Positions 1 to 64,000 of a stretch of 64,000 nucleotides of DNA are shown piece after piece (positions within the stretch are counted from its first letter, which is position 1; each line of letters starts with the position of its first letter). The position numbers were made by a program, and so were the translations under genes. This DNA is from Burkholderiales bacterium (GTDB lineage: Bacteria; Pseudomonadota; Gammaproteobacteria; Burkholderiales; JAHFRG01). The stretch spans positions 16,392 through 80,391 of the forward strand of contig DASZZH010000028.1 in NCBI GenBank assembly GCA_035543335.1, given 5' to 3'. The notes beneath the pieces were generated by a model that worked only from the letters and a program-made list of their open reading frames with translations, made no database searches and was not told the DNA's origin.

Positions 1-405
1 CCCAGTGAACTCAGAATTAAAGCCAGACCCGAGTTCGAGCAACGCGGCAACGCGGCCGTTTACCTCAATATGGCCTGCACTGGGGTGAAGCGTGCCGCAG
101 ATGATTTGCAGCAGGGTGGACTTGCCCGAGCCGTTGCGCCCGATGATGCCAACCGTCTCGCTCTTCTTCACTTCAAAAGAGACATCTTTGAGCGCCCAGA
201 ACTCGCGGAAGTATTGCTTGGATGCTTGCCCGGTCAGGCGTTGGAGCCGGGGCGCAACAAACTGCTTGAGGCGATCACGCGGTGCATCGTAAAGGTGGTA
301 GCACTTGCTGAGGTTGCTTACACGGATAGCAATATTGTCCGTAGCAGTCTTCACTCCCGGCCCCTCTCCTAGGGGAGGAGTAGAATTGTTCTGGTTAGAG
401 GACAT
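1..405 (-). CDS. ABC transporter ATP-binding protein, O-antigen/polysaccharide export type (Wzt/TagH-like); N-terminal part only, gene runs off the window start
   Basis: Own translation of the minus strand from ATG at 405-403: MSSNQNNSTPPLGEGPGVKTATDNIAIRVSNLSKCYHLYDAPRDRLKQF...VKKSETVGIIGRNGSGKSTLLQII (Walker A)...GRVAALLELGSGFNSEFTG. Start overlaps the upstream permease stop by 11 nt. Absent from the ORF track because no stop lies in the window. Confidence 0.75.
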   Translation of the reverse strand, partial: MSSNQNNSTPPLGEGPGVKTATDNIAIRVSNLSKCYHLYDAPRDRLKQFVAPRLQRLTGQASKQYFREFWALKDVSFEVKKSETVGIIGRNGSGKSTLLQIICGTLHPSAGHIEVNGRVAALLELGSGFNSEFTG

Positions 406-1246
406 CGGCAAACCCCTTTCTGGTTTTTTGGAACCAGGCGTAGCCTGCCCAGGCTACGGCAGTAGCCGCCAAGGTGTAGATAGCCAAACCAGACCATTCG
501 GGCAGGTGGCCCCAGATAAGCACCTCACGCGCTTGCTCGATGATGAAGGTGAGCGGGTTGGCCATGATGAGAGGGCGGTATTTCTCCGGCAGGGCGGTAA
601 CGGGGAAAAACACGGGGGATAGAAACAACATCACAGTTGTGACGATGCCGATGGTTTGGCTAATATCGCGGATGAATACACCCAGCGAGGCAAAGATCCA
701 GGCCAGGCCGAGGGTGAGGATTACCAGCGGCAGCAGCACTAGCGGGGTGAAGATGGCCGTCCAGTGCAGGTAGCCGTTGAAGATGACAAAGGCGATGAGC
801 AGCACCAGCAGGCTGACCAGGCTGTGGAACAGCGCCGTACCCATGCTTATGGCGGGCAAGATCTCCAGCGGGAAGACGACTTTTTTGACGTAGTTGACAT
901 TGCCTAGAATCAGGACGGGGGCGCGGTTGAGCACTTCGGCAAACAGGCCGTGCACGATCATGCCGACAAAGAGCACCACGGCAAACTGGGTCTTGGTTTC
1001 CTCCTCACCCACTCCCCAGCGGGCTTTGAACACGACCGAGAAAACGAAGGTGAACACCACCAGCATGAACACAGGGTTGAGAAAAGACCATAACAGGCCC
1101 ATCAGAGAGCCCTTGTAGCGCCCGACCACTTCGCGGCGGGTCATTTGCCAAATCAAACCGCGGTTGCGCCAGAGACTTTTGGCCAGTGCCACGAGGGATG
1201 TAGGTTGGGCGGCGTGGGGGTTGATCGCTGTTGGGGTGTGGGTCAT
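395..1246 (-). CDS. ABC-2 type polysaccharide/O-antigen export permease (Wzm-like)
   Basis: 283-aa ORF with about six hydrophobic helices, resembles ABC-2 permeases; translationally coupled to the downstream ATPase and next to rfb genes. Confidence 0.8.
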   Translation of the reverse strand: MTHTPTAINPHAAQPTSLVALAKSLWRNRGLIWQMTRREVVGRYKGSLMGLLWSFLNPVFMLVVFTFVFSVVFKARWGVGEEETKTQFAVVLFVGMIVHGLFAEVLNRAPVLILGNVNYVKKVVFPLEILPAISMGTALFHSLVSLLVLLIAFVIFNGYLHWTAIFTPLVLLPLVILTLGLAWIFASLGVFIRDISQTIGIVTTVMLFLSPVFFPVTALPEKYRPLIMANPLTFIIEQAREVLIWGHLPEWSGLAIYTLAATAVAWAGYAWFQKTRKGFADVL

Positions 1247-1508
1247 GCGAAGTGCTCCGCTATTGCCAATGGTTTGGCTTGTTGGTCATTCCATGGCCCC
1301 GATAGACATATAAATATATACTTGCAATCTTTACAAAACAAGCTGTTAAAGCTTTTACCCTGCATGCGAAAGGTGGTTTTCAAGCCGCTGTCGGCGGCCT
1401 TGCGCAGCCGATTTTCAAATTCTCAACACATGGGCGTCGAGCGCATCCTGCACATTGAGCGTGCGCAGCGGCCGGCCGTGACCGCAGAAAAACAGCGCGG
1501 TTATGCAT

Positions 1509-2372
1509 TCACGCAGCATGCACATGGCCGTACTCGGCCAGGCATTGCTTCAATGATGATTGCCATGCCGGCAACTCGAGCCCGAAACTTGTCATGAATT
1601 TGGTGTTATCAAGCACTGAATTTGCCGGGCGCGCAGCCGGAGAGGGGTATTCTGAAGAAGGAATCGAGCGGACGGGTATGGCCTGGCCTGAGATGCGCAG
1701 TATTTCAGTTGCAAAACTAAACCAGCTTGTTGTGCCTGAAGCACTCAAATGAAATAAACCGGACCTTTCTTTCGTCTCATCGAGGACTCGTGCTGTTGTT
1801 TCGGCGATATCGCGTGCCCAGGTGGGTGCGCCCTGCTGATCGCCGACTACTTTAAGCTCGGGGCGCTCGGCCGCAAGCCGCAGTATCGTGAGAAGGAAAT
1901 TTTTTCCACGTGCGCTGTATACCCAGCTGGTCCGCAAAATCAAATATGGCGCGCCCGACGCCTGAATCGCCCGTTCTCCCGCGAGCTTGGTTTTGCCGTA
2001 CACGTTGAGCGGGTTGGGTGTGTCTTCCTCGGTATACGGTGTGGTTTTCGCGCCGTCGAACACGTAATCGGTGGAGTAATGCACGAGCAGCGCGCCGAGG
2101 CGTCTTGCCTCTTCCGCCATGATGCCGGGGGCGGTACCGTTGATTGCCATTGCAAGATCCGGCTCTGACTCGGCCTTGTCCACTGCGGTATAAGCCGCGG
2201 CGTTGACGATGATATCGGGCGTGATTTCTCGGATGCGCGCCCTGATGGCGTCCGAGTTTGCCAGATTCATTTCCTCACGGCCCAGGGCGATTACCTCGCC
2301 GAGCGCGCCGAGCATCCGTTGCAACTCCCAGCCAACTTGGCCGTTCTTTCCAGTGAGCAAAATGCGAGGCAT
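1509..2372 (-). CDS. rfbD: dTDP-4-dehydrorhamnose reductase
   Basis: 287 aa; N-terminal Rossmann motif ILLTGKNGQVGWEL and STDYVFDG...YGKTKLAGE typical of RmlD/RfbD. Confidence 0.9.
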   Translation of the reverse strand: MPRILLTGKNGQVGWELQRMLGALGEVIALGREEMNLANSDAIRARIREITPDIIVNAAAYTAVDKAESEPDLAMAINGTAPGIMAEEARRLGALLVHYSTDYVFDGAKTTPYTEEDTPNPLNVYGKTKLAGERAIQASGAPYLILRTSWVYSARGKNFLLTILRLAAERPELKVVGDQQGAPTWARDIAETTARVLDETKERSGLFHLSASGTTSWFSFATEILRISGQAIPVRSIPSSEYPSPAARPANSVLDNTKFMTSFGLELPAWQSSLKQCLAEYGHVHAA

Positions 2373-2375
2373 TTT

Positions 2376-2456
2376 GGTGAAGGGAAATTGGGAATGGGAA
2401 ATGGTGAATGGTTCCGGCGATGCTTTGACCGCCTCTTTTCCCTATTTCCTATTCCC
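2376..2456. repeat. Heptamer-type array A (GGTGAAG GGAAATT GGGAATG GGAAATG GTGAATG) plus inverted partner CCCTATTTCCTATTCCC
   Basis: Read directly: 2376-2412 G-rich 7-mer units; 2440-2456 is their approximate reverse complement, giving a hairpin between the rfbD start and the first TA module. Confidence 0.7.
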
Positions 2457-2465
2457 TGAACATCT

Positions 2466-2813
2466 CTATATAGTGACCAACACCGAAACCGATCCCAGCG
2501 GATGGTCGGTAGCCTTGGGCCGGATGATGATTTCTACGTCCCGGTCGAGCAGCGTCATGAAATACATCAACCGCTCCGACGAAAACCGGTTCAGCTTGTA
2601 ATTCATCAGGTCCGACACATGGGGCTGCGGAATACCGAAGATCGCGGCCGCCTTTGCCTGGGTAAGCCCATGCTCCTTGATGAACTCATTGACCCGCATC
2701 GCGAGCTGTACCTTGAGCTTGCGTTCGCCGGCATCGCGAAACCCCAGATCAATAAATACGTCGCCCGTGCCAGGATCAACAGAATCATGCTTTTTTGCCA
2801 TAGCGCACCTCAT
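2466..2813 (-). CDS. XRE-family HTH antitoxin (HigA-like), partner of the upstream Gp49-like toxin
   Basis: 115-aa ORF (likely start at MAKKHDS, 2801); ...GLTQAKAAAIFGIPQPHVSDLMNYKL is an XRE HTH; overlaps the toxin ORF end. Confidence 0.75.
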   Translation of the reverse strand: MRCAMAKKHDSVDPGTGDVFIDLGFRDAGERKLKVQLAMRVNEFIKEHGLTQAKAAAIFGIPQPHVSDLMNYKLNRFSSERLMYFMTLLDRDVEIIIRPKATDHPLGSVSVLVTI

Positions 2814-3162
2814 AGTCTTTCCGCGCCGCCTTCAGGCGGTCACGGATAAGTTCAACGTCAGTCTTCGCGGTACGGATGCCGGAGGGCGATTTTTTCTGAA
2901 AACAGTGCAAGATGTACATCGCCATCTGGAACCGTACTGTATAGACCGCTCGATACGCATTTCCCCGAAAATCTTCAACGATTTCTAGGACGCCCGGCCC
3001 TTCGCCTTTCCATGGCTTGGATGACGGCGGGATACTGCCCTGCTGCACTACGCCGAGGGCGTAGCCGATGTCGTCAACTACATCCTCGGGGAAACGCAGC
3101 AGATCCTTTTTCGAGGCCCCGACCCAGTGAACGGGTTGTTCGATCCGTGGCGCGGTCTTCAA
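2785..3162 (-). CDS. Gp49-like (DUF891) RelE/HigB-superfamily toxin
   Basis: 125 aa, TTG start; ...GVLEIVEDFRGNAYRAVYTVRFQMAMYILHCFQKKSPSGIRT matches the phage Gp49-like toxin pattern; toxin-first gene order as in HigBA. Confidence 0.75.
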   Translation of the reverse strand: MKTAPRIEQPVHWVGASKKDLLRFPEDVVDDIGYALGVVQQGSIPPSSKPWKGEGPGVLEIVEDFRGNAYRAVYTVRFQMAMYILHCFQKKSPSGIRTAKTDVELIRDRLKAARKDYEVRYGKKA

Positions 3163-3173
3163 ACAGTGATTTT

Positions 3174-3189
3174 ATACCGTTTTAGGTAT
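3174..3189 (-). promoter_or_regulatory. Inverted repeat ATACC-N6-GGTAT upstream of the Gp49-like/XRE operon (possible operator)
   Basis: Seen in sequence 12-27 nt upstream of the TTG start at 3162, overlapping a TATAAA-like -10 on the minus strand. Confidence 0.35.
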
Positions 3190-3227
3190 GACACACAATC
3201 CCCCTTCGAAAGCTGTCCCGCTAAGGC

Positions 3228-3315
3228 GTGATGGGGAATGGGTGATGAGTGATGGGTGAATGGTGAATGGTGAATGGTAAATGGTAAATGGTAAATGGTA
3301 AATGGGGAATGGTAA
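3228..3315. repeat. Heptamer tandem array B (about 12 units: GTGATGG, GTGAATG x3, GTAAATG x4, GGGAATG)
   Basis: Read directly: gtgatggggaatgggtgatgagtgatgggtgaatggtgaatggtgaatggtaaatggtaaatggtaaatggtaaatggggaatggtaa. Confidence 0.9.
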
Positions 3316-3316
3316 G

Positions 3317-3613
3317 CTATTTTTCGGATGAACTGACGGCTTTGCGGTGTAATCCAGTAACCAGCTTGACTACCCTTTCAAGCAGCTCAAACACTTCCCG
3401 TTGTTTCAGATAGCCCAGGTCCTCGGAAATGAGTAGAAGCTATCTCAACAGGGGATGACCACCCCTTCCGCTATCGCTCCCTCCCCTCCTCGTCGAGGAG
3501 GGGAAGCACAAAGTGCAGGGGTGGTCGCACGGCGTCTGCGTGACCGAGTAAACGGTCTTTACCAGCCGCATGGCTTCCTGCCATGCATCCAGCCGTTGGT
3601 GTGGTCTCGCCAT
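3317..3613 (-). pseudogene. Four-helix-bundle (23S rRNA IVS-type) protein gene remnant, middle replaced by a nested palindromic element
   Basis: Minus-strand translation gives N-terminus MARPHQRLDAWQEAMRLVKTVYSVTQ and C-terminus LLISEDLGYLKQREVFELLERVVKLVTGLHRKAVSSSEK*. Between them lies a GC-rich nested inverted repeat (3450-3535: gaccaccccttc...ctcccctcctcgtcgaggaggggaag...caggggtggtc). Confidence 0.5.
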
Positions 3614-3623
3614 TTATCAGAAT

Positions 3624-3963
3624 TATTGTTTCAGATCGAGGGGTAACAGGCTCAGTTCCGGGTCTTCATCAAACGCCCGAATCTTCGCGATCCTGCTGGA
3701 GACCAAGCGTGCTATGGCTGCAGTTCCTGCGTTGCCGACAGCCAGCCAGAGAACCTTCGGCGGCGGCCCATAGAGAACGCGTATTGCCGGAAGTCGTTGT
3801 CCTTGGACACGATCATGTAGCCATGATCGCGCGCGTAAGACCAGATCGCGATATCCACCGCGCCGCGCATGTCAAGGTGCTCGACGTGGGTACTGGCCGG
3901 GAAATCAGCCGCGAGAAGCTCTATGAGCCGCGGGCTGAGGTTTTCATCGAAAAGCAGCTTCAC
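3624..3963 (-). pseudogene. DUF5615-type PIN-like toxin, frameshifted
   Basis: Track ORF 3712-3963 (MKLLFDENLSPRLIELL...) ends abnormally. A second frame continues PPPKVLWLAVGNAGTAAIARLVSSRIAKIRAFDEDPELSLLPLDLKQ* to 3624, the expected family C-terminus. The 1-nt shift lies near 3755-3772 (ggccgccgccg run). Confidence 0.65.
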
Positions 3964-4187
3964 CCAGTAATCGGGGCCGCAAGCTTGCGTTCCCGGTCGG
4001 CCGCAAACTCAAGGGCGGCGCGGATATCTTCCTGCGACAGGGAGGGAAAATCCCGCAGGATATCGTCCTGCGACATGCCGCCGGCGAGATATTCCAGGAT
4101 GTCGTACACCGTAATGCGGGTGCCCTTGAAGCAAGGCTTGCCGCTGCGAACGGCCGGGTCAATAACGATGCGTTCTCGATAGCTCAT
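3960..4187 (-). CDS. DUF433 antitoxin-like protein
   Basis: 75 aa: IDPAVRSGKPCFKGTRITVYDILEYLAGGMSQDDILRDFPSLSQEDIRAALEFAA is the DUF433 pattern; 4-nt overlap with the DUF5615 gene. Confidence 0.75.
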   Translation of the reverse strand: MSYRERIVIDPAVRSGKPCFKGTRITVYDILEYLAGGMSQDDILRDFPSLSQEDIRAALEFAADRERKLAAPITG

Positions 4188-4383
4188 GATTGTTCATACT
4201 ACCGCTGGCATGCGGCGAACTCAAGGCCGCCGCGTAACGTTAACGTACAGCGCCGGGAAGCCCGCCGGAGCGTAGCGGCGGCGGGCTTCCCGGTACAGCG
4301 CAGAAAGCGGACAATTAACTTGCTACAACACCGGACAGTTCTATTTGCTCCCAACAGGTGGCGCGCGGACTGTCAACCTGGAG

Positions 4384-4426
4384 CATGGGGAATGGGGAAA
4401 TGGGGAATGGTTACCCCACCCCCATC
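4384..4426. repeat. Heptamer array C (CATGGGG AATGGGG AAATGGGG AATGGT) followed by the TACCCCACCCCCATC motif
   Basis: Read directly. The trailing 15-mer is the same motif that forms the right inverted repeat of the DUF559 unit at 13366. Confidence 0.75.
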
Positions 4427-4602
4427 TTGGCGCGCCCGCGGAGGGCGGAGCAGGTTTCGTTGGCTCTAGACAATAGATGCGACCCCGCAGCGGGATGCGG
4501 CGCCGGAGTCAACCGCGTGCTTATGTGCGCCTGCACGGTCACATCCCCAAAGGGGCCCCTGTTCCGCGTTCCAGCGCGCCCCCTGAGAGGGAAGGAACTC
4601 GA

Positions 4603-4619
4603 GTGATGGGTAATGGGTA
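4603..4619. repeat. Short heptamer array D (GTGATGG GTAATGG GTA)
   Basis: Read directly, 24 nt downstream (minus-strand sense) of the next TA module. Confidence 0.6.
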
Positions 4620-4642
4620 GACCGCTTATGGTCATCCCGGGA

Positions 4643-4927
4643 TCACGCCGCAAGGCGCAAATCCACCGGGATACCCGCCTTGGCGCAGAGTCCGACGAGA
4701 TAGTCGAGCGAAAGCAGTTCCACCTTGCCGCGCACAATCTCGGACATGCGGGGCTGTGCGATTTTCAGGCGCTTTGCGGCCTGCGCCTGGGTCAGTTTCT
4801 CGCGTTCGATCCAGACGCGCAGGGCCTCCGCCAACTCCGCGCGCAGCAGCATCACCGCTGCTTCGTGGGGCGGAAACCCCAGATCCAGAAAAATATTGCC
4901 GCTGGATTCCGTCACCTTTTTTGCCAT
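4643..4927 (-). CDS. XRE-family HTH antitoxin (HigA-like)
   Basis: 94 aa; KLTQAQAAKRLKIAQPRMSEIVRGKV HTH; paralogous to the 2466-2813 product (N-terminus MAKKVTESSGNIFLDLGF vs MAKKHDSVDPGTGDVFIDLGF). Confidence 0.8.
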   Translation of the reverse strand: MAKKVTESSGNIFLDLGFPPHEAAVMLLRAELAEALRVWIEREKLTQAQAAKRLKIAQPRMSEIVRGKVELLSLDYLVGLCAKAGIPVDLRLAA

Positions 4928-4930
4928 AAA

Positions 4931-5244
4931 TCACCTCATTCCTGCTACCGTAGCCGCTTCCCGATAACGCTGCGCGGCGAGTTGCAGATCGTGCCGGGCG
5001 GTTTTCTGCGTGTTCTTCCTGAATGCGTGCAACACATAAACCGCATCCGCGAACTTTGCCACGTAGATCACTCTGAATGCGCCTTCCCTGTCACGAACTC
5101 GTATTTCGCATGCTCCCGCGCCTATCGCGGGCATCGGCTTCCAGTCGTCGGGGTCGCGCCCATCTGCACCATGAACAGCTCGTGACCGGCGCGGATGCGG
5201 GCGGACCCCGGAAAAGCGGACAGGTCTTCCTTGGAGGAACCCAT
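4931..5244 (-). pseudogene. Gp49-like (DUF891) toxin, frameshifted
   Basis: From ATG 5244: MGSSKEDLSAFPGSARIRAGHELFMVQMG then premature stop. The track ORF 4931-5134 (…ACEIRVRDREGAFRVIYVAKFADAVYVLHAFRKNTQKT…) continues the family in another frame. A 1-nt deletion is inferred near 5158-5162. Confidence 0.65.
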
Positions 5245-5260
5245 GAAGCGTACAGGCTTT

Positions 5261-5288
5261 ATTATACGAATATTCGTATACCTGTCAA
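5261..5288 (-). promoter_or_regulatory. Near-consensus sigma70 promoter (TTGACA-N16-TATAAT) with embedded perfect 18-bp palindrome TATACGAATATTCGTATA
   Basis: Minus-strand reading ttgacaggtatacgaatattcgtataat, 16 nt upstream of ATG 5244. The palindrome (5263-5280) is a likely autoregulatory operator. Confidence 0.6.
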
Positions 5289-5404
5289 GTAAAATGAAGC
5301 GCCATCCGCTTGAGGAAAAGGAACTGAAACTGTGAGATTTCCATTGAGTGGAAGGTGAGAGTTCTTTGTTCGCGCTTCAACAAGTCATTTTCTAGAAGCC
5401 ATCT

Positions 5405-5450
5405 CAAAAATCCCCTCGCCCCGCCAGTGCGGGGCGAGGGAGCATTTTTG
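5405..5450 (-). terminator. Rho-independent (bidirectional) terminator downstream of rfbC
   Basis: aaaaatCCCCTCGCCCCGCcagtGCGGGGCGAGGGagcattttt: 12-bp perfect GC-rich stem flanked by A/T runs, 40 nt past the rfbC stop. Confidence 0.8.
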
Positions 5451-5487
5451 AGACCGGTTCTAGTCACCACCTGTCGTTCCACGGTTT

Positions 5488-6033
5488 TTACGGGAACGCT
5501 TCCGCCTTGGCGAAGGGCACGCCCTGCCGGTCCTTGGCGGAGAGCAATGGTTCGCCTTGCAGCGGCCAGGCGATGCCGAGATCGGGATCGTTCCACAGGA
5601 TGGTGCGCTCGTATTCGGGCGAGTAATAATCGGTGGTTTTGTACAGGAGTTCCGCTGCTTCGGAGAGCGCCAGAAATCCGTGGGCAAATCCAGGCGGTAT
5701 CCAGATAATTCGTTTGTTTTGGGTGGACAGCTTTGTACCTGCCCATTTGCCGAATGTGGGCGAGCTCTTGCGGATATCCACCGCCACGTCGAAGACCTCT
5801 CCCGCAGTCACGCGAATCAACTTCCCCTGCGGCTGCTTGATCTGGTAATGCAATCCGCGCACCACGTTTCGTGCCGAGCGTGAATGATTGTCCTGCACGA
5901 ATTCCGCGTCGATCCCGGTGGCTTGCGCGAACGCCTTGCGATTGAAGCTTTCGAAGAAGAAGCCGCGCGCGTCGCCGAATACTTTCGGTTCGATGATCAG
6001 CACGTCAGGAATGGCGGTCTTAATTAAATTCAT
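5488..6033 (-). CDS. rfbC: dTDP-4-dehydrorhamnose 3,5-epimerase
   Basis: 181 aa; FGDARGFFFESFN...RGLHYQ...GKLIRVTAGEVFDVAVDIR typical of RmlC. Confidence 0.92.
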   Translation of the reverse strand: MNLIKTAIPDVLIIEPKVFGDARGFFFESFNRKAFAQATGIDAEFVQDNHSRSARNVVRGLHYQIKQPQGKLIRVTAGEVFDVAVDIRKSSPTFGKWAGTKLSTQNKRIIWIPPGFAHGFLALSEAAELLYKTTDYYSPEYERTILWNDPDLGIAWPLQGEPLLSAKDRQGVPFAKAEAFP

Positions 6034-6037
6034 GTTC

Positions 6038-6162
6038 TAGTAATGGGTGATGGGTGATGAGTAATGAGTGATTAGGTGATGGGTGATGAGTGATGAGTGA
6101 TGAGTAATGAGTGATTAGGTGATGGGTAATGGGTGATGAGTGATTAGGTGATGGGTGATGAG
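6038..6162. repeat. Heptamer tandem array E (about 17 units GGGTGAT/GAGTGAT/GAGTAAT with occasional TAGGTGAT) filling the whole rfbA-rfbC spacer
   Basis: Read directly. The array abuts the rfbC start (6033) and the rfbA stop (6164). No Shine-Dalgarno-like sequence is visible upstream of rfbC. Confidence 0.9.
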
Positions 6163-6163
6163 T

Positions 6164-7039
6164 TCAGAAAATCTTGTCTTGCAGCAGGCTCAGCAAATAG
6201 GCGCCATAGCCGCTGCCTTTCAGCGGTTCGGCAAGCGCCTGCAACTGTTCAGCGGAGATGTATCCCATGCGGTAGGCGATTTCTTCGGGGCAGGCGATTT
6301 TGAGGCCCTGGCGTTTTTCGATGGTCTGGATGAATTGGCCGGCTTCAAGCAGGGAGTCGTTGGTGCCGGTATCCAGCCACGCATGGCCGCGCCCCATGAC
6401 GACGACGTCCAGTTTTCTCCGGCTAAGGTAATGCCGGTTGACATCGGTGATCTCAAGTTCGCCGCGCGCGGAGGGCTTGAGTGATTCGGCGATGCCGACC
6501 ACGTCGCTGTCGTAGAAATACAGACCCGTCACCGCATAGCGGGAACGGGGTTTCTCCGGTTTCTCCTCCAAAGAAATGGCGCGGTTTTGTCCGTCAAATT
6601 CCACCACACCGTAGCGCTGCGGGTCCTGGACGGGGTAGGCAAATATGGTGGCGCCGGTTTGCCTGGCCGCGGCTTTTCGAAGGTCCATTCCCAGATCGTG
6701 GCCGTAGAATATGTTGTCACCAAGAACCAGCGCGCACGGCCCGCCATTGAGGAATGATTTGCCGATGATGATGGCTTGGGCGATCCCGTCCGGACTGCGC
6801 TGCACCGCGTAGGAAATGGCCAGTCCCCATTGCTCGCCGTCGCCAAGCAACTGCTCGAACCTCGAGATATCCTGGGGCGTGGAGATGAGGAGAAGTTCGC
6901 GAATGCCGGCCAACATCAAGGTTGTCAGGGGATAGTAGATCATTGGCTTGTCGTAGACCGGCAACAATTGTTTCGACACCGCGTGCGTCATCGGATACAG
7001 CCGCGTGCCCGATCCGCCGGCGAGAATGATGCCTTTCAT
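6164..7039 (-). CDS. rfbA: Glucose-1-phosphate thymidylyltransferase
   Basis: 291 aa; [18 protein letters not shown]...[17 protein letters not shown] is the RmlA signature. Confidence 0.93.
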
Positions 7040-7048
7040 TGTGCAATC

Positions 7049-7429
7049 CTACCGGGCGACCAGGACCGAAGGCCCGTACGCGGCGAGCGGCTGGTCTTGC
7101 GTGAGCAAGAGCATCGCCTCGGCGAGGCTCTGCGCGACCAGCAGGCGGTCGAACGGGTCCCTATGGTGCTTCGGGAGCTGGGCGACGCGCGCCGCGTGAC
7201 GGCCCGTCACTGCCAATTCCTGGAAACCGCCTTCGCGTAACGCAGCGACAAACTCGTCCGGGTTGATGCGGATCTTGCCGAGGGACACTTTGATCGCGAC
7301 CTCCCATACGCTCACAGCGCTCGCATAGATTTGGTTGCCGGGGTCGCGGATGAGTTCAGCCGCGCGCGCAGGAATACTTTTTCCGGCAAGCCACCAGATC
7401 AGCAGGTGCGTGTCGACCAGCAACCTCAC
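7049..7429 (-). CDS. vapC: PIN-domain toxin VapC
   Basis: 126 aa; MRLLVDTHLLIWWL...SAVSVWEVAIK...HRDPFDRLLVAQS has the PIN acidic residues; 4-nt overlap with the antitoxin. Confidence 0.85.
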   Translation of the reverse strand: MRLLVDTHLLIWWLAGKSIPARAAELIRDPGNQIYASAVSVWEVAIKVSLGKIRINPDEFVAALREGGFQELAVTGRHAARVAQLPKHHRDPFDRLLVAQSLAEAMLLLTQDQPLAAYGPSVLVAR

Positions 7430-7674
7430 CGGGAGCCGGCCTTGCCTTCGAAGGCGTCGAGCAGATCGTGGGCAAGCGGCGCATCGAAGTCCTTGCTCAC
7501 GCGGATGCGGCCTTTCATGAGGCCGGGCATGCGGGGGGCCGTGGAAGCGGCTGCCGGCACGAGCCGCGCGACCGGGCGACCGGCCTTGGCGATCACAATT
7601 TCCTCACCGGCGTTGACCCGCTCGATCAAACGGGACAGTTGCGTCTTGGCCTGATGAATGTTGATGGTTTCCAT
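7426..7674 (-). CDS. Phd/YefM-type antitoxin (VapB role)
   Basis: 82 aa; METINIHQAKTQLSRLIERVNAGEEIVIAKAGRPVARLVP is a typical Phd/YefM N-terminus. Confidence 0.8.
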   Translation of the reverse strand: METINIHQAKTQLSRLIERVNAGEEIVIAKAGRPVARLVPAAASTAPRMPGLMKGRIRVSKDFDAPLAHDLLDAFEGKAGSR

Positions 7675-7746
7675 TGCAATCTCCTTAGGACTTAGCTAAG
7701 TCTAGCTAAGTGGCTGCGGTCCGTCAACCGCCGCTTGCTGCAACAA

Positions 7747-7856
7747 CCCCCTTGTCAAAGGGGGCCGACGCGTCGAAGGTGCGCGGGGGAATTTCTTCCG
7801 CAATCGGACGGCTGAAAATCCTCCGCGGCTGCGCCGCTGCCCCTTTAACAAGGGGG
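7747..7856. repeat. REP-like hairpins (CCCCCTTGTCAAAGGGGG and GCCCCTTTAACAAGGGGGC)
   Basis: Two short perfect hairpins read directly between vapB and rfbB. Confidence 0.6.
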
Positions 7857-7913
7857 CGACACTCCCTGCGGCTTGCGCTGCTGCCCGCTTTCCGCGCCCT
7901 GGTGTACGGCCGC

Positions 7914-9011
7914 TCAGCGGCCGGCGTAGTTGGTGTCGATCCAGCGCCGATACGCGCCGCTCATCACTTCGGCCACCCAGTCTGGGTTGTCGAGGTACCA
8001 AGCCACCGTCTTGCGAATCCCGGTTTCGAAGCTTTCCTCCGGCCGCCAGCCGAGTTCCCGTGAGATCTTGCTGAAGTCCATGGCGTAACGGCGGTCGTGG
8101 CCTGGACGGTCTTTGACGAACGTGATCAGCGAGGAGTAATGGGTGATGGGTGATGGGTGACCGGGTGATTGGGTGATTGGGTGAGGAACGAGGGGACGAA
8201 GTTCGTCGAGAATGCCGCAAACGGTTTTGACTACTTCTAGGTTGGTTTTTTCGCTGCCGCCGCCAATGTTGTACATTTTTCCGACCCGGCCGCGGGCCAG
8301 TACTGCCCGAATCGAAGCACAATGGTCGCCGACGTAGAGCCAGTCGCGGACATTCATCCCGTCGCCGTAGACCGGAAGGGGCTTGCCCTGCAGCGCGTTG
8401 AGTATCATCAGAGGTATGAGCTTTTCCGGAAATTGGTAAGGGCCATAGTTGTTGGAGCAATTCGTAACCATAACGGGCAGCCCATAGGTGCGGCAATAAG
8501 CCCGTACCAAATGATCGGCTCCCGCCTTGGACGCCGCGTAGGGGCTGTTCGGAGCGTAACGGCTGGTCTCGATGAAAGGAGCCTCATCGGGCTCGAGCGA
8601 ACCGTATACCTCATCGGTGGAGACGTGGAGAAAGCGGAACGCCGCTTGCTCCGGCTCCGGGAGTTTTTGCCAATGCGCCCGCGCTTCTTCCAGCAGGTGA
8701 AATGTGCCCAATACGTTGGTCAGGATAAAATCTTCCGGGCCGTATATCGACCGGTCGACGTGGCTTTCTGCGGCAAAGTGGACGATGGCGCGGGGTCGAT
8801 GCTGGACAAGCAGTTGGCTAACCAGCGTCCTGTCGCCTATATCGCCATGAACGAAAATATGTTTCGAGCTGTTCTTCAGGCTGGAAAGGTTGTGCAGGTT
8901 GCCGGCGTAAGTGAGCTTGTCCAGATTCACAACGGGGGTGCTTTCCGTTGCGATCCAGTCAAGCACGAAATTCGAACCGATAAATCCGGCGCCGCCGGTA
9001 ACGAGGATCAT
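7914..9011 (-). CDS. rfbB: dTDP-glucose 4,6-dehydratase
   Basis: 365 aa; [16 protein letters not shown]...[15 protein letters not shown]...[10 protein letters not shown]. Carries an in-frame heptamer-repeat-encoded segment (see the 8134-8186 repeat). Confidence 0.93.
8134..8186. repeat. Heptamer array F inside the rfbB coding sequence
   Basis: gagtaatgggtgatgggtgatgggtgaccgggtgattgggtgattgggtgagg; on the coding strand it encodes [18 protein letters not shown]. Confidence 0.85.
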
Positions 9012-9098
9012 GTAACCGCTCCAAGAGCACGTGAATCAAAGCGGGATTGTAACGTCTGGCGCCCTGATTTTCCATGGCGTAAAGATAACGGGCGGTAT

Positions 9099-9266
9099 CA
9101 GGCTGTTGAAAAAGTCTCGCATCGTCATTGCGAGGAGCGCGGTCTGCGACGAAGCAATCTCGAACTCTTTGATTCGAAAAAGTGAGATTGCTTCCCCTTC
9201 GCTGCGCTCTGGGCTGCGGCTCACGCGCTCGCAATGACGGGTAATTCGACTTTATCAACAGCCTGG
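9099..9266. repeat. Nested palindromic (REP-like) element
   Basis: Three nested inverted-repeat pairs: tcaggctgttga/tcaacagcctgg, cgtcattgcgag/ctcgcaatgacg, gaagcaatctcg/gtgagattgcttc. Confidence 0.65.
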
Positions 9267-9342
9267 TATCCCGGTTTGCTGGTTTTGCATGCCAACATGA
9301 AGCAGGAAAGCTTGTTTTTGGCGCGGGAAGCGCGTAACATTG

Positions 9343-9364
9343 TTTCCGTAACATGTTACGGAAA
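9343..9364 (+). promoter_or_regulatory. Perfect 22-bp palindrome TTTCCGTAACATGTTACGGAAA (candidate operator)
   Basis: Read directly, 8 nt upstream of ATG 9372. A related half-site CGTAACAT lies at 9331-9338. Confidence 0.5.
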
Positions 9365-9371
9365 ATATATC

Positions 9372-10049
9372 ATGCGCCATAATCAAAATGAAGATTGGGC
9401 AAAACTCTGGAAAAGCATAGTCGAAATAGCAAAAAGCTATCCCGAGAGTGTTGTATTCATCGGCGGGGTTGCCGTTTACATTCATGTTTCCGGTGCCAAG
9501 GACGCAGCGGGGTTCATTGAAACCAGCCATGATGCCGACTTTTACATTTCGCTTGCCGATTTTGCCGATCTGCGCGATGTAGAAGAAGTCACCGCCAATC
9601 GCCGGCTCAACAAGTACCAGATTGTCAAGGACGGACTCGAGTACGATATTTACCTCGAGCACAACAATGCTCTTGCGGTGCCTTACCATGAGGTTTTTGC
9701 CCGCTCGACCGTTATAGAGGGTATCCGCGTTGCATGTCTGGAACACTTGGTGGTATTAAAACTTAACGCCTGGCAGGATCGGCGGGGCAGCGCGAAGGGA
9801 AGAAAAGATGAGCGCGACCTGATCAAGCTCTGTTGGCTGATAGCAAAACAGGGTTTTGACGCCGGTCTGGTGCGCCCTTATCTGACTGCGGAACAAGCCG
9901 GGCTGCTTTCAAACCTGCCCAAGTCGCCCGAATTTCTGGCTGTGACTTCCGGCAACATGCACGCTGCCCGCCCCCTGCGGGAAGCCTGCGAACGCGTGGC
10001 AAAAGAGCTGGCGAAACCGGCCAAGCCGGTCAAGCGTCCAAAGGGGTGA
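9372..10049 (+). CDS. Nucleotidyltransferase-fold protein (AbiEii/MNT-like, tentative)
   Basis: Track ORF 9234-10049; likely start is M47 (9372). VVFIGGVAVYIHVSG...ETSHDADFYIS resembles the GG...(D/E)xD NTase motif. GC is lower than the flanks. Confidence 0.5.
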   Translation: MRHNQNEDWAKLWKSIVEIAKSYPESVVFIGGVAVYIHVSGAKDAAGFIETSHDADFYISLADFADLRDVEEVTANRRLNKYQIVKDGLEYDIYLEHNNALAVPYHEVFARSTVIEGIRVACLEHLVVLKLNAWQDRRGSAKGRKDERDLIKLCWLIAKQGFDAGLVRPYLTAEQAGLLSNLPKSPEFLAVTSGNMHAARPLREACERVAKELAKPAKPVKRPKG

Positions 10050-10052
10050 ACA

Positions 10053-10490
10053 ATGAAACCCATCCCTTTTCGTCCCATGATTGCGCCGCCAAAAATTGCG
10101 GCCTCGCCACCGTCCCGCAAAGCCTATCCGCATCTCACTGACTTTGCGAGGCTGTGCGAAGCGGCCGGGATTCCCTCGCGCGTTACCGGCGGCGATCCGC
10201 TCCGAGTGGCGCTAGGCCCGGCGCAGGAGAGCATCCGCTGCGACAACATCCGCTACGTGGGTCTGGGGCAGGATTTCGCAAAGCCCGCGCGCGAAAAAGC
10301 GCTCAGGGCACTGGAAATACTCACGCACGCCTTCCATGAATACGCAGCCCGAGAGGCAGTATGCGGGCGAAACCTGTTCAGCGTTCCGGCGAAACCCGGG
10401 CGCCCGCGGTCGGCAGGCCGTCCCTTAAGTGCCGCGGAACGGATGAGGAGAATGAGGGCGCGCCCGGTTCGCAATGACAGATCAAAATGA
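10053..10490 (+). CDS. Hypothetical protein, 145 aa, basic C-terminal tail (PAKPGRPRSAGRPLSAAERMRRMRAR)
   Basis: ORF begins 3 nt after the NTase-like stop. I recognise no family. Confidence 0.4.
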   Translation: MKPIPFRPMIAPPKIAASPPSRKAYPHLTDFARLCEAAGIPSRVTGGDPLRVALGPAQESIRCDNIRYVGLGQDFAKPAREKALRALEILTHAFHEYAAREAVCGRNLFSVPAKPGRPRSAGRPLSAAERMRRMRARPVRNDRSK

Positions 10491-10522
10491 GCCACCGCGA
10501 ATAAACCGTGGTGGAAAGGCCT

Positions 10523-11830
10523 TCAGGCTTTGACGATATTGCCGGCAGGTTCCAGGTAGACGCCTCTCGTGTCGACGATCAATTTGGCATACTTTTTGAT
10601 GATGTGGTAATCGAAAGCATCGTGATTGGTGGTGAGCACCACGCAGTCGTAAACGGCGAGAGAATCGGGTGTTAGCGGGATGCTGTGCAGTGCAAAATCA
10701 TGCTTGCGTATTTTGGGGAAGACCGGCACATGCGGGTCCGAATAAGCTAATTCTGCGCCTTTGGCCCGGAGCAATTCCATCAGCTCAACGGCGGGAGATT
10801 CGCGCATGTCCTCCACGTTTTTTTTGTAGGCAATGCCGAGAACAAGAACACGGCTGCCCTTGATTGCCTTGCCTCGGTCATTCAATGCGTCGGCGATTTT
10901 TCCCAAGACCCACGTCGGCATGTTGCTATTGACTTCGCCCGCCAATTCGATGAAGCGGGTGTGCACACCGTATTGACGGGCTTTCCAAGTGAGATAAAAA
11001 GGATCGATGGGAATGCAGTGACCCCCCAGGCCGGGGCCGGGATAGTAAGGGACGAAACCAAACGGTTTGGTGGCGGCGGCGCGGATGACTTCGTGAATGT
11101 CGATGCCCATTTTGTCGGCGATGATTTTCATTTCATTCACCAAACCGATGTTGACCGCGCGGTGGATGTTTTCCAGCAACTTGGCCATTTCCGCCGTTCG
11201 TGCCGAACTCACCGGCACAACCTTGTCGATAGCTTGCCGGTAAAGCGCGAGGCCCGCTTTAAGGCAGGATGCAGTGGTGCCGCCGCAGACTTTGGGTATG
11301 GCCCGGATCTCGAAATCGGAATTGGCCGGGTCCACCCGCTCCGGTGAGAACACCAGAAATATATCTTTGCCGACTACGAGCCCGGTTGATTCGATGCGCG
11401 GCTTCAGTTCCTCATCCGTGGTTCCGGGATAGGTGGTGCTTTCCAGCGAGACCACTTGTCCCGCGCGCAAATGCGGCAGCAGCGAATTCAAGGTGCCGAG
11501 GACGAAGCTGAGATCCGGCTCTCGATAAGGATTGAGCGGCGTCGGAACGCAGATAATCAGCGCGTCCGCCTCGGAGGATTTCTTAAATTCGCTGGTGGCG
11601 ACGAAGCCTTTTTTCAGGGCAGTCGCGATGGATTGGCTGGGAATGTAACTGATGTAGCTCTCGCCTTTATTCAGGCGACTGACCTTGTCCGGATCGATAT
11701 CGATGCCCAACACCCGATAGCCGGCTTCGCTAAACCGCAGCATCAAGGGCAATCCCACATAGCCCAGGCCGATAATGCCGATGAGAGCGGACCGATTCTC
11801 CAGTTTTACGATGAGTTTACTGAGCGACAT
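10523..11830 (-). CDS. Nucleotide-sugar dehydrogenase (UDP-glucose/GDP-mannose dehydrogenase family, WbpA/TviB-like)
   Basis: Likely start M11 (11830): [29 protein letters not shown] (NAD-binding GxGxxG); ...GGHCIPIDP catalytic Cys motif. Confidence 0.85.
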
Positions 11831-11985
11831 ACACCACCGGAGCCTTAAAAAATCAGCCAATTATACACCAATGCGGAAGCGCTCCCCGGCACGGTCGGCC
11901 GCGTCCTTTGCCGGCCAATCTTTGAGCATAAATCGTTTCAGTGTAGGCTAGTGGGTCGCGAATCCCCCGACAATCAAAATCACTA

Positions 11986-13020
11986 ATGCCAAAAATTTTG
12001 CTGGTCAAAACCTCCTCGATGGGGGATGTCGTCCACAATCTGCCGGTGGTGAGCGACATCCGCCGGCATTTTCCCGAGGCGCACATCGACTGGGTGGTGG
12101 AGGAAGCGTATCAGGCGATTCCGGTGATGCACGCAGGAGTGGGCGCCGTTTTACCGGTGAAATTGCGCCGTTGGCGCAAAACGCTGTGGCAGCGGCAGAC
12201 CTGGTGGGAGCTTGCTGATTTCCGCGAGTGGCTGGGCAGCGGGCAGTACGATTTTATTCTCGATTCCCAGGGATTGATTAAAAGCGCGCTGATCACACGG
12301 CTGGCGCGCGGTGTGCGCTGCGGGCTCAACTGGAAGAGCGCGCGCGAGCCGCTGGGCTGGTTTTACGACCGTGTTTTTGACGTGCCGTGGACGCTGCACG
12401 CGGTGCAGAGAAACCGTTCGCTCGCCGCGCAGGCGCTGGGTTATGCGCTGGAGGGCAAGGCGGATTACGGCATTCAGGCCAAGCCCGCAAATTTTTCCTG
12501 GCTTAAAGCCCCCTATGCAGTGTTGTTGCATGCGAGCAGCGACAGCGACAAGCTTTGGCCGGAACCGCGCTGGATTGAGCTGGGTGCTTATCTGAATGGA
12601 TCGGGGCTCTCCTGCGTTCTGCCGTGGGGCAGCGAAGGCGAGCGGGTGCGCAGCGAGCGGCTGGCACGCCGGATAAAATTTTCTGTTATGCCCCCGCAGC
12701 TCACTCTTGACGAAGCGGCGTCCCTGCTTGCCGGCGCCAAAGTTGTCATCGGCGTCGATACCGGGCTTGCGCATCTCGCCGCGGCGCTCAAAGTCCCGGT
12801 CATCGGGATTTACTGCGCGACCGAGCCTCAAGACACCGGAATTTATTCCGAAAGCGCCGTCAATCTGGGCGGGAAAAATCGCCCGCCGGCGGTAGGCGCG
12901 GTTGCGGCGGCGCTCGATAAGTTGCTTGCGGTACGCTCCGACTTTCCTTCCCCCTTGATGGGGGAAAATTTAAACCCTCCCCTTCAAGGGGAGGGTACGG
13001 GTGGGGATGGGGTAGCGTGA
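11986..13020 (+). CDS. waaC: ADP-heptose:LPS heptosyltransferase I
   Basis: MPKILLVKTSSMGDVVHNLPVVSDIRRHFPEAHIDWVVEE is typical of WaaC/RfaC. The last ~25 codons (…SPLMGENLNPPLQGEGTGGDGVA*) are encoded by repeat sequence. Confidence 0.85.
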   Translation: MPKILLVKTSSMGDVVHNLPVVSDIRRHFPEAHIDWVVEEAYQAIPVMHAGVGAVLPVKLRRWRKTLWQRQTWWELADFREWLGSGQYDFILDSQGLIKSALITRLARGVRCGLNWKSAREPLGWFYDRVFDVPWTLHAVQRNRSLAAQALGYALEGKADYGIQAKPANFSWLKAPYAVLLHASSDSDKLWPEPRWIELGAYLNGSGLSCVLPWGSEGERVRSERLARRIKFSVMPPQLTLDEAASLLAGAKVVIGVDTGLAHLAAALKVPVIGIYCATEPQDTGIYSESAVNLGGKNRPPAVGAVAAALDKLLAVRSDFPSPLMGENLNPPLQGEGTGGDGVA

Positions 13021-13405
13021 AAGGGCAAATCAACAAGAGCATTCTTCAGGGCGGACTTCAACGCAGACTGCGCGACAACATGACTGATGCGGAGTTGCGC
13101 TTATGGCATTACCTGCATAGAAGGCAAATGGACGGTTTCAAATTCCGTAGGCAGCATCCTTTCGGAGACTACATTCTTGACTTTGTTTGCCTGGAAGCGA
13201 TGCTTGTAATCGAGATGGACGGAGGGCAGCATGGAGAGCACATGGAGCGGGACGCAGCTCGCACGGCAACGCTGATGAGCGCGGGTTTCAGGGTGCTGAG
13301 ATTTTGGAATAACGAGATATTTCATGACGTCGAAGCGGTTAAGGATTCGATATGGCGCGCTTTGCATACCCCACCCCCATCCCAACCTTCCCCCTGAGGG
13401 GGAAG
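12975..13405 (+). mobile_element. DUF559 gene flanked by ~40-bp imperfect terminal inverted repeats (selfish-element-like unit)
   Basis: Left CCCTCCCCTTCAAGGGGAGGGTACGGGTGGGGATGGGGTA (12975-13014) and right TACCCCACCCCCATCCCAACCTTCCCCCTGAGGGGGAAGG (13366-13405) are near reverse complements. Confidence 0.55.
13017..13397 (+). CDS. DUF559 (Vsr-like endonuclease fold) protein
   Basis: 126 aa, GTG start overlapping the waaC stop; MTDAELRLWHYLHRRQMDGFKFRRQHPFGDYILDFVC...IEMDGGQH...RVLRFWNNEI is the DUF559 pattern. Confidence 0.8.
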   Translation: MKGQINKSILQGGLQRRLRDNMTDAELRLWHYLHRRQMDGFKFRRQHPFGDYILDFVCLEAMLVIEMDGGQHGEHMERDAARTATLMSAGFRVLRFWNNEIFHDVEAVKDSIWRALHTPPPSQPSP

Positions 13406-13574
13406 GAGTTAAAAAATGGTGGCTTCCCGCGAAGAGGGAGGAGTTAAAAAATGGCGGCTTCTCCTTCACCGGCTTGAGCAGAGTGAATTCCTGCTCCCCC
13501 TGATGAGGAAGGAGTTAAAAAATGGTGACTTCTCACTGGTAGGGAGGGAGCTGAAGCCGGTGGCTTCCTCTGAT

Positions 13575-13790
13575 TTGCGAACCTCTCCTTCAAGAGGAGG
13601 CAGAATCTTACGATTCCTCCCCTTCACAGGGATGCAGAATTTTATGATCCCTCCCCTTCAAGGGGATGCAGAATTTTATGATCCCTCCCCCTCAAGGGGA
13701 TGCAGAATTTTAGAACCCTTCTCTTCACGGGGAGGCAGAATTTTATGATCCCTCCCCTTCAAGGGGAGGGTTGGGGTGGGGATGGGTTAT
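13575..13790. repeat. Six tandem ~34-35-bp hairpin units (CCTCCCCTTCAAGGGGA[T/G]GCAGAATTTTATGAT), preceded at 13395-13570 by GGAGGAGTTAAAAAATGG-type repeats
   Basis: Read directly. Units are contiguous with no unique spacers. The last unit ends in GGTTGGGGTGGGGATGGG, the left-TIR motif of the DUF559 unit. Confidence 0.8.
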
Positions 13791-13837
13791 TGAAAAGGAA
13801 CTGACGACCTTTCCCTCAGCGGTAAGGGGACATTGAG

Positions 13838-15085
13838 ATGATCAAGACGCGCTTCGTCTACACCCTGCTGACCTACGCGATGCTGCCTTTTGCGCTGCTG
13901 CATCTGCTATGGCGCAGCCGACGCCAGCCGGCCTATCTCAAGCATATTCCCGAGCGTTTCGGTTTTTACCGGGAAGCGCCCGGAAGACCGGTGATTTGGC
14001 TGCACGCGGTTTCAGTTGGCGAGACGCGCGCGGCGGAGCCGCTGGTGAAGGCTTTGCGCCAGGCGCATCCCGGGCATCAGATTCTGCTCACCCACATGAC
14101 GCCCACCGGGCGCGAAACCGGCGAGCAGCTTTTCGGCGGCAACGTTCTGCGCTGTTATCTTCCCTATGATTTCCCACAGGCGGCCGAGAGTTTTTTGCGG
14201 CATTTCAAACCGGTTGCCGGCGTGCTGCTGGAAACCGAAATCTGGTTTAACCTGATTCACCTCTGCAAGGAAAAAAAGATTCCGCTTTATCTGGTAAACG
14301 CTCGGCTCTCTGAAAAATCTGCCGCCCGTTACGCGCGTTTTGCAAGCCTAGTGCGGCCGGCGCTGCAATCGCTGACCGCTGTTTCAGCGCAGACGCAGCA
14401 GGACGCGGAGCGCTTGCGAGCGCTGGGCGCGGCAAGCGTTGAAGTCACGGGCAGCCTGAAATTCGACGTGAAGCCGCCCTCTTCCTTGCTCGAACTCGGT
14501 GGCGAATTGCGTTCCCGCTTTGGCGCGAGGCCGGTTTTTCTCGCCGCCAGCACCCGTGAATGCGAGGAGGAACTGGTGCTGCAAGCGGCCGCGGCAACCG
14601 GCCTTGCGGATCTGCTTACGGTCATCGTGTCGCGCCACCCGCAGCGCTTTGACGAAGTCGCGGCATTATTGCAAAGCCGTAATGTTCGCTTCCAGCGTAG
14701 AAGCGAAAATCGGCCTGTCGCCGCCGACACGCAATTTATACTGGGCGACAGCATGGGAGAAATGTTCGCTTACTATGCGGCGTGCGACGTGGCTTTCGTG
14801 GGCGGGAGTCTTCTGCCTTACGGAGGTCAGAACCTGCTCGAGGCCTGTGCGGTGGGCAAGCCGGTATTAATCGGCCCGCATACTTTTAACTTTGCCGAAG
14901 CTGCCGAGCTTGCGGTGCAAGCGGGTGCAGCGCAGCGCGTTACCAATGTTGCTGAACTTGGGGAGGCAATCAAATCCTTGTTTGCCGATGCAGCGAGACG
15001 AAAAGTGATGGGAGAAGCGGGCCGCACTTTCATTGCGCGGTATCAGGGCGCGACGCAAAGAATCCTGCGCTTAATCCGTTTTTAA
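13838..15085 (+). CDS. waaA: 3-deoxy-D-manno-octulosonic acid (Kdo) transferase
   Basis: 415 aa; WLHAVSVGETRAAEPLVKAL...THMTPTGRE is typical of KdtA/WaaA. Confidence 0.9.
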   Translation: MIKTRFVYTLLTYAMLPFALLHLLWRSRRQPAYLKHIPERFGFYREAPGRPVIWLHAVSVGETRAAEPLVKALRQAHPGHQILLTHMTPTGRETGEQLFGGNVLRCYLPYDFPQAAESFLRHFKPVAGVLLETEIWFNLIHLCKEKKIPLYLVNARLSEKSAARYARFASLVRPALQSLTAVSAQTQQDAERLRALGAASVEVTGSLKFDVKPPSSLLELGGELRSRFGARPVFLAASTRECEEELVLQAAAATGLADLLTVIVSRHPQRFDEVAALLQSRNVRFQRRSENRPVAADTQFILGDSMGEMFAYYAACDVAFVGGSLLPYGGQNLLEACAVGKPVLIGPHTFNFAEAAELAVQAGAAQRVTNVAELGEAIKSLFADAARRKVMGEAGRTFIARYQGATQRILRLIRF

Positions 15086-15109
15086 TTATTGACAACCTTG
15101 ATTACGCCG

Positions 15110-15245
15110 TGCCCGTTCGTGGTGATGCTTCGACAAGCTCAGCACTAAAGGCTGTCGAACGCTCTCCTGAGCGTAGTCGAAGGACATGAACGGAGGTAGG
15201 CTACGCCGCTCACCCTTCGACGAGCTCAGGGCGAGCGGCAAATTT
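15110..15245. repeat. REP-like intergenic element (FDKLS.../SPFDELRASG-type sequence)
   Basis: Direct and inverted sub-repeats ttcgacaagctcagcac / gtcgaacgc...gcgtagtcgaagg / ttcgacgagctcagggcgagcgg between waaA and pcm. Confidence 0.55.
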
Positions 15246-15255
15246 TGCAACTCGG

Positions 15256-15909
15256 TTAAAAAATAAAGCGTTCAGGCTGGGGCGCGTTGACCAGCGGTGT
15301 AATGCAGGTCTCGAACAAATCCACCGAGTTGTACGCTCCGGGCGCAACACAGGCAATCAGTCTTGCCGCCATCACCGGCGGATCGCCCACGATGGCAAAT
15401 AGCCTGCCGCCGGGATTCAGGCTTTGCTGCCACGCCTCGGGCAGCATCGGCACCGAACCGGTGAGCACAATCACATCGTAAGGCGCATGCGCATTCCAGC
15501 CGCGCGCGGCATCCCCCACTTCCAGCGTGGCGTTGCTGGTACTTTCGGAGCGGAGGGTTTGCGCCGCCTGCTTCGAAAACTCGGGAATGATTTCCACGCT
15601 ATAGACGTGCTGCGCTTTGGCGGCGAAGAGCGCGGTGAGGTAACCGCTGCCGGTGCCCACTTCAAGCACCATGTCGGTTTTTTTTGGCGCAAGCTCTTGT
15701 AGCACGCGCGCTTCCATTTTCGGCTGCCACATCGCCTGGTCGTGTCCCAAGGGGATTTCCATGTCGGCAAAAGCCAGCGCGCGCCATTTTTCCGGGACAA
15801 ACCGCTCGCGCCTGATTACAAGCAACAAATCAAGAACTTCCTGATCGAGCACTTCCCACGTGCGGATTTGCTGCTTGATCATGTTGAAGCGCGCTTGTTC
15901 GATATCCAT
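15256..15909 (-). CDS. pcm: Protein-L-isoaspartate O-methyltransferase family protein
   Basis: Likely start M22 (15909). VLEVGTGSGYLTALFA is the SAM-binding motif I. Confidence 0.8.
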   Translation of the reverse strand: MDIEQARFNMIKQQIRTWEVLDQEVLDLLLVIRRERFVPEKWRALAFADMEIPLGHDQAMWQPKMEARVLQELAPKKTDMVLEVGTGSGYLTALFAAKAQHVYSVEIIPEFSKQAAQTLRSESTSNATLEVGDAARGWNAHAPYDVIVLTGSVPMLPEAWQQSLNPGGRLFAIVGDPPVMAARLIACVAPGAYNSVDLFETCITPLVNAPQPERFIF

Positions 15910-15974
15910 GGACCTGAAATCGGAGGGCGTTTGCGAGCTTGCAATTATCGCATAGTCCGAGTAGCGTCTCACTT

Positions 15975-16105
15975 ACGTTAGGGGTCCTGGTTGTTAATGG
16001 AACCCTACAAAACTCCCAAGCGCAAGCGACGAGTTTTGTAGACCAGCCGGGTGAGATCATACCCTTATAACCTGATACGGATAATGCCGGCGCAGGGAAG
16101 CGTTG
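15975..16105 (+). promoter_or_regulatory. TPP (THI-box) riboswitch upstream of thiC
   Basis: GGGUGAGAUCAUACCCUUAUAACCUGAUACGGAUAAUGCCGGCGCAGGGAAG matches the conserved THI-box core (CUGAGA...ACCC...AACCUGAUCNGGNUAAUNCCNGCG.AGGGA). Downstream CCUCC (16110-16114) can pair with the GAGGAG SD (16134-16139), suggesting translational control. Confidence 0.8.
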
Positions 16106-16106
16106 A

Positions 16107-18017
<1,911 letters not shown>

Positions 18018-18039
18018 ACTAGACGGACGCTCTTCAAGT

Positions 18040-18267
18040 TTGGAGACCGCAATGAAGAAAAAACATCAGTTAACCGCGATTATCGAGAAAGAGGGCAACG
18101 GCTACGTGGCGCTGTGTCCGGAATTTGATATCGCCAGTCAAGGCTACACCATTGAGGAAGCGCGCAGTAACCTGCAGGAAGCCGTGGAGCTTTTTTTCGA
18201 AACCGCCGATCCCACCGAAGTCAAGCAACGCCATCCGCCAATCCGGCCTGCCGCGAAATTTATTTGA
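18040..18267 (+). CDS. HicB-like (UPF0150) antitoxin, apparently orphan
   Basis: 75 aa; LTAIIEKEGNGYVALCPEFDIASQGYTIEEARSNLQEAVELFFE is the HicB N-terminal fold pattern. I recognise no HicA partner. Confidence 0.65.
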   Translation: METAMKKKHQLTAIIEKEGNGYVALCPEFDIASQGYTIEEARSNLQEAVELFFETADPTEVKQRHPPIRPAAKFI

Positions 18268-18336
18268 GACTTCATGAAGTGGTGCCGCTTTGCGGCGGCC
18301 ATCTCAAACGACCGCTTAGACACCGCGTTCGCGGGC

Positions 18337-19764
18337 TTAGCCAGGAAACATTCCGTGTCCCGGTGCCAGCACATTCTTCGGGTCGAACCGCGCCTTCGAG
18401 GCTTGGACCGATTTCCAAACGGGTCCATAGTGCTGGATCCAATCGGCCTGCGAAAACGGAATCGCGCTCGTCGTCAATCGTGTTCCGCCCATAGCGCGCG
18501 CCCGCTCGTATAGTGTGCGATTCATCGCGATCGCGGACGATATATCAGCCGATGCCGGCAGAACCCGCGAAATCTGGAATCTGAAGACGATATCTTCGTT
18601 CGGCAAACGGACGAGCGGACGCTTCATGGAGCTCCTCCTCCATGCAGACATGCGCGGAGTCACAAAGGCAGCCTCTTCAGGAGTGGCAAGCATTCTCGAT
18701 GTGTACTCGACGTATCGAGATGAGGGCAAGCAGAGGTACACAAAGGGTTTTAGCGTGGGAGCAGTACAGATAGTGCATACTTCTTCGCGGCGATAGTACT
18801 GCTCATAGGTCATCACTTTGGTGGTTTGGTTCGCAAACCTCAACCCCGCGAGCAGTGGCGCCTCACTTGGAGTATTCGGAGCGTCATAGAAAACTCCGCC
18901 TTCGACGTAATACGCGATGCCACCGCCCGGCTGTGCGGCGCCCCTCCCGTCGAGGTGGTTGAAGCGCCCAACCTTCGCGAGAAACGCCAGGTCAGCGGAG
19001 GCTGTCTGAAAGTCCTCGTAGTTCAACTTGAAGAACAGGACGTGAGTGGGTGCGGCAACCAGCTCCATGACGACTTTCACGATAATGCCGCATTGACCCA
19101 GCCCGCCAAGCATGGCGTTGAAGAGATCACTGTTGCGTTCGTCGGAACAGGTCACGAGCTGCCCATCCCCCGTCACCACCTGGAGTTCCAGAACACGGTC
19201 GACCTGAAAACCTTGGGTGTACGTCGTCACGGCAAATCCACCCGTACTGATCGTGCCGCCGACCGAAAGGAAGATATCGGCGATCACCGGCAGCGTTCGC
19301 TTGGAGGCGTTCGCTGCATCCAAAACGGCGCTCCACTTTGCTCCGGCGCCAACCTCGACGGCGCCCGAATTGATGATGCGGACGGAATTCAAACTACTGG
19401 AGTCGATGACGACTCCCCCCTCGGCCTGAGTTTGGCCAAAAAATGAATGGGCCTGACCCCGCATCGCAACTTTGAGGCCATGGCGGTTCGCGAACTGAAC
19501 CAGCTTCACGATATCTTGAGCCGAGCCGGGTTTGAGCACAGCGATCGGCAGCCGATGCACGATGCGTCCAAAGTCGTTCGCAGCCGCCTGCAGCGCAGCA
19601 TCGTCGAAGAGCAGTGTCCCGCTGAGATCCGTCAGGTCATTGCGCAGCAGCAGCCCCGGCGGCAGCGACGGCGCCAAGGAACTGCATGATGGCTGTAGCG
19701 CAAGGAGCGCTGCTCCGCCTGCGAGCCTTTTGACGAACTCGCGGCGAGAAATTATTCGTTCCAT
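18337..19764 (-). CDS. Tat-exported FAD-binding oxidoreductase (PCMH-type, cytokinin-dehydrogenase-like)
   Basis: 475 aa; twin-arginine signal MERIISRREFVKRLAGGAALLAL; FAD-binding domain pattern ...VAMRGQAHSFFGQ...GGTISTGG. Confidence 0.75.
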   Translation of the reverse strand: MERIISRREFVKRLAGGAALLALQPSCSSLAPSLPPGLLLRNDLTDLSGTLLFDDAALQAAANDFGRIVHRLPIAVLKPGSAQDIVKLVQFANRHGLKVAMRGQAHSFFGQTQAEGGVVIDSSSLNSVRIINSGAVEVGAGAKWSAVLDAANASKRTLPVIADIFLSVGGTISTGGFAVTTYTQGFQVDRVLELQVVTGDGQLVTCSDERNSDLFNAMLGGLGQCGIIVKVVMELVAAPTHVLFFKLNYEDFQTASADLAFLAKVGRFNHLDGRGAAQPGGGIAYYVEGGVFYDAPNTPSEAPLLAGLRFANQTTKVMTYEQYYRREEVCTICTAPTLKPFVYLCLPSSRYVEYTSRMLATPEEAAFVTPRMSAWRRSSMKRPLVRLPNEDIVFRFQISRVLPASADISSAIAMNRTLYERARAMGGTRLTTSAIPFSQADWIQHYGPVWKSVQASKARFDPKNVLAPGHGMFPG

Positions 19765-19853
19765 GATTTACCTCCCTTGTTCTGACGGCAGTCTTGTCGC
19801 ACGGGTGTCTAACTGGAAATGGACAGACCTCTCTAATCCGGAATTTCCGACGA

Positions 19854-20085
19854 TCAGATCGGGTGCCACGCGAGTTGCTCGATGCGCCCAAAGAATCTGC
19901 CCAAAAAGAGGCTCAGTGTCAAGCGGCTTTCAGCAAGCTGGAGGATGTAATAGCGGGCATGCCGGATCAGGTGCCCACCGGTCTTGAACACCCGCTGCTG
20001 TAGGCTTGTTAGTGACCCGCTCTGAATGGCACGGGGCAGGACCAGCCGACGCAGGAGAATACCGAGATTATAGGCGATCACCCAC
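19854..20085 (-). pseudogene. C-terminal fragment of a DDE transposase (IS4/IS1380-superfamily-like)
   Basis: ...SLTSLQQRVFKTGGHLIRHARYYILQLAESRL... resembles the conserved transposase C-terminus. The N-terminal ~80% is absent, cut at the boundary with the thiC-end repeat. Confidence 0.55.
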
Positions 20086-20148
20086 GGCATGGAGGAAAAA
20101 GCGGTAGAATTCCGGCAGGCGGGCGCTGAGGTGTATCGAAAACTCTGA
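20086..20148 (+). repeat. thiC 3'-end-like copy R1.1
   Basis: ggcatggaggaaaaagcggtagaattccggcaggcgggcgctgaggtgtatcgaaaactctga translates [20 protein letters not shown], cf. genuine ThiC end [20 protein letters not shown]. Confidence 0.8.
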
Positions 20149-20223
20149 ACAAATTAGAACAGCATCCACGCTCAGGATAAAGGTGTCCCTCGGTTCTGCT
20201 GCCACGTGGTAATAACGCTTGAC

Positions 20224-20244
20224 GTATTATGCGAAGCGTAATAC
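20224..20244 (+). promoter_or_regulatory. Inverted repeat GTATTA-N9-TAATAC within a TTGACG...TAATAC promoter-like region upstream of higB
   Basis: Read directly, 10-30 nt upstream of ATG 20254. Confidence 0.4.
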
Positions 20245-20253
20245 CCTTTACGT

Positions 20254-20535
20254 ATGATCAAGTCCTTCCGTTCGCCCGACACGGAAGCGCTGTTTCATGA
20301 CAGGCAGGTCGCGCGTTTTCGAGCGATCGAGCGGCCGGCGCGCCGCAAGTTGCTGTATCTCAACCAGGCACGCTCGCTCCAGGACCTGCTTGTCCCGCCG
20401 GGTAACCGGCTGGAAGCGCTGAAGGGTAACCGCAAGGGCCAGCACAGCATCCGCATCAACGACCAGTGGCGGCTCTGCTTTCGCTGGTCGGAAGGACACG
20501 CATTCGACGTCGAAATCGTCGATTACCACGCATAG
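20254..20535 (+). CDS. higB: HigB-type toxin (plasmid maintenance system killer family)
   Basis: 93 aa; MIKSFRSPDTEALF...PPGNRLEALKGNRKGQHSIRINDQWRLCFRW is the HigB pattern. Confidence 0.9.
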   Translation: MIKSFRSPDTEALFHDRQVARFRAIERPARRKLLYLNQARSLQDLLVPPGNRLEALKGNRKGQHSIRINDQWRLCFRWSEGHAFDVEIVDYHA

Positions 20536-20543
20536 GTGAAGCC

Positions 20544-20843
20544 ATGACTACGAAACTGCTCGATCCAATTCCTCCCGGGGAGGTCCTCTACGAGGAATTT
20601 ATGAAGCCGCTCGGGGTGAGTATCAACGCGCTTGCGCGCGAAATCGCTGTTCCGCCCAATCGAATCAGCGAGGTCGTGAGCGGCAAGCGTGCGATCACCG
20701 CTGATACCGCGCTGCGGCTGGGTAAATATTTCGGTGTCTCCCCGGAAATCTGGATGGGGTTGCAGGTGGATTACGACCTGCGTCTCGCCAAGCGCACGAC
20801 CTGGCCGAAGACCGAGCGCCGCGTGCGGGTGCACGCAGCCTAA
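20544..20843 (+). CDS. higA: HigA-type HTH antitoxin
   Basis: Start at M27 of the track ORF (20544); PPGEVLYEEFMKPLGVSINALAREIAVPPNRISEVVSGKRAITADTALRLGKYFGVSPEIWMGLQ. Confidence 0.9.
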   Translation: MTTKLLDPIPPGEVLYEEFMKPLGVSINALAREIAVPPNRISEVVSGKRAITADTALRLGKYFGVSPEIWMGLQVDYDLRLAKRTTWPKTERRVRVHAA

Positions 20844-20854
20844 GGCCTGCACAT

Positions 20855-21147
20855 ATGGCCAAGCTCAAACCCATTCACCCCGGCGAAATTCTGATGGAAG
20901 AATTTCTGAAGCCGCTCAATGTGAGTCAGTACCGGCTCGCGGTGGATATTGACGTGTCCCCCGCCGCATCAATGAGATCGTGCTCGGCAAGCGCGGCATT
21001 ACCGCCGGCACCGCTCTTCGCCTCGCTCATTACTTCGGCATTTCACCGCAGTTCTGGATGAACCTGCAGGCCAAATATGATCTGCAGACCGAGGAAGACC
21101 GGATGGGAACCAAAGTCAAGAATTTGAAAGTGCTCAAAGCGGCTTGA
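20855..21147 (+). pseudogene. Second HigA-like antitoxin gene, frameshifted (no cognate toxin)
   Basis: MAKLKPIHPGEILMEEFLKPLNVSQYRLAVDIDVSP then the family sequence RRINEIVLGKRGITAGTALRLAHYFGISPQFWMNLQAKYDLQ continues in another frame. A 1-nt deletion sits in the C-run near 20958-20963. Confidence 0.7.
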
Positions 21148-21163
21148 CGAATCGCCAGACGAC

Positions 21164-21484
21164 ATGGCACTGACACGGGATTTCAAGGAAACGGTTCTGG
21201 CGCGCGCGCAGCGTGACGCGCGGTTCCGCGAAGCGCTGTTTACCGAGGCGATCAACGCCTACCTGGCCGGCGATACCACTGTAGGCAAAGCCGTTCTGCG
21301 CGATCTGGTGAACGCGACCATCGGATTCGAAGGTCTCGCGGCGGAAATCAACAAACCGAGCAAGAGCCTGCATCGGATGCTGGCCCCGCGCGGCAATCCA
21401 AACACCGAAAACTTTTTCGACATCGTGAGAGCATTGCAGAAAAAGACGCGCGTGAAGCTGCGTGTAACGGCAAAGCCGGTTTGA
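21164..21484 (+). CDS. Addiction-module antidote-type HTH protein (family usually paired with a RelE/ParE-type killer), no toxin adjacent
   Basis: 106 aa; MALTRDFKETVLARAQRDARFREALFTEAINAYLAGD...SKSLHRMLAPRGNPNTENFFDIVRALQ resembles this antidote family. Confidence 0.6.
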   Translation: MALTRDFKETVLARAQRDARFREALFTEAINAYLAGDTTVGKAVLRDLVNATIGFEGLAAEINKPSKSLHRMLAPRGNPNTENFFDIVRALQKKTRVKLRVTAKPV

Positions 21485-21503
21485 GCAGGATAAGGAAACA
21501 ATC

Positions 21504-21833
21504 ATGAGCACCGGAAAACTTAAGCGACTGCAAGCAGCTGGCTGGAAAGTCGGAACGGCGAAGGATTTTCTTAAATTGAGCCGGGAGGAGGCTGCGCTGG
21601 TTGAGCTGAGGCTCTCCCTGATCAGCGCCGTGAAGAAATCCCGCTTGAAGCACGGCATTTCCCAAATTGATCTCGCACAACGCTTGGGGTCGAGCCAGTC
21701 CCGCATAGCCAAGATCGAGGCGGGCGATCCCTCGGTCTCGCTGGACCTGATCGTGCGCGCGCTGATTGCCGCCGGCGCTACACGGCGGGACTTGCAAAAA
21801 GCCTTCACGTCTAGAGAACGAATTGCGGCCTGA
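21504..21833 (+). CDS. XRE-family HTH protein (antitoxin-like)
   Basis: 109 aa; GISQIDLAQRLGSSQSRIAKIEAGDPSVSLDLIVRAL. Confidence 0.6.
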   Translation: MSTGKLKRLQAAGWKVGTAKDFLKLSREEAALVELRLSLISAVKKSRLKHGISQIDLAQRLGSSQSRIAKIEAGDPSVSLDLIVRALIAAGATRRDLQKAFTSRERIAA

Positions 21834-21850
21834 GGACTCCGCCTATAACA

Positions 21851-21972
21851 AAGCTCAAACCCATTCACCCCGGCGAAATTCTGATGGAGGAATTCCTGAA
21901 ACTGAGGCGCTGGAGCGCGGCATGGGAGAAAAAGCGGTAGAATTCCGGCTGGCTGGCTGGGATGTGTATTAG
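21851..21972 (+). repeat. Chimeric scar: first ~17 codons of a HigA-like gene fused to thiC 3'-end-like copy R1.2
   Basis: aagctcaaacccattcaccccggcgaaattctgatggaggaattcctgaa | actgaggcgctggagcgcggcatgggagaaaaagcggtagaattccgg...tattag; left part equals 20861-20911, right part is ThiC-end-like. Confidence 0.75.
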
Positions 21973-22043
21973 AAAGTCTAACCAACAAGTATTACAGTCG
22001 TTGTATCTGATTGTGCGGAATTTAAATTAGGTGCTTGATGAAG

Positions 22044-23288
22044 TCATTTTTTCAGTAGGCCTAGAAGATACTTAGACCGCGTAGAGATGATGCTGCAAAT
22101 TTTGTCAACTAATATCTGCTCGTTTACCTGGAGGTTCAGTTCTGCCGTAACAACCTTAGCCGCGGCAATTATGGCCTCTGAGAGATCATTGATCTGTTTC
22201 CAAACAATGCGGGGGTTCGCCCCGGATTCTTTTGCGAGTACTTCCCAATGACGCTTCTGTAACCAGCTTGGCCTGTTCTCGCCACCAATCTTTAACGCAA
22301 GCTTGTCCGTAAGATCTAAATATGTCCCCGTACAAATTAGATCATAAAAGGGAGCAAGCGTAATTCCCTTCGTCGTGATCAAAAGAGACAGGTTTTTCGC
22401 GTGAGCATCAGCATTACCAATCAAGTAGTTGAAGATCACCCACAAAATAAGACCTAAACGATCTTTTGCTGCCTGAGAGCTGTATTTGGAAACAACGTCG
22501 AAACAAGCTGTAAGGCTAGGCCCGCCTTCTTTTTCGTATTTCTTACTTGAAGGCAAATTAAGCGCTTGGCAAAAATCAATTTGGTGGATGCGCGTAAGTT
22601 TTCCATTTGTTCCAATGACTCGATCGTATCTGGCGACCAAATAGATTGGGCCCGGTTTGCGAAGAATGGCTGATTTGGGAACAGGCAAGCCGACTTTATT
22701 GGCAAGCACCATGCAGAAGCATTCATTAACGGGCATATTTTCATAGTGTGGTGAACCTGGTTTAAGAATGTGCGAACTTGGGGCACCACCCAAAGGGAGC
22801 GACAGTTGTTCGCCATCATAGTAAACGGGCAACTTATTCTGCGCACCGGCTAAGGATAAGCGAAGCTCATCATCGGCGACCAAGAGAGGCCGTTTCTGCA
22901 TGTCCGCCAGTATCGTGCCAAGCTTCTTTTCACTAATTGGTGTATAGCTAACATCTGTCTTACGCACTTCCCCGACCGACCAAAGTGAGACGGCGCCTGC
23001 ACAATCCCCCCCAATTTCCTCAAGCAACCCAAATGTGTTTTTTTCCGACACACGTTTTAATTTCGCAATGGCAGCCCGAACTTCGCCTTCGGGTAACAGA
23101 TTCTCAAAAAATGGGCGCGATATTTCATCCGGAAACTCTTCAAGATGGCGTGGCATTGTTACCGATAATGGAAAGAATCGATCTGATCCTAGCCACTCCT
23201 TTGCATATGCAAAAAGGAGTTTGCCTCGCACTTCGCGTAACTGGCCCGCAAGATCCTGATTCACGTACACATCGAGGGCATCACTCAT
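22044..23288 (-). CDS. hipA: HipA-family serine/threonine kinase toxin
   Basis: Likely start M19 (23288, preceded by GGAG); ...LSLAGAQNKLPV...GNADAHAKNLSLL are HipA catalytic motifs; overlaps hipB by 8 nt. Confidence 0.9.
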   Translation of the reverse strand: MSDALDVYVNQDLAGQLREVRGKLLFAYAKEWLGSDRFFPLSVTMPRHLEEFPDEISRPFFENLLPEGEVRAAIAKLKRVSEKNTFGLLEEIGGDCAGAVSLWSVGEVRKTDVSYTPISEKKLGTILADMQKRPLLVADDELRLSLAGAQNKLPVYYDGEQLSLPLGGAPSSHILKPGSPHYENMPVNECFCMVLANKVGLPVPKSAILRKPGPIYLVARYDRVIGTNGKLTRIHQIDFCQALNLPSSKKYEKEGGPSLTACFDVVSKYSSQAAKDRLGLILWVIFNYLIGNADAHAKNLSLLITTKGITLAPFYDLICTGTYLDLTDKLALKIGGENRPSWLQKRHWEVLAKESGANPRIVWKQINDLSEAIIAAAKVVTAELNLQVNEQILVDKICSIISTRSKYLLGLLKK

Positions 23289-23523
23289 CTTTGCTCCAGA
23301 AGGGCTTCTTTGAGCCAAGTGATAACGCGAGTCCAAGGCCATTGATCACTTTGAGTGTCGTATCTAGCCGAACAGTGTCCTTCCCCCTTTCGAGGTCGGA
23401 AAGGAAACGGACCCCGACACCACACAGAAGAGCTGCTTCTGCCTGGCGTAATCCCATGGACTTTCGGGCAGCGCGAATTGCTCTTCCAAGATGCTTAACG
23501 GACGAAAGATCGATAATAGTCAT
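23281..23523 (-). CDS. hipB: HipB-type XRE HTH antitoxin
   Basis: 80 aa; LGRAIRAARKSMGLRQAEAALLCGVGVRFLSDLERGK. Confidence 0.85.
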   Translation of the reverse strand: MTIIDLSSVKHLGRAIRAARKSMGLRQAEAALLCGVGVRFLSDLERGKDTVRLDTTLKVINGLGLALSLGSKKPFWSKDE

Positions 23524-23547
23524 TGGCGTAAGTGGTCAAAATCAGTT

Positions 23548-23660
23548 TTCCCGAACGGGAATATTACATACTAGTGAGTACGGAGTCAAGGATATTTTTC
23601 CCGAACGGGAAACTTTGTGAGAAATACCGCCTATTACTAGAGTATTTTCCCGATTGGGAA
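23548..23660 (-). promoter_or_regulatory. Three 14-bp palindromes TTCCCG-NN-CGGGAA spaced ~50 bp apart (candidate HipB operators)
   Basis: TTCCCGAACGGGAA at 23548-23561 and 23598-23611; TTCCCGATTGGGAA at 23647-23660; all upstream of hipB. Confidence 0.6.
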
Positions 23661-23675
23661 TTCTAAGACCTAACG

Positions 23676-23882
23676 TCATTGAGCAAAGCCGTTCTGCGCG
23701 ATCTGGTGAACGCGACCATCGGATTCGAAGGTCTCGCGGCGGAAATCAACAAACCGAGCAAGAGCCTGCATCGGATGCTGGCCCCGCGCGGCAATCCCAA
23801 CACCGAAAATTTCTTCGGTATCGTGAGGGCATTACAGAAAAAGACGCGCGTGAAGCTTCGCGTGACGGCCAAAGCGGCTTGA
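23676..23882 (+). pseudogene. 5'-truncated second copy of the antidote-type HTH gene (cf. 21164-21484)
   Basis: Translation (G)KAVLRDLVNATIGFEGLAAEINKPSKSLHRMLAPRGNPNTENFFGIVRALQKKTRVKLRVTAKAA is nearly identical to residues 41-106 of the 21164 gene. Confidence 0.7.
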
Positions 23883-23949
23883 GCGCGGGATGGAGGAAAA
23901 AGCGGTAGAATTCCGGCAGGCGGGCGCTGAAGTGTATCGAAAACTCTGA
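23881..23949 (+). repeat. thiC 3'-end-like copy R1.3
   Basis: gagcgcgggatggaggaaaaagcggtagaattccggcaggcgggcgctgaagtgtatcgaaaactctga. It is followed at 23960-23972 by ATGGCACTGACAC, identical to the start of the 21164 gene. Confidence 0.8.
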
Positions 23950-24037
23950 ACAAAGCGATATGGCACTGACACCAGACCCCTGGAAAAAGAGTTCAAGGCA
24001 AATTCGCGCGCGAAGAAACGTGGGTGGTATTGACTGA

Positions 24038-24050
24038 TATACGGCGTATA
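24038..24050 (+). promoter_or_regulatory. Palindrome TATACGGCGTATA within a TTGACT...promoter-like region upstream of mazE
   Basis: Read directly. A third half-site ATATACG lies at 24058-24064. Confidence 0.4.
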
Positions 24051-24085
24051 GCCATAACATATACGTCCTGTCTTGGAGCACTGCC

Positions 24086-24331
24086 ATGCAATCACAAAAA
24101 ATTCTGCGTTGGGGCAACAGCCTGGCGTTACGTCTGCCCATGCCGTTCGCGCGCAGCGCGCAGCTGGCCGAAGGCTCCAGCGTCAAGTTGAGCCTTGCCA
24201 AAGGACGAATCATCGTCGAGCCGCTGCACGAGGCCGGTTTGAGTCTTAAAAAGCTGGTGAGTCAAATCACGGCGGGTAATCTGCACCGCGAAACCGACAC
24301 CGGGCAAGCCAAGGGTTTTGAAGTGTGGTGA
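24086..24331 (+). CDS. mazE: MazE/AbrB (SpoVT) type antitoxin
   Basis: 81 aa; MQSQKILRWGNSLALRLPMPFARSAQLAEGSSVKLSLAKGRIIVEP is the looped-hinge-helix AbrB-fold pattern. Confidence 0.85.
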   Translation: MQSQKILRWGNSLALRLPMPFARSAQLAEGSSVKLSLAKGRIIVEPLHEAGLSLKKLVSQITAGNLHRETDTGQAKGFEVW

Positions 24332-24676
24332 AACGCGCTTCGCGCTACCAGCCTGACCGCGGTGATTTGATGTGGCTGGATTTTAATCCCCAGGCAGGAC
24401 ACGAGCAGGCGGGCCGGCGTCCTGCTCTCGTCGTCTCCCCACTTGCTTACAATGCAAGAACCGGATTGGCGCTGTGCTGCCCCGTCACCAGCCATATCAA
24501 GGGCTATCCGTTCGAGATTTTGGTCCCCGATGGATTGAAGGTTTCCGGCGCCGTGCTTTCCGACCACGTCAAGAATCTGGACTGGAGCGCGACGCGCGGA
24601 ATTCATCGCGCGGTTGCCACAACGCGAGTTGGAGCAAGTTATTAATCGAGTCATTCTGCTGTTGAAGGGCAAATAA
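24325..24676 (+). CDS. mazF: MazF/PemK-family endoribonuclease toxin with probable C-terminal frameshift
   Basis: Track ORF 24325-24645: RGDLMWLDFNPQAGHEQAGRRPALVVSP...GYPFEI. After DHVKNLDW (about 24585-24597) the family C-terminus ARRAEFIARLPQRELEQVINRVILLLKGK* continues in another frame to 24676. Confidence 0.75.
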
Positions 24677-24691
24677 GTCCTGTCCAGCGCT

Positions 24692-24792
24692 CTGATGGAA
24701 AAATTCCTGAAGCCGAGGCGCTGGAGCGCGGCATGGAGGAAAAAGCGGTAGAATTCCGGCAGGCGGGTGCTGAGGTGTATCGAAAGCTATGA
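24692..24792 (+). repeat. Chimeric scar: HigA-like 5' fragment fused to thiC 3'-end-like copy R1.4
   Basis: ctgatggaaaaattcctgaagcc|gaggcgctggagcgcggcatggaggaaaaagcggtagaattccggcaggcgggtgctgaggtgtatcgaaagctatga; in the ThiC frame it reads [28 protein letters not shown]. Confidence 0.8.
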
Positions 24793-24823
24793 ACGGAACA
24801 CGGGTCCCGCCCACGGGAGGAGT

Positions 24824-24889
24824 ATGGCGGCAGAACCCGAACAATTAGCGCGTGGAAAAATAGACCAACTGCTCATCGCTGCCAATTGG
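24824..24889 (+). pseudogene. Short 5' fragment resembling the N-terminus of a restriction-enzyme helicase subunit (HsdR-like)
   Basis: MAAEPEQLARGKIDQLLIAANW resembles the E..AR.KID..L..AGW N-terminal motif. Only ~22 codons remain. Confidence 0.35.
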
Positions 24890-24895
24890 CTAAGG

Positions 24896-25003
24896 CCCAT
24901 TGTGCACGTTTTGCCGCTGCAGCTCCTCGCCTACCATCTAGCGCTGCAAAGAAGCACCGATACGGACAAACCTAATGCATCTCGTGAAGTCGGCGAAGGT
25001 GGA
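24896..25003 (+). pseudogene. glmS: Decayed 3'-terminal fragment of glmS (glutamine-fructose-6-phosphate aminotransferase)
   Basis: [36 protein letters not shown] aligns by eye with the conserved GlmS C-terminus [36 protein letters not shown]. Confidence 0.7.
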
Positions 25004-25097
25004 ATAATTTACCCTCACCCTATTTTTATAATCCTTTGAGGTTTTTGTTTGCTATGACCATCCAAACGGAGATACGTAGCTAGGAATGGCATAGGTA

Positions 25098-26540
25098 ATG
25101 TCGAGCAAATCTACATTTTCCCAGCATTTTGGCCTAGATAAGTCCCAAGGCGAGCTCGATTTTGTCGACGTTCCACTGAATAGGGACATCGCCTTATTTG
25201 TAGATCCTTTTGCAATTTCGCAGCGTCCGGATCGGTGGTCGCAAGATTCCCATGCCCATCTCCTAGCATTCTTTCAAAAGGTCGTCGATAGTATTAGGAG
25301 CAACCGCAGTGATGAAGCGCGGAATCTTTTGGCCCATCTCAGGGAGCCCAACGAGACCAGATTCGGTCTTTCGCGCGGGAGGCCTCAAGGAGCCGGCATT
25401 GGTCCAAATCAGGCAGACCGCTTATTCCAGGCACTTCGAGAGTCAAACGCTGTAAAGACTGGATTTCTAAGTTCGCTTGAGGAATGTGAACTGATGATCG
25501 AGGGAATCGGCTGGGACAAGATATCCGATCTTACGACAAACGTCGTTCGGGGCAGGCTAGCAGAGTACACTTTCGATCAATGTCAATTGCACGGCGTCCC
25601 CGTACGTGACGTAGCATTAGGGGCATGTTTCTCTCTTAGCGCCCAAGATTGGGTCAACGAATACCTGCAACTGCCTGTTGTGGGTGGAAAGCCGATTTTG
25701 TTGGTTCCGAAGGCCATAGCGCGCTTCGAACCTTCCTATGATCACCAGCATTACTATCGCCACTTCGCTCTTGAGTTCCTGCAAGCGCAACACCTTGCGG
25801 CTGGCTCGAACCTTGTGCACGCCCTCAAGAATGGAAAACGCAAGGTGTACAAGAAGGATCTGCAAGCCAGATACCCATGCACTAAAGACTATCTTTTTCA
25901 GTTTTCGAAAGAACATCCAGAGGTACTTGTTCGATATCGTCAGCATCTTGAACAGCTGGAAAAACGAGGAATACACAGCATAGTAGAAGAGGACGATGAA
26001 CCAGGCATTGCATCAGCGCTTCGCGCCGCATTGGCGGCAATCCCGCCGGGCAATGCACATGCATCGAGTTACCACAAGCTCATGGTCGGCATCCTTGAAT
26101 TTCTCTTTTTCCCGGCGCTCCTCTGCCCGCGAAAGGAACAAGAGATTCACCAAGGCCGTAAGCGAATTGATGTTTTAATGGAGAACGGAGCAACCATCGG
26201 GATCTTCTATCGTCTCCATGCTACTCGAAAGCTTCCCAGCGCATTTGTGGCCTTCGAGTGCAAGAACTACACGACTGAGATCAACAATCCAGAGCTTGAT
26301 CAAATCGCCGGACGCTTCTCGCCGAATCGTGGCAGGGTTGGCTTCATCTGTTGCCGGCATTTTGAGGACAGGGCGCGCTTCGTTCAAAGGTGCCGGGACA
26401 CCCTCAAGGACGACAGAGGTCTCGTGGCCGCGGTTGACGACGCCACGATCGATTTGTGGCTATCCCTAATTGAGGCCCGTCGACGACGAGACCTTGACTC
26501 TGCTATCGCTAGGGTTATCGACGAGGTATGGATTTCGTAG
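25098..26540 (+). CDS. Uncharacterised 480-aa protein; unknown N-terminal ~330 aa plus C-terminal Mrr/PD-(D/E)xK-like nuclease motif
   Basis: C-terminal pattern ...MVGILEFLF...GRKRIDVLMENG...AFVAFECKNYTTEINNPELDQIAGRF (D358, E387-x-K389; nt 26169-26264). Stop is 31 nt upstream of mod on the same strand. About 50% GC, lower than the backbone. Confidence 0.6.
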   Translation: MSSKSTFSQHFGLDKSQGELDFVDVPLNRDIALFVDPFAISQRPDRWSQDSHAHLLAFFQKVVDSIRSNRSDEARNLLAHLREPNETRFGLSRGRPQGAGIGPNQADRLFQALRESNAVKTGFLSSLEECELMIEGIGWDKISDLTTNVVRGRLAEYTFDQCQLHGVPVRDVALGACFSLSAQDWVNEYLQLPVVGGKPILLVPKAIARFEPSYDHQHYYRHFALEFLQAQHLAAGSNLVHALKNGKRKVYKKDLQARYPCTKDYLFQFSKEHPEVLVRYRQHLEQLEKRGIHSIVEEDDEPGIASALRAALAAIPPGNAHASSYHKLMVGILEFLFFPALLCPRKEQEIHQGRKRIDVLMENGATIGIFYRLHATRKLPSAFVAFECKNYTTEINNPELDQIAGRFSPNRGRVGFICCRHFEDRARFVQRCRDTLKDDRGLVAAVDDATIDLWLSLIEARRRRDLDSAIARVIDEVWIS

Positions 26541-26571
26541 AGATTCAATGTAAAGTGGTAGAACTTTCCCA

Positions 26572-28515
26572 ATGAACGAGAAGATCATTACCAACGAACC
26601 CGAGAGGCTTGATCTACGTTCGCATGAAATCGCGGACGACAGGAAGCAGGAGCTGTTGCGCCTGTTTCCCGAAATCCGCACCGAGGGCGGCAAGCTCGAC
26701 TTCGACCTGCTCGAGCGCGCGCTGGGCGAAACCGTGGACGTGGGCAAGGAACGCTACGGCATGAACTGGCCGGGAAAGGCCGATTGCTACAAGACCATCC
26801 AGATGCCCAGTCTCGGCACGCTGCGCCCGTGCCCGGAGGAAAGCGTCAACTTCGACACTACCGAAAACCTCATCATCGAGGGCGACAATCTGGAAGTGCT
26901 CAAACTCCTGCAGAAGTCATATTTGGGTAAGGTGAAGATGATCTACATCGACCCGCCCTATAACACCGGTAATGATTTTATTTACCCGGACAACTACTCT
27001 GAGTCCCTGCAAACCTACCTGGAATACACCGGGCAGACGGATACCGAAGGGCGGAAGTTCAGTACCAATACGGAAGCGGATGGCCGCTTCCACTCGAAGT
27101 GGCTGAACATGATGTACCCGCGCCTGTATCTAGCGAGGAATCTGTTACGGGAGGATGGCATCGTTTTCATTAGTATCGATGACTTTGAGTATGACAATCT
27201 CAAAAAACTATGCGATGAAGTGTTTGGTGAAGAGAATTTCCTTGAAAACATAATATGGAAAAAACGTTATGGCGGCGGTGCTAAAGAAAAGTTCCTCGTC
27301 TCGGTTCACGAATATATTCTTTGCTACGCTAGGAACCTCGACACAATTGCACCTTTATTCGTTCCACAGACGCAAGAATCTATAGAACGGTACTACACGC
27401 TGAAGGACAAGAACTATGCGCAGCTTGGCCCGTATCGCACCCACCCGCTCGAAGCAACTAAGAGCATGGGTGAAAGAAAGAATCTCGTTTTCCCAATTAC
27501 CGCGCCAGATGGCTCCGCAGTCATGCCGAAGAGACAGTGGTTGTGGTCACGAGAGCGAGTCGATGAAGCGTTAAAAAAAGATGGGCTGGCCTTCCTAAAG
27601 GATAAGGATGGTAACTGGTCGGTACATACAAAGCAATATCTAAAAGACGAGGATGGAAATGTTCGCCAGAGCAAGGCATTTTCGATTATCGATAATGTAT
27701 TCACTCAACACGGCACGAACGAAATATTGAATCTGTTTGGTGACGCCCAAATTTACTCATTTCCAAAACCATCAAAGCTGTTGATACCGCTGCTGAATCT
27801 TGCAACTTCTGAATTAGATTCTATTGTTTTGGATTTTTTTGCCGGCTCTGGTAGCATTGCCCACGCTGTCCTCGACCTGAACAAGCAGGACGGCGGCAAC
27901 CGCAAGTTCATCCTCGTCCAGCTACCCGAGCCACTTGACCCTAATGATAATGCTCAAAAAGCAGCCTATGATTTCTGTAAGGTCAATAATTTTGCAACCA
28001 ACATTGCCGAAATCACCAAGGAGCGCGTCCGTCGTGTTATCAATAAGCTCAGCGACGAAGGTGTGGGCAAGCTCGATCTGGAAGGCGCCACAAAGCAGGA
28101 CCGCGGCTTTCGCGTCTTCAAGCTAAGCGAGTCTAACTTCAAACCATGGAATGCCGAAGTGGCACACGAGGCGAAAGTGCTAGAGCAACAGCTTGAGATG
28201 CACGTCGATCACTTCCGTGAGGGCCGTACGGCCGAGGATCTACTCTACGAGATCCTGCTCAAAAGTGGCTTTGCGCTTACCACGCCGGTCGAAACGCTCA
28301 CGCTTGCGGGCAAGGCCGTGCATAGCGTCGCGAGCGGTGCGCTTTTCATTTGCCTAGAGCGCGAACTGACGCTCGAACTCGTTCGCGCGATGGCTGACAA
28401 GAAACCCGAGCGCGTGGTCTGCCTCGACGAAGGTTTCGCCGGCAACGATCAGCTCAAGGCCAACGCCGTCCAGCTCTTCAAGACTAAGGGCGTCACCAGT
28501 TTCAAGACGGTGTGA
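26572..28515 (+). CDS. mod: Type III restriction-modification DNA methyltransferase (Mod), N6-adenine, beta-class motif order
   Basis: 647 aa; motif IV IYIDPPYNTGNDF (about 26950) precedes motif I DFFAGSGS (about 27835), with a long variable region between. Confidence 0.92.
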   Translation: MNEKIITNEPERLDLRSHEIADDRKQELLRLFPEIRTEGGKLDFDLLERALGETVDVGKERYGMNWPGKADCYKTIQMPSLGTLRPCPEESVNFDTTENLIIEGDNLEVLKLLQKSYLGKVKMIYIDPPYNTGNDFIYPDNYSESLQTYLEYTGQTDTEGRKFSTNTEADGRFHSKWLNMMYPRLYLARNLLREDGIVFISIDDFEYDNLKKLCDEVFGEENFLENIIWKKRYGGGAKEKFLVSVHEYILCYARNLDTIAPLFVPQTQESIERYYTLKDKNYAQLGPYRTHPLEATKSMGERKNLVFPITAPDGSAVMPKRQWLWSRERVDEALKKDGLAFLKDKDGNWSVHTKQYLKDEDGNVRQSKAFSIIDNVFTQHGTNEILNLFGDAQIYSFPKPSKLLIPLLNLATSELDSIVLDFFAGSGSIAHAVLDLNKQDGGNRKFILVQLPEPLDPNDNAQKAAYDFCKVNNFATNIAEITKERVRRVINKLSDEGVGKLDLEGATKQDRGFRVFKLSESNFKPWNAEVAHEAKVLEQQLEMHVDHFREGRTAEDLLYEILLKSGFALTTPVETLTLAGKAVHSVASGALFICLERELTLELVRAMADKKPERVVCLDEGFAGNDQLKANAVQLFKTKGVTSFKTV

Positions 28516-28525
28516 ACCGTATGCG

Positions 28526-31504
28526 ATGAAGCTCCAATTCGACGCCAATCAACAGTTCCAGCTCGATGCCGTCGCGGCCGTCACGGATCTCTACGACGGT
28601 CAGCCGCAGGGCGCGCCGGAGTACGCCGTGATCGACATGGGCACTGGAATGGGCCTGTTTACCGGCCAGCAGCAGACCGAGCTGGGCGCAGGCAATCAGT
28701 TGCTGGTGGCGGAGGACAAGCTGTTGGCGAACACTCGCGCTCTTCAGACCCGCAATGACATTGAGGTTTCCGACCCAAAGGCGGCGCTTGAAACGTGGGA
28801 GCTGTTCGACGGCCCTGCTAACCAGACGCGCCACTGCCCGCACTTCTCGGTGGAGATGGAGACCGGTACCGGCAAGACCTACGTTTATCTGCGCACTATC
28901 TTTGAGCTCTCGCGGCGTTACGGTTTCCAGAAGTTCATTATCGTGGTGCCGACCGTGGCGATCCGAGAAGGTGTGCTGAAGAACATCGAAATCACCGCCG
29001 ATCATTTCCGCGCGCTTTACAACAACCTTCCCTTCGAGCACTTCGTCTACGACGCACGGAAGGTCAACCGGCTGCGGCAGTTTGCGACCAGCAACACGCT
29101 GCAGATCCTGGTTATCAACATCGACGCTTTCCGCAAGAATTTCACTGGCACTGAGGAAGAACAGAAGAGCAACGTGATCTATAAGGAAAGCGACAAGCTC
29201 TCAGGCCGGCAGCCGATTGAGTTCGTGCAGGCGGCGCGTGCTGTCGTAATCATCGACGAGCCGCAGAGCGTGGACAGTACCGACAAGGCGCAGGAGGCGA
29301 TCAAGGCGCTTAACCCGCTGTGCACGCTGCGCTACTCCGCCACGCACCGCAACCCGTACAACCTGGTGTACCGGCTCGATCCGGTGCGCGCTTTCGAGCT
29401 GAAGCTAGTCAAGCAAATCGTAGTGGCGAGCGCGGCGGCGGACGGAGCGGCAAACGATGCTTTCGTGCGCGTGGAAAAAATTGACTATAAAAATGGCATC
29501 AAGGCCAAGCTGCGCATTCATGTGCAGGGAACAAGTGGGCCGAAGGAGAAATCCGTTATGGTGAAAAATGGCGCGGACCTCCTTACCCTTTCGAATGAGC
29601 GGGCCTGCTACGCGCAGGGGTTTTCCGTGGCCGAGATCAACGCCGAGCCGGGCAGCGAGTTCGTGCGCTTCAGCAATGGCCGGACGTTGCGCCTCGGCGA
29701 GGAAACGGGCGGCATGCGTGAGGACGTGTGGCGCACCCAGATCAAGCACACGGTGAAGCGGCACATGGAGAAAGAGCTGCAGCTGAAAGCCCGCGGCATC
29801 AAGGTGCTCAGTCTCTTTTTCGTCGACCGGGTGGCCAACTACCGCGACTACGACGCGGCAGGCCAGCCGGTGAAGGGCAAGTTCGCCAAGGTGTTCGAAG
29901 CAGAACTTGCAGCGCTGGCAAAGGACGAACGCTTCCGCGAACTGGAGTGGCTCAAGCAACCAATGGACAAGCTCCATAACGGCTACTTTGCCCAGGACAA
30001 GAAGGGCGTGCTCAAGGACACGCGCGGCGACACACAGGCCGACGACGAGGTCTACAACCTTATTATGAAAGAGAAGGAGCGCCTGCTTTCTCTGGATGAA
30101 CCGCTGCGCTTCATCTTCAGCCACTCGGCGCTGCGCGAAGGCTGGGACAACCCGAATGTGTTTCAAATCTGCACGCTCAATGAAACCCGAAGCGCGGTGA
30201 AGAAGCGGCAGGAAATCGGTCGCGGCATGCGTCTGCCGGTGGACCAGAACGGCCTGCGCGTCTTTGACGAGTCGGTGAACAAGCTCTATGTCATGGCCAA
30301 CGAGAGCTACGAGGATTTCGCCCGCGCCTTGCAGACTGAGTACGAAGAAGAATGCGGCGTAACCTTCGGCAAAGTGCCGCTCACTGCGCTTGCCAAAATC
30401 ATTCGGGTGGTGGACGGCGAAGAACGCCCGATTGGGCATGAGGCGGCGGTCACGATACGAGACGCGTTAGTGAATCAGAAGATGCTCGACATAGAGGGGC
30501 GCATCCAGCCGGTGTTCGACCCGAAGCGCAAGGACTTCGAACTGGAACTGCCGGAGGCACATCGTGAGTTGGCGCCGGCAGTCATTGATCTGCTCGCGAC
30601 GTATCAGATCGAACGGCACATTCGCCGGGAGCGGGATGACGGGCCCAACCTGCTCAAGAAGGAGGTCACGCTCAGCCCGGAATTCCAGGCACTTTGGGAT
30701 CACATCAAGCCGAAGACGACCTTTCGGGTGGAGTTCGAAACCGAGAAGCTGGTCACACGGGCAGTCGATGAGCTAAAGCGCATGGAGAAAATCGAGATCC
30801 CCAAGATTCATGTCATCACGGGAAAAGTAGAGGTTACGAAGGGTGGCGTTACAACGAGGGCCACGGGTGCGGCCCAGGAACTAGCTAGTTACAGCTCGCG
30901 CCCCATACCTGACGTACTTGCCTACCTGCAGAACGAAACCGAGCTGACGCGATCAACACTGGTCCGCATCCTCAAGGAATCGGGACGGCTCGTTGAGTTT
31001 TTCAACAATCCGCAGCGATTCATGGATGCCATGGTAGCGATTCTCAAGCATGAGTTGCACCGCCTGCTGGTGGATGGTATCAAGTACGAGCGGATCGATG
31101 GCACGGGCTCGGAAGCGGAGTGGGAGATGCTGCTCTTCAAGAACGAGGAGCTGATTAACTATCTGACGGCGCTGCAGGTGAACAAGTCGGTCTACGAGTA
31201 TGTGGTCTACGACTCGGAGGTGGAGCGCGAGTTCGCCAAGCGTCTCGACCAGCGCGAGGACATCAGGCTCTTCGTGAAGTTACCCGGCTGGTTCGAGATC
31301 GACACTCCTGTGGGCAAGTACAATCCTGACTGGGCCATTGTGAAGCACGACAACCAAACGCTTTACCTTGTGCGCGAAACCAAAGGCACTAAAGATTTCA
31401 TGAACCTCCGCACCAGCGAGGCGGACAAGGTGCGATGCGGGCAGAAGCACTTCGAGACATTAGGTGTTCCGTTTGCTGTGGCAGTCACGGCAGACGAGGT
31501 ATGA
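28526..31504 (+). CDS. res: Type III restriction enzyme Res subunit (helicase-nuclease)
   Basis: 992 aa; Walker A METGTGKTY, DEAH-variant VVIIDEPQS, SALREGWDNPNVF, C-terminal PD...ExK nuclease (YNPDWAIV...LYLVRETKG). Confidence 0.92.
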   Translation: MKLQFDANQQFQLDAVAAVTDLYDGQPQGAPEYAVIDMGTGMGLFTGQQQTELGAGNQLLVAEDKLLANTRALQTRNDIEVSDPKAALETWELFDGPANQTRHCPHFSVEMETGTGKTYVYLRTIFELSRRYGFQKFIIVVPTVAIREGVLKNIEITADHFRALYNNLPFEHFVYDARKVNRLRQFATSNTLQILVINIDAFRKNFTGTEEEQKSNVIYKESDKLSGRQPIEFVQAARAVVIIDEPQSVDSTDKAQEAIKALNPLCTLRYSATHRNPYNLVYRLDPVRAFELKLVKQIVVASAAADGAANDAFVRVEKIDYKNGIKAKLRIHVQGTSGPKEKSVMVKNGADLLTLSNERACYAQGFSVAEINAEPGSEFVRFSNGRTLRLGEETGGMREDVWRTQIKHTVKRHMEKELQLKARGIKVLSLFFVDRVANYRDYDAAGQPVKGKFAKVFEAELAALAKDERFRELEWLKQPMDKLHNGYFAQDKKGVLKDTRGDTQADDEVYNLIMKEKERLLSLDEPLRFIFSHSALREGWDNPNVFQICTLNETRSAVKKRQEIGRGMRLPVDQNGLRVFDESVNKLYVMANESYEDFARALQTEYEEECGVTFGKVPLTALAKIIRVVDGEERPIGHEAAVTIRDALVNQKMLDIEGRIQPVFDPKRKDFELELPEAHRELAPAVIDLLATYQIERHIRRERDDGPNLLKKEVTLSPEFQALWDHIKPKTTFRVEFETEKLVTRAVDELKRMEKIEIPKIHVITGKVEVTKGGVTTRATGAAQELASYSSRPIPDVLAYLQNETELTRSTLVRILKESGRLVEFFNNPQRFMDAMVAILKHELHRLLVDGIKYERIDGTGSEAEWEMLLFKNEELINYLTALQVNKSVYEYVVYDSEVEREFAKRLDQREDIRLFVKLPGWFEIDTPVGKYNPDWAIVKHDNQTLYLVRETKGTKDFMNLRTSEADKVRCGQKHFETLGVPFAVAVTADEV

Positions 31505-31631
31505 GAGATAAGAATGGGTGCGATCATGGGGGAGTAAAAATAGGCTCAGATTCGATTTCTGAGTTACGGCCTGTGATCCTTGCACTCCGGAGTGCCGCTT
31601 GGTGCGCGAGGCAAATGTTCCTCACACCGGT

Positions 31632-31735
31632 GTGAGAATATGACAGACATTGAAATCATCACCTCGCAGCAAAAACCTACCGAGGGGATGGTGACGCTGA
31701 CCCATGTCATCTACGCGCTGCACGCTTTCAGCGCG
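31632..31735 (+). repeat. R2.1: truncated copy of the 5' end of the membrane-protein gene at 39527
   Basis: gtgagaatATGacagacattgaaatcatcacctcgcagcaaaaacctaccgaggggatggtgacgctgacccatgtcatctacgcgctgcacgctttcagcgcg encodes MTDIEIITSQQKPTEGMVTLTHVIYALHAFSA, cf. resident MGIDIPQSKPTEGMVTLTHVIYGLHAFSA. Confidence 0.85.
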
Positions 31736-31812
31736 ACGCGGGTCAGTAGCTTCGATTAACCAACGATGGTGTAAATGAGCGCTCAGAACATTATGAAGTG
31801 GTTCATTGACCC

Positions 31813-31927
31813 GCTGGCATCCGCTCCGCGGTCGCGTCCCCACTGTGCGGGGCCCCTGCTCCGCGCTTCGCGTCGCAACCATTCGTTATGGCGACTATTC
31901 TTCGACTTCGCTCAGGACAGGCTCTGA
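31813..31927 (+). repeat. R3.1: conserved GC-rich leader element upstream of fic
   Basis: gctggcatccgctccgcggtcgcgtccccactgtgcggggcccctgctccgcgcttcgcgtcgcaaccattcgttatggcgacta...gctcaggacaggctctga; copies at 35267 and 36424. Confidence 0.75.
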
Positions 31928-31938
31928 GCAGTTGACGC

Positions 31939-32577
31939 ATGACTAATCGTTACCAAGCCCGTGGGATTGAGGCGGAATTCGAGCCTGGCTCACGTGGACG
32001 CGTTCTGCAGAATCTGCTTGGTGTTAAGTCGACCCGAGAGATGGCGCGGCGCGAATCAGAAGCGCTCCTTGTCACGACCCGGCAATTGATTGACGATACA
32101 CGCTCGGACCAGAGATTCACCTCGGAGGACGTCCGGCGGATACATAGGTTATGGTTTGGGGAAATTTATGCGTGGGCTGGGCAATATCGGCACGTCAACA
32201 TTGCCAAGGGCGATTTCATGTTCGCCGCAGCCAGCGAAGTATCTCGGTTGATGCGGGAGTTCGAGCGCGGACCGTTGCATGAATTTACGCCCTGCCGATT
32301 CGCGCCCCATGAGGAACAAGCGCGTGCTTTGGCAGTGGTGCACGCTGAGCTAATCCTGATCCATCCTTTCCGCGAAGGAAACGGTCGTTGCGCGCGCCTG
32401 CTCTCCGTGCTGATGGGGTTGCAGGCAGGATTGCCGGCCCTGGACTTTGTTGGAGTTCGTGGGGATGAAAAGCAACGTTACATTGCCGCCGTCCACGCCG
32501 CTATGGACCGCGACTATGAACCTGATGACCATAGTATTTCGAAAGATTATTGCCCGCACATTGCGGTCACAGGCTAG
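31939..32577 (+). CDS. fic: Fic-domain protein (AMPylase-type toxin), C-terminal frameshift likely
   Basis: 212 aa; Fic motif HPFREGNGRCARLL. After DYEP (about 32520) the paralog-like C-terminus LMTIVFRKIIARTLRSQARAWRG* continues in another frame to 32593. Confidence 0.85.
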   Translation: MTNRYQARGIEAEFEPGSRGRVLQNLLGVKSTREMARRESEALLVTTRQLIDDTRSDQRFTSEDVRRIHRLWFGEIYAWAGQYRHVNIAKGDFMFAAASEVSRLMREFERGPLHEFTPCRFAPHEEQARALAVVHAELILIHPFREGNGRCARLLSVLMGLQAGLPALDFVGVRGDEKQRYIAAVHAAMDRDYEPDDHSISKDYCPHIAVTG

Positions 32578-32792
32578 GGCTTGGCGCGGTTAGAGCGGGC
32601 TTTGCTGACGGGTACTTTACGGCTGCTTGAAACTAATTCATGTTTTCCGACATCGAGCGCCATTTGTTTAAAAGGTGCATGGATGCCTTCAATCGCCGAC
32701 GAGCTGGCAACGGAATTGAACAGCATCCGCTCGCGAATGACGGCGTCTAGCAGATAGGGATTACTAGCGGAAAGTTTTGCACCCATATACAA
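32574..32792 (-). CDS. VbhA-like Fic antitoxin candidate (convergent with fic)
   Basis: 72 aa; ...NSVASSSAIEGIHAPF contains the Fic-inhibitory (S/T)xxxE(G/N) motif. Its 3' end overlaps the fic 3' end. Confidence 0.55.
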   Translation of the reverse strand: MYMGAKLSASNPYLLDAVIRERMLFNSVASSSAIEGIHAPFKQMALDVGKHELVSSSRKVPVSKARSNRAKP

Positions 32793-32823
32793 ATTATAAC
32801 AGTTATAGACTCAAATTATAAGT

Positions 32824-32852
32824 TATGAACAGCGCAACTATCGTCCAAAAAC
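32824..32852 (+). pseudogene. First ~10 codons of a type I R-M hsdM-like gene
   Basis: atgaacagcgcaactatcgtccaaaaactt = MNSATIVQKL, matching the longer fragment at 36292 and the HsdM N-terminal pattern. Confidence 0.45.
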
Positions 32853-32904
32853 TTTCACGGAGACAGTATCGGAGACAGAGGAGACAGGATCAGGGCTTGA
32901 ATTA

Positions 32905-33003
32905 TCAGTTTTCAATTGTGACATTCTTCCTTTGGGCGTGAGAATATGACAGACATTGAAATCATCACGTCGCAGTCAAAACCTACTGAGGAGATGGTGA
33001 CGG
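32905..33003 (+). repeat. R2.2: truncated copy (upstream region plus first ~20 codons)
   Basis: ...tcagttttcaattgtgacattcttcctttgggcgtgagaatATGacagacattgaaatcatcacgtcgcagtcaaaacctactgaggagatggtgacgg; homology ends earlier than in the other copies. Confidence 0.8.
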
Positions 33004-33021
33004 TTGGCTAGCCAAAACTGT

Positions 33022-33441
33022 TCAGAGCTTACCCACCGCTTCGTAAAAAGCCAGAATTCTGGGCGCAGTAAAGCGGGATTCAGTCAAACCGTGGCAGACG
33101 CGGGCAAATATTTCTTCACCTAACATTCCCTTGGGCGAAAGTACGCCGTGCTTCACACCGTCAACGAGCTTCTGCGACGCTTCAATGCGCGCCTCCGCGT
33201 AGTACACGTAGCTCTTGTGCCGGATGAATGGATGGTCGCCTGCGTACAATTCGCATGCCGGATCGTGTGGGATACCCTCTTGGATGGTGCTTACACCGAC
33301 GAACAGTGAATGCTTCGCGTCGTAGTTAAGGACCTGAGCCGGATCGGTCAGGAGAATGAAAAGGTGTTTTTGGTCGGGATCATGTGCCGGTCCTGACGGG
33401 ACGAGCAATGTCGCCCGCCGATAGGGCACAAACAACTTCAC
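33022..33441 (-). CDS. Hypothetical 139-aa protein, candidate toxin partner of the Panacea-domain antitoxin
   Basis: ATGA overlap with the upstream DUF4065 gene. I recognise no family. Loose resemblance to SH3-barrel (MazF/CcdB-like) toxins is speculative. Confidence 0.4.
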   Translation of the reverse strand: MKLFVPYRRATLLVPSGPAHDPDQKHLFILLTDPAQVLNYDAKHSLFVGVSTIQEGIPHDPACELYAGDHPFIRHKSYVYYAEARIEASQKLVDGVKHGVLSPKGMLGEEIFARVCHGLTESRFTAPRILAFYEAVGKL

Positions 33442-33992
33442 AAGCTCGCGAAGAGCTTATCGATGTGGCGCTGCTGTTCGACCCGTGCTCCCAGCTTTCG
33501 AGCTTCGGCGGGGCTGCGGCCAAGCGCCTTGAATATTTCCTCGTAACTGATGGGAATGGACGACCCGTTCGGGTCTTGCCATTCACGGCAGTAACGGTGG
33601 ATATACTTCACCAAATCCCATTGGTTCACCTTACCGAATTTGGCGAAGACATCGCGAAGAACATCGATGTCAGCATTGCTCAGTTCATCGAGTACTTCTC
33701 GTGTGGCCCTTCGCCTGAGCGATACGGCGTAATCGGCTTTGTCGGCGATCCAGTGATCCCAGCCACGCTCTTGAAACTTCACCGCACCATTGATGAGATT
33801 GAGTGTATTGGATAGCACGGGTCCGTGATCCATGGAAACATAGCGGTCGCCTGAAATCGGGTGTCCGTGACGCTTCATAGATTCTCGATCCGCGAGATAC
33901 AGAAGCTTCATCAGCTTCAGGTATTTCATGCGGGTCCTAGCGTGATTGAGAAGGTACGCCGCCATTTGGGCGACTCGCCGCTCGTTAAACAT
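33438..33992 (-). CDS. Panacea-domain (DUF4065, SocA/PanA-like) antitoxin
   Basis: 184 aa; AAYLLNHARTRMKYLKLMKLLYLADRESMKRHGHPISGDRYVSMDHGPVLSNT matches the DUF4065 pattern. Confidence 0.75.
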   Translation of the reverse strand: MFNERRVAQMAAYLLNHARTRMKYLKLMKLLYLADRESMKRHGHPISGDRYVSMDHGPVLSNTLNLINGAVKFQERGWDHWIADKADYAVSLRRRATREVLDELSNADIDVLRDVFAKFGKVNQWDLVKYIHRYCREWQDPNGSSIPISYEEIFKALGRSPAEARKLGARVEQQRHIDKLFASL

Positions 33993-34089
33993 GGTTCCCC
34001 CGTGCTTCAGGTCCAGAGTTCGGTTGACGAGAATTGCCTGTAGTAACCATGGACGGTTAGATTATAGCCAAGTTCCCTGGATTTAGGTA

Positions 34090-34272
34090 AATAATGGCAG
34101 GCAAAAATGCGGTCGGAGTCATTTTGTTGAATAACAATCTCGCTGTAGGCGTGAGGATATGGCAGACATTGAAATCATCGCATCGCAGTCAAAACCCACC
34201 GAGGGGATGGTGACGCTCACCGATGTCATCTACGCGCCGCACGCTTTCAGCGCGCTGATGGGGGTGCTCGGG
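34090..34272 (+). repeat. R2.3: copy including ~60 bp upstream region and first ~38 codons
   Basis: aaataatggcaggcaaaaatgcggtcggagtcattttg...gtgaggatATGgcagacattgaaatcatcgcatcgcagtcaaaacccaccgaggggatggtgacgctcaccgatgtcatctacgcgccgcacgctttcagcgcgctgatgggggtgctcgggc. The ORF it opens (34159-34377) ends in ATGA on the vapB start. Confidence 0.85.
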
Positions 34273-34373
34273 CTGATCTTCAGCAGGTCGTTGGGCGGCT
34301 TCACGGTCTTCGGCGTTTCCCGAAGCCCTTGGTCAGATTTGCAGAATTTCTGCATTTCTGATAAACTGCAATC

Positions 34374-34616
34374 ATGAAAACCACTCTTACCATGACCAGC
34401 CGCGGCGTGGTGACACTACCCGCCAAGCTCCGTCTCGCGCTCGGCCTCAAGCCCGAAGATCATCTCATCGCTGAGACAACGCCGGAGGGTCTGCTGCTAC
34501 GTCCGGCAGTTACCCTTCCAGTGGAGGTCTACACCGACAAGCGAATCCGCGAGTTCGACGAGGCCGAAGCGGATCTCGGCAAGTTCCTTCGCCGCAAGAA
34601 GAAGCCCGCCCGCTGA
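34374..34616 (+). CDS. vapB: AbrB/MazE(SpoVT)-type antitoxin VapB
   Basis: 80 aa; MTSRGVVTLPAKLRLALGLKPEDHLIAETTPEGLLLRP. Confidence 0.8.
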   Translation: MKTTLTMTSRGVVTLPAKLRLALGLKPEDHLIAETTPEGLLLRPAVTLPVEVYTDKRIREFDEAEADLGKFLRRKKKPAR

Positions 34617-34624
34617 CGCCGCGG

Positions 34625-35044
34625 ATGCGGATTTTCCTCGACGCGAACATCCTGTTTTCCGCCGCCAAGTCCGACGGCGCCGTGAGGCGGCTCGTGGACT
34701 TGCTCATCGCGGCCGGTCATGAATGCTGGGTGGACGGCTACGTGACGGAGGAAGCGCGGCGCAACATCGCCGTGAAGTTCCCAGACGGCATGGCTGCCCT
34801 CGACTTGCTCTTGTCGCGCGTACATGTAGCGGCCATCCACGCTCCCGATGCGGCGCTCGAAGGCACGCTGCCGCTGCCGGAAAAGGACCGGCCGGTGCTC
34901 GCCGCGGCGATCCACCATAGTTGCCAAGCATTGGTCACGGGCGATCGCACGCATTTCGGCCGCCTCTATGGCAAGACCATTCATGGTGTGACGATTCACT
35001 CCCCGCTCTCGCTCGCGGAAGCGCTGCTCAATGTAAGGCGGTAA
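34625..35044 (+). CDS. vapC: PIN-domain toxin VapC
   Basis: 139 aa; MRIFLDANILFSAA...EKDRPVLAAAIHHSCQALVTGDRTHF. Confidence 0.8.
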   Translation: MRIFLDANILFSAAKSDGAVRRLVDLLIAAGHECWVDGYVTEEARRNIAVKFPDGMAALDLLLSRVHVAAIHAPDAALEGTLPLPEKDRPVLAAAIHHSCQALVTGDRTHFGRLYGKTIHGVTIHSPLSLAEALLNVRR

Positions 35045-35189
35045 AAAAGCAAATAATGCGGGCGGAGTCGTTTTCACGAGCAATGTGGATGTGAGAATAT
35101 GACAGACAATCATCACATCGCAGTCAAAACCCACAGAGGGCATGGTGACGCTCACCCATGTTATCTACGCGCTGCATGCTTTCAGCGCG
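35044..35189 (+). repeat. R2.4: copy with upstream region; carries an internal 8-nt deletion in the leader ORF
   Basis: aaaaagcaaataatgcgggcggagtcgttttcacgag...gtgagaatATGacagacaatcatcacatcgcagtcaaaacccacagagggcatggtgacgctcacccatgttatctacgcgctgcatgctttcagcgcg. Confidence 0.85.
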
Positions 35190-35266
35190 ACGCGGGTCAG
35201 TAGCCTTGATTAACCGACGATGGTGTCAATGAGCGCTCAGAACATTATGAATTGGTTCATTGACTC

Positions 35267-35405
35267 GCTGGCATCCGCTCCGCGGTCGCATCCCCACTGT
35301 GCGGGGCCCCTGCTCCGCGCTTCGCGTCGCAACCATTCGCTATGGCGACTATCCTTCAGCTGCGCTCAGGACAGGCCCTTCGGTTGCGCTCAGGACAGGC
35401 TCTGA
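35267..35405 (+). repeat. R3.2: conserved leader element upstream of the second fic
   Basis: Near-identical to R3.1 apart from a 24-nt internal duplication (gcgctcaggacaggcccttcggtt). Confidence 0.75.
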
Positions 35406-35416
35406 ACAGTTGACGC

Positions 35417-36067
35417 ATGACTAATCGTTACCAAGCCCATGGGATTGAGGCGGAAATCGAACCTGACTCACGCAGGCGGGTGTTGCGAAACCTTCTGGGT
35501 ATCACGCGCGTACGGGACATGCAGGCTGCGGAATCGCAGGCGCTGCATCTTGCACAGGCGCAGGCAATAGAGACTGTGTCTGATAACCAGCGATTTACCG
35601 CAGCCGATATTTGTCGGCTGCATAGGCTGTGGCTCGGTCCGATTTACGCTTGGGCCGGGGAGTACCGTACCGTGAATCTCGGCAAGGGAGGATTTCAGTT
35701 TGCCAATGCAGAGTTGATCCCCGCGTTGATGGAAGAACTGGAGCGTAAGGTACTGCAAAAGTACACGCCGTGTTTAGCGGCACCCGATGAGGCCATTGCC
35801 GAAGCACTAGCCATCGTGCATGCTGAGCTGGTCCTGGTTCATCCGTTTCGTGACGGCAACGGGCGATTGGCACGGCTGCTCGCGCTTCTCATGGGACTTC
35901 AGGCAGGATTACCACCGCTGGATTTTTCGTCCCTGGACGGGCGCGGCAAGCGTCTTTACATCGCGGGAATCCACGCCGCGATGGGGCACGACTACAGCAC
36001 GTTGATCGGGATGTTCCGAAGAGTTATCGACCGGACTTGGAAGCGTGTTTCTTCCAATAGTCGATAA
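35417..36067 (+). CDS. fic: Fic-domain protein (AMPylase-type toxin)
   Basis: 216 aa; Fic motif HPFRDGNGRLARLL; about 55-60% identical by eye to the 31939 paralog. Confidence 0.9.
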   Translation: MTNRYQAHGIEAEIEPDSRRRVLRNLLGITRVRDMQAAESQALHLAQAQAIETVSDNQRFTAADICRLHRLWLGPIYAWAGEYRTVNLGKGGFQFANAELIPALMEELERKVLQKYTPCLAAPDEAIAEALAIVHAELVLVHPFRDGNGRLARLLALLMGLQAGLPPLDFSSLDGRGKRLYIAGIHAAMGHDYSTLIGMFRRVIDRTWKRVSSNSR

Positions 36068-36215
36068 GGGCTTGCGCCGTGGGTGGTTGCCAGGCGTGCG
36101 GGCCGAAGGGATGGCGGATGCCTTCGATCGCAGAGGAAGTCTTAGCCGATACCCAAAGGGCTGCCTTGGCTTGGCCGGGAGACCTCAGGAATCGATTGGA
36201 TTTTGCGAGCTTCAT
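36024..36215 (-). CDS. VbhA-like Fic antitoxin candidate (convergent; 44-nt 3' overlap with fic)
   Basis: Likely start M32 of the track ORF (36215): MKLAKSNRFLRSPGQAKAALWVSAKTSSAIEGIRHPF... with the (S/T)xxxE(G/N) motif. Confidence 0.55.
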   Translation of the reverse strand: MKLAKSNRFLRSPGQAKAALWVSAKTSSAIEGIRHPFGPHAWQPPTAQALIDYWKKHASKSGR

Positions 36216-36291
36216 AATAAATATTTTACCCTTCATGGAGTGAAATGACCACTCTGATTGAGCCTCTGCGGCAGATTCGCATGGGCAGCCT

Positions 36292-36354
36292 ATGAATACC
36301 GCGACCATCGTCCAAAAGCTCTGGAACTACTGCAACGTCCTGCGTGACGCGGGT
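36292..36354 (+). pseudogene. 5' fragment (~21 codons) of a type I R-M methyltransferase gene (hsdM-like)
   Basis: MNTATIVQKLWNYCNVLRDAG matches the conserved HsdM N-terminal motif (…VQKLWNxCNxLRDDG…); the sequence then degenerates. Confidence 0.6.
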
Positions 36355-36423
36355 CCGTTCGGTTTTGCTGGATCATCGGAAGTATCGAGTTGCGAGCAGT
36401 TCAATAAGGTAGCCAAATGACCC

Positions 36424-36506
36424 GCCAGCATCCGCTCTGCAGTCGCATCCCGCAGGCGGGTCCCTGCTCCACGCTTCGCGGCGCAAGAATTCGCTACGGC
36501 GACTAC
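36424..36506 (+). repeat. R3.3: diverged third copy of the leader element
   Basis: ccagcatccgctctgcagtcgcatcccgcaggcgggtccctgctccacgcttcgcggcgcaagaattcgctacggcgacta. Confidence 0.6.
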
Positions 36507-36542
36507 GTCGAGCAGCGCGTCCATAATGTTCCTCGTGCCGGC

Positions 36543-36646
36543 GTGAGAATATGACAGACATTGAAATCATCACATCGCAGACAAAACCTACCGAAGGGAT
36601 GGTGACGCTCACCCATGTCATCTACGCCCTACACGCTTTCAGCGCA
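36543..36646 (+). repeat. R2.5: truncated copy of the membrane-protein gene 5' end
   Basis: gtgagaatATGacagacattgaaatcatcacatcgcagacaaaacctaccgaagggatggtgacgctcacccatgtcatctacgccctacacgctttcagcgca. Confidence 0.85.
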
Positions 36647-36731
36647 CTAAATACTCAGGGGGCCGAGTAATATCGTAGTCGCTTCAAATATAAATCGTCT
36701 CTGACCGCCAGTAATCCTTCCGAGCGCGGCG

Positions 36732-37526
36732 CTAGTCTGCGGTATAGCCTTGGATCTCGGTCTGGGTGTAGCGCATTTGTTCTTCCATGACCAATTTCGA
36801 CAGTTCCTTTTTCAGCGCGTTGAATTCCGCGCTCGCACTGTCGCGCGGGCGCGGCATCGCGATACGCACGTCGCGCTTGATGGTGCCGGGCCGGTAAGTC
36901 ATCACCGCCACGCGGTCGGCCAGGTAAACGGATTCTTCGATGCTGTGAGTGACGAAGACGATGGTTTTCCGGTACTCGTCCCAGATGCGCAGCAATTCGT
37001 CTTGCAAGGTGTGGCGGGTCAAGGCGTCGAGCGCGCCGAAAGGCTCATCCATCAGCATGATCGGCGAGTCGAGCGCCAGCACGCGGGCGATCGCCACACG
37101 CTGGTTCATGCCGCCGGAGAGGTCCTTGGGAAAACGCTCGCGAAACTCGTAGAGGTTGAGTTTGCGCAGGAGCCTGTCCACTTTCCCGTTCATTTCTGCC
37201 TTGGGCAAGCGCTTTATCTCGAGGCCGAAGCGGATGTTCTGCGCTACCGTCATCCAGGGAAACAAGGCGTATTCCTGAAACACCATGCCGCGGTCGGGGC
37301 CCGGAAACCTGGCGGCATCCGCCCTGCCGTTGATGGCGATGCTGCCGCTGGTCGGGGGTGAAAAACCGGCGATGGCATTGAGCAGGGTGGATTTGCCGCA
37401 GCCCGACGGCCCCAGCAGACAAACGAACTCGCCCTCTCCGACATCAAGATTGATGTCTTTCAGCGCAATGACTTCACCCCCCGGGACCGGAAAACTCTTA
37501 TTGACGTTTTCGATATGGATGAACAT
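36732..37526 (-). CDS. ABC transporter ATP-binding protein (nitrate/sulfonate/taurine NitT family)
   Basis: 264 aa; Walker A GPSGCGKST, signature LSGGMNQRVAIARVLA, Walker B IMLMDEPFGALD. Confidence 0.9.
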   Translation of the reverse strand: MFIHIENVNKSFPVPGGEVIALKDINLDVGEGEFVCLLGPSGCGKSTLLNAIAGFSPPTSGSIAINGRADAARFPGPDRGMVFQEYALFPWMTVAQNIRFGLEIKRLPKAEMNGKVDRLLRKLNLYEFRERFPKDLSGGMNQRVAIARVLALDSPIMLMDEPFGALDALTRHTLQDELLRIWDEYRKTIVFVTHSIEESVYLADRVAVMTYRPGTIKRDVRIAMPRPRDSASAEFNALKKELSKLVMEEQMRYTQTEIQGYTAD

Positions 37527-37538
37527 CGCCGCTATCCA

Positions 37539-38366
37539 TTAATTCTGGTCGATACCGCGGTGCCACTTGAGCAGCCAGTTGTTCAGGCCGTTCATGAAGA
37601 AGTCGATACCCAGCCCGAGCAAGCCGATGGTGAACATTCCCGCGATGATCTTGTCCGACCACAAGTATTCGCGAGCCTCAAGGATGCGGTAGCCGAGACC
37701 GCTGTTCACCGCGATCATCTCCGCGACAATCACCACGATGAACGCCGTGCCGATGCCGATGCGCATGCCGGTGAGAATGTACGGCATTGCCGCCGGCACG
37801 ATCACCCGGCGGAACAGGGTCATCTGGCCTGCGCCCAGATTGCGCGCCGCGCGCAGATAGATTCCGTCCACGTGCCGCACGCCCGCAATGGTATTCATCA
37901 ACACCGGAAAGAAAGCACCGATGCTGATCAGGAAAAAAGCCGGCGGGTTGCCCAGACCAAACCAGAGGATGGCAAGGGGTATATAAGCGATGGGTGGAAT
38001 GGGCCGCAGCACTTGTACCAGCGGATTGAACAAGCCGTAAAGCTTGTTGCTGGCACCCATCAGCAGACCGAGGGGCAGCGCAAGCAGCGTGCCGATCAGG
38101 AACCCGCCCACCACTCGCGACAGGCTTGCGAGAGCGTCGTGCGGCAGCTCGCCCGAAACCAGCCACAAGGCGTAACTGCCTCCGCTGTAAGAAGCAGTGG
38201 GCCGCAAGTACTCCCACCACTTGGCAACCACCTGCGTAGGTGACGGCAGTATCTGCGGGTTGACCCAGCCGCTCATCGCCAAGAACTGCCACAGCGCCAA
38301 GACCGCAACGGGAATGACGACACCCCTGGCGAAGTTCAGGATGCCTCTGAAATAAGCTACTCCCAT
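37539..38366 (-). CDS. ABC transporter permease (SsuC/TauC-like)
   Basis: 275 aa, multi-TM, binding-protein-dependent transport inner-membrane pattern; sits between the ATPase and the binding protein. Confidence 0.88.
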   Translation of the reverse strand: MGVAYFRGILNFARGVVIPVAVLALWQFLAMSGWVNPQILPSPTQVVAKWWEYLRPTASYSGGSYALWLVSGELPHDALASLSRVVGGFLIGTLLALPLGLLMGASNKLYGLFNPLVQVLRPIPPIAYIPLAILWFGLGNPPAFFLISIGAFFPVLMNTIAGVRHVDGIYLRAARNLGAGQMTLFRRVIVPAAMPYILTGMRIGIGTAFIVVIVAEMIAVNSGLGYRILEAREYLWSDKIIAGMFTIGLLGLGIDFFMNGLNNWLLKWHRGIDQN

Positions 38367-38375
38367 GACCCGCCT

Positions 38376-39350
38376 TTACTTGACCTTCAACTCGGCCTTG
38401 GCTTTTTCCAGCAGGTCGAGCTTCACCCAATCTTTCGCCGCCGGGGCATTGGCGCCCATCTTGCCCACGCCATATTTCTGCATCAGATCAGTGGTGATCT
38501 GGACGTGCTCGACCGTGAGATCATAGGTGTAGGGCGAATTAGCAATCGCATCTTTGAAGTCCTGCGAGGTGATCTGATTCTTAAACATTTGCTCGCGCAC
38601 GTACTTCTCGGCCACCTCCGGCTTCGCGATGAACAAGGCCGTAGCCTCGACGAATACGTTAAGCAGCTTCTGCGCCACCTGCGGGCGTTCCTTGTAAAGC
38701 TTCTCGGTGATCACGAGAGAACGGATCGGCTCGCCCATGGGCGTGTCGTAAGGCTTAATCACCTCTATACCGAACCCCTTGTTGATAGCCTGGGAGGACT
38801 GAGGTTCGGATTGGCACATGGCGTCGATGTCCTTGCCCAGCAGCGCCTGGTTGAGATCGGCGTAGGCAAGGTAAACGATTTGCACGTCCTTGCCCGGCTT
38901 TTCCGACCAAGTGAGCCCCGCCTTGCTTAGCTCGGCGAAGAGCAGCAGCTCGTGCGCACCGCCGCGCGCGACTCCCACTGTCCTGCCTTTCAGGTCGGCC
39001 ACTGATTTGATCGCCAAGTCGCTGCGAGCGACGATCCGCGCGCCGCCCTTGGCGAAGCCGGCGACGGCATAAATCGGCACACCCTGCGTGCGCCCCGCAA
39101 TCGCCCCATCCAGCGCGCTCGCCGCGGCATCAATCTCACCGGCAATAATGGCCGGCAAGATGTCGATGCCCTTCGCGAACATGCGTTCTTCGATTTTGAG
39201 CCCGTATTTGGGCGCGATCTCCTTCATATAGGAAACCGCACCGTAGTGAGCAAACTTCAGATTGCCTAATCGGACTACATCTTCAGCCGATGCGTTACCC
39301 GCCGTCACGGCGCCGCATACCAGCAGCGCCCACCCCATTTTTCTCAACAT
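38376..39350 (-). CDS. Periplasmic substrate-binding protein (SsuA/TauA/NMT1-like)
   Basis: 324 aa with signal peptide MLRKMGWALLVCGAVTAGNASA; operon context. Confidence 0.8.
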   Translation of the reverse strand: MLRKMGWALLVCGAVTAGNASAEDVVRLGNLKFAHYGAVSYMKEIAPKYGLKIEERMFAKGIDILPAIIAGEIDAAASALDGAIAGRTQGVPIYAVAGFAKGGARIVARSDLAIKSVADLKGRTVGVARGGAHELLLFAELSKAGLTWSEKPGKDVQIVYLAYADLNQALLGKDIDAMCQSEPQSSQAINKGFGIEVIKPYDTPMGEPIRSLVITEKLYKERPQVAQKLLNVFVEATALFIAKPEVAEKYVREQMFKNQITSQDFKDAIANSPYTYDLTVEHVQITTDLMQKYGVGKMGANAPAAKDWVKLDLLEKAKAELKVK

Positions 39351-39526
39351 ATATTCTCCTTTGGCTCAAGCCAGCGCGAGTTTGGCATTATTTTACAACT
39401 TTATGTTCTTTTGGCCCAACCGCCCGCGGAAGCGCGGCTCAATATAAGGCGATGAAAAAGCAAATTATGGGGCTAGAGTCATTTTCTTGAGTGACATTTT
39501 CGCAGTGGAGTGAGAACATAACAGAC

Positions 39527-39931
39527 ATGGGCATCGACATACCGCAGTCAAAACCTACCGAGGGGATGGTGACGCTCACCCATGTCATCTACGGCCTTCA
39601 CGCCTTCAGCGCGCTGATGGGGATGCTCGGGCCGGCGTTTATCGTGACGGCGTTTCTCACCGGCTGGCCGTCCATCATCGCGGTCATCATCAATTACGCG
39701 AGGCGCTCGGACGTACGCGGCACGTATCTCGATTCGCACTTCGGCTGGCAAATCCGCACTTTCTGGTATGCGCTGTTGTTAGTGGTGATCGTAGGAGTAC
39801 TCATCTTCACCGTCCTCGGCATCCCGTTTGCCTGGATGCTGGCCATTATCGCCGGACTCTGGGTGATTTACCGCATCACCCGCGGCTGGATCGCGCTCAT
39901 CAACAGCGAGCCGATGCCGGTGCCGAGCTAG
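39527..39931 (+). CDS. Small integral membrane protein (COG3671/DUF4870-like, tentative); resident copy whose 5' end is repeated five times upstream
   Basis: Track ORF starts at GTG 39491; ATG 39527 preferred by analogy with the repeat copies. MGIDIPQSKPTEGMVTLTHVIYGLHAFSALMGMLGPAFIV...YLDSHFGWQIRTFWYALLL..., 3-4 TM helices. Confidence 0.6.
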   Translation: MGIDIPQSKPTEGMVTLTHVIYGLHAFSALMGMLGPAFIVTAFLTGWPSIIAVIINYARRSDVRGTYLDSHFGWQIRTFWYALLLVVIVGVLIFTVLGIPFAWMLAIIAGLWVIYRITRGWIALINSEPMPVPS

Positions 39932-39949
39932 CAGAACGTCGCGCAGCTT

Positions 39950-40558
39950 TTACTTAATCAGCCCTTCCGCTTTCATCGTTTTCTGCACCGTCGGGCGGGC
40001 GGCGACGCGGGCCATGTAGTCCTTGAGTTTCGGCCACTTCCCCATATCGATCTTGTGCAAGTTGGTCCAGTTGAGCACCGTGAAGAGGTAGGCGTCCGCC
40101 ACGCTGAACTTGTCGCCCATCACGTACTGCTTGCCGTCGAGCGCCGCCGTGAGGTAGTCGAAGCGCCGGCCGACCAGGGCGAGCTGAGCTTCTTTCCACT
40201 CCGGCGTCATCTTCGGGTTGAAGAACGCGCCGAGGGATTTGTGGACTTCCGTCGCGATGAAGTTCACCCATTCCATCAGGCGGTAGCGGTCCATGGTGCC
40301 GGCCTTGGGCGCGAGGCCCGACTCGAGCTTCCGGTCCGCGAGGTATTGAATGATGACGCCGACTTCGGTGAGCACCTGCCCATCATCGAGCTTGAGGGCG
40401 GGCACGTAGCCTTTCGGATTGGTCTTCCGGTAATCCTCTCCGCCGGCGGTTTTCATCGCGGCAAAGTCGACCTTATCCAAATCGAAGTTGTAGCCCGCTT
40501 CGCGCAGGACGATGTGCGGGGCCATCGAGCAGGCGCCCGGATAGTAGTAGAGCTTCAT
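39950..40558 (-). CDS. gst: Glutathione S-transferase
   Basis: 202 aa; MKLYYYPGACSMAPHIVLREAG...VPALKLDDGQVLTE. Confidence 0.9.
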   Translation of the reverse strand: MKLYYYPGACSMAPHIVLREAGYNFDLDKVDFAAMKTAGGEDYRKTNPKGYVPALKLDDGQVLTEVGVIIQYLADRKLESGLAPKAGTMDRYRLMEWVNFIATEVHKSLGAFFNPKMTPEWKEAQLALVGRRFDYLTAALDGKQYVMGDKFSVADAYLFTVLNWTNLHKIDMGKWPKLKDYMARVAARPTVQKTMKAEGLIK

Positions 40559-40793
40559 GTGTGTTTCCTTTCTTTCTGATGTTTACAAGGGATGGGCTGT
40601 CGCCGGAATTGACGCTGGTCAAGGTCGGCAGGAACCGGTAAATTTGTCGTCATCAGTTTAACGCATTTATGCGGCAGGCTTTTTATTTGCCGATTGAGCG
40701 CCGCAAAGCTAAACTCACATTGTATCTTCGCTGATCTTACGGAACGAAACGGGACGCGTTAAACTCTTAGAGAACACGTAAAGCCAGGAGTTC

Positions 40794-41606
40794 TTGCTCA
40801 TGAGAGATCCGATCAAGTGGACAGTTGTCGTTCTCGGGTTGGCTGGTGTTGTGGCCATTTTTTACCCTCGCTGGTACAGCCAAGTGCCGGAGCCGCAGGT
40901 TGAACCTCCGGTGCATACCGAAACGCAGCCGGTGCCGGAAACCAAAGCCAAACCGCAGATACTGCATCCGATTGCGGAGGCCGGGGAGCCGGGTAACGAA
41001 GTAAAGCCCCTGCCTGCGCTGAGTGAGAGCGATGCGGCGATGCAGGAATCGCTGGCGGGCTTGGTTGGGCAAAAAACGCTTACGGAGTTTTTCTACCTGA
41101 ATGACATCATCCGCCGCATTGTCGCCACGGTTGACAATCTGCCGCGCGCAAAAGTGGCTTTGCGGCTGATGCCCGTCAAGCCGGTCGCAAGGAAATTTCT
41201 GGTGACCGGCGAAGAGGATAATTTCGTTCTCAACCCGGACAATTATTCGCGCTATGCGCCTTACGTCCGGCTGGCAGAGGCCGTGAGCGTCAAAAAGCTC
41301 GTCGCGGTCTACGTCCGTTTTTATCCGTTGTTTCAGCAGGCGTATAAAGACCTGGGATATCCATCCGGGTACTTCAACGACCGCCTGGTTGAGGTCATCG
41401 ACCATCTGCTTGCTGCGCCGGAGGTGCAGGGACCGGTCAAGCTGGTCCAGCCGCGTGTCATGTATCAGTTCGCGGATCCTGAGTTGGAGGCGCTTTCGGC
41501 CGGACATAAGATTTTGGTTCGGATGGGCAGCGAGAATGCCGCCGGGATCAAGGCAAAGCTCAAGGAAATCCGGCCGGAGCTGACCGGCCAGGAATTGAAG
41601 CAGTAG
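40794..41606 (+). CDS. DUF3014-like membrane-anchored protein
   Basis: 270 aa; N-terminal TM helix; ...NDIIRRIVATVDNLPR...YPLFQQAYKDLGYPSGYFNDRLVEVIDHLL resembles DUF3014 (from memory). Confidence 0.55.
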   Translation: MLMRDPIKWTVVVLGLAGVVAIFYPRWYSQVPEPQVEPPVHTETQPVPETKAKPQILHPIAEAGEPGNEVKPLPALSESDAAMQESLAGLVGQKTLTEFFYLNDIIRRIVATVDNLPRAKVALRLMPVKPVARKFLVTGEEDNFVLNPDNYSRYAPYVRLAEAVSVKKLVAVYVRFYPLFQQAYKDLGYPSGYFNDRLVEVIDHLLAAPEVQGPVKLVQPRVMYQFADPELEALSAGHKILVRMGSENAAGIKAKLKEIRPELTGQELKQ

Positions 41607-41669
41607 CGCGGAATTGAACAGTCAGCCCGCAGCATCCGTGTTCGTGAATTGCTGGGTGGCAACCAGAGT

Positions 41670-41987
41670 TCAGATTCCAGTAAAAACCAAGTCGAGCGCA
41701 GCGATGATTGCGTTGCGTTGGCTTGAAAGATTGTCAATCCGCTTACCGAGAATTTTTGCCGGCACGCCCGCCAGTTCGGGTGTCAGCATCATTAGTCTCT
41801 TTCCCTCAATTTCATATACAGGATTAAGTCGATCTGCTGCCTTACCCTTGAGTACATCGGGTTTGCAAAGCGGGACGACAACCCGCGTCGCCAGCGGCTC
41901 GCGCAAATCCAACTGAACATCGAGCAGGTAGGGAATGCGGGCGCGGGTTGCGGGATTCGAGTTGCGGTAGACGTCAAACTGCGCCAT
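41670..41987 (-). CDS. ccdB: CcdB-family toxin (gyrase poison)
   Basis: 105 aa; [25 protein letters not shown]...RVVVPL...LNPVYEIEGKRLMMLTPELAGVP. Confidence 0.88.
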   Translation of the reverse strand: MAQFDVYRNSNPATRARIPYLLDVQLDLREPLATRVVVPLCKPDVLKGKAADRLNPVYEIEGKRLMMLTPELAGVPAKILGKRIDNLSSQRNAIIAALDLVFTGI

Positions 41988-42235
41988 TAAAACGAACGCA
42001 ATCCATCGCTGAATACGCCGTGCTTGTCAACGTATTCGTTGTAAGCTTCGATTGCGGCACGGTTTTTCTTCAGCCATTCCTCGCGCTGGCGCTGGCGGAT
42101 GGCTTCGCTCAGGCCGGTCTCGAATATCTGCGACTGGTTGAGCTTGAGGCGCTTGGCCCTTTCCAGCAGGTCGATGTCGACGCTGAGGTTCGCTGCTTTT
42201 TTGCGCGAGCGTAGAGCGCGGGTTCGGGTGAGCAT
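41987..42235 (-). CDS. ccdA: CcdA-family antitoxin
   Basis: Likely start M11 (42235); ...[55 protein letters not shown]; 1-nt overlap with ccdB. Confidence 0.8.
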
Positions 42236-42353
42236 GGGGGGCAATCCACTACTGTTTATGCGCATAGTCTATGCGCATTCCGGGCTGTATGTAATCCTGA
42301 ACATTTCTGCCGCTGGAGTCCCGTATAATGCGGCCATCACGGCCGGAGGATCC

Positions 42354-43178
42354 ATGGATTTTGTATTGCTGTTGAAAGCCCTGATTCTGGGAGTGGTCGA
42401 GGGCCTCACTGAATTTCTCCCTGTCTCCAGCACCGGTCACTTGATTCTCGTCGGCGAGCTGCTCGATTTCAACGACGAGAAAGGCAAGGTGTTTGAAATC
42501 GCCATCCAGCTCGCGGCCATACTCGCGGTGTGCTGGGAATACCGCGCAAAACTTGTTGAGGTGATTGTCGGCTTGCCATCCAAACCCGCCGCGCAGCGCT
42601 TCGCGATGAATTTGTTCATTGCTTTCCTGCCTGCCGCAATTCTTGGCCTTCTGTTCATCAAGACCATCAAGCAGCATTTGTTTCACGCGGTGCCGGTGGC
42701 GCTGGCGTTTATCATCGGCGGGTTGATTATTCTCTGGGTCGAGCGCAGGAAGCATGAGATTCGGATTCAGGGAGTGGACGAATTGCGCTGGCAAGATGCG
42801 CTGAAAATCGGTTTCGCCCAAGCGCTCGCTTTGATTCCCGGCACTTCGCGCTCGGGCGCGACCATTATCGGCGGATTGTTTTTCGGCCTGTCGCGCCGTG
42901 CGGCGACTGAGTTTTCATTTTTCCTTGCCATTCCCACCATGTTCGCCGCCACGTTTTACGATGTGTACAAGCATCGCGATTTGCTCAATGGCGGTGATTT
43001 TGGCATGTTTGCGGTAGGTCTTGTTGCTTCGTTCGTGAGCGCCTTCTTCGCGGTGCGCGGGCTGTTGCGCTACATCAGCACTCACGACTTCAGCGTGTTC
43101 GCCTGGTACCGGATTGGATTCGGTCTGGTGGTCCTGGCCACTTCCTATAGCGGTCTGGTGAACTGGTCAGCAAGTTAA
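42354..43178 (+). CDS. uppP: Undecaprenyl-diphosphate phosphatase
   Basis: Start at M86 of the track ORF (42354): [30 protein letters not shown]...[10 protein letters not shown]. Confidence 0.9.
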
Positions 43179-43185
43179 GACGCCG

Positions 43186-44433
43186 GTGGCACCCGGCACA
43201 CACTACTTTTTCAACCCACCCATGATTTCACTGCAACACTACAAGCTGCTTTTTCGCGCGCCCAATGTCGCCCCCGCTGTCCTGGCTTCGGTGATCGGGC
43301 GCATTCCCATGAGCATTACCGGTCTGGCGATTCTGCTCTTGGTGCAGTCGAAAGCGGGCTCCTTTGCTTTGGCGGGAGTGGTCAGCGCGCTTTATGTTCT
43401 GGGGCTTGCGGTGCTGGCGCCGTTTCTTGGCCGCTTGATCGACCGGGTGGGGCCAAAGCCGGTTTTGAGCATGAGCGCGGTGATGTATCCGGCAGCGCTT
43501 ATCGCGCTGGTGCTGCTCGTAACCCAGTCCGCTCAATCATTCTGGATCGCTACGTGTGCGGCTGTTGCGGGTGCGGCCATGCCGCCGATCACGGTTTGCA
43601 TGCGCGCGCTTTATCCGCAATTGCTGAAAGAGGACAAACTGCTGCAAACCGCTTATTCGCTCGATTCGGCGTTGATCGAGATGATTTTCATTCTGGGCCC
43701 GAACCTGGTTGCCGCTTTTGTCGCCATGCACTACACGCAGGGTGCGATGCTGTTTGCCGCGGCCTGTGCGCCGCTGGGAAGTTTTGTCTTCCTGCGCTCG
43801 CCGGCGATCAAGCGCTGGAAGCTGCATGCGGCGGATCCGCGGCGCAGCCTGCTTGGACCGCTGCATGATCCGCGGCTTCTCGCCATTTTTATCGCCACTG
43901 CCCTTTATTCAGCGGCTTTTGGATTGTTCGAAGTCGGGGTCACGGGGTTCGCAACCCATCGAGGCGCGCCTGCTGCCGCAGGCGTGATATTGGGGCTCGC
44001 CAGTGTGGGCAGCGCGCTCGGCGTTTTAATGTACGGCAGCCGCGATTGGGTCCTTCCGGTGACCAAACAGTTTCTGCTTGCGCTCGCGGCCATGGCCGCG
44101 GGTATTTTATTGGTGGTGCCGGTCAGCAATCTCTATGGGTTCACTGTGGTTGCCATCATCGGCTGCGCGCCGATGTCGGTGGTGTTGGCGGCGACCTCCA
44201 CCCTGATTTCAAAAATGGCATCGCGCGCAATGCTCGCTGAAAGCTTCACTTGGATGGCGACTTGCCTGCTTGCCGGAATCAGCGCCGGTATCGCCGCAGG
44301 CGGTATCCTGGTCGAGCATTTTTCGGCGACACCGGTATTCCTTGCGGCCGCGGCGGTGACTGGAATTGCGGGAATGATAGCCGCGCTGAAGTTATCCGCT
44401 AGGTCGCTTCAGCCTGTGAGTGGAGAAACATAA
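43186..44433 (+). CDS. MFS transporter
   Basis: 415 aa, about 12 predicted TM helices (start may be M13, 43222). Confidence 0.75.
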   Translation: MAPGTHYFFNPPMISLQHYKLLFRAPNVAPAVLASVIGRIPMSITGLAILLLVQSKAGSFALAGVVSALYVLGLAVLAPFLGRLIDRVGPKPVLSMSAVMYPAALIALVLLVTQSAQSFWIATCAAVAGAAMPPITVCMRALYPQLLKEDKLLQTAYSLDSALIEMIFILGPNLVAAFVAMHYTQGAMLFAAACAPLGSFVFLRSPAIKRWKLHAADPRRSLLGPLHDPRLLAIFIATALYSAAFGLFEVGVTGFATHRGAPAAAGVILGLASVGSALGVLMYGSRDWVLPVTKQFLLALAAMAAGILLVVPVSNLYGFTVVAIIGCAPMSVVLAATSTLISKMASRAMLAESFTWMATCLLAGISAGIAAGGILVEHFSATPVFLAAAAVTGIAGMIAALKLSARSLQPVSGET

Positions 44434-44457
44434 AGCGGTTGGCGTTTCTAGTCGGTT

Positions 44458-45162
44458 TCAGTTGCGCTCGTCCTTGAATCCGACTTGCCAGTGGGAGCCG
44501 TCGCAGAACGGTTTATTTTTGGAGGCGCCGCAACGGCAAAGCGTGTAATGCTCGGTGGAGGCGCCTTCGCCGAAGGCTTGGCCCATCAGTGAGATACCGC
44601 CGGTCACGGCGTAGGGGCCATCCCCGGTTACAGTTACTCGGGGCGGCCGTTCCTGGTCGCGGTGTTCTACATCGCTTATTGAATAACTCAATGCGCCGGA
44701 TGGACAGCGTTTGATGGTTTCGATAATTTTTTCAACAGCCGCTCCGTCGGGATCAATCCACGGCTCTGCGCGCATCTTGAAAACCGAGACAAGCCCGTCA
44801 GTGCAATGCCCGGCATGGGCGCAAATGCCGCGATTGTCGTGGATGGTGATGCGCTTGCCTTGGTAGCTCACACGTTTGTTCAAGCTGCCGCCCTCGAACT
44901 TTTTGTCGCTGAACCCGCTGGTGCCGTGGGTGCCGTCGCAAAAAGGCTTGTTCTTGGAGCCGCCGCAGCGGCACAGCGCCACGCCGCGCACGCAAGAGAG
45001 ACTTTTGCCCTTGGAGTTCCGCAGATTGGGGACTACCGCGGGAGCGAGGTCATTGAGCAGGTAGTAAGGCCCGTTAGGAAGGCACGCGATTGCCGGTTTT
45101 GAACTAGTGCTCACCTCGAACCTTCTTTTTCGCTCTTGCGCTAAATTCAGCTTTGCACCCAC
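44458..45162 (-). CDS. CDGSH iron-sulfur domain protein (two CDGSH motifs plus a central Cys-rich segment)
   Basis: CRCGGSKNKPFCDGTH and CRCGASKNKPFCDGSH motifs. Confidence 0.75.
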   Translation of the reverse strand: MGAKLNLAQERKRRFEVSTSSKPAIACLPNGPYYLLNDLAPAVVPNLRNSKGKSLSCVRGVALCRCGGSKNKPFCDGTHGTSGFSDKKFEGGSLNKRVSYQGKRITIHDNRGICAHAGHCTDGLVSVFKMRAEPWIDPDGAAVEKIIETIKRCPSGALSYSISDVEHRDQERPPRVTVTGDGPYAVTGGISLMGQAFGEGASTEHYTLCRCGASKNKPFCDGSHWQVGFKDERN

Positions 45163-45626
45163 GGAAGGCCCGCCGCGCGCCAGCCGCCCGTGGTGTTGCG
45201 GTGACTGCCGCCGTCCTTGTCTCCTTCGAATCCTTCCAGCACGTTAAAGCTGTTGCTATAGCCAGCTTGGTTTGCTGCGACCGCCGCGGTGTGAGAGCGC
45301 TGGCCGCTCCTGCACATGAAAAGCACCAGTGAATCCGGGCCCACTTGCTGCTTGAGCTGGTTTAGGAAATTGGGGTTGGGTTGCATGCCTGGATAAGTGA
45401 GGAGCTCGATTTCCACGCTGCCGGGAACGCGCCCGACCCAGTCCCACTCGGCGCGGGAGCGCACATCCACCAGCTTCGCGCCTTTCTCGGCCATCAACTG
45501 ATAGGCTTCGCTGGGGGTGAGTGCTCCCTGGTAAGGCAGCTTCATTTCCTTGGCGCGGCTTTCGGCGGTTTTCAGGATTTCATCGGCTTTCATGGCGGGC
45601 TCGCTAGATGTTAGGAGACGACCCAT
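45147..45626 (-). CDS. Rhodanese-domain sulfurtransferase
   Basis: Active-site loop FMCRSGQRSHTAA; overlaps the CDGSH gene start by 16 nt. Confidence 0.8.
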   Translation of the reverse strand: MGRLLTSSEPAMKADEILKTAESRAKEMKLPYQGALTPSEAYQLMAEKGAKLVDVRSRAEWDWVGRVPGSVEIELLTYPGMQPNPNFLNQLKQQVGPDSLVLFMCRSGQRSHTAAVAANQAGYSNSFNVLEGFEGDKDGGSHRNTTGGWRAAGLPWVQS

Positions 45627-45654
45627 TATAGCTAAAAACCATGGCCGGGCTTAC

Positions 45655-45669
45655 GCACAATAATGGTGC
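45655..45669 (+). promoter_or_regulatory. Candidate NtrC-binding site GCACAATAATGGTGC
   Basis: Imperfect dyad resembling TGCACC-N5-GGTGCA, about 105 nt upstream of the sigma54-like promoter. A weaker dyad lies at 45684-45701. Confidence 0.45.
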
Positions 45670-45761
45670 GATTGAAGTTTTTTTGTGCCACTTTAGTGCG
45701 CTCTAATCCGCTATTCAACGGCTAAGGACTTGTGGCACAATAGATTGCTCATTTTTAGCAG

Positions 45762-45777
45762 TGGCACATTTCATGCT
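45762..45777 (+). promoter_or_regulatory. Sigma54-type promoter TGGCAC-N5-ATGCT upstream of glnA
   Basis: tggcacatttcatgct has correct GG-N10-GC spacing, 67 nt upstream of the glnA ATG. Confidence 0.6.
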
Positions 45778-45843
45778 CAGCAAGTCCCTGCCGATTTCCT
45801 CAATCTTAAAAATACCCTGCACTTTCAATCTTAGGAGAGAAAA

Positions 45844-47256
45844 ATGGCGTCGCCCGCTGATGTATTCAAAATAATCAAGGAAAAAGAGGTCAAGTTCGTG
45901 GACCTGCGTTTTACCGACACCCGCGGCAAGGAACAGCATGTCACGGTTCCCGTGAAGGCTTTTAGCGAACTCAAGTTTACTGACGGCCATTTTTTCGACG
46001 GTTCGTCCATTGCCGGTTGGAAAAGCATTGAAGCCTCCGACATGGTGTTGCTGCCCGACCCTGACAGCGCCCGCATGGATCCATTTACGGACGAGGCGGT
46101 GCTCAATATCACCTGCGACGTGATTGAGCCTTCCGATGGCAAGGGATATGATCGCGATCCGCGCTCAATTGCCAAGCGCGGTGAAGCTTATCTCAAATCC
46201 ACGGGCATCGCCGACACCGCGTTTTTCGGTCCGGAGCCCGAGTTCTTCATTTTTGACTCCGTGACCTGGAACGTGGACATGTCCGGCTGCTTCGTCAAAA
46301 TCAAATCCGAAGAAGCACCGTGGTCTTCGGGTGAAGAATTCGAAGGCGGCAACTCGGCGCATCGCGCGCCGGTGAAGGGAGGCTACTTTCCGGTGCCGCC
46401 GACCGATAGCCTGCATGACATTCGCAATGCCATGGTGCTCGCAATGGAAGAGCAAGGCGTCGAATGCGAAGTGCACCATCACGAAGTGGCGGCCGCGGGA
46501 CAAAACGAAATCGGCACCCTGTACAACAGCTTGGTGAAGCGCGCCGACTGGATGCAAATCCTCAAGTACACGATCTGGAACGTGGCGCACTCCTACGGCA
46601 AGACCGCGACATTCATGCCCAAGCCCATCGTCGGCGATAACGGCTCCGGCATGCACGTGCACCAGTCGTTGGCGAAGGACGGCAAGAATCTTTTCACCGG
46701 CAACGGCTATGCGGGGCTGTCGGAACTCGCACTTTATTACATCGGCGGCATCATCAAGCACGCCAGGGCGTTGAACGCCATCACCAACCCGGGCACCAAT
46801 TCCTATAAGCGGCTGGTTCCGGGGTTCGAGGCGCCGATCAATCTGGCGTATTCGTCGCGCAACCGTTCTGCGGCGGTGCGTGTGCCGCTGGTGTCGAATC
46901 CGAAAGCGCGGCGCATCGAGGTGCGCTTCCCCGATCCGATCACCAACCCCTATCTCGCTTTTACCGCGATGATGATGGCGGGGCTTGACGGCATACAGAA
47001 GAAAATTCATCCGGGCGATCCGATCGACAAGAACCTCTATGACCTCCCGCCCGAAGAGGCGAAGAAGGTTCCGCATCCGTGCGCGTCTCTGGAAGAAGCG
47101 CTGGAGTGCCTGAACAAGGACCGCGAGTTCCTGACGCGTGGTGGCGTGTTCTCCAACGACATGCTCGACGCTTATGTCGCGCTCAAGATGGAAGAAGTAA
47201 CGCGCTTTCGCATGACCACGCATCCGGTGGAGTTCGACATGTACTACAGCCTGTAA
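45844..47256 (+). CDS. glnA: Glutamine synthetase type I
   Basis: 470 aa; full-length GlnA pattern including the adenylylation-site region ...NLYDLPPEE. Confidence 0.95.
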
Positions 47257-47488
47257 TCGCAACCTGCGTCTGCTCTCGACCAGTTGCGATATCTCTAACC
47301 AGGCTGGCAAAGCTCTTACAACAGAGCAGGGTTCCCCGTCCTGTTTTGTTTTTGGTCAACGAAAATTTGCGATGATACGTTGATTGCATTTAAAATTTGG
47401 CAAGTATGGCCTACACTGTTAGGCTATTATCCGGCACCGAATGTGGCGAAAAAGAGTCTAAAGCCGCAGGTGCCGTAATCGTCTGGAA

Positions 47489-47947
47489 GTGTGGGGAAGA
47501 AGCATGAGAACTGTATTGGCAGTCGCGTTGTTGCTGGCTTGGACGCCGGCCCTGGCCGAAATCTACAAACATGTGGATAAAGAAGGCCGAATCACCTATT
47601 CCAATATTCCAAGCAAGGGCGCGCAAAAGCTCAATCTGGAGCCTTTGACCACTATTCCCGGCTACAAACCGCCGGCTGGCGGGCCAGGCAATTTTCCAAA
47701 AGTCGACGCCGAGACGCAAAAAAACCGTGACGGGAAACGCCGCCAGCTTCTTGAAAGCGAGCTGGAGCAGGAAAAAATACAGCTAGAAGAAGCCAAGAAA
47801 GCGCTCGCTGAGGCGGAGGCCACGCGCATGGGCGATGAGCGCAATTACCAGAGATTTCTGGATCGCGTTCAGCCGTTCAAGAATGCAGTCGCCGACCACG
47901 AAAAGAACGTCGCCGCGCTACAACAAGAGCTCGGCGAGTTCAGGTAA
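47489..47947 (+). CDS. DUF4124 domain protein (secreted, coiled-coil C-terminus)
   Basis: Signal peptide then AEIYKHVDKEGRITYSNIPSKGAQKL (DUF4124 motif); start probably M6 (47504). Confidence 0.7.
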   Translation: MWGRSMRTVLAVALLLAWTPALAEIYKHVDKEGRITYSNIPSKGAQKLNLEPLTTIPGYKPPAGGPGNFPKVDAETQKNRDGKRRQLLESELEQEKIQLEEAKKALAEAEATRMGDERNYQRFLDRVQPFKNAVADHEKNVAALQQELGEFR

Positions 47948-48256
47948 GCGCGTGCGGAAGCGCGGATTCGAGCGGCTCGTGCAAGCGTGGATTCATCTCC
48001 AGGTTCGAAAAATTGCGCAGCTGAATGGCGTAGAGTTGCCAAGGAAAAAGAGATGGCGGCAGCTTTATGGTGTGCGCCTCTGGCCCGGTCATGCGGGTTT
48101 ATTTTTTTCCAAACTTTGCAACTCAAATTAGGACACTACCCGGCCGTTGATTCAATTGAAAATTCCCGGGGCATGGCCTACACTAGCTTGAAGTCGGCAC
48201 CTCGAGCGCGGAGGAATAAGCTGCGGATGCCGCCCTGATTTTCGAGGTGTGAAAGT

Positions 48257-48742
48257 ATGCGAACTCTTATAGCAATGGTTCTGATGCTCGCCGCGGCGCA
48301 CGCCGGGGCCGAGATTTACAAGCACGTTGATGAGGACGGCCGCATCACCTATTCCAATATTCCCAGCAAGGGCGCGCAAAAGCTGAATCTTGAGCCGTTC
48401 AATACCGACCCTTCGAGCAAGCCCAAAAACCAAACCCCCGATAACTTTCCCAAAGTAGACGCCGAAACGCAAAAAGGCCGCGATTACAAACGCCGCCAAG
48501 TTCTTGAGGACGAACTGGCGCAGGAGATGAAAGCACTCGACGAAGCGAAAAAAGCACTTGCCGACGGCGAGGGGGTGAGCCTGGGCGACGAGGCATTCAC
48601 GGTCACGGGCAAGGACGGGAAGAAAATCATCCGCCACAATTATCAGAGATACTTGGACCGCGTGCAGAAGCTCAAGGATGATATCGCCTCGCACGAAAAG
48701 AACGTCGCCGCGCTCCAGCAAGAGCTCGACGGGTTCAGGTAA
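48257..48742 (+). CDS. DUF4124 domain protein, tandem paralog
   Basis: AEIYKHVDEDGRITYSNIPSKGAQKL; C-terminus ...HEKNVAALQQELDGFR parallels the 47489 product. Confidence 0.7.
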   Translation: MRTLIAMVLMLAAAHAGAEIYKHVDEDGRITYSNIPSKGAQKLNLEPFNTDPSSKPKNQTPDNFPKVDAETQKGRDYKRRQVLEDELAQEMKALDEAKKALADGEGVSLGDEAFTVTGKDGKKIIRHNYQRYLDRVQKLKDDIASHEKNVAALQQELDGFR

Positions 48743-48789
48743 GCGCGTGCGGAATCGCGGTCTCGAGCGGCTTGCGCAAGCCCGGTTCA

Positions 48790-49076
48790 GCCTTTAACAG
48801 GGTGTTGAAAAACTCTCCGGTAGCCGCGTTTGACACGAAAATGCTCAGATGCAAGGCGCGCGACGAAGGTCGTAGCCAGGACTACGATGCCGAGGAGCGC
48901 AACGCAGCAGATGGGCATTTTCGTGCAAACCGGATGGGGCGTGGCTTTCCGGGCGGTCTGCTTTGTCGCTCGCCTTGCGAATATGCAACGGCTATTCGAC
49001 GCGGCTCGCTTCGCGCATCCCATCCCGGAAAGCCGACGCCGCGGCCCCGTGGAGTTCTTCAACACCCTGTTAAGCC
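48790..49076. mobile_element. MITE-like 287-bp element with ~25-bp terminal inverted repeats
   Basis: Left GCCTTTAACAGGGTGTTGAAAAACTC (48790-48815) vs right GAGTTCTTCAACACCCTGTTAAGCC (49052-49076), about 23/26 complementary. Internal hairpin ggtcgtagccaggactacgat. No coding capacity. Confidence 0.6.
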
Positions 49077-49148
49077 TCATTCGCAGCCGCCCGCCGTAAA
49101 TCTCCAGCGGTGGCGCGGTTCTTGCTGTAACTTTTCCCGCCTTGGCCT

Positions 49149-50228
49149 GTGCTCATGATGCCCGCAATCTTTCATGGACTCGAATTGCTTGCCACTGCAG
49201 TGATTCTTCTCGACGAGGATCTGCTGATGCAATATGCCAATCCCGCCGCGGAGAACCTGTTTGAGTTGAGCACCCGCAACATCGAAGGACGGCCGCTCGA
49301 ACAGGTGTTTGACGGGGCGGGCGTGATCACCACCGCCGTGAATTATGCGCTTGACCATAATTGCAGTTACATCGAGCACGATTTGCAGCTTGGTGTGCAT
49401 GGGCGTCCCAGGCTGCACCTGAGCTGCGCGGTGAGCGCGCTGGAGACACCGTCGGCGCGCGTCCTCCTGGAGTTCAGGCAAATGGATCAGCAACTGAAAA
49501 TCGCACGGGAAGAGCACATGCTGGAGCAGCAGCAGATGAACCGCGAGCTCATTCGCAACCTGGCGCACGAAATCAAGAACCCGCTGGGCGGCATCCGCGG
49601 CGCGGCGCAATTGCTGGAGAGGGAACTTGAGCGCGCCAGCCTGCATGAATACACCCAGGTCATCATCACGGAAGCCGACCGCCTGCAGTCGTTGATGAAC
49701 CGCCTGCTGATGCCGCACCGTTTGCCGCGGCTGACCGAGATCAACATCCACGAAGTGCTGGAGCAGATGAAAACGGTGTTACTTGCGGAATATCCGCGGG
49801 GCATCGAAATCCAGCGTGATTACGACAGCAGTCTGCCGCCGCTTTTCGGCGACCGCGAGCAGTTGATACAGGCGACATTGAATATCATGCGCAATGCGGC
49901 GCAGGCGATGCAGGGCAAGGGCAAAATCGTTCTGCGCACGCGCATTGCGCGGCGGACCACGCTGGCGAAGAAGCGCCACCGGCTGGTCATTGCGGTGCAG
50001 ATCATCAACGACGGGCCGGGCATACCCGAAACGATACGCGAAAGAATTTTTTACCCGCTGGTCTCGGGCAAGGAAGGCGGCAGCGGACTGGGGCTCACCA
50101 TCGCCCAGACGTTCGTCAACCAGCACCATGGTATTATCGAATGCGAAAGCCGGCCGGGGCACACCTGCTTTACTCTGCTTCTGCCGCTTCCTGAAAACGG
50201 CAACGCGCAACCGGAGTCGGCCAGATGA
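49149..50228 (+). CDS. glnL: Nitrogen-regulation sensor histidine kinase NtrB
   Basis: 359 aa; PAS region, H-box LAHEIKNPLGGIRGAAQLL, N/G boxes (…GSGLGLTIAQ…). Confidence 0.9.
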   Translation: MLMMPAIFHGLELLATAVILLDEDLLMQYANPAAENLFELSTRNIEGRPLEQVFDGAGVITTAVNYALDHNCSYIEHDLQLGVHGRPRLHLSCAVSALETPSARVLLEFRQMDQQLKIAREEHMLEQQQMNRELIRNLAHEIKNPLGGIRGAAQLLERELERASLHEYTQVIITEADRLQSLMNRLLMPHRLPRLTEINIHEVLEQMKTVLLAEYPRGIEIQRDYDSSLPPLFGDREQLIQATLNIMRNAAQAMQGKGKIVLRTRIARRTTLAKKRHRLVIAVQIINDGPGIPETIRERIFYPLVSGKEGGSGLGLTIAQTFVNQHHGIIECESRPGHTCFTLLLPLPENGNAQPESAR

Positions 50229-51622
50229 AACCGGTTTGGATTATCGACGACGACCGCTCCATCCGCTGGGTGCTGGAAAAGGCGCTCGCGCGCGAAGGCA
50301 TCGCGTTCAAAACTTTTGCCGCCGCGCCCGAAGCCATGGCGGCGCTGGGTTCCGACGCGCCGCAGGTGGTGGTATCGGACATCCGCATGCCGGGCGGCTC
50401 GGGCCTCGAACTTCTGCAAACGCTCAAGCAGCGCTTCCCGCAACTCCCCGTCATCATCATGACGGCTTACTCCGATTTGGACAGCGCGGTAGCGGCGTTC
50501 CAGGGCGGCGCGTTCGAGTATCTGCCCAAGCCGTTCGACGTTGACCATGCGGTGGAATTGATCCGCCGCGCCATGCAGCGGCTATCGTCCGAAGAGGATG
50601 AAGCGGAGACGGCGAAGGCTCCGGAAATTCTCGGCCAGGCGGCCTCGATGCAGGAAGTATTTCGGGCGATTGGCAGGCTTTCCCAGTCGCAGGCGACGGT
50701 GCTGATTACCGGCGAATCGGGAACCGGCAAGGAGTTGGTAGCGCTAGCTTTGCATCGCCACAGCCCGCGCGCGCAAAAACCGTTCGTTGCGATCAATACG
50801 GCCGCCATCCCCAAGGATTTGCTGGAATCCGAATTGTTCGGCCATGAGCGCGGCGCGTTTACCGGCGCGCAGAGCATGCGCCGCGGCCGCTTCGAGCAGG
50901 CCGACGCCGGCACCCTGTTTCTTGACGAAATAGGCGACATGCCCGCCGATTTGCAAACCCGCTTGTTGCGGGTGCTGTCCGACGGGCAATTTTATCGTGT
51001 GGGCGGGCACCAGCCGATCAAGGCCAACGTGAGGGTCATCGCCGCTACTCACCAGGACCTCGAGCAGCGGGCGAAGCAAGGGTTGTTTCGCGAAGATTTA
51101 TTCCACCGCCTGAACGTGATTCGGCTGCGCCTGCCGTCCTTGCGCGAACGGCGCGATGACATCCCGCTGCTCGCGCGGCATTTTTTGCAAAAAAGCGCGA
51201 GAGAACTCTCGGTGGAGCCGAAACGGCTTTCCGATGCCTTCCTCAAATTTCTCGCTGCCCAGGATTTTCCGGGCAATGTGCGGCAGCTGGAAAACCTCTG
51301 TCACTGGCTCACGGTGATGGCGCCGGGGCAGAACATCGAAGTGAAAGACCTGCCGCCCGAGTTGCGCGCGGTGAGCGGCGTTCAGGAAACCGACTGGTCC
51401 GGCGCTTTGGAAAAGGAAGTGGAGCGTGCGCTCAACCGCGGCGACAAGGCCATCATGGATGAACTCACCCGGCAGTTCGAGAAAACGCTCATCAGCAAGG
51501 CGCTTGCGCATACGGGCGGACGGCGCATCGAGGCCGCGAATTTGCTCGGGCTCGGCCGCAACACGCTCACCCGCAAAATCCAGGAGCTGGGGCTCGAGGA
51601 AAAGCCGGATAAAACTGATTAA
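50225..51622 (+). CDS. glnG: Sigma54-dependent response regulator NtrC
   Basis: 465 aa; receiver domain (…[10 protein letters not shown]…), AAA+ [18 protein letters not shown]-terminal Fis-type HTH. Confidence 0.93.
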
Positions 51623-52380
51623 ACTTCTGCCAGAACCGGCGCGTGGTCGGAGGGACGCTCATGCTGGCGCGGCGTGATATCGATGGTGCTGGATTTACAC
51701 GACGCGGCCAGCGCATCGTTTAACAGGATGTGATCGATGCGCAAGCCTAGATTGCGCTTGAACGCGTTCAGACGGTAATCCCACCAGCTGAAGGATTTTT
51801 CCGGCTGCCCAAACAGGCGGAAGCTGTCCTTGAGTCCCAGATCCAGCAGTTCGCGAAAGGCCTGTCGTTCCCTGGGACTCACCAGCACATTGCCTTCCCA
51901 GGCTTTGGGGTCGTGCACATCGCGGTCTTCCGGCGCGACATTGAAATCGCCCAGCACCGCAAGCCGGGGGTAGCGTTTGAGTTCCGTTTGCAGCCATTCT
52001 TTCAATGCGGCCAGCCAGTCGAGCTTGTAGCGGTATTTGTCCGAGTCCACGTTTTGCCCGTTGGGCACGTAAACGCAAATCACGCGCACGCCGTCAACGG
52101 TGGTGGCCAGCAAGCGCTTTTGCTCGTCGCTGAATTCCGGAATTGCAGCGATGATTTCCCCGCCGACCTGCCGGCTCAAAACAGCGACGCCGTTGTAGGT
52201 TTTCTGCCCCGTGAATAAAGAATGGTAACCCGCCGCACGAATTTCCCCGGCCGGAAAGTTGGCGTCTTCAAGCTTGGTTTCCTGCAGGCACAGCACATCG
52301 GGCTTTTGGGTGGAGAGCCACTCCAGAACCTGCGGCAAGCGGACCTTCAGCGAATTGACGTTCCAGGCGGCAAGCCGCAT
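51619..52380 (-). CDS. xthA: Exodeoxyribonuclease III
   Basis: Likely start M46 of the track ORF (52380): [22 protein letters not shown]...CLQETK...SDHAPV. Confidence 0.9.
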
Positions 52381-52931
52381 CAATAAGGCTTGGATTCCGG
52401 TGCGGGCGTGGGCGCCGGAGCTTCGCTTGGCTGTGGTCTGGGGGTTCTGCCGCCGGCGGGCGCTCCAGGAACCGGAGCTGAAGGGTAACCTGCGACATTC
52501 AACGCATTGTTCCAACTGGATTCTTCAAAGCCTCTGAGCGGTTGAGTGTTGCCCACGACCAGCACCGGCACCACCAAATCTCCTACGATTTTTTTTAACT
52601 CATCGGCATTCTCGGGCAAGGTTGGATTTTTTTCGGTGAACGGCACACCGCGCTTGTTCAGTAACTCGCGCGCTCTGGTGCATCCCGCGCCGCAATCGTT
52701 GACAAACAGGGTGATAGGGAAATTTTTAACAGCCTGCTGCAGGCCGTAGGATTGACTGCCTTCAATCACGCTCGCGCCGAGCTTTTTTTCCTGAACGTCT
52801 TTCACCGAAGGCGGTGGCGGCTGGTCGGAATAATGCACAATGCCCTCGCCATCCACCCAGCGGTAGAGATTCCCGGCCAGGCTCATGCTCGCGGAAAACA
52901 GCAAAAGACAAAATAAGAAACGAAGTTTCAT
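52380..52931 (-). CDS. DUF4124 plus glutaredoxin-like domain protein
   Basis: Signal peptide; [18 protein letters not shown] (DUF4124); [30 protein letters not shown] (Grx-like CxxC). Confidence 0.7.
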
Positions 52932-52948
52932 AGTGAATATTTTATCTG

Positions 52949-55135
52949 CTATGACTTTAGCACAGATTGGTTCGCGCTAGAATGGGTCATGCCATTATGC
53001 CTCAGCAGGGCGTCGATTTTCGGCGCCCGGCCACGGAACGCGACGAAGGATTCCAGCGCGGGACGACTGCCGCCCACGCTCAGGATTTCCTGCCAAAAAC
53101 GCCGGCCGATGTTCTGGTTAACCACCCCGTTTTCCTCAAACAGGCTGTACGCATCGGCGGAAAGCACCTCCGCCCACTTGTAGCTGTAATAACCCGCGGC
53201 ATAACCGCCGGCGAAGATATGCGAGAAATTGTTGGGGAGGCGGTTGTAGTGCGGTGGGAACACCACCGCAATTTCACGGCGGATTTCGTCCAGCAATTGC
53301 AACGGCGTTTTGCCGCCGTGGGGATCGAAATCATAATGCAGATGCATGTCGAACAGCGCCAGCTCGAGCTGGCGCACGGTCTGCATGCCGCTCTGGAAAT
53401 TCTTGGCGGCGAGCATTTTCTCGTATAGTGCGCGCGGCAGCGGTTCACCGCTGTCGACGTGACGCGTCAGATACTTGAGCACGTCCCACTCCCAGCAGAA
53501 ATTCTCCATGAACTGGCTGGGAAGCTCCACCGCGTCCCATTCCACGCCGTTGATGCCCGAAACGCCCAGCTCTTCCACCGAAGTCAGCAGGTGATGCAGG
53601 CCGTGGCCGAATTCGTGAAACAGCGTAATCACTTCGTCGTGAGTGAACAGCGCGGGCCTGCCGCCCACCGGCGCGGAGAAATTGCAGTTGAGATAGGCCA
53701 CGGGAATTTGGATCGCCCCGTCCTTGCGCCGCCGCGCAATCGCTTCATCCATCCAGGCGCCGCCGCGCTTCGATGGCCGCGAATAAAGGTCAACGTAAAA
53801 CTGCCCAATCGGCCTGCCGCCAAAATCGAAGATGTTGTAGAAACGCACATCCGGATGCCATACCGGCGTTTCGGTTTTCTCGATGCGAATGCCGTAAAGC
53901 CTTTCCACCAGCTGAAACAGGCCCTGCAACACCTGGAGCTCGGGAAAATACTGTTTCACCTCCTGATCGGAGAACGAATAACGTTTGGCGCGCAGCTTTT
54001 CTGAGGCGTACGCGATGTCCCATGCCTCAAGTATTTCGAGCTTGGGTTCGACGCGTGCGAATTGCTTGAGTTCAGTGAAATCAGGCTCGGCATAGGGTCG
54101 GGCTTCTTTCCCGAGTTCGCGCAGGAAATCCAGCACCTCGCGCGGGCTGCGCGCCATTTTGCGCGCCAGAGAAACTTCTGCGTAATTGGCATAGCCCAAA
54201 AGCCGCGCTTTTTCCTGCCGCAGTTTCAGGATTTGCGTAATCAGCGGAGTGTTGTCCCATTGCGCGCCGGACTCGGCGCCTTCGGAGAAGGCCGGGGCGG
54301 GGAGGCGCGCCTGGTCCGCGTGGGAACTCTCTTGATTCAGCGCTGGTGCGCTCGCTCCCGCACCCGCTGTTTCACAGCACCGTGTCGCGGGCGCTTTGCT
54401 AAACTCCGAAGCGCGCGTGACGTAAGCCCGGTACAGCCGCTCCCGCAAGGCCCGGTTGTCCGCATATTGCATCACCGGGATCCAGGAAGGCGCGTGCAGG
54501 GTGAGCTTCCAGCCCGGCTTGCTATCCTGGGCGTCGGCTTCCTTTGCGGCATCCAGCATGTCTTCGGGCAGGCCCGCCAGCTCTTCGCGATTTGTCACGT
54601 AAAGCGCGAAATCGTTGGTGGCATCGAGCAGGTTTTCCTCGAATCTGGAGTACAGGCGCGCCAGTTCTTCCTGGATTTGCATGAAGCGCGCTTTTTTCTC
54701 CGCGGGCAGTTCGGCGCCGCCCAGGCGGAAATCCCTAAGTTCGTTTTCCACCACTTTTTGCTGCACACGGCTTAATTGGGGGAAACCATTTGAGGTTTTG
54801 AGCGCCTGGTATTTCTCAAACAGCCCTTGATGCTGCGCAAGCTCGCTGTGGTATTGGGTGATTTTGGGGAGATTTGCGTTGTAAGCTTCGCGCAGCTCCG
54901 GGCTGTTCATCACCGAGTTGAGGTGAGCGACGGGTCCCCAGGCGCGCGACAAGCGCTCGTTGGCGTCCTCCAGGGGCTCGACAAAATTATTCCAACTTGG
55001 CCCCGCCGGATCGGCAACCAGCTTTTCCACCAGCACACGATTTTCCGCCAGCAAGGCATCGACCGCTGGTGCGATCTGCTGCGGCTCGATCTGGGAAAAG
55101 CGCGGCAAGCCCGAAAAATCAAGCAAAGGATTCAT
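52949..55135 (-). CDS. prlC: Oligopeptidase A (M3 metallopeptidase) with ~40-aa low-complexity insertion
   Basis: 728 aa; zinc motif HEFGHGLHH; see the finding on the insertion at 54262-54385. Confidence 0.92.
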   Translation of the reverse strand: MNPLLDFSGLPRFSQIEPQQIAPAVDALLAENRVLVEKLVADPAGPSWNNFVEPLEDANERLSRAWGPVAHLNSVMNSPELREAYNANLPKITQYHSELAQHQGLFEKYQALKTSNGFPQLSRVQQKVVENELRDFRLGGAELPAEKKARFMQIQEELARLYSRFEENLLDATNDFALYVTNREELAGLPEDMLDAAKEADAQDSKPGWKLTLHAPSWIPVMQYADNRALRERLYRAYVTRASEFSKAPATRCCETAGAGASAPALNQESSHADQARLPAPAFSEGAESGAQWDNTPLITQILKLRQEKARLLGYANYAEVSLARKMARSPREVLDFLRELGKEARPYAEPDFTELKQFARVEPKLEILEAWDIAYASEKLRAKRYSFSDQEVKQYFPELQVLQGLFQLVERLYGIRIEKTETPVWHPDVRFYNIFDFGGRPIGQFYVDLYSRPSKRGGAWMDEAIARRRKDGAIQIPVAYLNCNFSAPVGGRPALFTHDEVITLFHEFGHGLHHLLTSVEELGVSGINGVEWDAVELPSQFMENFCWEWDVLKYLTRHVDSGEPLPRALYEKMLAAKNFQSGMQTVRQLELALFDMHLHYDFDPHGGKTPLQLLDEIRREIAVVFPPHYNRLPNNFSHIFAGGYAAGYYSYKWAEVLSADAYSLFEENGVVNQNIGRRFWQEILSVGGSRPALESFVAFRGRAPKIDALLRHNGMTHSSANQSVLKS

Positions 55136-55199
55136 GGGGTTAAATCCGGGAGCGGGGTCTAGGGACGATGCTTATTTTACACCCGCTGAGAAGCGTAGG

Positions 55200-56474
55200 C
55201 TAAGCCTCGTAAACGATGTGGCCTTCGACCAGCGTGAAGCGCACCTTTCCGGGAAGCTCATAGCCGAGGAAAGGTGTGTTTTTTCCTTGACTCTTCAATG
55301 TATTAGCTTCAATCTTGCCATTGTGATGCGGGTCGAAAATGCACACGTCGGCGGCATGGCCTGGACTTAAATGCCCGGCGTCGATGCCGAGAATCTTCGC
55401 CGGCACGTGGGTGATTTTGAAAAGCGCCTGGGACAGCGGTACCTGAGTTTCGTTGGCCCATTTCAAGGTGAGCGGCAATAGGAGTTCCAGTCCGGTCGCG
55501 CCGCTTTCCGCTTCGGCAAACGGCAGGAGCTTGGCGTCGTCGTCCACCGGCGTGTGATCCGAACACAGCGCATCGACCACGCCGTTTTTGAGCCCGCTAC
55601 GCAACGCGTCGCGGTCGCGCAAGGATCGCAGCGGCGGGATCAGATTGCAGTTGGAATCGAAAAAGCCTAGATCCATTTCACTCAAGTGCGCGTGCACGGC
55701 GGCAATATCGCAGGTAATCGGCAGACCCTGCGCTTTGGCCTGCCGCACCATTTCCACGCTTTCTGCAGTGGAGAGCCGGCACAAATGGATTTTTGCCCCG
55801 GTTTGCCGCGCCAGCAGCAGGATAGTAGCAAGCGCGATGGTCTCGGCGCAACTCGGAATCGCGGGAAGCCCCAGCCGTGTGGCCACTTCGCCGTCATGTG
55901 CGACACCGCCGCGCGCAAGATATGCGTCTTGCGGGCGCAGCCACACAGTGTAGCCGAAAGTCGCCGCATATTGCATCGCGCGCATCAGCACGTCGGTATC
56001 GTTGAGCGGCGCATTCGCTTGCGAGAATGCCACGCAGCCGGCGTCGTGCAGTTCGGCCATTTCGGTGATGCGCTCGCCATTTAACCCTTGAGTCAGTGCG
56101 CCAAGGGGATAGACGCGCGCCTGATTCAGGCTCTTGGCGCGGTGCTTGAGCATTTCCACTAGCCCCGGTTCATCCAGCGGCGGATCGGTATCCGGCGGGC
56201 AGGCCAGGCTGGTTACGCCGCCCGCGACCGCCGCCTGCATTTCCGATTCCAGCGTCGCCTTGTATTCGAAACCCGGCTCGCGCAGGCGCGCCGAAAGATC
56301 GATGAGTCCCGGGCAGACAATCAGGTTGGTGGCGTCGATGACGCGGTTGGCATGATAACTCTCGGGCGTGCGCCCTATCGTCTGCACCTTGCCGGCGGCG
56401 ATAAACAAATCCTGAATGGCATCCACGCCGTTTTTGGGGTCGATCACGCGGCCGTTTTTAATGTGAATCTTCAT
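55200..56474 (-). CDS. Dihydroorotase-like protein (PyrC'-type, probably non-catalytic ATCase partner)
   Basis: 424 aa. The first metal-binding motif reads GLIDLSARLREPG instead of D-x-H-x-H. Lies immediately downstream of pyrB, as in the Pseudomonas pyrB-pyrC' arrangement. Confidence 0.8.
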   Translation of the reverse strand: MKIHIKNGRVIDPKNGVDAIQDLFIAAGKVQTIGRTPESYHANRVIDATNLIVCPGLIDLSARLREPGFEYKATLESEMQAAVAGGVTSLACPPDTDPPLDEPGLVEMLKHRAKSLNQARVYPLGALTQGLNGERITEMAELHDAGCVAFSQANAPLNDTDVLMRAMQYAATFGYTVWLRPQDAYLARGGVAHDGEVATRLGLPAIPSCAETIALATILLLARQTGAKIHLCRLSTAESVEMVRQAKAQGLPITCDIAAVHAHLSEMDLGFFDSNCNLIPPLRSLRDRDALRSGLKNGVVDALCSDHTPVDDDAKLLPFAEAESGATGLELLLPLTLKWANETQVPLSQALFKITHVPAKILGIDAGHLSPGHAADVCIFDPHHNGKIEANTLKSQGKNTPFLGYELPGKVRFTLVEGHIVYEA

Positions 56475-56574
56475 GTTTTTAAATTCTTCAACTGCAGAGA
56501 CGCGCAGACGCCGAGAAAACCCGCTGAAGTTTCAACTGCTGTTTCTGCATTTCTCTGCGTCTCCGCGGTAAACA

Positions 56575-57525
56575 TCAACTCCCCGCCAGCATGCTCATCA
56601 CTGCCATGCGCACTGCGATGCCGAAGGTGACTTGCGGCAGAATCACCGAATGGGGTCCGTCGGCCACGCTGGAATCGATTTCCACGCCGCGGTTCATCGG
56701 GCCCGGATGCATGACGATGGCATCGGGTCTGGCTAGCGCCAGTTTGTCCGAGGTCAAGCCATAGTACTTGAAGAATTCCTGCGCGCTCGGCAGAAGCGGG
56801 CCTTGCATGCGCTCGTTCTGCAGCCTGAGAATCATCACCACGTCCACGTCCTTCAAGCCCTGCCGCATGTCATGGTGTACCTGCACCCCGAGTTTTTCCA
56901 CGCCCGCGGGCAACAGGGTTTTCGGCGCGATGACGCGCACTTCGGGTACGCCGAGGGTGGTGAGGGCGTGGATTAGCGAGCGCGCCACCCGCGAGTGCAG
57001 GATGTCGCCGACAACCGCCACCCGCAGGTTGGTGAAATTGCGCTTGTAATGGCGGATGGTAAACATGTCCAGGAGCGCCTGCGTCGGGTGGGCGTGGCGG
57101 CCGTCGCCGGCGTTGATCACGTGCACGTTCGGCGCGACATGGCGGGCGATCAGATGCGCCGCTCCGCTTTGCGCATGGCGCACGATAAACATGTCGGCGT
57201 GCATCGCCTCCAGATTGTCTATGGTGTCGAGCAGGGTTTCGCCCTTGCTCTGCGAGGAGGTGCTGATGTTGAGGTTGATGACGTCGGCGGAGAGCCGCTT
57301 CGCCGCGATTTCAAAAGTCGTGCGGGTGCGGGTGCTGGCTTCGAAGAAGAGATTGAATATTGCCTTGCCGCGCAGCAGCGGGACTTTCTTGACTTCGCGC
57401 TCGGTGACGCCGATGAAGGATTGCGCGGTGTCGAGAATGCGGGTTAGAAGTGTTGCCGGCAGCCCTTCGATCGTGAGTAAGTGCTGGAGTTCGCCGTTTT
57501 GGTTGAGCTGCGGATTGCTGTGCAT
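56575..57525 (-). CDS. pyrB: Aspartate carbamoyltransferase catalytic subunit
   Basis: 316 aa; [13 protein letters not shown], ...[11 protein letters not shown]. Confidence 0.95.
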
Positions 57526-57580
57526 GTTACGTGCAGGTGGGATTATAGCACCATTGGCGAAAGCCTGCCCACCCGTGGAG

Positions 57581-58075
57581 CTAGGTCTGGTTCAGGCATA
57601 GGCTCAAACGCCCGTTCTTGTCCTTTTTGAGTTCGATGTTCTGGCTGTCGGCAAGCTCCAGGCTTGCGCCGCTGTAGCGCGCGAATACCGGCAACTCGCG
57701 CCCGCCGCGGTCCACCAGCACCGCCAGGTCAATGCTCGCCGGCCGGCCGTAATCGAAAAGCTCGTTCATCGCCGCGCGCGCCGTGCGGCCGGTGTAGAGC
57801 ACGTCGTCGACAAGAATGATGCTGCGTCCTTCGACATCGAAGGGTATGTGCGAAGGCTTGACCTGCGGGTGCAGGCCAATGCGCGCAAAATCGTCGCGGT
57901 AGAACGAAATGTCGAGAAACCCAAGCGGAGTGGCGATTTTGAGCTGCTCGTGCAGCCGCTGCGCGATCCAGGCGCCGCCACTGTGGATGCCGATGAGCGC
58001 CGTCTCCGCCTGCAGCCGCGGGCGGATTTGCGCCGCGAGCTGGTTGAGCAATTGTTCGGCATCAGGCAAGTTCAT
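57581..58075 (-). CDS. pyrR: PyrR (pyrimidine operon regulator / uracil phosphoribosyltransferase)
   Basis: 164 aa; PRPP-binding [17 protein letters not shown]. Confidence 0.88.
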
Positions 58076-58550
58076 CGAAATAGCCCTGTAAAATCTGTTG
58101 TGCGGCCAGCTGGTCGATGCGGGTTTTGGTTTGCGCCGCGCCGCTTTCCCTGAGCGAAAGTTCGGCGGCGTGGGAGCTCAAGCGTTCATCAACCAAAGCG
58201 GTGCGCAGCCTGAACCGTTGTTCCAGCTGCCGCGCGAACTTGCGGCAGCGCTTGCTCATTTCGTGCTCGGCGCCGTTCATATGCGACGGCAGGCCGACTA
58301 CTAGAAGCGCAGGCCGCCATTCTTCGATCAGGTCCGTAATCGCATCCAGGCGTTTGGCAGCCTGCGTTGCTTCGATGGCGGTGAGCGGATGGGCAATGCG
58401 CACACTCAAATCGCCCACTGCGACGCCGATGCGTTTCTCGCCATAATCGAAAGCCAAAACCGTTCCGGTTTTGGAGTGAGGGGTAAGGGGTGAGGGGTAA
58501 GGGGTAGATTTTGTTTTTACCACGCTGTTGTTTTGCTCCTCGCTCTCCAC
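58062..58550 (-). CDS. ruvX: Holliday-junction-resolvase-like YqgF/RuvX; start uncertain
   Basis: ...GTVLAFDYGEKRIGVAVGD... The N-terminal ~30 codons of the track ORF (GTG 58550) include heptamer-repeat sequence (TPYPSPLTPHS). Confidence 0.8.
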   Translation of the reverse strand: MESEEQNNSVVKTKSTPYPSPLTPHSKTGTVLAFDYGEKRIGVAVGDLSVRIAHPLTAIEATQAAKRLDAITDLIEEWRPALLVVGLPSHMNGAEHEMSKRCRKFARQLEQRFRLRTALVDERLSSHAAELSLRESGAAQTKTRIDQLAAQQILQGYFDELA

Positions 58551-58586
58551 ATTTTCACCTCAACTCTCAACTCATAACTTTTAACT
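58476..58586. repeat. Two adjacent heptamer arrays: (GTRAGGG)x4 at 58476-58506 and (YTYAACT)x4 at 58558-58586
   Basis: gtgaggggtaaggggtgaggggtaaggggta and ctcaactctcaactcataacttttaact, read directly. Confidence 0.75.
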
Positions 58587-58590
58587 GATC

Positions 58591-59151
58591 TCAGGCGTGC
58601 CCCGCATCTTCCGACAAATTAGCGAAATTAACGCCCAGCAATTCCATCGCCGCGGCCAGGCGTTCTTCGGCGGCAAGGTTGAACATCAGATCAGGATTCG
58701 CCGGCACCGAAAGCCAGGCGTTTTGCGTAAGCTCATGCTCGAGCTGCCCCGGCGCCCATCCGGCATAACCCAGGGTCACTAGAATATGTTGCGGGCCTTC
58801 ACCACGCGCTACCGCCTGCAGAATATCCTTGGAAGTGGTGAGGCCAATTTCCGAATTGACGGCGAGTGTGGATTGCCAGGCGCCGAGCGGCCGGTGCAAT
58901 ACAAAGCCGCGGTCAATCTGCACCGGTCCGCCGAAATGCACGGGTATGCCTTTCAGGCGCGGTTCGCCCAGCGGGATGCTGATTTGGTCAAGCAGCGCCT
59001 GCAGCGTCATGTCAATCGGACGGTTGACCACCACGCCGAGCGCGCCCTGTTCGTTGTGCTCGCAAATAAAAGTCAGGCTTTTGGAAAAATAGGGATCCGC
59101 CATGTTGGGCATGGCGATCAGGAAATGATTGGTCAGGTTGACGGACGACAT
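58591..59151 (-). CDS. yqgE: YqgE/AlgH family (UPF0301) protein
   Basis: 186 aa; [40 protein letters not shown]. Confidence 0.85.
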
Positions 59152-59291
59152 GGACCTATTTTAACCTCCCCGTTCTGCCTTCACAATGAAGTTCCGCGGT
59201 TGCCGCATACTGGTTTCGATGGGCAAAACAGGGAAATGTTCTTCGAGACGCGATACGATGTAAAATTCGGGGACCCCCTTGAGGAGGAAAC

Positions 59292-59615
59292 ATGGCTCAC
59301 ACCTTTGAAGAACTGAAGGGCAAAACTGTCGCCGAACTTCGCCAGATTACTTCCGGGATCGAACACGAGGCGGTGCAAGGCTACACGCAGCTTAATAAAG
59401 ACCATTTGCTGGCCGCCTTGTGCAAGGCGCTCAACATTGACATGCATGCGCATCATCAGGTGGTGGGTGTGGACAAGACCGCCATCAAGGCGCAGATCAA
59501 AGCGCTCAAGCAAAAGCGCGATGAAGCCATGGTCGCGCATGATCATTCCAGGCTCAAACTAATCCGGCGCACCATTCACCACTTCAAGCGGCAGCTGCAC
59601 AAAGCCACGGTATAG
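59292..59615 (+). CDS. Small protein with Rho-N/SAP-like N-terminal helix-extended-helix
   Basis: 107 aa; FEELKGKTVAELRQI resembles the Rho_N motif; function unknown. Confidence 0.45.
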   Translation: MAHTFEELKGKTVAELRQITSGIEHEAVQGYTQLNKDHLLAALCKALNIDMHAHHQVVGVDKTAIKAQIKALKQKRDEAMVAHDHSRLKLIRRTIHHFKRQLHKATV

Positions 59616-59715
59616 GCAGCTGGTTTGGGCTCCGTCCATACGTTCCATGCCGGACTATGCTGCCACGCTGCGCGCAAAACCGCGCTGGAAATGTACGGCG
59701 AAGAGGCCGGACTAA

Positions 59716-60021
59716 GTGCCGTTTCCCTGGAGCCCGAGCATTCCAATAGTCAAGGAATATCAAAAAGTCGTGTCCCGGTTCGCTCCGCAAAGCCCGTATT
59801 CATTCTCCACCCTGGAAGGTTATATTGCCGCGAAAGTATTCGTTGAGGGCTTGAAGAAAACAGGGAAAGACCCGACCCGCGAGAAATTCATTGCGGCGCT
59901 GGAAAAGATTCAGGATTGGGATTTGGGCGGCTTTAGCGTGAACTTCAGCCCGGCCAACCACAGCGCCTCGAAGTTTGTGGACTTGACCATCATCGGCAAG
60001 GACGGCAAGTTCCTGCACTGA
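59716..60021 (+). pseudogene. C-terminal remnant of a LivK-type branched-chain amino-acid-binding protein gene
   Basis: ...VKEYQKVVSRFAPQSPYSFSTLEGYIAAKVFVEGLKKTGKDPTREKFIAALEKIQDWDLGGFSVNFSPANHSASKFVDLTIIGKDGKF. The N-terminal ~270 aa, including the signal peptide, are absent. Confidence 0.6.
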
Positions 60022-60050
60022 GGCATCAAACCTCAATACGATCCGACCCG

Positions 60051-60833
60051 TTACTGCCGCGCGCGCAGCCAGGCTTTCCAGGCTTCAAACAAAGCCGGGT
60101 TGCGTGCCGCGATTACCGAGCGATTCCACAAGTCGTCGGCCCAGAAATCGTCGGTCTTAAGCGAACACATCATGCCGCCCGCTTCTTCGAGAATCAGCGA
60201 GCCGGCGGCGTAGTCCCATAGTTTTTGCCCGCCGTGCAAATATACATCGAAGCGCCCGGCGGCGACGTAGCACCATTCCAGCGTGCTCGCGCCGTAATTG
60301 CGCTGCGAGGAGTAAGGCGGGCTGCCGGCAAGCGCCTGCCGCAATGAGGCTCCAATGCGCTTGAAATCGATGCTTGCCATGCATTGACGCAGTTCCCTGC
60401 TGGATTCGTTGATGGGGAGCTTCTCGCCATTCAAATAAGCGCCGCGGCCTTTTTCGGCGTAAAACATTTCGTCCGCCACCGGGTCGTAAATTACGCCGAG
60501 CACGCTTTTGCCTTTACGCATCAACGCTACCGACACCGCGAAATAAGGCAGGCCGTTGACGAAGTTGGAGGTGCCGTCAATCGGGTCCACGCACCACAGG
60601 CCAGCTTCACCCGCGAGCCACTGCTCGGCTTGCTGCTCGTGGCTCATTTCTTCTGCGAGGACAGGACTCGGATGAATCTCGCGTAGCCTTAGCGCGAGCG
60701 CTTCCTGCGCGGCGATGTCGGCTTCGGTGTAGAGGGTGCCGTCGGATTTGCGCTGCTGTGCGACCTTTAGGTAGCGCGGCATGATTTGCTGCTTCGCTAC
60801 TTCACGCACCGCGCTGATTACCGCATCAAGCAT
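60051..60833 (-). CDS. Inositol monophosphatase family protein
   Basis: Start at M81 of the track ORF (60833): MLDAVISAVRE...; WCVDPIDGTSNF motif; 8-nt overlap with the upstream gene. Confidence 0.85.
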   Translation of the reverse strand: MLDAVISAVREVAKQQIMPRYLKVAQQRKSDGTLYTEADIAAQEALALRLREIHPSPVLAEEMSHEQQAEQWLAGEAGLWCVDPIDGTSNFVNGLPYFAVSVALMRKGKSVLGVIYDPVADEMFYAEKGRGAYLNGEKLPINESSRELRQCMASIDFKRIGASLRQALAGSPPYSSQRNYGASTLEWCYVAAGRFDVYLHGGQKLWDYAAGSLILEEAGGMMCSLKTDDFWADDLWNRSVIAARNPALFEAWKAWLRARQ

Positions 60834-61383
60834 CGTGCTTCCATTTGATCGAGCAACCCATGCCGGGTATCTGTTCCAGCGGCCCCTGGCCGGTGCGCGC
60901 CACCTGCAGCATGGCCTCAAACAAATCGCGCCTCGCGTCGGGCGCGGCGTCCTTGCGCGAAGCGTCGAGCCGGCCGCGGTATTGCAACTCCAGTTTAGCG
61001 TTGAAGCCGTAAAAATCCGGCGTGCATACTGCGCCATAGGCTTTGACCACCTCCTGGGTTTCGTCGAGCACATAAGGGAACGGGAACTTGAATTCGCGCG
61101 CGACTTTGATCATGTTTTCAAATGAATCTTCAGGATAATCGGCGGTGTCGTTCGACATGATGGCGATGGCTTCGATGCCATGCTGCTTGAGCTCGGCGCA
61201 GTCGCGCACGATGCGGCTGCGCACCGCTTTCACATAGGGACAATGGTTGCAGATAAACATGACCAGGAGGCCCTTTTCGCCGCGCACATTCGATAACGTG
61301 TAACGCTTGCCGTCGACCCCGGGCAGGTCGAAATCCACCGCTTTCCAGCCGAAATCGCAAACCGGTGTTTGCAGGCTCACCAT
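60826..61383 (-). CDS. Thioredoxin-fold protein (AhpC/TSA-like, CxxC)
   Basis: 185 aa; GLLVMFICNHCPYV. Confidence 0.75.
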   Translation of the reverse strand: MVSLQTPVCDFGWKAVDFDLPGVDGKRYTLSNVRGEKGLLVMFICNHCPYVKAVRSRIVRDCAELKQHGIEAIAIMSNDTADYPEDSFENMIKVAREFKFPFPYVLDETQEVVKAYGAVCTPDFYGFNAKLELQYRGRLDASRKDAAPDARRDLFEAMLQVARTGQGPLEQIPGMGCSIKWKHDA

Positions 61384-61463
61384 GAGACTTCTCCTTCCTA
61401 ATCGTTGCTGCCTTTATATTATCATGCGCCTATCGCCCTTATTCTCTTAGTGGCTCTTAGCCT

Positions 61464-61943
61464 ATGACTGTTCCGCGCTTTTATTATTCCGGCGAACTGG
61501 ATCCCAGACGGGAAATTTTCCTCGATGAGGTGGCGGCATATCACGCCGCGAGGGTATTGCGCCTCAAGGAAGGCGATGCGATGGTGTTGTTCAATGGCAA
61601 GGGCGGGAAGTATCCGGCCAGGATTACCGGCATAGTCAAAACCAAAGTGACGGTGCTGACAGGCGAATGGCAAAATATCGAGCGCGAATCGCCGCTGCAA
61701 ATCATGCTGGCGCAAGCCATTTCTTCCGCCGACAAAATGGATTTAACCGTGCAGAAAGCGGTGGAATTGGGCGTGAGTGCCATTCATACGCTCGCCACTC
61801 AGCGCAGCGTGGTCAGGCTCTCCGGCGAGCGCGCCCGCGCCGCCGGTTTTGAATCGGTCGCGCTGGGACGGCGCATCCTGCGCACCGAAACCGCAGGAAT
61901 CGCCGCGCTAGCCGCGATGCAGACGCTGTGGGGGGACTTTTAA
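61464..61943 (+). CDS. rsmE: 16S rRNA m3U1498 methyltransferase RsmE homolog with in-frame internal deletion (probably non-functional)
   Basis: 159 aa versus ~240 expected. N-terminal PUA-like part and C-terminal ...LGRRILRTETAGIAALAAMQTLWGDF are present. The central region with the SAM-binding knot (…GPEGG…) is missing; the junction reads LSGERA|RAAGF at about 61821-61856. Confidence 0.7.
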   Translation: MTVPRFYYSGELDPRREIFLDEVAAYHAARVLRLKEGDAMVLFNGKGGKYPARITGIVKTKVTVLTGEWQNIERESPLQIMLAQAISSADKMDLTVQKAVELGVSAIHTLATQRSVVRLSGERARAAGFESVALGRRILRTETAGIAALAAMQTLWGDF

Positions 61944-61946
61944 CCC

Positions 61947-62882
61947 ATGTATGCGATCATCGTTCATGGAGGATCAGGAGACTGGAAGGCGGAACATAAA
62001 CACGCGGCGGTACAGGGTGTGAGGCGCGCGGTGAAAGCGGGAGCGAAATTGCTTGCGCAAGGCAAACCCGCGCTCGATGCGGTGACCGCCGCGGTGGTGT
62101 TGCTGGAGGACAACCCGGTGTTCAACGCCGGCACTGGTTCCGCGCTGAACTTGCACGGCGAAGCCCAGATGGACGCGAGTGTCATGATGAGCAAGGGACT
62201 GCGCGCAGGAGGCGTGGCTTGTCTATCCCGCGTCAAAAACCCGGTGCGGGTCGCGCGCAAGGTCATGGAGGAAACTGGACATATTCTGCTCGCCGGCGAA
62301 GGCGCGCTCAACTTTGCCCGCGCCATGGGTTTTGCCGATTACGATCCGGTGACGCGAGAGCGGCGGGCGGATTGGCAGAAGAAACGAAAGGCGCTGTCTG
62401 CGGTAAAAAGCCAAAGCCGCCTGCGGGATTTGTTAAAGCGCCATCCAGAGCTTGCGGGCGGGACGGTGGGTGCGGTAGCGTTGGATAAACGCGGTGATTT
62501 GGCTGCGGCGACTTCTTCCGGCGGATTGACGCTGAAGCTCCCGGGGCGGGTCGGCGATACGCCTATTTTGGGAGCGGGAAATTACGCCATGCCCATGGGC
62601 GCGGCATCCGCCACCGGTTTGGGCGAAGTGGCGATGCGTTACCTCGTGACCAAATCGGTGTGCGATCTGCTGGCGCAGGGCAGAAATGCGCAGCAGGCCG
62701 TGGATGAAGTGCTGTCGCTCCTGGCGGCGGAACCGCGCGCGGATATGGGCATCATCACCATAGACAAGCGGGGCAACATCGGCGTTGGACACCGCAGCCG
62801 GGCCATGCCGCACGCTTACTGCGTTTCAGGAAAAAGCAGAGTCATTGCGAGTATTAAGGTACTCTGTCAGCCGGGTTGTTAG
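61947..62882 (+). CDS. Isoaspartyl peptidase / L-asparaginase (Ntn hydrolase)
   Basis: 311 aa; autoprocessing site GTVGAVALD, ...GAGNYA.... Confidence 0.85.
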   Translation: MYAIIVHGGSGDWKAEHKHAAVQGVRRAVKAGAKLLAQGKPALDAVTAAVVLLEDNPVFNAGTGSALNLHGEAQMDASVMMSKGLRAGGVACLSRVKNPVRVARKVMEETGHILLAGEGALNFARAMGFADYDPVTRERRADWQKKRKALSAVKSQSRLRDLLKRHPELAGGTVGAVALDKRGDLAAATSSGGLTLKLPGRVGDTPILGAGNYAMPMGAASATGLGEVAMRYLVTKSVCDLLAQGRNAQQAVDEVLSLLAAEPRADMGIITIDKRGNIGVGHRSRAMPHAYCVSGKSRVIASIKVLCQPGC

Positions 62883-64000
62883 GCGGCTTCGCGCGAAGCC
62901 CGTTTGCGCTCGTTTTCTTTCAAATGGCGCTTGCGGATGCGGATGGTTTGGGGGGTGATTTCCACCAGTTCGTCGTCAGCGATAAACTCGACGGCCCGCT
63001 CCAAGGTAAGCGCAATCGGCGACGTGAGCATGATCGCTTCGTCCTTGCCGGCGGCGCGGATGTTGGTGAGCTGCTTGGTCTTGATCGGGTTCACCACCAG
63101 ATCGTTGTCCCGGCAGTGAATGCCGATCACCATGCCCTCGTACAGGCGGTTGCCGGGGCTCACGAACATGCGGCCCCGCTCCTGCAGTTTCCACAAAGCA
63201 TAAGCTACCGCTTCCCCCTGTTGCGCCGAAACCAGGGTGCCGTTGCGCCGATCGGGGATTTCCGGTTTCATCGGGGCGTAGCCGTCGAACACATGGCTTG
63301 AGATACCGGTGCCGCGGGTCATGGTCATGAAATCTGATTGGAAGCCGATCAGCCCTCGCGCCGGAATTCGGTAATCGAGGCGCACCCGGCCCCGGCCGTC
63401 GGGCGCCATGTCCTTAAGTTCGCCGCAGCGCTGCCCCAGGGCTTCCATGACCGCGCCCTGGTTGACCTCTTCCACATCCACCGTGAGCATTTCGAACGGC
63501 TCGCATTTCTCGCCGTTGATTTCCCGAATCACAACCCGCGGGCGGGACACCGCCAGTTCGTAACCTTCCCGGCGCATGTTTTCCAGCAGGATGGTGAGAT
63601 GCAATTCACCCCGCCCGGAGACCAGGAACACATCCGTGTCCGCAGTATCATCGACGCGCAACGCCACGTTGGTCAGCAACTCCTTGTGCAGCCGCTCGCG
63701 CAGTTGGCGGCTGGTCACGAATTTTCCTTCCTGTCCGGCATAGGGTGAAGTGTTGACTTGGAAATTCATGGTGAGCGTGGGTGCATCCACCGTCTGCAGA
63801 GGTAAGGCTTCCGGGTGTTCCGGGTCGGCGAGAGTCACGCCGATCCCGATTTCCTCGATGCCATTCACCAGTACGATGTCGCCGGGTTCCGCGATCTCCA
63901 TGGGCACGCGGGTCAAGCCCTGGAAGCACAGCACCTGGTTCACCCGCGCTTTTTTCGGCTCGTCATGACCGTTCAAAATAACAACGTCCTGGGCGGCCTT
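62879..64000 (-). CDS. typA: Translational GTPase TypA/BipA, C-terminal ~370 aa; gene continues beyond the window end
   Basis: ...[34 protein letters not shown]...; the reading frame is open upstream of the track's M at 63976. Confidence 0.9.

Follow-up and report, generated by a model that had tools for sequence, protein, structure and literature searches.

Heptamer repeat arrays in the rfb operon of a Burkholderiales bacterium: probable products of slippage with a possible part in Shine-Dalgarno-independent initiation at rfbC and rfbD

The window, which is the whole 64-kb stretch of DNA analysed here, contains an rfb operon on the minus strand. Toxin-antitoxin (TA) modules, other small elements, and six tandem heptanucleotide repeats, labelled A1 to A6, lie among or within its genes; a seventh, A7, lies elsewhere in the window. 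The features are given below with the strand (SD, Shine-Dalgarno sequence).

1509-2372, minus: rfbD (RmlD), no SD
2376-2412, minus: heptamer array A1, G-rich on the plus strand and G-free on the mRNA strand, reaching the rfbD AUG at 2372
2432-2457, minus: inverted partner of A1, G-free on the plus strand, forming a hairpin with A1 just upstream of rfbD
2466-3162, minus: TA1, apparently intact (HTH_37 antitoxin, 2466-2801; Gp49/HigB-like toxin, 2785-3162)
3228-3315, minus: heptamer array A2, about 12 units (GGTGAAT three times, GGTAAAT four times, and others)
3318-3613, minus: decayed 23S_rRNA_IVP (four-helix-bundle) gene, with the N-terminal 27 aa and C-terminal 40 aa left
3629-4230, minus: TA2 cassette (DUF433, 3960-4187; DUF5615/PIN-like, 3712-3963)
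4384-4411, minus: heptamer/octamer array A3, GGGGAAT/GGGGAAAT
4412-4602, no strand: non-coding GC-rich element of about 190 nt, between A3 and A4
4603-4619, minus: short array A4, about 2.5 units, seen by eye, 24 nt from the TA3 antitoxin stop codon
4643-5245, minus: TA3 (HTH_37 antitoxin, 4643-4927; frameshifted Gp49 toxin pseudogene, 4931 to about 5245)
5261-5288, minus: promoter-like site upstream of TA3, matching the sigma-70 consensus at 12 of 12 positions
5412-5441, minus: strong intrinsic-terminator-like hairpin after rfbC, 13 pairs then a T run
5488-6033, minus: rfbC (RmlC), no SD
6038-6162, minus: heptamer array A5 (about 17 units; 43-nt higher-order repeat), filling the rfbA-rfbC spacer
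6164-7039, minus: rfbA (RmlA), with an AGGA-type SD
7049-7674, minus: VapBC (PIN toxin, 7049-7429; PhdYeFM antitoxin, 7426-7674)
7914-9011, minus: rfbB (RmlB), 365 aa, identical to an NCBI protein from 'MAG TPA: Burkholderiales bacterium'
8134-8186, minus: array A6, in frame within rfbB, adding about a dozen residues in a loop
58476-58506, minus: array A7, GTRAGGG units, in the yqgE-ruvX spacer, a junction of two core genes

In synteny, the host is closest to a Sulfuricella MAG. The tandem heptamers reported in an earlier note on this DNA are all present. Tandem Repeats Finder identified repeats at 2382-2411, 3231-3315 (period 7, 11.7 copies), 4385-4410, 6040-6160 (period 7, 16.4 copies, plus a 43-nt higher-order period), 8140-8184, and 58476-58506. 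With a strict period-7/8 detector, four arrays covering 193 bp were found, whereas 100 dinucleotide-preserving simulations gave 0.05 arrays on average. Gene calls likewise support the earlier placement of A5 as the whole rfbA-rfbC spacer and of A6 inside rfbB. In the 64-kb window surveyed, six of the seven arrays lie within about 6 kb, in the rfb operon; six are also intergenic, and the remaining one is that in frame inside rfbB. From the stop codon that ends the decayed IVP gene to the start of A2 there are 2 nt, and from A2 to the TA1 toxin ORF, which lies downstream, 66 nt; A7 is approximately 18 nt upstream of the probable TTG start of ruvX.

The unit consensus is RGKRAWG on the plus strand, the transcribed strand being CAT-initial and G-free. 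All of the arrays in the window are C-free runs of G, A, and T on the plus strand and are therefore G-free tracts on the minus-strand rfb transcripts. Unit variants are grouped locally and there are higher-order blocks with 21-nt and 43-nt periods, which fits slippage and duplication in situ. The arrays of up to 88 nt are reproduced exactly in two independent Logan assemblies; both Logan contigs break within the 125-nt array A5, therefore its copy number is uncertain. Length comparison showed no polymorphism between four assemblies, all from the same study, with arrays of up to 88 nt being 100 % identical.

It had been proposed that the arrays bracket every TA module, exactly at the borders with the rfb genes, as insertion hotspots or scars. 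The gene map does not support this. VapBC is array-free on both sides, TA3 lacks one on the side facing rfbC (5246-5487), A3 and A4 flank the non-coding element and not an rfb gene, the largest array separates two rfb genes with no TA module, and A7 lies between housekeeping genes. In addition, arrays occur without TA modules in orthologous rfb loci, in the rfbA-rfbC spacer of the related locus L123 and around the IVP genes of L125. In other genomes, the 150 ORFs beside (GGTGATG)≥3 arrays included no TA family with two or more members. TA insertion did not produce the arrays. The part of the proposal that stands is that small selfish modules have accreted beside arrays between rfbC and rfbD. 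Several of these are degraded: the TA2 toxin is frameshifted by a 1-nt deletion, and the middle part of the IVP gene has been swapped for a palindromic element at about 3455-3530. The non-coding element has no match in Rfam across 4412-4602; its portion at 4435-4580 is 74.5 % identical to L125:2175-2325.

The earlier assignment of the arrays to the same general class as cyanobacterial STRR is sound, both being heptamer tandem arrays, here as there in non-coding DNA. Canonical STRR units are CCCCAGT, TTGGTCA, and CAACAGT. The window differs from these in its RGKRAWG units and in its host, a Burkholderiales MAG rather than a heterocystous cyanobacterium. The view that nothing equivalent had been described for proteobacteria is contradicted by reports from Xanthomonas (Rehm et al., 2015; PMC4692102), Beggiatoaceae (TAACTGA; MacGregor, 2015; PMC4679880), Geobacter (PMC2700814), and Burkholderia, for which long repeats are attributed to Mrazek (2007) as cited in PMC4679880. 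The arrays thus add to a published class of bacterial heptamer repeats, in proteobacteria and cyanobacteria, and are not a new kind.

The G-rich heptameric simple sequence repeats of Xanthomonas, GGGAATC/(GGGANTN)n, and of Nostoc, GGGGA(T/C)T, form heterogeneous arrays of 2-26 units, about 90 % of them intergenic (Rehm et al., 2015; PMC4692102). The arrays here resemble these in being head-to-tail heptamers of at least two copies, mostly intergenic with rare intragenic copies, in forming convergent inverted pairs (2376-2412 with 2432-2457), in differing in length and sequence between relatives at the same spacer, and, as in Xanthomonas, in having a proteobacterial host, although here it is a betaproteobacterial MAG. 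They differ in that the units are RGKRAWG and not GGGAATC, many without a G3 tract, making G-quadruplex (G4) potential patchy. Furthermore, Xanthomonas repeats are dispersed genome-wide, with hundreds of copies typical of the class, whereas in the 64 kb of genome covered here six of seven arrays are in one operon. Like the TAACTGA repeats, for which a translational role involving S1, Csp, or CsrA has been proposed, the arrays can end a few nucleotides from the starts of SD-less genes, can also lie within ORFs, and have a patchy spread shared with Cyanobacteria and Bacteroidetes (MacGregor, 2015; PMC4679880). The TAACTGA unit is different, however, and is mostly present in 2-6 copies, compared with up to about 17 here, and that study reports neither the G-free strand bias nor the inverted partners seen in the window.

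Placement relative to genes was addressed in a census that covered at least 120 genomes and 125 arrays of the type (GGTGATG)≥3. With respect to the G-rich strand, the ORF on the 5′ side was a median 8 nt away and the one on the opposite side 65 nt; the corresponding distances for the Xanthomonas/Nostoc type are 28 and 160 nt (PMC4692102). An ORF of at least 80 aa starts within 45 nt of 51 of the 125 arrays, and 17 arrays are fused to the ATG. Arrays of GGTGATG are also present in Nostoc, Anabaena, Sphaerospermopsis, and other cyanobacteria. The rfb loci of relatives are array-enriched as well. In L122 an array is fused to the rfbA ATG, and in L123 arrays end 3-8 nt before rfbA, rfbC, and rfbD, with about 22 units before rfbD; all four of these genes have a start-proximal array and no SD. 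Such start-side placement with a missing SD has also been reported elsewhere (PMC4692102; PMC4679880; Nostoc recO). The L123 rfbA-rfbC spacer holds a convergent inverted pair (z = -5.3).

In the window, A1 and A5 are 4-5 nt from the starts of rfbD and rfbC (4 nt between the end of A5 and the rfbC AUG), with the 5′ side of the G-rich strand toward the gene. A2 departs from this placement, abutting the IVP stop codon on its 3′ side. The absence of an SD from rfbC, as previously noted, is confirmed and extends to rfbD, in both cases because the G-free array continues to the start codon. Having no G, the mRNA strand of an array can neither contain an SD motif nor fold on its own. The rfbA-rfbC spacer array as RNA has a minimum free energy of 0 kcal/mol. 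Of the 64 ORFs in the window, rfbC has the least structured initiation region. SD-less mRNAs are reported to be translatable where local structure is lacking (PMC3121790). Pairing of the arrays with 16S rRNA, which the earlier SD-like and anti-SD-like reading would imply, is not possible, since the rfb transcripts carry the anti-SD-like strand. For rfbD, the segment containing A1 and its inverted partner (2365-2470) folds at -28.7 kcal/mol (z = -2.46), and in this model pairing of the leader with the nearby G-rich partner would occlude the start site, not open it.

It is probable, on balance, that these heptamer repeats arose by slippage and are tolerated both in spacers and in a single loop of RfbB, and that at rfbC and rfbD an unstructured leader replaces the SD. 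The arrays are long simple sequence repeats with a heptanucleotide unit, most likely born and altered by replication slippage and block duplication, and would persist where they are harmless, in intergenic spacers and one surface loop of RfbB. In-frame arrays are also present in this loop in homologues of 72-73 % identity, and one is tolerated in RfbD of Sulfurimicrobium lacus. In keeping with the rule reported for Xanthomonas, Nostoc, and Beggiatoaceae, the 5′ end of the G-rich strand abuts the gene end, so that the G-free tract of the mRNA reaches the rfbC and rfbD start codons; the likely effect would be an open, unstructured landing site for the ribosome and SD-independent initiation. Where a complementary G-rich partner is nearby, a hairpin would form, and in relatives small inserted genes (IVP, VapBC) lie between the arms of such predicted hairpins. 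The interval between rfbC and rfbD is best seen as a zone of accretion, where small selfish modules came to lie next to or within arrays that already existed; three of these modules have since decayed. We infer the translational role from sequence, and the arrays could be neutral. Neutral slippage alone does not explain the presence of six of seven arrays in one 6-kb operon together with the enriched rfb loci of relatives.

A doubtful alternative, which generalizes the earlier proposal, is that the arrays serve as landing pads, or as substrates of recombination, for small cassettes (TA, IVP, short non-coding elements), through insertion or exchange between genomes. In its favour, TA2 is 87 % identical at the nucleotide level to L123:11643-12245, in the same rfbC-rfbD interval, compared with 72 % for rfbC, and the homology stops exactly at the start of the L123 array. 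TA1 and the 190-nt element each lie between same-orientation arrays sharing unit types, as if one array had been split, and in L122, L123, and L125 a VapBC or IVP insert is flanked by complementary arrays; such unit-matched arms point to more than independent slippage. However, no recombinase, transposase, or integrase-like ORF is among the gene calls in 1-12000, and the flanks are tandem heptamers, unlike the attC palindromes of integron cassettes. VapBC in the window, which is at the same position as that of L122, and the IVP gene of L126 were inserted without any array, while the biggest array has no cargo. Elsewhere, the 150 array-flanking ORFs include no TA or IVP family with two or more members, an IVP gene is present at only one of 120 array loci, and in L053 an array separates two genes that directly overlap in the window.

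Phase variation of surface polysaccharide, with 7-nt gains or losses shifting the frame of rfbB or altering the rfbC and rfbD leaders, is considered very unlikely. Several relatives also have arrays gathered in this surface-polysaccharide operon, slippage by one 7-nt unit within rfbB would cause a frameshift, and repeat-driven phase variation of LPS genes is described as well established in other bacteria in the background to PMC4679880. The rfbB array is degenerate, though, with three perfect units followed by 8-nt units; it is in frame, with a similar insertion common to 72 %-identity homologues, the four assemblies from one study are identical, and housekeeping genes predominate among the neighbours of such arrays elsewhere (at least 120 genomes), the families listed for the 150 flanking ORFs being housekeeping or regulatory. 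Slightly less credible still is modulation of rfb transcription by G4 or i-motif elements in the template strand, as proposed for the GGGAATC-type repeats of Xanthomonas and Nostoc. At least three G3-4 tracts with short loops are present in 8140-8184, 4385-4410, 2382-2411, and 58476-58506, and similar repeats fold as G4 in vitro (PMC4692102). By sequence, there are at least four G3 tracts in 8140-8184 and 58476-58506, but not in most of 3228-3315 and 6038-6162. These two longest arrays consist mostly of units such as GGTGAAT, GGTAAAT, GAGTGAT, and TAGGTGA, with GG or single G only, and such units cannot form canonical G4. No regulatory effect was observed in vivo by Rehm et al. (PMC4692102).

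The complementary arms of the relatives raise a different reading. The intervening sequences of 23S rRNA carry an IVP (PF05635) ORF in the loop between complementary arms. Likewise, in L123, L125, and many metagenome loci an IVP gene lies between stem-capable complementary arrays, although here the setting is a protein-coding operon and not rRNA, the arms consist of tandem heptamers or octamers, and the window keeps only a decayed IVP gene and one arm. Conceivably, but with a low probability, heptamer/octamer arrays pair into a long stem with a small gene, typically an Avd-like 23S_rRNA_IVP, in the loop, as an unrecognized cassette like the intervening sequences in protein-coding operons, the lone arrays of the window being solo arms after loss or replacement of the cargo. 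A period-7/8 array is within 120 nt of 31 % of IVP gene ends and of 6.8 % of other gene ends on the same contigs (odds ratio 6, p = 5e-10). Arrays upstream of IVP genes are G-rich in 17 of 20 cases and those downstream are C-rich in 30 of 33, with complementary units in about eight of ten loci that have both arms. Against this, most arrays have no IVP gene nearby. On this reading the IVP protein might bind, process, or propagate heptamer arrays, which would connect the long-unexplained STRR-type repeats with an orphan protein family.

The frequent bracketing of IVP genes by complementary heptamer arrays may itself be a new observation; a decayed copy of the gene adjoins A2 in the window.

The heptamer arrays of the window are a real feature and belong to a known class of repeat. 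The seven arrays of the earlier note are borne out by Tandem Repeats Finder and direct reading, at 2376-2412, 3228-3315 (11.7 units), 4384-4411, 4603-4619, 6038-6162 (16.4 units, with a 43-nt higher-order period), 8134-8186 and 58476-58506. Their + strand is C-free throughout and the units belong to the family RGKRAWG (GGTGATG, AGTGATG, GGTAATG, GGTGAAT, GGTAAAT, and GGGAATG). Chance origin is ruled out by a strict detector, which found four arrays (193 bp in total), whereas 100 composition-matched simulations averaged 0.05. Likewise, an assembly artefact is ruled out for the arrays of up to 88 nt, all of which are reproduced identically in independent Logan contigs; 425-6083 and 6098-13663 match two independent Logan assemblies at 100 %. 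How many copies the 125-nt array (6038-6162) contains is uncertain, because both Logan assemblies end within it. The only Rfam family to pass the gathering threshold in the window is a TPP riboswitch (RF00059, 61.9 bits) at 15970-16115 on the + strand, and 2300-8300 has no match at E ≤ 1.

Every gene in 395-9011 is on the minus strand.

Features of the rfb region, in transcript order, and of the yqgE-ruvX spacer.
9011-7914, minus: rfbB, first in transcript order
7674-7049, minus: VapB and VapC, between rfbB and rfbA
7039-6164, minus: rfbA
6033-5488, minus: rfbC
5441-5412: strong bidirectional terminator-like hairpin, directly after rfbC
5288-5261: perfect sigma-70-like promoter (12/12 consensus), ahead of the decayed TA3
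about 5245-4643, minus: toxin-antitoxin (TA) module TA3, frameshifted Gp49 toxin and HTH_37 antitoxin
4602-4412: 190-nt GC-rich non-coding element
4230-3629, minus: TA2, DUF433 and frameshifted DUF5615
3613-3318, minus: decayed 23S_rRNA_IVP (IVP) gene, its middle replaced by a small palindromic element
3162-2466, minus: TA1, Gp49 toxin and HTH_37 antitoxin, apparently intact
2372-1509, minus: rfbD, last in transcript order
58543-58586: a further short run of heptamers, with CTCAACT units on the + strand and a G-rich mRNA-sense strand, after the yqgE stop codon and facing the array at 58476-58506

The terminator-like hairpin after rfbC and the consensus promoter before TA3 make co-transcription of rfbD with rfbBAC improbable. 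Judged from these predicted signals, a single polycistronic rfb transcript is doubtful, and rfbD probably stands apart. In TA3 the Gp49-family toxin (4931-5245) is a frameshifted pseudogene and its HTH_37 partner is intact. Base composition gives no sign that the rfb genes were recently acquired from elsewhere (GC 57-58 % against 56.8 % for the window), and 47.8-53.3 kb is syntenic with a Sulfuricella MAG at ~74 % nucleotide identity. A hairpin joining the two runs of the yqgE-ruvX spacer was rejected, the pairing being no better than in shuffles (z = +0.5).

The arrays had been proposed to bracket every TA insertion in the rfb operon, at the borders between rfb genes and TA modules, as hotspots or scars. 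The claimed placement does not hold, and the scar reading is not supported. VapBC is without an array on both sides and TA3 has none facing rfbC. The arrays at 4384-4411 and 4603-4619 instead border the non-coding element, the largest array occupies the rfbA-rfbC spacer, where there is no TA module, another is within rfbB, and the distal array is between yqgE and ruvX, two housekeeping genes. Furthermore, orthologous rfb spacers carry arrays where no TA module is present, which argues against arrays as scars of TA insertion.

Five rfb loci of relatives (L122-L126) were compared. L122 has the order rfbB-VapBC-rfbA-rfbC-rfbD; its rfbB stop codon has a G-rich array, the rfbA ATG is fused with a C-rich one, the RfbB loop carries an array as it does in the window, and the rfbA-rfbC interval is array-free. 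In L123 the order is rfbB-[G-rich array]-IVP-[C-rich array]-rfbA-[G-rich array][C-rich array]-rfbC-DUF2442-DUF433-DUF5615-[C-rich array]-rfbD, the array ahead of rfbD having about 22 units. L125 has two IVP genes, both enclosed by complementary octamer arrays, and the compact rfb operon of L124 has no array. The rfb spacers of L126, from the cultured relative Sulfurimicrobium lacus (AP022853.1), are array-free, and CACCCCT x5 is present in frame within its rfbD (L126:13492-13526), adding 8 residues (VSPLTPHPSLL region). From this comparison, rfb spacers bear arrays whether or not TA modules are there, and the presence, length, and unit of the arrays vary among relatives. The window RfbB loop insertion (array 8134-8186) follows ILDELRP; similar PITH-type peptides occur in this loop in the nearest homologues, at 72-73 % identity (P0002, P0003, P0004, P0007, and P0013), and most homologues are without one. 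It is an ancient insertion or one that has arisen more than once. In a Sulfuricella MAG, a GGTGATG array (L053:1926-1961) is within a 155-nt spacer, the two flanking genes of which have a 4-nt overlap in the window (50189-50228).

The TA modules are shown to be bystanders of the arrays, not causes. The TA2 cassette (3629-4230) is 87 % identical at the nucleotide level to L123:11643-12245, compared with 72 % for rfbC and 57-72 % for the flanking rfb genes. It occupies the rfbC-rfbD interval in both, and similarity ends at the start of the L123 array; the window DUF5615 toxin is frameshifted by a 1-nt deletion. Because of this pattern, and because several inserts have arrays at their flanks, small modules, not TA specifically, may accumulate preferentially at array-bearing spacers. 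Against arrays as hotspots are the absence of a recombinase from the region and the existence of counter-examples. The GC-rich non-coding stretch at 4435-4580 (about 150 nt), with short arrays on both sides in the window and no Rfam match, is 74.5 % identical to an rfb-adjacent spacer, L125:2175-2325.

The earlier note knew of no proteobacterial equivalent; counterparts are in fact published. For Xanthomonas, Rehm et al. (2015, PMC4692102) report about 185 G-rich heptamer arrays per genome (GGGAATC/(GGGANTN)n). About 90 % are intergenic, the mean distance is 28 nt to the 5′ ORF and 160 nt to the one downstream, and about 70 pairs are inverted and convergent. TAACTGA arrays in Beggiatoaceae lie immediately 5′ of the start codons of Shine-Dalgarno (SD)-less genes, and a translational role was proposed (MacGregor, 2015, PMC4679880). 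GGGACCG x4 elements are found in Geobacter metallireducens (PMC2700814). As far as Mrazek (2007) is quoted in PMC4679880, heptamers are the commonest class of long SSR, and the ten genomes richest in 5-11-nt repeats include four from Burkholderia. The recO start codon of Nostoc is overlapped by eight heptamers. The finding mainly carries a known, poorly understood repeat class into a Sulfuricella-like betaproteobacterial lineage.

An exact search for (GGTGATG)x3, with one genome per species, returned at least 120 loci, a sample and not a taxonomic count, against a chance expectation of about 0.3 matches for this 21-mer. The matches listed span Cyanobacteria, Bacteroidota, Beta- and Gammaproteobacteria, Acidobacteriota, Desulfobacterota, Actinomycetota, and others, and include several Sulfuricella MAGs. 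Among 125 arrays from the matches listed, the median gap to the ORF is 8 nt on the 5′ side of the G-rich strand and 65 nt on the opposite side. Beyond the 3′ end of the C-rich strand, 51 arrays have an ORF of 80 aa or more beginning within 45 nt, and 17 arrays contribute the 'AT' of ATG. The C-rich strand is sense in all 39 apparently intragenic arrays in this set, many of these being ORFs artificially lengthened across a stop-free array. Pfam families of 150 flanking ORFs from the matches listed are diverse (gyrase, pyruvate kinase, GcpE, NADH dehydrogenase, HisA/F, and others), those named being housekeeping or regulatory, and each TA or IVP family is represented among them at most once. Together with the orthologous loci, this census rules out a TA-specific association.

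A translational role of the arrays is plausible from the sequence. The rfbD and rfbC start codons are 4-5 nt from array ends; as previously suggested, rfbC has no visible SD, and the same is true of rfbD. The 130-nt rfbA-rfbC spacer RNA has a minimum free energy of 0 kcal/mol, and the rfbC initiation region has the lowest structure among 64 window ORFs. The G-free leader would provide an open standby site, permitting SD-independent initiation, which agrees with PMC3121790. The anti-SD resemblance described in the earlier note belongs to the mRNA-sense strand, which rules out pairing with 16S rRNA. For SD-less genes behind a long, wholly G-free, structure-free leader, the arrays provide a clean example from nature, and they offer a directly testable case of SD-independent initiation. 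Slippage probably generated the arrays, since unit variants cluster locally and there are higher-order blocks. Paired arrays would fold into hairpins, predicted at -28.7 kcal/mol (z = -2.5) for 2365-2470 and at -45.7 kcal/mol (z = -5.3) for the L123 spacer.

IVP genes (PF05635, Avd-like four-helix bundle) are associated with arrays and often stand between a complementary pair with matched units. In 80 metagenome IVP loci (L127-L206), a period-7/8 array is present within 120 nt of 46 out of 150 IVP gene ends (31 %), against 18 out of 264 other gene ends on the same contigs (6.8 %; odds ratio 6.0, p = 5e-10). Of 20 upstream arrays 17 are G-rich, of 33 downstream arrays 30 are C-rich, and in about 8 of the 10 two-armed loci the arms are complementary. 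Flank duplexes have z = -7.0 in L125 and z = -5.9 in L123. At 3228-3613 in the window, array 3228-3315 starts 2 nt past the decayed IVP gene's stop codon. A literature search for the IVP-array association found no published description, and there is a modest chance that it represents a new kind of cassette. The link is a possible lead on heptamer over-representation in certain bacterial phyla. An IVP gene beside most arrays is ruled out, one being present, and not adjacent, at 1 out of 120 array loci among the matches listed. Bracketed IVP genes of relatives are at L123:9085-9540 and L125:3688-4168 and 5039-5558.

The palindromic element that takes the place of the IVP gene middle (3455-3530; ACCACCCCT...CCCCTCCTCGTCGAGGAGGGG...AGGGGTGGT) has similar CCCCTC...GAGGGG palindromes at 7747-7856, 13365-13800, and L125:442-957. 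At 13582-13769, adjoining a DUF559-type ORF, is a 34-bp tandem repeat of 5.6 copies with a hairpin within the unit (CCTCCCCTTCAAGGGGAGG), flanked by C-rich/G-rich inverted arms at 13365-13395 and 13761-13800.

Follow-up and report, generated by a model that had tools for sequence, protein, structure and literature searches.

The region downstream of thiC in the 64,000-nucleotide stretch of DNA analysed here (the window) raises the question why the same junction, between the start of a HigA-like gene (higA2) and the 3' end of thiC, is found twice. Two answers had been offered by a sequence-only reading, namely a site-specific crossover core leaving an attR-like product, or one ancestral scar of which a duplicate was made afterwards. 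The sequences named in that reading were all present where it had placed them; the wider picture, in which displaced thiC tails and the cargo of each are stacked over the whole of 18-36.7 kb, had been missed. Coordinates given below are those of the window and, unless marked otherwise, of its plus strand.

The window carries one full-length thiC (16146-18017; NCBIfam ThiC equivalog NF006763, 1083 bits) and four orphan thiC 3' stubs, designated c1 to c4. A 23-mer of these thiC-end copies occurs at four window sites (20094, 21927, 23895 and 24738) with none expected from shuffles, and one 22-mer is identical in 4/4 stubs, which have a constant right edge (stop codon plus ~5 nt). Stub c1 (20085-20148) starts at about -62, borders a transposase fragment on its left and ends in ..QAGAEVYRKL*. 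Stub c2 (21893-21972, by alignment) ends in ..EFRLAGWDVY*, c3 (23879-23949) starts at about -68, and c4 (24704-24792), which starts at about -80, is followed by a widely shared hsdR-like remnant. As the stubs show only about 60-75% identity to the tail of the resident thiC, they were not copied from that gene.

The window was compared with related loci, which are MAGs or metagenome contigs all retrieved via one exact 22-mer, so that conservation of this 22-mer among them is given by construction. Stub c1 and the 140 nt downstream of it match the thiC tail and downstream DNA natural to locus L003 at 95% identity, the similarity beginning at CGGCATGG. In L003 this tail is followed by HigB, an intact HigA2 and an 'antidote' gene, and the c1 unit has the same arrangement; the natural gene end of the L003 type is thus found in the window 2 kb downstream of thiC, as c1. 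The resident thiC itself is 90-100% identical to that of L003 up to about -150, and then 73, 70, 67 and 60% over the last ~120 nt. Its body resembles those of its relatives while the last ~105-130 nt form a foreign tail; the alignment revealed a base-by-base change to the VKQGG allele with a switch point near GATTACGCAGC, so that a conserved body gives way sharply to a divergent 3' end. Wherever a VKQGG tail occurs in the related loci compared, HicB(A) comes next. The foreign tail most likely represents the newest displacement. The NCBIfam ThiC profile stops at residue 587 of 623, so that the last 36 residues of the window ThiC lie beyond it, and we know of no toxin function for this swapped tail.

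Between and behind the stubs lie five cargo units. The presumably newest, U0 (18040-20090, unstranded; Pfam), comprises a HicB-like::HicA fusion, in which a ~240-nt deletion joined the HicB-like gene to the last ~49 nt of HicA (alignment to positions 2852-3311 of L001), an FAD oxidoreductase (18337-19764, minus strand) and a C-terminal fragment of a DDE transposase (19854-20090, minus strand). U1 (20254-21833; Pfam and NCBIfam) carries genes for HigB (20254-20535), HigA1 (20544-20843), HigA2 (20855-21147, short of 1 nt), an 'antidote'-type protein (21164-21484) and an XRE antitoxin-like protein (21504-21833). U2 (22044-23670, minus strand; Pfam) has a low G+C content (0.46-0.51) and consists of HipA (22044-23342), HipB (23281-23523) and an operator-like repeat region (repeat D16). 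U3 (24086-24678; Pfam) encodes MazE (24086-24331) and a frameshifted MazF (24325 to about 24678). U4 (24826-31504; PADLOC and Pfam), which would be the oldest, carries the candidate defence gene PDC-M36A (25098-26540) and the mod (26572-28515) and res (28526-31504) genes of a type III restriction-modification (RM) system. It begins with two fused fragments (24826-25010) without a Pfam match, which, on reading their translations against the HsdR and GlmS termini, are putatively hsdR-N-like and glmS-C-like.

We consider it probable that the units stacked in 18.0-36.7 kb arose as thiC underwent 'C-terminal displacement' time after time, the higA2::thiC junction being one illegitimate joint. Incoming DNA of a related bacterium, acquired by transformation or another route, would pair with the conserved thiC body and supply its own divergent thiC 3' tail together with the toxin-antitoxin or defence cargo downstream of it. 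The far end of the incoming segment would be sealed inside the recipient thiC tail by an illegitimate joint with a few bases of microhomology, and the old tail would persist as a stub, linked to its old cargo and shifted downstream.

The distribution of breakpoints was examined across the related loci, where the same kind of multi-stub array is present in independent assemblies (e.g. L001, L002 and L005). The left breakpoints of the stubs fall at a minimum of 11 positions (about 12: -165, -155, -150, -107, -105, -86, -80, -77, -68, -62, -52 and -37). The hsdR'-linked stub of the c4 type recurs with its downstream DNA in L001, L002, L006, L008, L009, L012, L016 and L017, behind at least seven different left junctions. 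Microhomology is present at the joints: TTTCTGAA between higA2 and thiC, the 11-nt identity CGCGACCATCG at an antidote/hsdM-like joint of L001, of which both reciprocal junctions are present, GCRGCCTGA in the XRE and higA2 stop regions, and about AAGCG between antidote gene and thiC. Many stub junctions lie 0-26 nt from an intact upstream stop codon; this is tidier than random illegitimate joints predict and counts against the displacement account.

A further scar, joining the end of an antidote gene to a thiC end, had been pointed out before and was confirmed at 23870-23890. Here the 3' 202 nt of a second antidote copy (23679-23882; 93% identical to 21285-21486, repeat D4) are fused to c3 through the overlap of about AAGCG, the fused gene taking its stop codon from thiC out of frame (CTT GAG / CTT AAG). 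The same junction is found in L001 (twice), L009 and L016. An isolated copy of the antidote gene's initial 13 nt, ATGGCACTGACAC, does indeed lie at 23960-23972, 10 nt past the thiC stop of c3 (two matches in all, none expected). Since the spacer ..CGAT before the ATG of this remnant matches L003, it appears to date from a time when thiC and the antidote gene were neighbours, before the MazEF segment cut in.

The parent of the repeated junction is higA2 (20855-21147), which has suffered a 1-nt deletion at about 20958 and is 99% identical to the intact higA2 of L003. The intact L003 sequence matches the HigA family TIGR02607 with 110.3 bits (cutoff 47.7), and HigA1 does so with 107.2 bits. In front of c2, the first 56 nt of higA2 are retained (21845-21900) with the start codon mutated to ATA and the natural post-XRE spacer upstream; spacer and fragment together (21825-21900) are 86% identical to 20835-20910 (repeat D7), and the adjacency of XRE and higA2 is natural in L020, L022 and L017. 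In front of c4, only higA2 nt 36-56 remain (21 nt, 24691-24711), and the left end of this fragment, where it meets the MazF-distal 14 nt, looks like a second junction of more recent date. The overlap at the c2 junction, TTCCTGAA (21893-21900), corresponds to higA2 nt 48-55 and thiC about -89. At these positions higA2 and the L002-type thiC alleles have the 8-nt TTTCTGAA in common, which is a chance 8-mer between two unrelated genes and within which the joint would have formed. The decamer CCTGAAGCCG, described earlier as shared by both junctions, is correct for c4 only; c2 reads CCTGAAACTG, and the true overlap of the parents is TTTCTGAA.

The two copies of the junction are alike in one further respect. 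Both read TTCCTGAA, the TTC variant, whereas all nine higA2 copies seen have TTTCT(G/C)AA (TTTCTGAA); TTCCTGAA is also absent from all natural thiC alleles seen. This shared derived variant argues for a single ancestral illegitimate joint, later copied by homologous exchange via the conserved stub head, as the better fit to both junctions; the second answer of the sequence-only reading is accordingly the one we prefer, although not in the form of a recent local duplication. That reading had also held that identical flanks on both sides would reduce the junctions to one recent duplication. Such flanks were not found: c2 and c4 share ~90 nt and are unrelated beyond it, and in register they agree at 63/69 positions (91%) up to GAATTCCGGC and at 19/34 (56%) in the tail (Fisher p = 6e-5), a contrast which alone is no proof of a crossover inside the stub because the tail is likewise where natural thiC alleles chiefly vary.

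A single origin would explain the double occurrence in the following way: having formed on one occasion, the junction would since have travelled along with exchanged DNA. A segment made of thiC tail, cargo and a stub head with foreign DNA joined in front of it could enter any related thiC via two homologous crossovers, one in the thiC body (left arm) and one in the conserved stub head of 45-70 nt (right arm), and such an exchange would set the same left junction before a different tail and cargo. In the case of c4, a later event involving the MazEF segment would have trimmed the higA2 fragment to 21 nt. Comparable cases of one left junction with different tails are provided by the antidote::stub junction in three contexts and by L008 versus L010, and in these, too, derived bases are shared between different contexts. 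Among the related loci, the higA2::thiC junction was not seen, only the window carrying it, and neither an intermediate XRE-higA2'::stub-hsdR' array nor a natural thiC with the c2 tail adjoining HipA was recovered; the case for a single origin therefore rests on one shared nucleotide and parsimony.

Alternatively, serial displacement may have produced the architecture while the junction formed twice, by independent illegitimate events at the same microhomology: higA2 would have been joined once to a LAGWDVY-tail allele (beside HipBA) and separately to a QAGAEVYRKL-tail allele (beside the hsdR remnant). As TTTCTGAA ranks with the longest exact matches that higA2 and L002-type thiC tails have in common (8-9 nt at most), it is a plausible preferred joint; moreover, the two tails are very different (19/34), their cargo is unrelated, and higA2 and thiC tails are both common enough in such arrays to meet repeatedly. 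We nevertheless regard recurrence as unlikely. It leaves unexplained the occurrence of TTCCTGAA in both copies and in none of the nine higA2 copies or natural thiC alleles seen. In addition, breakpoints are scattered in both genes: after XRE, higA2 is cut in various contigs at 27, 56, 63 or about 90 nt, or has been lost whole by deletion between GCRGCCTGA repeats, and thiC is cut at 12 positions, so that coincidence of both coordinates is improbable. The derived bases shared by recurring junctions of other types agree with inheritance combined with exchange. Recurrent formation would be favoured if TTC higA2 alleles or ATTCCTGAA thiC alleles exist and the phylogeny of the junctions follows the tails.

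Could the thiC-end repeats instead be att sites of integrative elements or cassettes, served in trans by a site-specific recombinase as in tandem accretion or integrons, with the crossover at CCTGAAGCCG or in a core inside the conserved GAAAAAGCGGTAGAATTCCGGC? The units are cassette-like in size (1-3 kb), the repeat has a constant right edge and a 22-mer identical in four stubs, the same left junction precedes different right-hand cargo, and several junctions lie just past stop codons like attC sites. The constant edge and the 22-mer are expected anyway of coding sequence (..EEKAVEF..) that ends at a stop codon. Searches with Pfam, PADLOC and NCBIfam revealed no integrase or recombinase in the larger ORFs of the 18.7 kb island (18-36.7 kb) or in 20 further window ORFs; none was found either in the large ORFs of L001, L006 and L007 or in precomputed Pfam annotations for L015-L028. 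The sole recombinase-type match is the 78-aa DDE transposase fragment, which is dead. Folding energies of the stubs equal those of shuffled sequences (z = 0.16, -0.19 and 0.00), indicating no secondary structure, and no dif- or attC-like symmetry was noticed on reading them. The left boundaries at about 12 positions, with truncated genes as left flanks and only the right edge fixed, led us to reject an integrative element with att at the gene 3' end, as did the lack of a recombinase in the ORFs examined; an integron cassette array was rejected because the scanned ORFs contain no integrase and the stubs lack attC-type folding. Given also the variable higA2 breakpoints and the chance nature of the 8-mer, the site-specific core proposed earlier finds no support, and we judge any att-based explanation very improbable.

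On the other side, the thiC island is bordered by a mirror image of the 3' stubs, namely the 5' end of a gene 'X' for a small membrane protein, present as five stubs (31629-36650; repeat D2, by alignment). They start at 31629, 32935, 34148, 35083 and 36543, their left edge being constant and their right edges variable, and the cargo between them encodes Fic, SocA/Panacea, VapBC and Fic (Pfam). We count this array in favour of serial displacement; for the att explanation, a second array on the same island would require a second site-specific system. Longer versions of 'X' are P0123 and P0124.

An assembly artefact, in which a metagenomic strain mixture gave rise to the array or brought both junction copies onto one contig, deserves consideration, as the window belongs to a MAG contig and many strain variants of the locus coexist in the same soil samples. 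Each junction is unique and shorter than the assembly k-mer (k141), and must thus exist in reads; repeats between units measure less than 110 nt or have diverged (93%), and so lack the length to misdirect a graph built at k = 141; and comparable arrays are found in the independent assemblies L001, L002 and L005. An artefact of this kind is hardly credible.

If serial displacement built the array, one can speculate that the stubs are more than debris. New tail, cargo and stub head together might act as a knock-in fragment by which toxin-antitoxin and defence cassettes spread in a lineage of soil Burkholderiales in an integrase-free, integron-like manner, at the ends of core genes (the 3' end of thiC and, mirrored, the 5' end of the membrane-protein gene). 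Addiction modules could stabilise such an array against deletion between its repeats, and those found here may serve as guards of this kind. We put this forward as a tentative possibility.

Among known systems, the closest are the rhs, cdiA and T6SS effector loci, in which C-terminal displacement with orphan arrays has been described (Jackson et al. 2009; Kirchberger et al. 2017, PMC5361080). In displacement of the T6SS type, a new 3' end with its linked gene or genes pushes the old one downstream, for which homology-facilitated illegitimate recombination (HFIR) without an integrase was proposed (PMC5361080). The thiC locus resembles these loci in having a full gene with a conserved body and orphan 3' fragments that each carry cargo of their own, the newest lying nearest the gene. 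It differs in that the displaced gene encodes the housekeeping enzyme ThiC rather than a polymorphic toxin, and in that the island is flanked by a mirrored array of 5' stubs from a second gene. Furthermore, a toxin-domain tail with a cognate immunity gene is not found here: the ThiC tail lies outside the profile, and the cargo (HigBA, HipBA, MazEF, HicBA, RM, PDC-M36A) consists of independent toxin-antitoxin or defence modules and confers no immunity to the displaced tail.

As cited in PMC5361080, HFIR is known from natural transformation (de Vries & Wackernagel 2002; Prudhomme et al. 2002; Meier & Wackernagel 2003). Like the scheme proposed here, it has a homologous anchor on one side, the other end joining at 3-10 bp of often G+C-rich microhomology, with small deletions or duplications of recipient DNA at the joint. 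The transformation cases are laboratory events of very low frequency, whereas the thiC locus shows natural footprints, many of them at one locus. With tandem accretion of integrative islands it shares 3'-end direct repeats that part foreign blocks and a gene that stays intact as a new end is supplied; it differs in the lack of an integrase in the scanned ORFs, the repeats of 37-165 nt, the truncated genes at the left edge, the units of only 1-3 kb and chance microhomology in place of a common core. Compact toxin-antitoxin cassettes in a long, one-way, repeat-separated array recall chromosomal integrons, but here IntI and attI are lacking, the repeat is a coding fragment without attC-type hairpin potential, and the boundaries are not fixed. 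The mechanism is thus one already known from displacement of the rhs/T6SS type and from HFIR; what is new is its occurrence at a housekeeping gene with toxin-antitoxin and defence cargo.

Downstream of the full-length thiC gene (16146–18017; NCBIfam ThiC equivalog, 1083 bits), reading and alignment revealed four orphan thiC 3′ stubs: c1 (20085–20148), with a transposase fragment on its left, c2 (~21893–21972), c3 (~23879–23949) and c4 (~24704–24792). A 23-mer of these thiC-end copies occurs four times downstream of thiC, with none expected from shuffled sequences. Each stub ends with a stop codon, and mutual similarity is lost ~5 nt further on. As the tail of the resident thiC is only ~60–75% identical to the stubs, they are not copies of that tail. 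The swapped part of ThiC is its non-conserved tail, and the NCBIfam family profile ends 36 residues short of the C-terminus. A folding test of the stubs revealed neither an attC-like nor a hairpin structure. Exact-protein look-ups with the ThiC, the antitoxin-like XRE protein and the MazE of the window gave no match.

The region between 18.0 and 36.7 kb is an island without core genes; 20 further ORFs of the window outside it are ordinary core genes. It carries a HicB-like gene, an FAD oxidoreductase, a dead transposase fragment, HigB, HigA1 and a second HigA-family gene (higA2, 20855–21147), an antidote-type gene (‘antidote’, 21164–21484), the XRE gene (21504–21833), HipBA (G+C 0.46–0.51 versus 0.55–0.60), MazEF with a frameshifted toxin, a PDC-M36A candidate, a type III restriction-modification (RM) system, two Fic genes, SocA/Panacea and VapBC. 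Neither an integrase nor any other recombinase was found in this island.

Several of these modules are damaged or mosaic. The HicB-like ORF (18210–18280) runs into the final ~49 nt of HicA through a ~240-nt deletion relative to the related loci L001 and L002, so that the toxin HicA is lost in the window. Three spaced TTTTCCCGAACGGGAA-like inverted-repeat boxes upstream of HipB (23546–23660) look like putative HipB operator sites. MazF is inactivated by a frameshift near its 3′ end (24560–24678); the natural reading would stop at TAA 24676–24678. The PDC-M36A candidate (PADLOC, 1.2e-43), 480 amino acids long and without Pfam family, lies directly upstream of the type III RM pair mod (26572–28515) and res (28526–31504) in the region 25098–31504. 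The fragment after c4 (24826–25010), which gave no Pfam match, we take to be an hsdR-N-like start (MAAEPEQLARGKIDQLLIAANW) joined to an end resembling the GlmS C-terminus (..PLQLLAYHLALQRSTDTDKP..), a naming that relies on inspection of its translation and on related sequences present in L001 and L012. Fragments of the glmS end directly precede thiC stubs in L001 (2120–2215) and L012 as well, and an exchange between the thiC island and a similar island behind glmS is suggested. An hsdM-like 5′ fragment (MNTATIVQKLWNYCNVLRD..YGDYVEQ; 36296–36520, also 31745–31900 and 35200–35350) is split by unrelated sequence of ~150 nt, which is repeated in part (92% between the two copies upstream of Fic genes) and may be a small insertion element.

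Left of c2 stand the first 56 nt of a HigA-family gene with its upstream spacer (21825–21900, 86% identical to 20835–20910), whereas c4 has just 21 nt of that gene on its left (24691–24711). Left of c3 are the 3′-terminal 202 nt of another ‘antidote’ copy (93% identical to 21285–21486). An intact gene of a related MAG, which belongs to TIGR02607 HigA (NCBIfam), is 99% identical to the higA2 gene of the window. The window copy is inactivated by a deletion of 1 nt in a C run, at 20958. At the ‘antidote’::thiC junction (23870–23885; also L001 2755–2765 and 5045–5055) the fused gene ends with ..TAKAA* and the normal one with ..TAKPV*; the stop codon is supplied by thiC, out of frame, as CTT GAG or CTT AAG. 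The isolated 13-mer ATGGCACTGACAC reported at 23960 by the sequence-only reading is indeed present.

At base level, higA2 reads GAAGAATTTCTGAAGCCGCTC around the joint, and natural thiC has GGGGTTTCTGAAACTGAGGCG in the L002 type and ..TTTCCGAAACCGA.. in the L003 type. Both parents have the overlap TTTCTGAA in common, which corresponds to nt 48–55 of higA2 and to about −89 of thiC, counted back from the end of the gene. Chance alone would give approximately one 8-mer match between sequences of 293 and 200 nt, so this identity is fortuitous, but a joint located exactly within it bears the signature of microhomology-mediated joining. The earlier description of these junctions was correct overall, except in how far the overlaps extend: the decamer CCTGAAGCCG assigned to both is true of c4 only, c2 having CCTGAAACTG. 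The alternatives GCC and ACC/ACT lie within the natural variation range of that thiC codon.

Related loci were gathered by scanning genome and metagenome collections for an exact 22-mer common to the four stubs; all of this material consists of MAGs and short contigs. A Bacteroidota contig (L004) was discarded as a chance 22-mer match. Multi-stub arrays like that of the window were found in L001, L002 and L005. Across all loci, the left breakpoints of the stubs lie at about −165, −155, −150, −107, −105, −86, −80, −77, −68, −62, −52 and −37. The stub preceding the hsdR-like remnant, which in the window is c4, has at least seven different left junctions across loci, and single left junctions precede differing tails and cargo. 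The ‘antidote’::stub junction, for example, has three continuations, one of them a VKQGG tail with HicB, and L008 and L010 have left flank and stub head in common and differ downstream. All ‘antidote’::stub junctions carry GCTT, versus GTTT in the one natural gene end seen.

Contigs collected from XRE-protein homologues showed that XRE–higA2 is a natural adjacency. What remains of higA2 is its first 27 nt in L015/L016/L025, 63 nt in L017 and about 90 nt in L022/L023. In L018, L019 and L021 the gene is wholly lost (~30 nt past the XRE stop) between near-identical GCRGCCTGA stop regions of XRE and higA2, so that ‘antidote’ directly follows XRE. L001 contains a reciprocal junction pair (1300–1330 and 2584–2610) at CGCGACCATCG, 11 nt that the ‘antidote’ gene and the start of an hsdM-like gene have in common. 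The pair flanks a 1.28-kb insert that holds Phd/VapC, a fragment of the glmS end, and part of thiC fused to the 3′ end of a Fic gene; a single crossover has left both its products, as after circle insertion or reciprocal exchange. The L001 equivalent of c1 is shortened by a deletion between CAGG repeats. This junction pair, the CAGG deletion and the HicB–HicA deletion of the window are further microhomology footprints. A recombinase was found in none of the related arrays.

A second array, on the far side of the island, consists of five 5′ stubs of a small gene, X (31629–31735, 32935–33005, 34148–34260, 35083–35189 and 36543–36650). They comprise the 5′ end of the ORF MTDIEIITSQ.KPTEGMVTLTHVIYALHAFSA.. 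and ~12 nt upstream of it; the left edge is fixed and the right edges are variable, with Fic, SocA/Panacea, VapBC and Fic cargo between the copies. In its layout, this array thus mirrors the thiC stubs (‘N-terminal displacement’). X matches only six database proteins and no Pfam or NCBIfam family, and no intact copy was found in the window; two longer versions (P0123 and P0124) suggest a small membrane protein. In L026, an X stub stands after a Tle1-like gene and before the same VapBC.

Partial duplications of core-gene ends beside foreign DNA are commonly read as proof of site-specific integration, and a site-specific crossover core had also been considered for the higA2::thiC junction. Such a system is very improbable here, because the stub boundaries are scattered, the left edges are truncated genes, neither a recombinase nor a stub structure was found, and a second gene has a mirror-image array. 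The junction found twice is a scar and not a recombination site. That the arrays are assembly artefacts can hardly be credited, since the junctions are all unique in sequence and shorter than the assembly k-mer, and since similar arrays are present in independent assemblies.

The architecture of the locus is a serial C-terminal displacement at thiC, in which the conserved body of the gene would serve as homologous anchor, the incoming DNA would supply a new tail with cargo, and its far end would be joined illegitimately within the divergent thiC tail of the recipient; the unit adjoining thiC would be the newest. The same scheme, based on homology-facilitated illegitimate recombination, was put forward for the orphan arrays at rhs, cdiA and T6SS effector loci (PMC5361080).

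A 197-kb MAG contig, L003, carries a plain thiC with its natural end, followed by exactly the DNA found after c1 and then by HigB, an intact HigA2 and ‘antidote’. Together with the next 140 nt, c1 is 95% identical to the natural thiC end of L003 and the DNA behind it, with similarity starting from CGGCATGG. In 30-nt windows, the resident thiC is 90–100% identical to that of L003 to about −150 and then 73, 70, 67 and 60%; at single-base resolution, the change to a VKQGG-type allele is seen near GATTACGCAGC. This allele is found as a stub in L001 and L002, always with HicB(A) next. The L003-like body, the tail switch and the match of c1 to L003 make the latest displacement directly readable: a foreign segment (new tail, HicBA, oxidoreductase and transposase fragment) took the place of the thiC stretch between about −130 and −62. 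The old tail, with the HigB unit still attached, now lies 2 kb downstream of thiC.

The c2 and c4 junctions both read TTCCTGAA. TTTCT(G/C)AA was present in 9/9 higA2 copies seen and TTCC in none of the natural thiC alleles seen. One origin of the higA2::thiC junction followed by spread is favoured, in line with the single ancestral scar given as one of two options by the sequence-only reading. This preference draws mainly on the shared TTC, and an intermediate array was not found; both points leave some weight with independent recurrent joints at the same 8-mer, which we consider unlikely. A second higA2::thiC junction was absent among the contigs from XRE homologues, though further arrays turned up. 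The antisense ORF across the c2 junction, used as protein query for the same junction elsewhere, gave no match, and neither did stub c2 plus HipBA in the plasmid collection.

Aligned in register, c2 and c4 are identical at 63 of 69 positions from CTGATGG to GAATTCCGGC and at 19 of 34 from that point to slightly beyond the stop (p = 6e-5, Fisher test). This contrast shows that the two stubs hold different tail alleles; how these were acquired is not given by the contrast alone. Its use as proof of a within-stub crossover was downgraded, as natural thiC alleles likewise diverge mainly in the tail.

With one origin and subsequent spread, a unit ending in a foreign fragment fused to a stub head could be transferred to a further related thiC through a pair of homologous crossovers, with the thiC body as left arm and the 45–70-nt conserved stub head as right arm. 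Such a transfer would place the same left junction before the recipient’s own tail and cargo, and would account for c2 versus c4, for ‘antidote’::stub in three contexts and for L008 versus L010. An order of five steps is consistent with the window. The truncated fusion higA2′(56)::stub would have arisen to the left of the hsdR-linked tail, and the MazEF segment would have joined within higA2′ at nt 36. The HipBA unit would then have arrived with a pre-formed ‘antidote’::stub, followed by the HigB...XRE-higA2′::stub unit from a relative and by the HicB unit.

The thiC locus is a clear counter-example to reading gene-end repeats as site-specific integration; for annotation, it cautions against labelling such repeats as att sites or the chimeric ORFs as genes. 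The thiC tail, presumed dispensable, is a landing pad for the repeated recombinase-free gain of toxin–antitoxin (TA) and defence modules, and each acquisition leaves a datable stub. If stubs act as homology arms, this would account for the spread and stacking of small TA and defence cassettes in uncultured soil bacteria in the absence of a dedicated mobility gene, and the order of acquisition could be read directly from the array.

No earlier description of thiC-tail arrays was found in the literature searched. The mechanism is already known, but the setting differs. In contrast to displacement of the rhs, cdiA and T6SS type, the displaced part is here the presumed dispensable tail of a housekeeping gene, the cargo consists of TA and defence genes unrelated to that tail, and a matching 5′-stub array is found on the other side.

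Follow-up and report, generated by a model that had tools for sequence, protein, structure and literature searches.

A DUF8370-nuclease gene beside a type III restriction-modification pair is a candidate autonomous defence gene

Introduction

Canonical type III restriction-modification (R-M) systems, such as the EcoP15I/EcoP1I-like Mod2Res enzymes, are defined by Mod and Res alone. The locus described here contains a typical mod-res pair of this kind, preceded by a further gene, hereafter X, which lies outside the conserved type III module. The described system closest to X is PDC-M36, one of the candidates that Payne et al. (bioRxiv 10.1101/2024.01.29.577857) predicted on the basis of genes located within Hma, BREX, DISARM and type I R-M loci, a discovery context resembling that of X homologs. 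X matches the PADLOC PDC-M36A profile (1.2e-43), and the Methylobacterium plasmid CBMB27-p3 encodes a distant full-length X relative (25% identity, D...ExK kept) in the A-B-B layout of PDC-M36. However, the alignment to this profile covers just the N-terminal ~230-245 positions, X lacks B genes and is directly followed by mod, and none of the neighbours of the surveyed X homologs matched PADLOC models named PDC-M36. PDC-M36 is a related candidate system. The Pfam family PF28123/DUF8370 covers only the N-terminal module of X; it offers no function for this module and nothing on the nuclease.

Other likenesses concern the C-terminal domain. As in Mrr/type IV and FokI-type IIS enzymes, X ends in a PD-(D/E)xK domain with a D...ExK motif and weak fold similarity, and it adjoins R-M genes, just as mrr is located beside the hsd R-M genes in E. 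coli. Unlike Mrr, X has no match to Pfam Mrr_cat and contains neither an Mrr-N winged helix nor another reader domain; its N-terminal module is a distinct, unrecognised fold, which is also paired with non-nuclease effectors. Shedu (SduA/DUF4263), Cap4 and Can2/Card1 likewise combine a PD-(D/E)xK effector with a separate sensing domain, occur in defence islands and show modular exchange. Cap4 and Can2 were recovered as low-score fold matches of the X C-terminal domain, but no DUF4263, SAVED or CARF domain was found in X with Pfam and PADLOC profiles. Shedu keeps the nuclease constant and varies its N-terminal domains, whereas the X family keeps the N-terminal module and varies the C-terminal effector. 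Our literature search found no experiment on any member of the X family.

Results

X precedes an intact type III mod-res pair in a defence-rich island

The window, a 64,000-nucleotide stretch of DNA from a Burkholderiales bacterium, carries X (25098-26540, 480 aa, ORF call), mod (26572-28515, 647 aa) and res (28526-31504, 992 aa) on the + strand, with a 31-nt spacer between X and mod (26541-26571) and a 10-nt gap between mod and res. ORF analysis reproduced exactly the coordinates, gaps and direction given by a first-pass annotation of this DNA, which had also recognised a type III pair. Profile searches agreed: Mod, a type III DNA methyltransferase with DPPY and FxGxG motifs, matched PF01555 (3.5e-33) and, over its full length, PADLOC MTase_III (3.7e-208). 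Res, the restriction subunit, consists of helicase motifs followed by a C-terminal endonuclease domain and matched ResIII (9.2e-15), RE_endonuc PF19778 (8.7e-38), PADLOC REase_III (1.4e-297) and NF012027 (2.1e-107). A central region of mod (~27240-28000, GC 0.46), delimited by blastn breakpoints and non-homologous to relatives, is presumably the target-recognition domain. No terminator-like or promoter-like consensus was detected in the X-mod spacer; from this and the short gap, X is plausibly co-transcribed with mod-res here.

The GC content of X (0.49-0.53) is lower than that of the flanking backbone (0.56-0.59), as previously noted. The gene sits in an island (~20.2-36.1 kb of the window) rich in toxin-antitoxin and defence-candidate genes, which encode HigBA, HipAB, MazEF, X-Mod-Res, two Fic proteins, SocA/Panacea and VapBC; the island is flanked by thiC/FAD-oxidase genes and ABC-transporter genes. 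Two fragments had been reported at its left edge. The glmS remnant was recovered by phmmer against PDB sequences as a C-terminal pseudogene fragment (approx. 24890-24976, + strand), ~120 nt upstream of X and matching GlmS residues 571-599 (E = 2e-4 to 4e-4), while the hsdR fragment (~19 aa) gave no match at E <= 1. The position just downstream of glmS is known as the Tn7 attachment hotspot.

X-mod-res together occupy a single cassette between repeats. Repeat searches and alignments placed the left boundary at 24691-24780 (+ strand, family D4). Four diverged copies of the thiC 3' end make up this family, and the boundary repeat is the last of them; it was aligned with the 3' end of the resident thiC and with the C-terminal ThiC translation. 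The right boundary lies at 31614-31734 (+ strand, families D1/D3) and is the first of five copies that separate subsequent cassettes; an Rfam search assigned this repeat to no family. An independent Logan contig (L001) is identical across X-mod-res, starting inside the left boundary repeat and ending shortly past the res stop codon, at a point estimated to fall inside the right boundary repeat. Around X itself, neither terminal repeats nor target-site signatures were observed.

X belongs to a large family with a C-terminal restriction-endonuclease-like domain

X is a real, intact gene of DUF8370, a large, uncharacterised family with more than 1,500 homologs of ~477 aa each; at 50% identity the family falls into 2,272 clusters. 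Homologs retain 58-63% identity across phyla, indicating strong purifying conservation, and pseudogenised copies exist (L017, L018). X also matched PHROG 27295 (2.7e-93); despite this, a search of 50,697 phage records returned no X homolog. The AlphaFold2 model of X was of high confidence (pLDDT 92.1, pTM 0.91).

The first-pass annotation had recognised a restriction-endonuclease-like signature in the C-terminal part, and the motifs quoted there (RIDVLMEN, FVAFECKNY and NPELDQIAGRF) are present in X. Alignments and the model delimit this domain to aa ~298-480 (25989-26537, + strand). Its catalytic candidates, all conserved columns, are D358 (26169-26171), E387 (26256-26258) and K389 (26262-26264); each occurs in 90% or more of the sequences in a set of 39 diverse homologs (30-59% identity), and the three were invariant in an alignment of 138/138 homologs, so that the D/ExK motif is well beyond a chance match. 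Q402 and R406 were likewise conserved. The modelled domain has an alpha-beta-beta-beta-alpha-beta core, and structure searches returned weak but consistent PDB matches to the cleavage domains of FokI and Nt.BspD6I and to Can2, Cap4 and McrC (best E 0.018), together with viral structure models labelled 'restriction endonuclease' and Mrr-like (best E 0.0068, BFVD). The model thus places the domain in the PD-(D/E)xK restriction-endonuclease-like fold class. The earlier label 'Mrr-type' holds at the fold level only: Pfam Mrr_cat did not match X in profile searches, and a homolog (P0096) gave a weak Mrr_cat signal (E = 0.035).

The DUF8370 module is shared by proteins with different C-terminal parts

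Homolog alignments and PF28123 assignments on free-standing proteins delimit the DUF8370 module to aa 1 to ~291 (25098-25970, + strand). The first annotation had left this region without a family. Pfam and NCBIfam profile searches similarly assigned none, but a precomputed PF28123/DUF8370 tag exists on the identical protein P0001 and on every listed homolog. Modelled alone, the module is confidently predicted (pLDDT 93.5) and mostly helical, with a Gly-rich low-confidence loop at aa 88-102; comparison with PDB folds gave no match (best E = 2.3). It combines the lack of a recognisable fold relative with a conserved acidic/Gly-rich site, and none of its relatives is characterised. Across all architectures, F22, D30, D36, E83, G90, S92, G98, D140, S143, D144, T158, W185, P204 and K263 are either invariant or shared by at least 90% of the sequences; twelve DUF8370 residues, including D30, E83, D140, S143, D144 and K263, are invariant in all architectures.

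The invariant polar residues are common to all five forms in which the module was found. Besides the X type, these are free-standing proteins (~316 aa, carrying PF28123), a fusion to CHAT (P0268, PF12770 1.7e-6), a protein with a full X-like body, a degenerate nuclease motif and a C-terminal PNP_UDP_1 domain (P0129, 5.9e-20), and P0236-type proteins with a Gly-rich/coiled tail. On small plasmids of Bacillus and Lacticaseibacillus, free-standing DUF8370 is the only cargo apart from replication functions, and a copy on an Acinetobacter plasmid adjoins a RelE/ParE toxin-antitoxin pair. These plasmid-borne forms fit poorly with a pure sensor role, and since they can be the sole cargo of small plasmids, the module may have an activity of its own.

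X homologs recur beside many R-M and defence systems and are not tied to type III loci

Linkage of X to type III systems was examined from both sides. X was upstream of mod in 0/41 related mod-res loci with enough upstream DNA, and a distant relative (~42% identity to X) was downstream of res in 2/42. Nucleotide homology to X-less relatives, as detected by blastn, runs from a point within mod as far as the stop codon of res, which puts X outside the conserved type III module; the 31-nt spacer sequence is not kept in these relatives either. Among ~21 independent loci found via X, type III-like mod/res genes were near X only in the window, with its identical copy L001, and in L016 (DUF6119-X-...-Mod-Res). 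The two loci with downstream relatives (L031 and L039) were recovered via the Res search, outside this set; in L039, the X relative and the neighbouring type III gene have overlapping stop/start codons. These counts, and the majority of X homologs without mod-res, do not support a conserved three-gene type III unit, nor the proposed type III operon to which an extra gene would be dedicated. X or a relative adjoins this one type III family in three independent instances (window, L031, L039), which leaves some room for functional synergy.

In the neighbourhood survey, X homologs showed a strong association with R-M and defence loci of many types, lying within these loci or next to them. R-M partners included type I (HsdM-HsdS-X in L008, HsdS-HsdR-YgjP-X in L014, HsdS-X in L017), type IIL (X-MmeI-like, L019), type III and DUF1156-type systems (DUF1156 methyltransferase-DUF499-X, L009). 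The B. mycoides plasmid p419 carries Gabija-like-X-integrase-McrBC (L028); Schlafen-like helicases lay near X homologs with a MazG-like gene (L005, L022) or alone (L018). Toxin-antitoxin genes were also found around X homologs, IS elements, resolvases or integrases lay nearby in L004, L006, L020 and L023, and X-related genes were present on many plasmids. In L002/L003, X homologs lie among housekeeping genes.

Discussion

Gene order at this locus invites the reading that X is a functional third component of the type III system, in one operon with mod-res: a complementary nuclease for DNA resistant to Res, a back-up effector that comes into play once phage anti-restriction proteins inhibit Mod/Res, or a regulator. 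The co-directional arrangement across a terminator-less 31-nt gap, the shared cassette with its identical copy on an independent contig, the distant relatives directly 3' of res in two related loci (one with overlapping codons) and the frequent embedding of X relatives in other R-M types are all consistent with it. We nevertheless consider it quite unlikely, given the upstream and downstream counts, the homology that does not extend upstream of mod, the majority of homologs without mod/res nearby and those found alone beside housekeeping genes and on plasmids. The partner R-M types are moreover unrelated (I, IIL, III, DUF1156), and this makes a specific protein-protein partnership less likely. 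At the other extreme, X could have no part in defence and instead serve mobile elements in a selfish or maintenance role (as a homing-like nuclease, a plasmid addiction/exclusion factor or a recombination accessory), hitch-hiking through hotspots in which defence genes also collect. Adjoining mobility genes, plasmid copies, pseudogenised copies and the glmS 3' fragment, which suggests former residence just downstream of glmS, would suit this reading, yet it is very improbable: X lies between type I R-M subunits without mobility genes (L008, L014), DUF8370 is joined to CHAT and PNP, which are classical domains of immune effectors, X shows no terminal repeats or target-site signatures, and conservation across phyla is strong.

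Two further readings, both unlikely, concern the division of labour within X. The protein could be a type IV (modification-dependent) or type IIS-like endonuclease in which DUF8370 recognises DNA that is modified or of specific sequence, while cleavage nearby falls to the FokI/Mrr-like domain. This agrees with the layout of N-terminal recognition and C-terminal cleavage in FokI and Nt.BspD6I, the best PDB matches, with the P0096 signal, with clustering beside R-M systems and McrBC, and with the similar arrangement of immigration-control regions, where Mrr or McrBC adjoin hsd genes. It also fits that most loci provide no cognate methyltransferase, so such an enzyme would need to spare unmodified self DNA. 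However, Pfam and fold searches detected no SRA, PUA-like EVE/ASCH/YTH, Mrr-N or McrB-N domain, the Mrr_cat score of X is below threshold, and association of DUF8370 with a protease-like CHAT domain, Gly-rich tails or a nucleosidase-like PNP domain beside a degenerate nuclease motif, or with no partner domain, is unexpected for a DNA reader; lacking a known modified-base reader domain, X gives the type IV-like effector once proposed for it no specific support. Alternatively, DUF8370 could be a catalytic or toxic core acting on nucleotides or nucleic acids, with the nuclease as an optional add-on and X bifunctional. The Asp/Glu cluster, the Gly-rich loop and the twelve invariant residues point this way, as do the plasmid-borne free-standing forms and the retention of the module in P0129. 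Against this, no similarity to known enzyme folds or families emerged from Pfam, NCBIfam and fold searches, a ligand-binding sensor would equally be expected to show a conserved polar site, and free-standing forms could work with genes in trans, as in the A-B-B cassette of PDC-M36.

Collectively, the data favour another option raised by the first-pass annotation, an independent defence gene that travels with the R-M system: homology searches placed X in no non-defence family, the D/ExK residues are conserved, and the family recurs beside restriction and defence genes of many kinds. Most likely, then, X is a mobile defence gene in its own right, as opposed to a third subunit. We put at roughly 0.6 the probability that X is a single-gene defence candidate, autonomous and horizontally mobile, made of a DUF8370 sensor and a nuclease and co-located with mod-res. 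The DUF8370 module would sense an infection-associated cue, which may be a nucleic-acid feature, a phage protein or a small ligand; the cue-bound module would license the nuclease domain to cut its target, presumably DNA, and this cutting would lead to restriction or abortive infection. X would have entered, or been kept in, the inter-repeat cassette that also holds the intact type III pair, with which it is probably co-transcribed, and X and mod-res would act as co-located defence layers, not as a single enzyme.

A predicted nuclease gene adjoins an intact type III pair

The three open reading frames proposed in the first-pass annotation were found in place, all on the + strand: X, the 480-aa gene under study (25098-26540), is followed after a 31-nt gap by mod (26572-28515, 647 aa) and, 10 nt further, by res (28526-31504, 992 aa). 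A search of the X-mod spacer for terminator-like and promoter-like consensus sequences returned neither. Mod matched PF01555 (3.5e-33) and PADLOC MTase_III (3.7e-208), and the N6/N4 methyltransferase motifs DPPY and FxGxG were visible in its translation. Res matched ResIII (9.2e-15), PF19778 (8.7e-38), PADLOC REase_III (1.4e-297) and NCBIfam NF012027 (2.1e-107); the PF19778 endonuclease domain lies behind a superfamily-2 helicase domain, in agreement with the proposal that Res has its own C-terminal nuclease. Judged by these profile matches, mod-res is an intact, typical type III restriction-modification (R-M) pair. The centre of mod (27240-28000) had no nucleotide homology to relatives that are otherwise 70-81% identical and coincided with a GC dip to 0.46, consistent with a swapped segment, presumably the target-recognition domain, that would confer a different recognition sequence. 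The lower GC content noted for X was also borne out (0.49-0.53 across the gene, 0.56-0.59 in its flanks).

Among about 21 independent loci found via X, type III-like genes occurred nearby only in the window (with L001, an independent contig identical across X-mod-res) and in L016, where they are two genes away from the X homolog. We also surveyed the neighbourhood from the Res side, using 80 metagenomic loci with relatives of the window Res (39-86% identity). Upstream of mod, 41 loci could be judged (mod complete, 1.5 kb or more of preceding DNA), and none of them had an X homolog. Downstream of res, where 42 loci offered 1.5 kb or more of DNA, two (L031 and L039) carried one immediately after res; both genes are only about 42% identical to X, and the start of the L039 gene overlaps the stop codon of res. 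Aligned at the nucleotide level, the window and relatives lacking X were homologous from 11-27 nt inside mod to the res stop, with an interruption solely at the mod centre (27.24-28.0 kb). Because this homology begins inside mod, X and the X-mod spacer are placed by the alignment outside the conserved type III module. In this comparison the three juxtapositions of X with this type III family (window, L031 and L039) represent independent events on different sides of the pair. The description of X as an extra gene of the type III operon therefore held only in part: the gene is real and adjoins mod-res, but the linkage is not conserved in related systems, and most loci with an X homolog have no mod or res.

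A separate feature of the related type III loci was the spacing of their subunits. Instead of the usual gap of about 10 nt, mod and res were 0.9-3.4 kb apart in 17/54 loci (L079, L072, L040, L082, L106, L102, L035 and ten others), so that additional genes seem to lie within the pair. In L036, a 353-aa ORF lies between mod and res. Such intervening genes could yield further defence candidates.

The C-terminal domain belongs to the PD-(D/E)xK superfamily but not to the Mrr family

The AlphaFold2 model of X was confident (pLDDT 92.1, pTM 0.91). Its last ~180 aa follow the alpha-beta-beta-beta-alpha-beta order of PD-(D/E)xK nucleases, with helices at 319-337 and 397-404 and strands at 341-345, 359-363, 383-389 and 414-419. 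The block GRKRID(358)I...E(387)CK(389)NY...NPELDQ(402)LxGR(406)F was almost invariant in two homolog alignments (39 and 138 sequences), and the proposed catalytic residues D358, E387 and K389 were invariant in all 138 sequences. Foldseek searches of the X model against the PDB gave weak but mutually consistent matches to the cleavage domains of FokI and Nt.BspD6I and to Can2, Cap4 and McrC; weak matches among viral models were to Mrr-like proteins and proteins named 'restriction endonuclease'. Taken together, the motif and the model assign the C-terminal domain to the PD-(D/E)xK superfamily as a predicted nuclease.

The domain had been called Mrr-type. The restriction-endonuclease-like fold was supported, but membership of the Mrr family was rejected: neither Mrr_cat (PF04471) nor Mrr_N matched X in Pfam at E <= 1, and the homolog P0096 reached Mrr_cat only at E = 0.035 (14.7 bits, cut-off 21). 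Since Mrr_cat did not match, we refer to the domain as restriction-endonuclease-like. The Shedu nuclease domain DUF4263 was likewise not recovered by PF14082 or the PADLOC Shedu model at E <= 1. No modified-base reader domain was recognised in X, either by Pfam, NCBIfam and PADLOC profiles or by fold searches with the full-length and N-terminal-only models.

The N-terminal DUF8370 module is joined to several different partners

The N-terminal part of X had been considered unassignable to any family. This was correct for local copies of Pfam and NCBIfam, which gave no family for X (an NTP_transf_3 match was below threshold and was rejected), but a precomputed Pfam annotation, PF28123 (DUF8370), is attached to P0001, a protein identical to X, and to the called gene in L001. 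Searches of PDB sequences with the single sequence and with a profile found no meaningful relative; matches to ETV6 and Na/K-ATPase beta were discarded as chance. The family comprises 2,272 clusters (50% identity, E <= 1e-3); close homologs about 477 aa long number more than 1,500. Members occur, among others, in Burkholderiales, Acidobacteriota, Myxococcota, Verrucomicrobiota, Chloroflexota, Bacteroidota, Bacillota, Alphaproteobacteria and CPR lineages. X matched PHROG 27295, a group of unknown function, at 2.7e-93, and no X homolog was found in a collection of 50,697 phage genome records. X is a member of a catalogued yet uncharacterised family.

In X, the module (aa 1 to ~291) is modelled as mostly helical; it has a small beta-sheet, and its loop at aa 88-102 is Gly-rich and of low confidence. 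DUF8370-tagged proteins of about 316 aa consist of the module alone, and one N-module-only protein, P0400, gave a confident fold of its own (pLDDT 93.5); the module is therefore predicted to be separable. Foldseek comparison of the P0400 model with 350,542 PDB chains returned no credible match (best E = 2.3, probability <= 0.09). Other relatives join the module to different domains. P0268 (603 aa) combines it with a CHAT domain (PF12770, 1.7e-6; PADLOC SAVED_CHAT, 3.7e-6), and P0129 (1,144 aa) with a degenerate nuclease motif, an unknown middle region of ~300 aa and a C-terminal PNP_UDP_1 domain (5.9e-20). In a group of ~440-aa proteins (P0236, P0241, P0256 and P0264) it is followed by a Gly-rich/coiled tail, in which the segment 'GDNIGG.VG.G..NAR' precedes a helical stretch with a weak PDC-M14B match. 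Twelve residues are invariant in all architectures (F22, D30, E83, G90, G98, D140, S143, D144, T158, W185, P204 and K263), and this conservation indicates that the module itself may hold a binding or catalytic site.

Free-standing DUF8370 proteins of 283-318 aa, without a nuclease domain, were found on plasmids of Bacillus cereus (4.5 kb; L026, 2500-3456), Lacticaseibacillus paracasei (6.8 kb; L112, 942-1793), Bacillus amyloliquefaciens (15 kb; L113, 5992-6939) and Acinetobacter baumannii (9.5 kb; L027, 4980-5924). On the two smallest, L026 and L112, replication genes are accompanied by this gene alone, and L113 carries few other genes unrelated to replication; in L027 the DUF8370 gene adjoins a RelE/ParE pair.

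The module is also represented in PDC-M36, one of 145 phage-defence candidates that Payne et al. predicted on the basis of genes lying inside Hma, BREX, DISARM and type I R-M systems, and whose cassette is given in supplementary file 8 as FAM_01399>>FAM_00303>>FAM_00303, i.e. A>>B>>B (bioRxiv 10.1101/2024.01.29.577857). X matched PADLOC PDC-M36A at E = 1.2e-43; of the 457 profile positions, the alignment spanned 7-228 and one further minor segment. What X and PDC-M36A have in common is the N-module only, since the profile covers the first ~230-245 positions in X and in every other architecture. Whereas two paralogous small B genes follow A in PDC-M36, X in the window is followed directly by mod, and neither PDC-M36 B nor any conserved partner was found among the genes adjoining X homologs, none of which matched a PADLOC PDC-M36 model. 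The A-B-B layout was seen only on the Methylobacterium plasmid CBMB27-p3, where a distant 456-aa relative of X (25% identity, D...ExK kept) precedes a pair of small paralogous genes (31% identity, E = 2e-13). Among the papers searched, none reported a test of PDC-M36 and none named PDC-M36, PF28123 or DUF8370 in the main text.

X homologs recur beside unrelated restriction systems

Neighbourhoods were surveyed at about 25 loci. X homologs were found in the orders HsdM-HsdS-X with a 7-nt gap (L008), AAA ATPase-HsdS-HsdR-YgjP-X (L014), HsdS-X (frameshifted)-transposase (L017), DUF1156 methyltransferase-DUF499-X (L009), X-MmeI-like type IIL enzyme (L019, Bosea), DUF6119-X-two genes-Mod-Res (L016) and TOPRIM+UvrD (Gabija-like)-X-integrase-McrBC (L028, Bacillus mycoides p419). 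IS elements, resolvases, integrases or prophage-type regulators surrounded the homologs of L004, L006, L020 and L023. An R-M or R-M-like system, McrBC included, lay within a few genes of X at about 8 of the 21 loci found without reference to R-M; the expectation for random genes, a rough estimate only, is well under 1%. The anticipated association with R-M and defence loci was recovered. The copies adjoining R-M are 41-67% identical to X, which indicates that the association has many separate origins.

Schlafen-like (SLFN-g3) helicase genes were observed a few kb from X homologs in different phyla (L005, 11992-15984; L022, 3422-5937; L018, 3816-6062, adjoining a frameshifted X). They are paired with a small MazG-like gene in L005 and L022, and in L005 also with an HNH gene; these genes may form a separate defence cassette using the same hotspots as X. 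In L002/L003, where the X homolog otherwise lies among housekeeping genes, the gene immediately downstream (9458-9898) matched PADLOC Csx23 (4.7e-18), a CRISPR-associated accessory protein family.

The surrounding island is built of cassettes and repeats

X lies in a ~16-kb island of the window with HigBA, HipAB, MazEF, two Fic genes, SocA/Panacea and VapBC. Four direct repeats of ~90 nt to the left of X (20047-20136, 21880-21969, 23848-23937 and 24691-24780) were identified as diverged copies of the thiC 3' end by comparison with the resident gene end (17940-18017) and the ThiC C-terminal translation; an integron attC-like nature was dropped on these grounds and for want of inverted repeats. 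Since these repeats separate toxin-antitoxin cassettes, we suggest that the island grew by serial site-specific insertions, each of which supplied a replacement thiC 3' end. The annotated island genes included no integrase. A second family of 82-121 nt lies to the right of res (31614-31734, 32921-33002, 34133-34253, 35068-35188 and 36525-36645), 68-91% identical to its reference copy, and sets apart the later cassettes (Fic, SocA pair, VapBC, Fic). Every copy opens a short conserved reading frame, MTDIEIITSQ.KPTEGMVTLTHVIYALHAFSA, and the family gave no Rfam match and no inverted repeat; it may be a gene 5' remnant or a recombination site. Rfam detected no RNA family across the island.

A glmS C-terminal remnant (24890-24976; GlmS residues 571-599, E = 2e-4) was verified immediately before X, at a great distance from any glmS gene in the window, while a ~19-aa hsdR fragment reported near the left edge of the island could not be reproduced by sequence search. 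The X(-mod-res) block may formerly have stood just downstream of glmS, a position known as the attachment hotspot of Tn7, and have carried part of that gene along when it moved.

A 202-nt direct repeat (21285-21486 and 23683-23884, 93% identity) duplicates the 3' part of a 106-aa gene (21164-21484) beside the HipAB module and adds to the evidence for cassette rearrangement in the island. The two Fic/DOC genes (31939-32577 and 35417-36067) are paralogous, and their upstream regions (31654-32022 and 35108-35500) are duplicated (92% and 85% identity); both genes match the PADLOC candidate PDC-S04 over their full length (about 2.2e-68 and 9.1e-71) and SoFic more weakly. Two (-)-strand genes, at 33022-33441 and 33438-33992, overlap by 4 nt; one is the SocA/Panacea antitoxin gene (1.8e-25), and the other encodes a 139-aa product that had no Pfam or PADLOC match and is a candidate new toxin partner of the Panacea antitoxin.

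Discussion

Single-protein immune sensors usually combine a constant module with interchangeable toxic effectors. The DUF8370 family follows this design, with a constant module joined to a nuclease, a CHAT domain, a Gly-rich tail and possibly a PNP domain, and we therefore consider an autonomous defence nuclease the most likely reading of X (probability about 0.6). DUF8370 would sense an infection cue and thereby license cleavage, presumably of DNA, by the PD-(D/E)xK domain. X would share its location, and probably its transcript, with the type III pair but would not belong to the type III enzyme; of the defence readings, a dedicated three-gene type III system has the least support. A type IV or type IIS-like restriction enzyme would account for a nuclease beside R-M genes, but X lacks a recognised reader domain, and the fusions of DUF8370 to non-nuclease partners would be left unexplained. 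The module might instead itself act as an enzyme or a toxin; this alternative is kept alive by the free-standing DUF8370 genes that form the only non-replication cargo of small plasmids, and by the one beside a RelE/ParE pair. X is best seen as a sensor-nuclease type of defence gene.

We put forward more tentatively, as a possibility somewhat short of even odds, that DUF8370 is a widespread immune module, so far unrecognised and novel in its fold, which detects an infection cue and drives interchangeable effectors: in X the PD-(D/E)xK nuclease, in other proteins a CHAT protease or a Gly-rich tail, and possibly a PNP nucleosidase. Free-standing copies would drive partners in trans. The recurrent insertion of the module into loci of unrelated R-M types would then reflect a second-line role, for instance firing once restriction has been evaded or inhibited.

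In annotation, X is better not labelled a subunit of the type III system. It offers a worked example of R-M-embedded genes outside the Hma, BREX, DISARM and type I systems of the embedding study, and the family has cultivable carriers in Bacillus inaquosorum, Bacillus mycoides, Pedobacter, Bosea and Sorangium. If the sensor proposal is true, DUF8370 would be a sensing module without structural or functional precedent, with several natural effector fusions to guide work on its mechanism; and if X protects against phages, it would define a new single-gene defence family.
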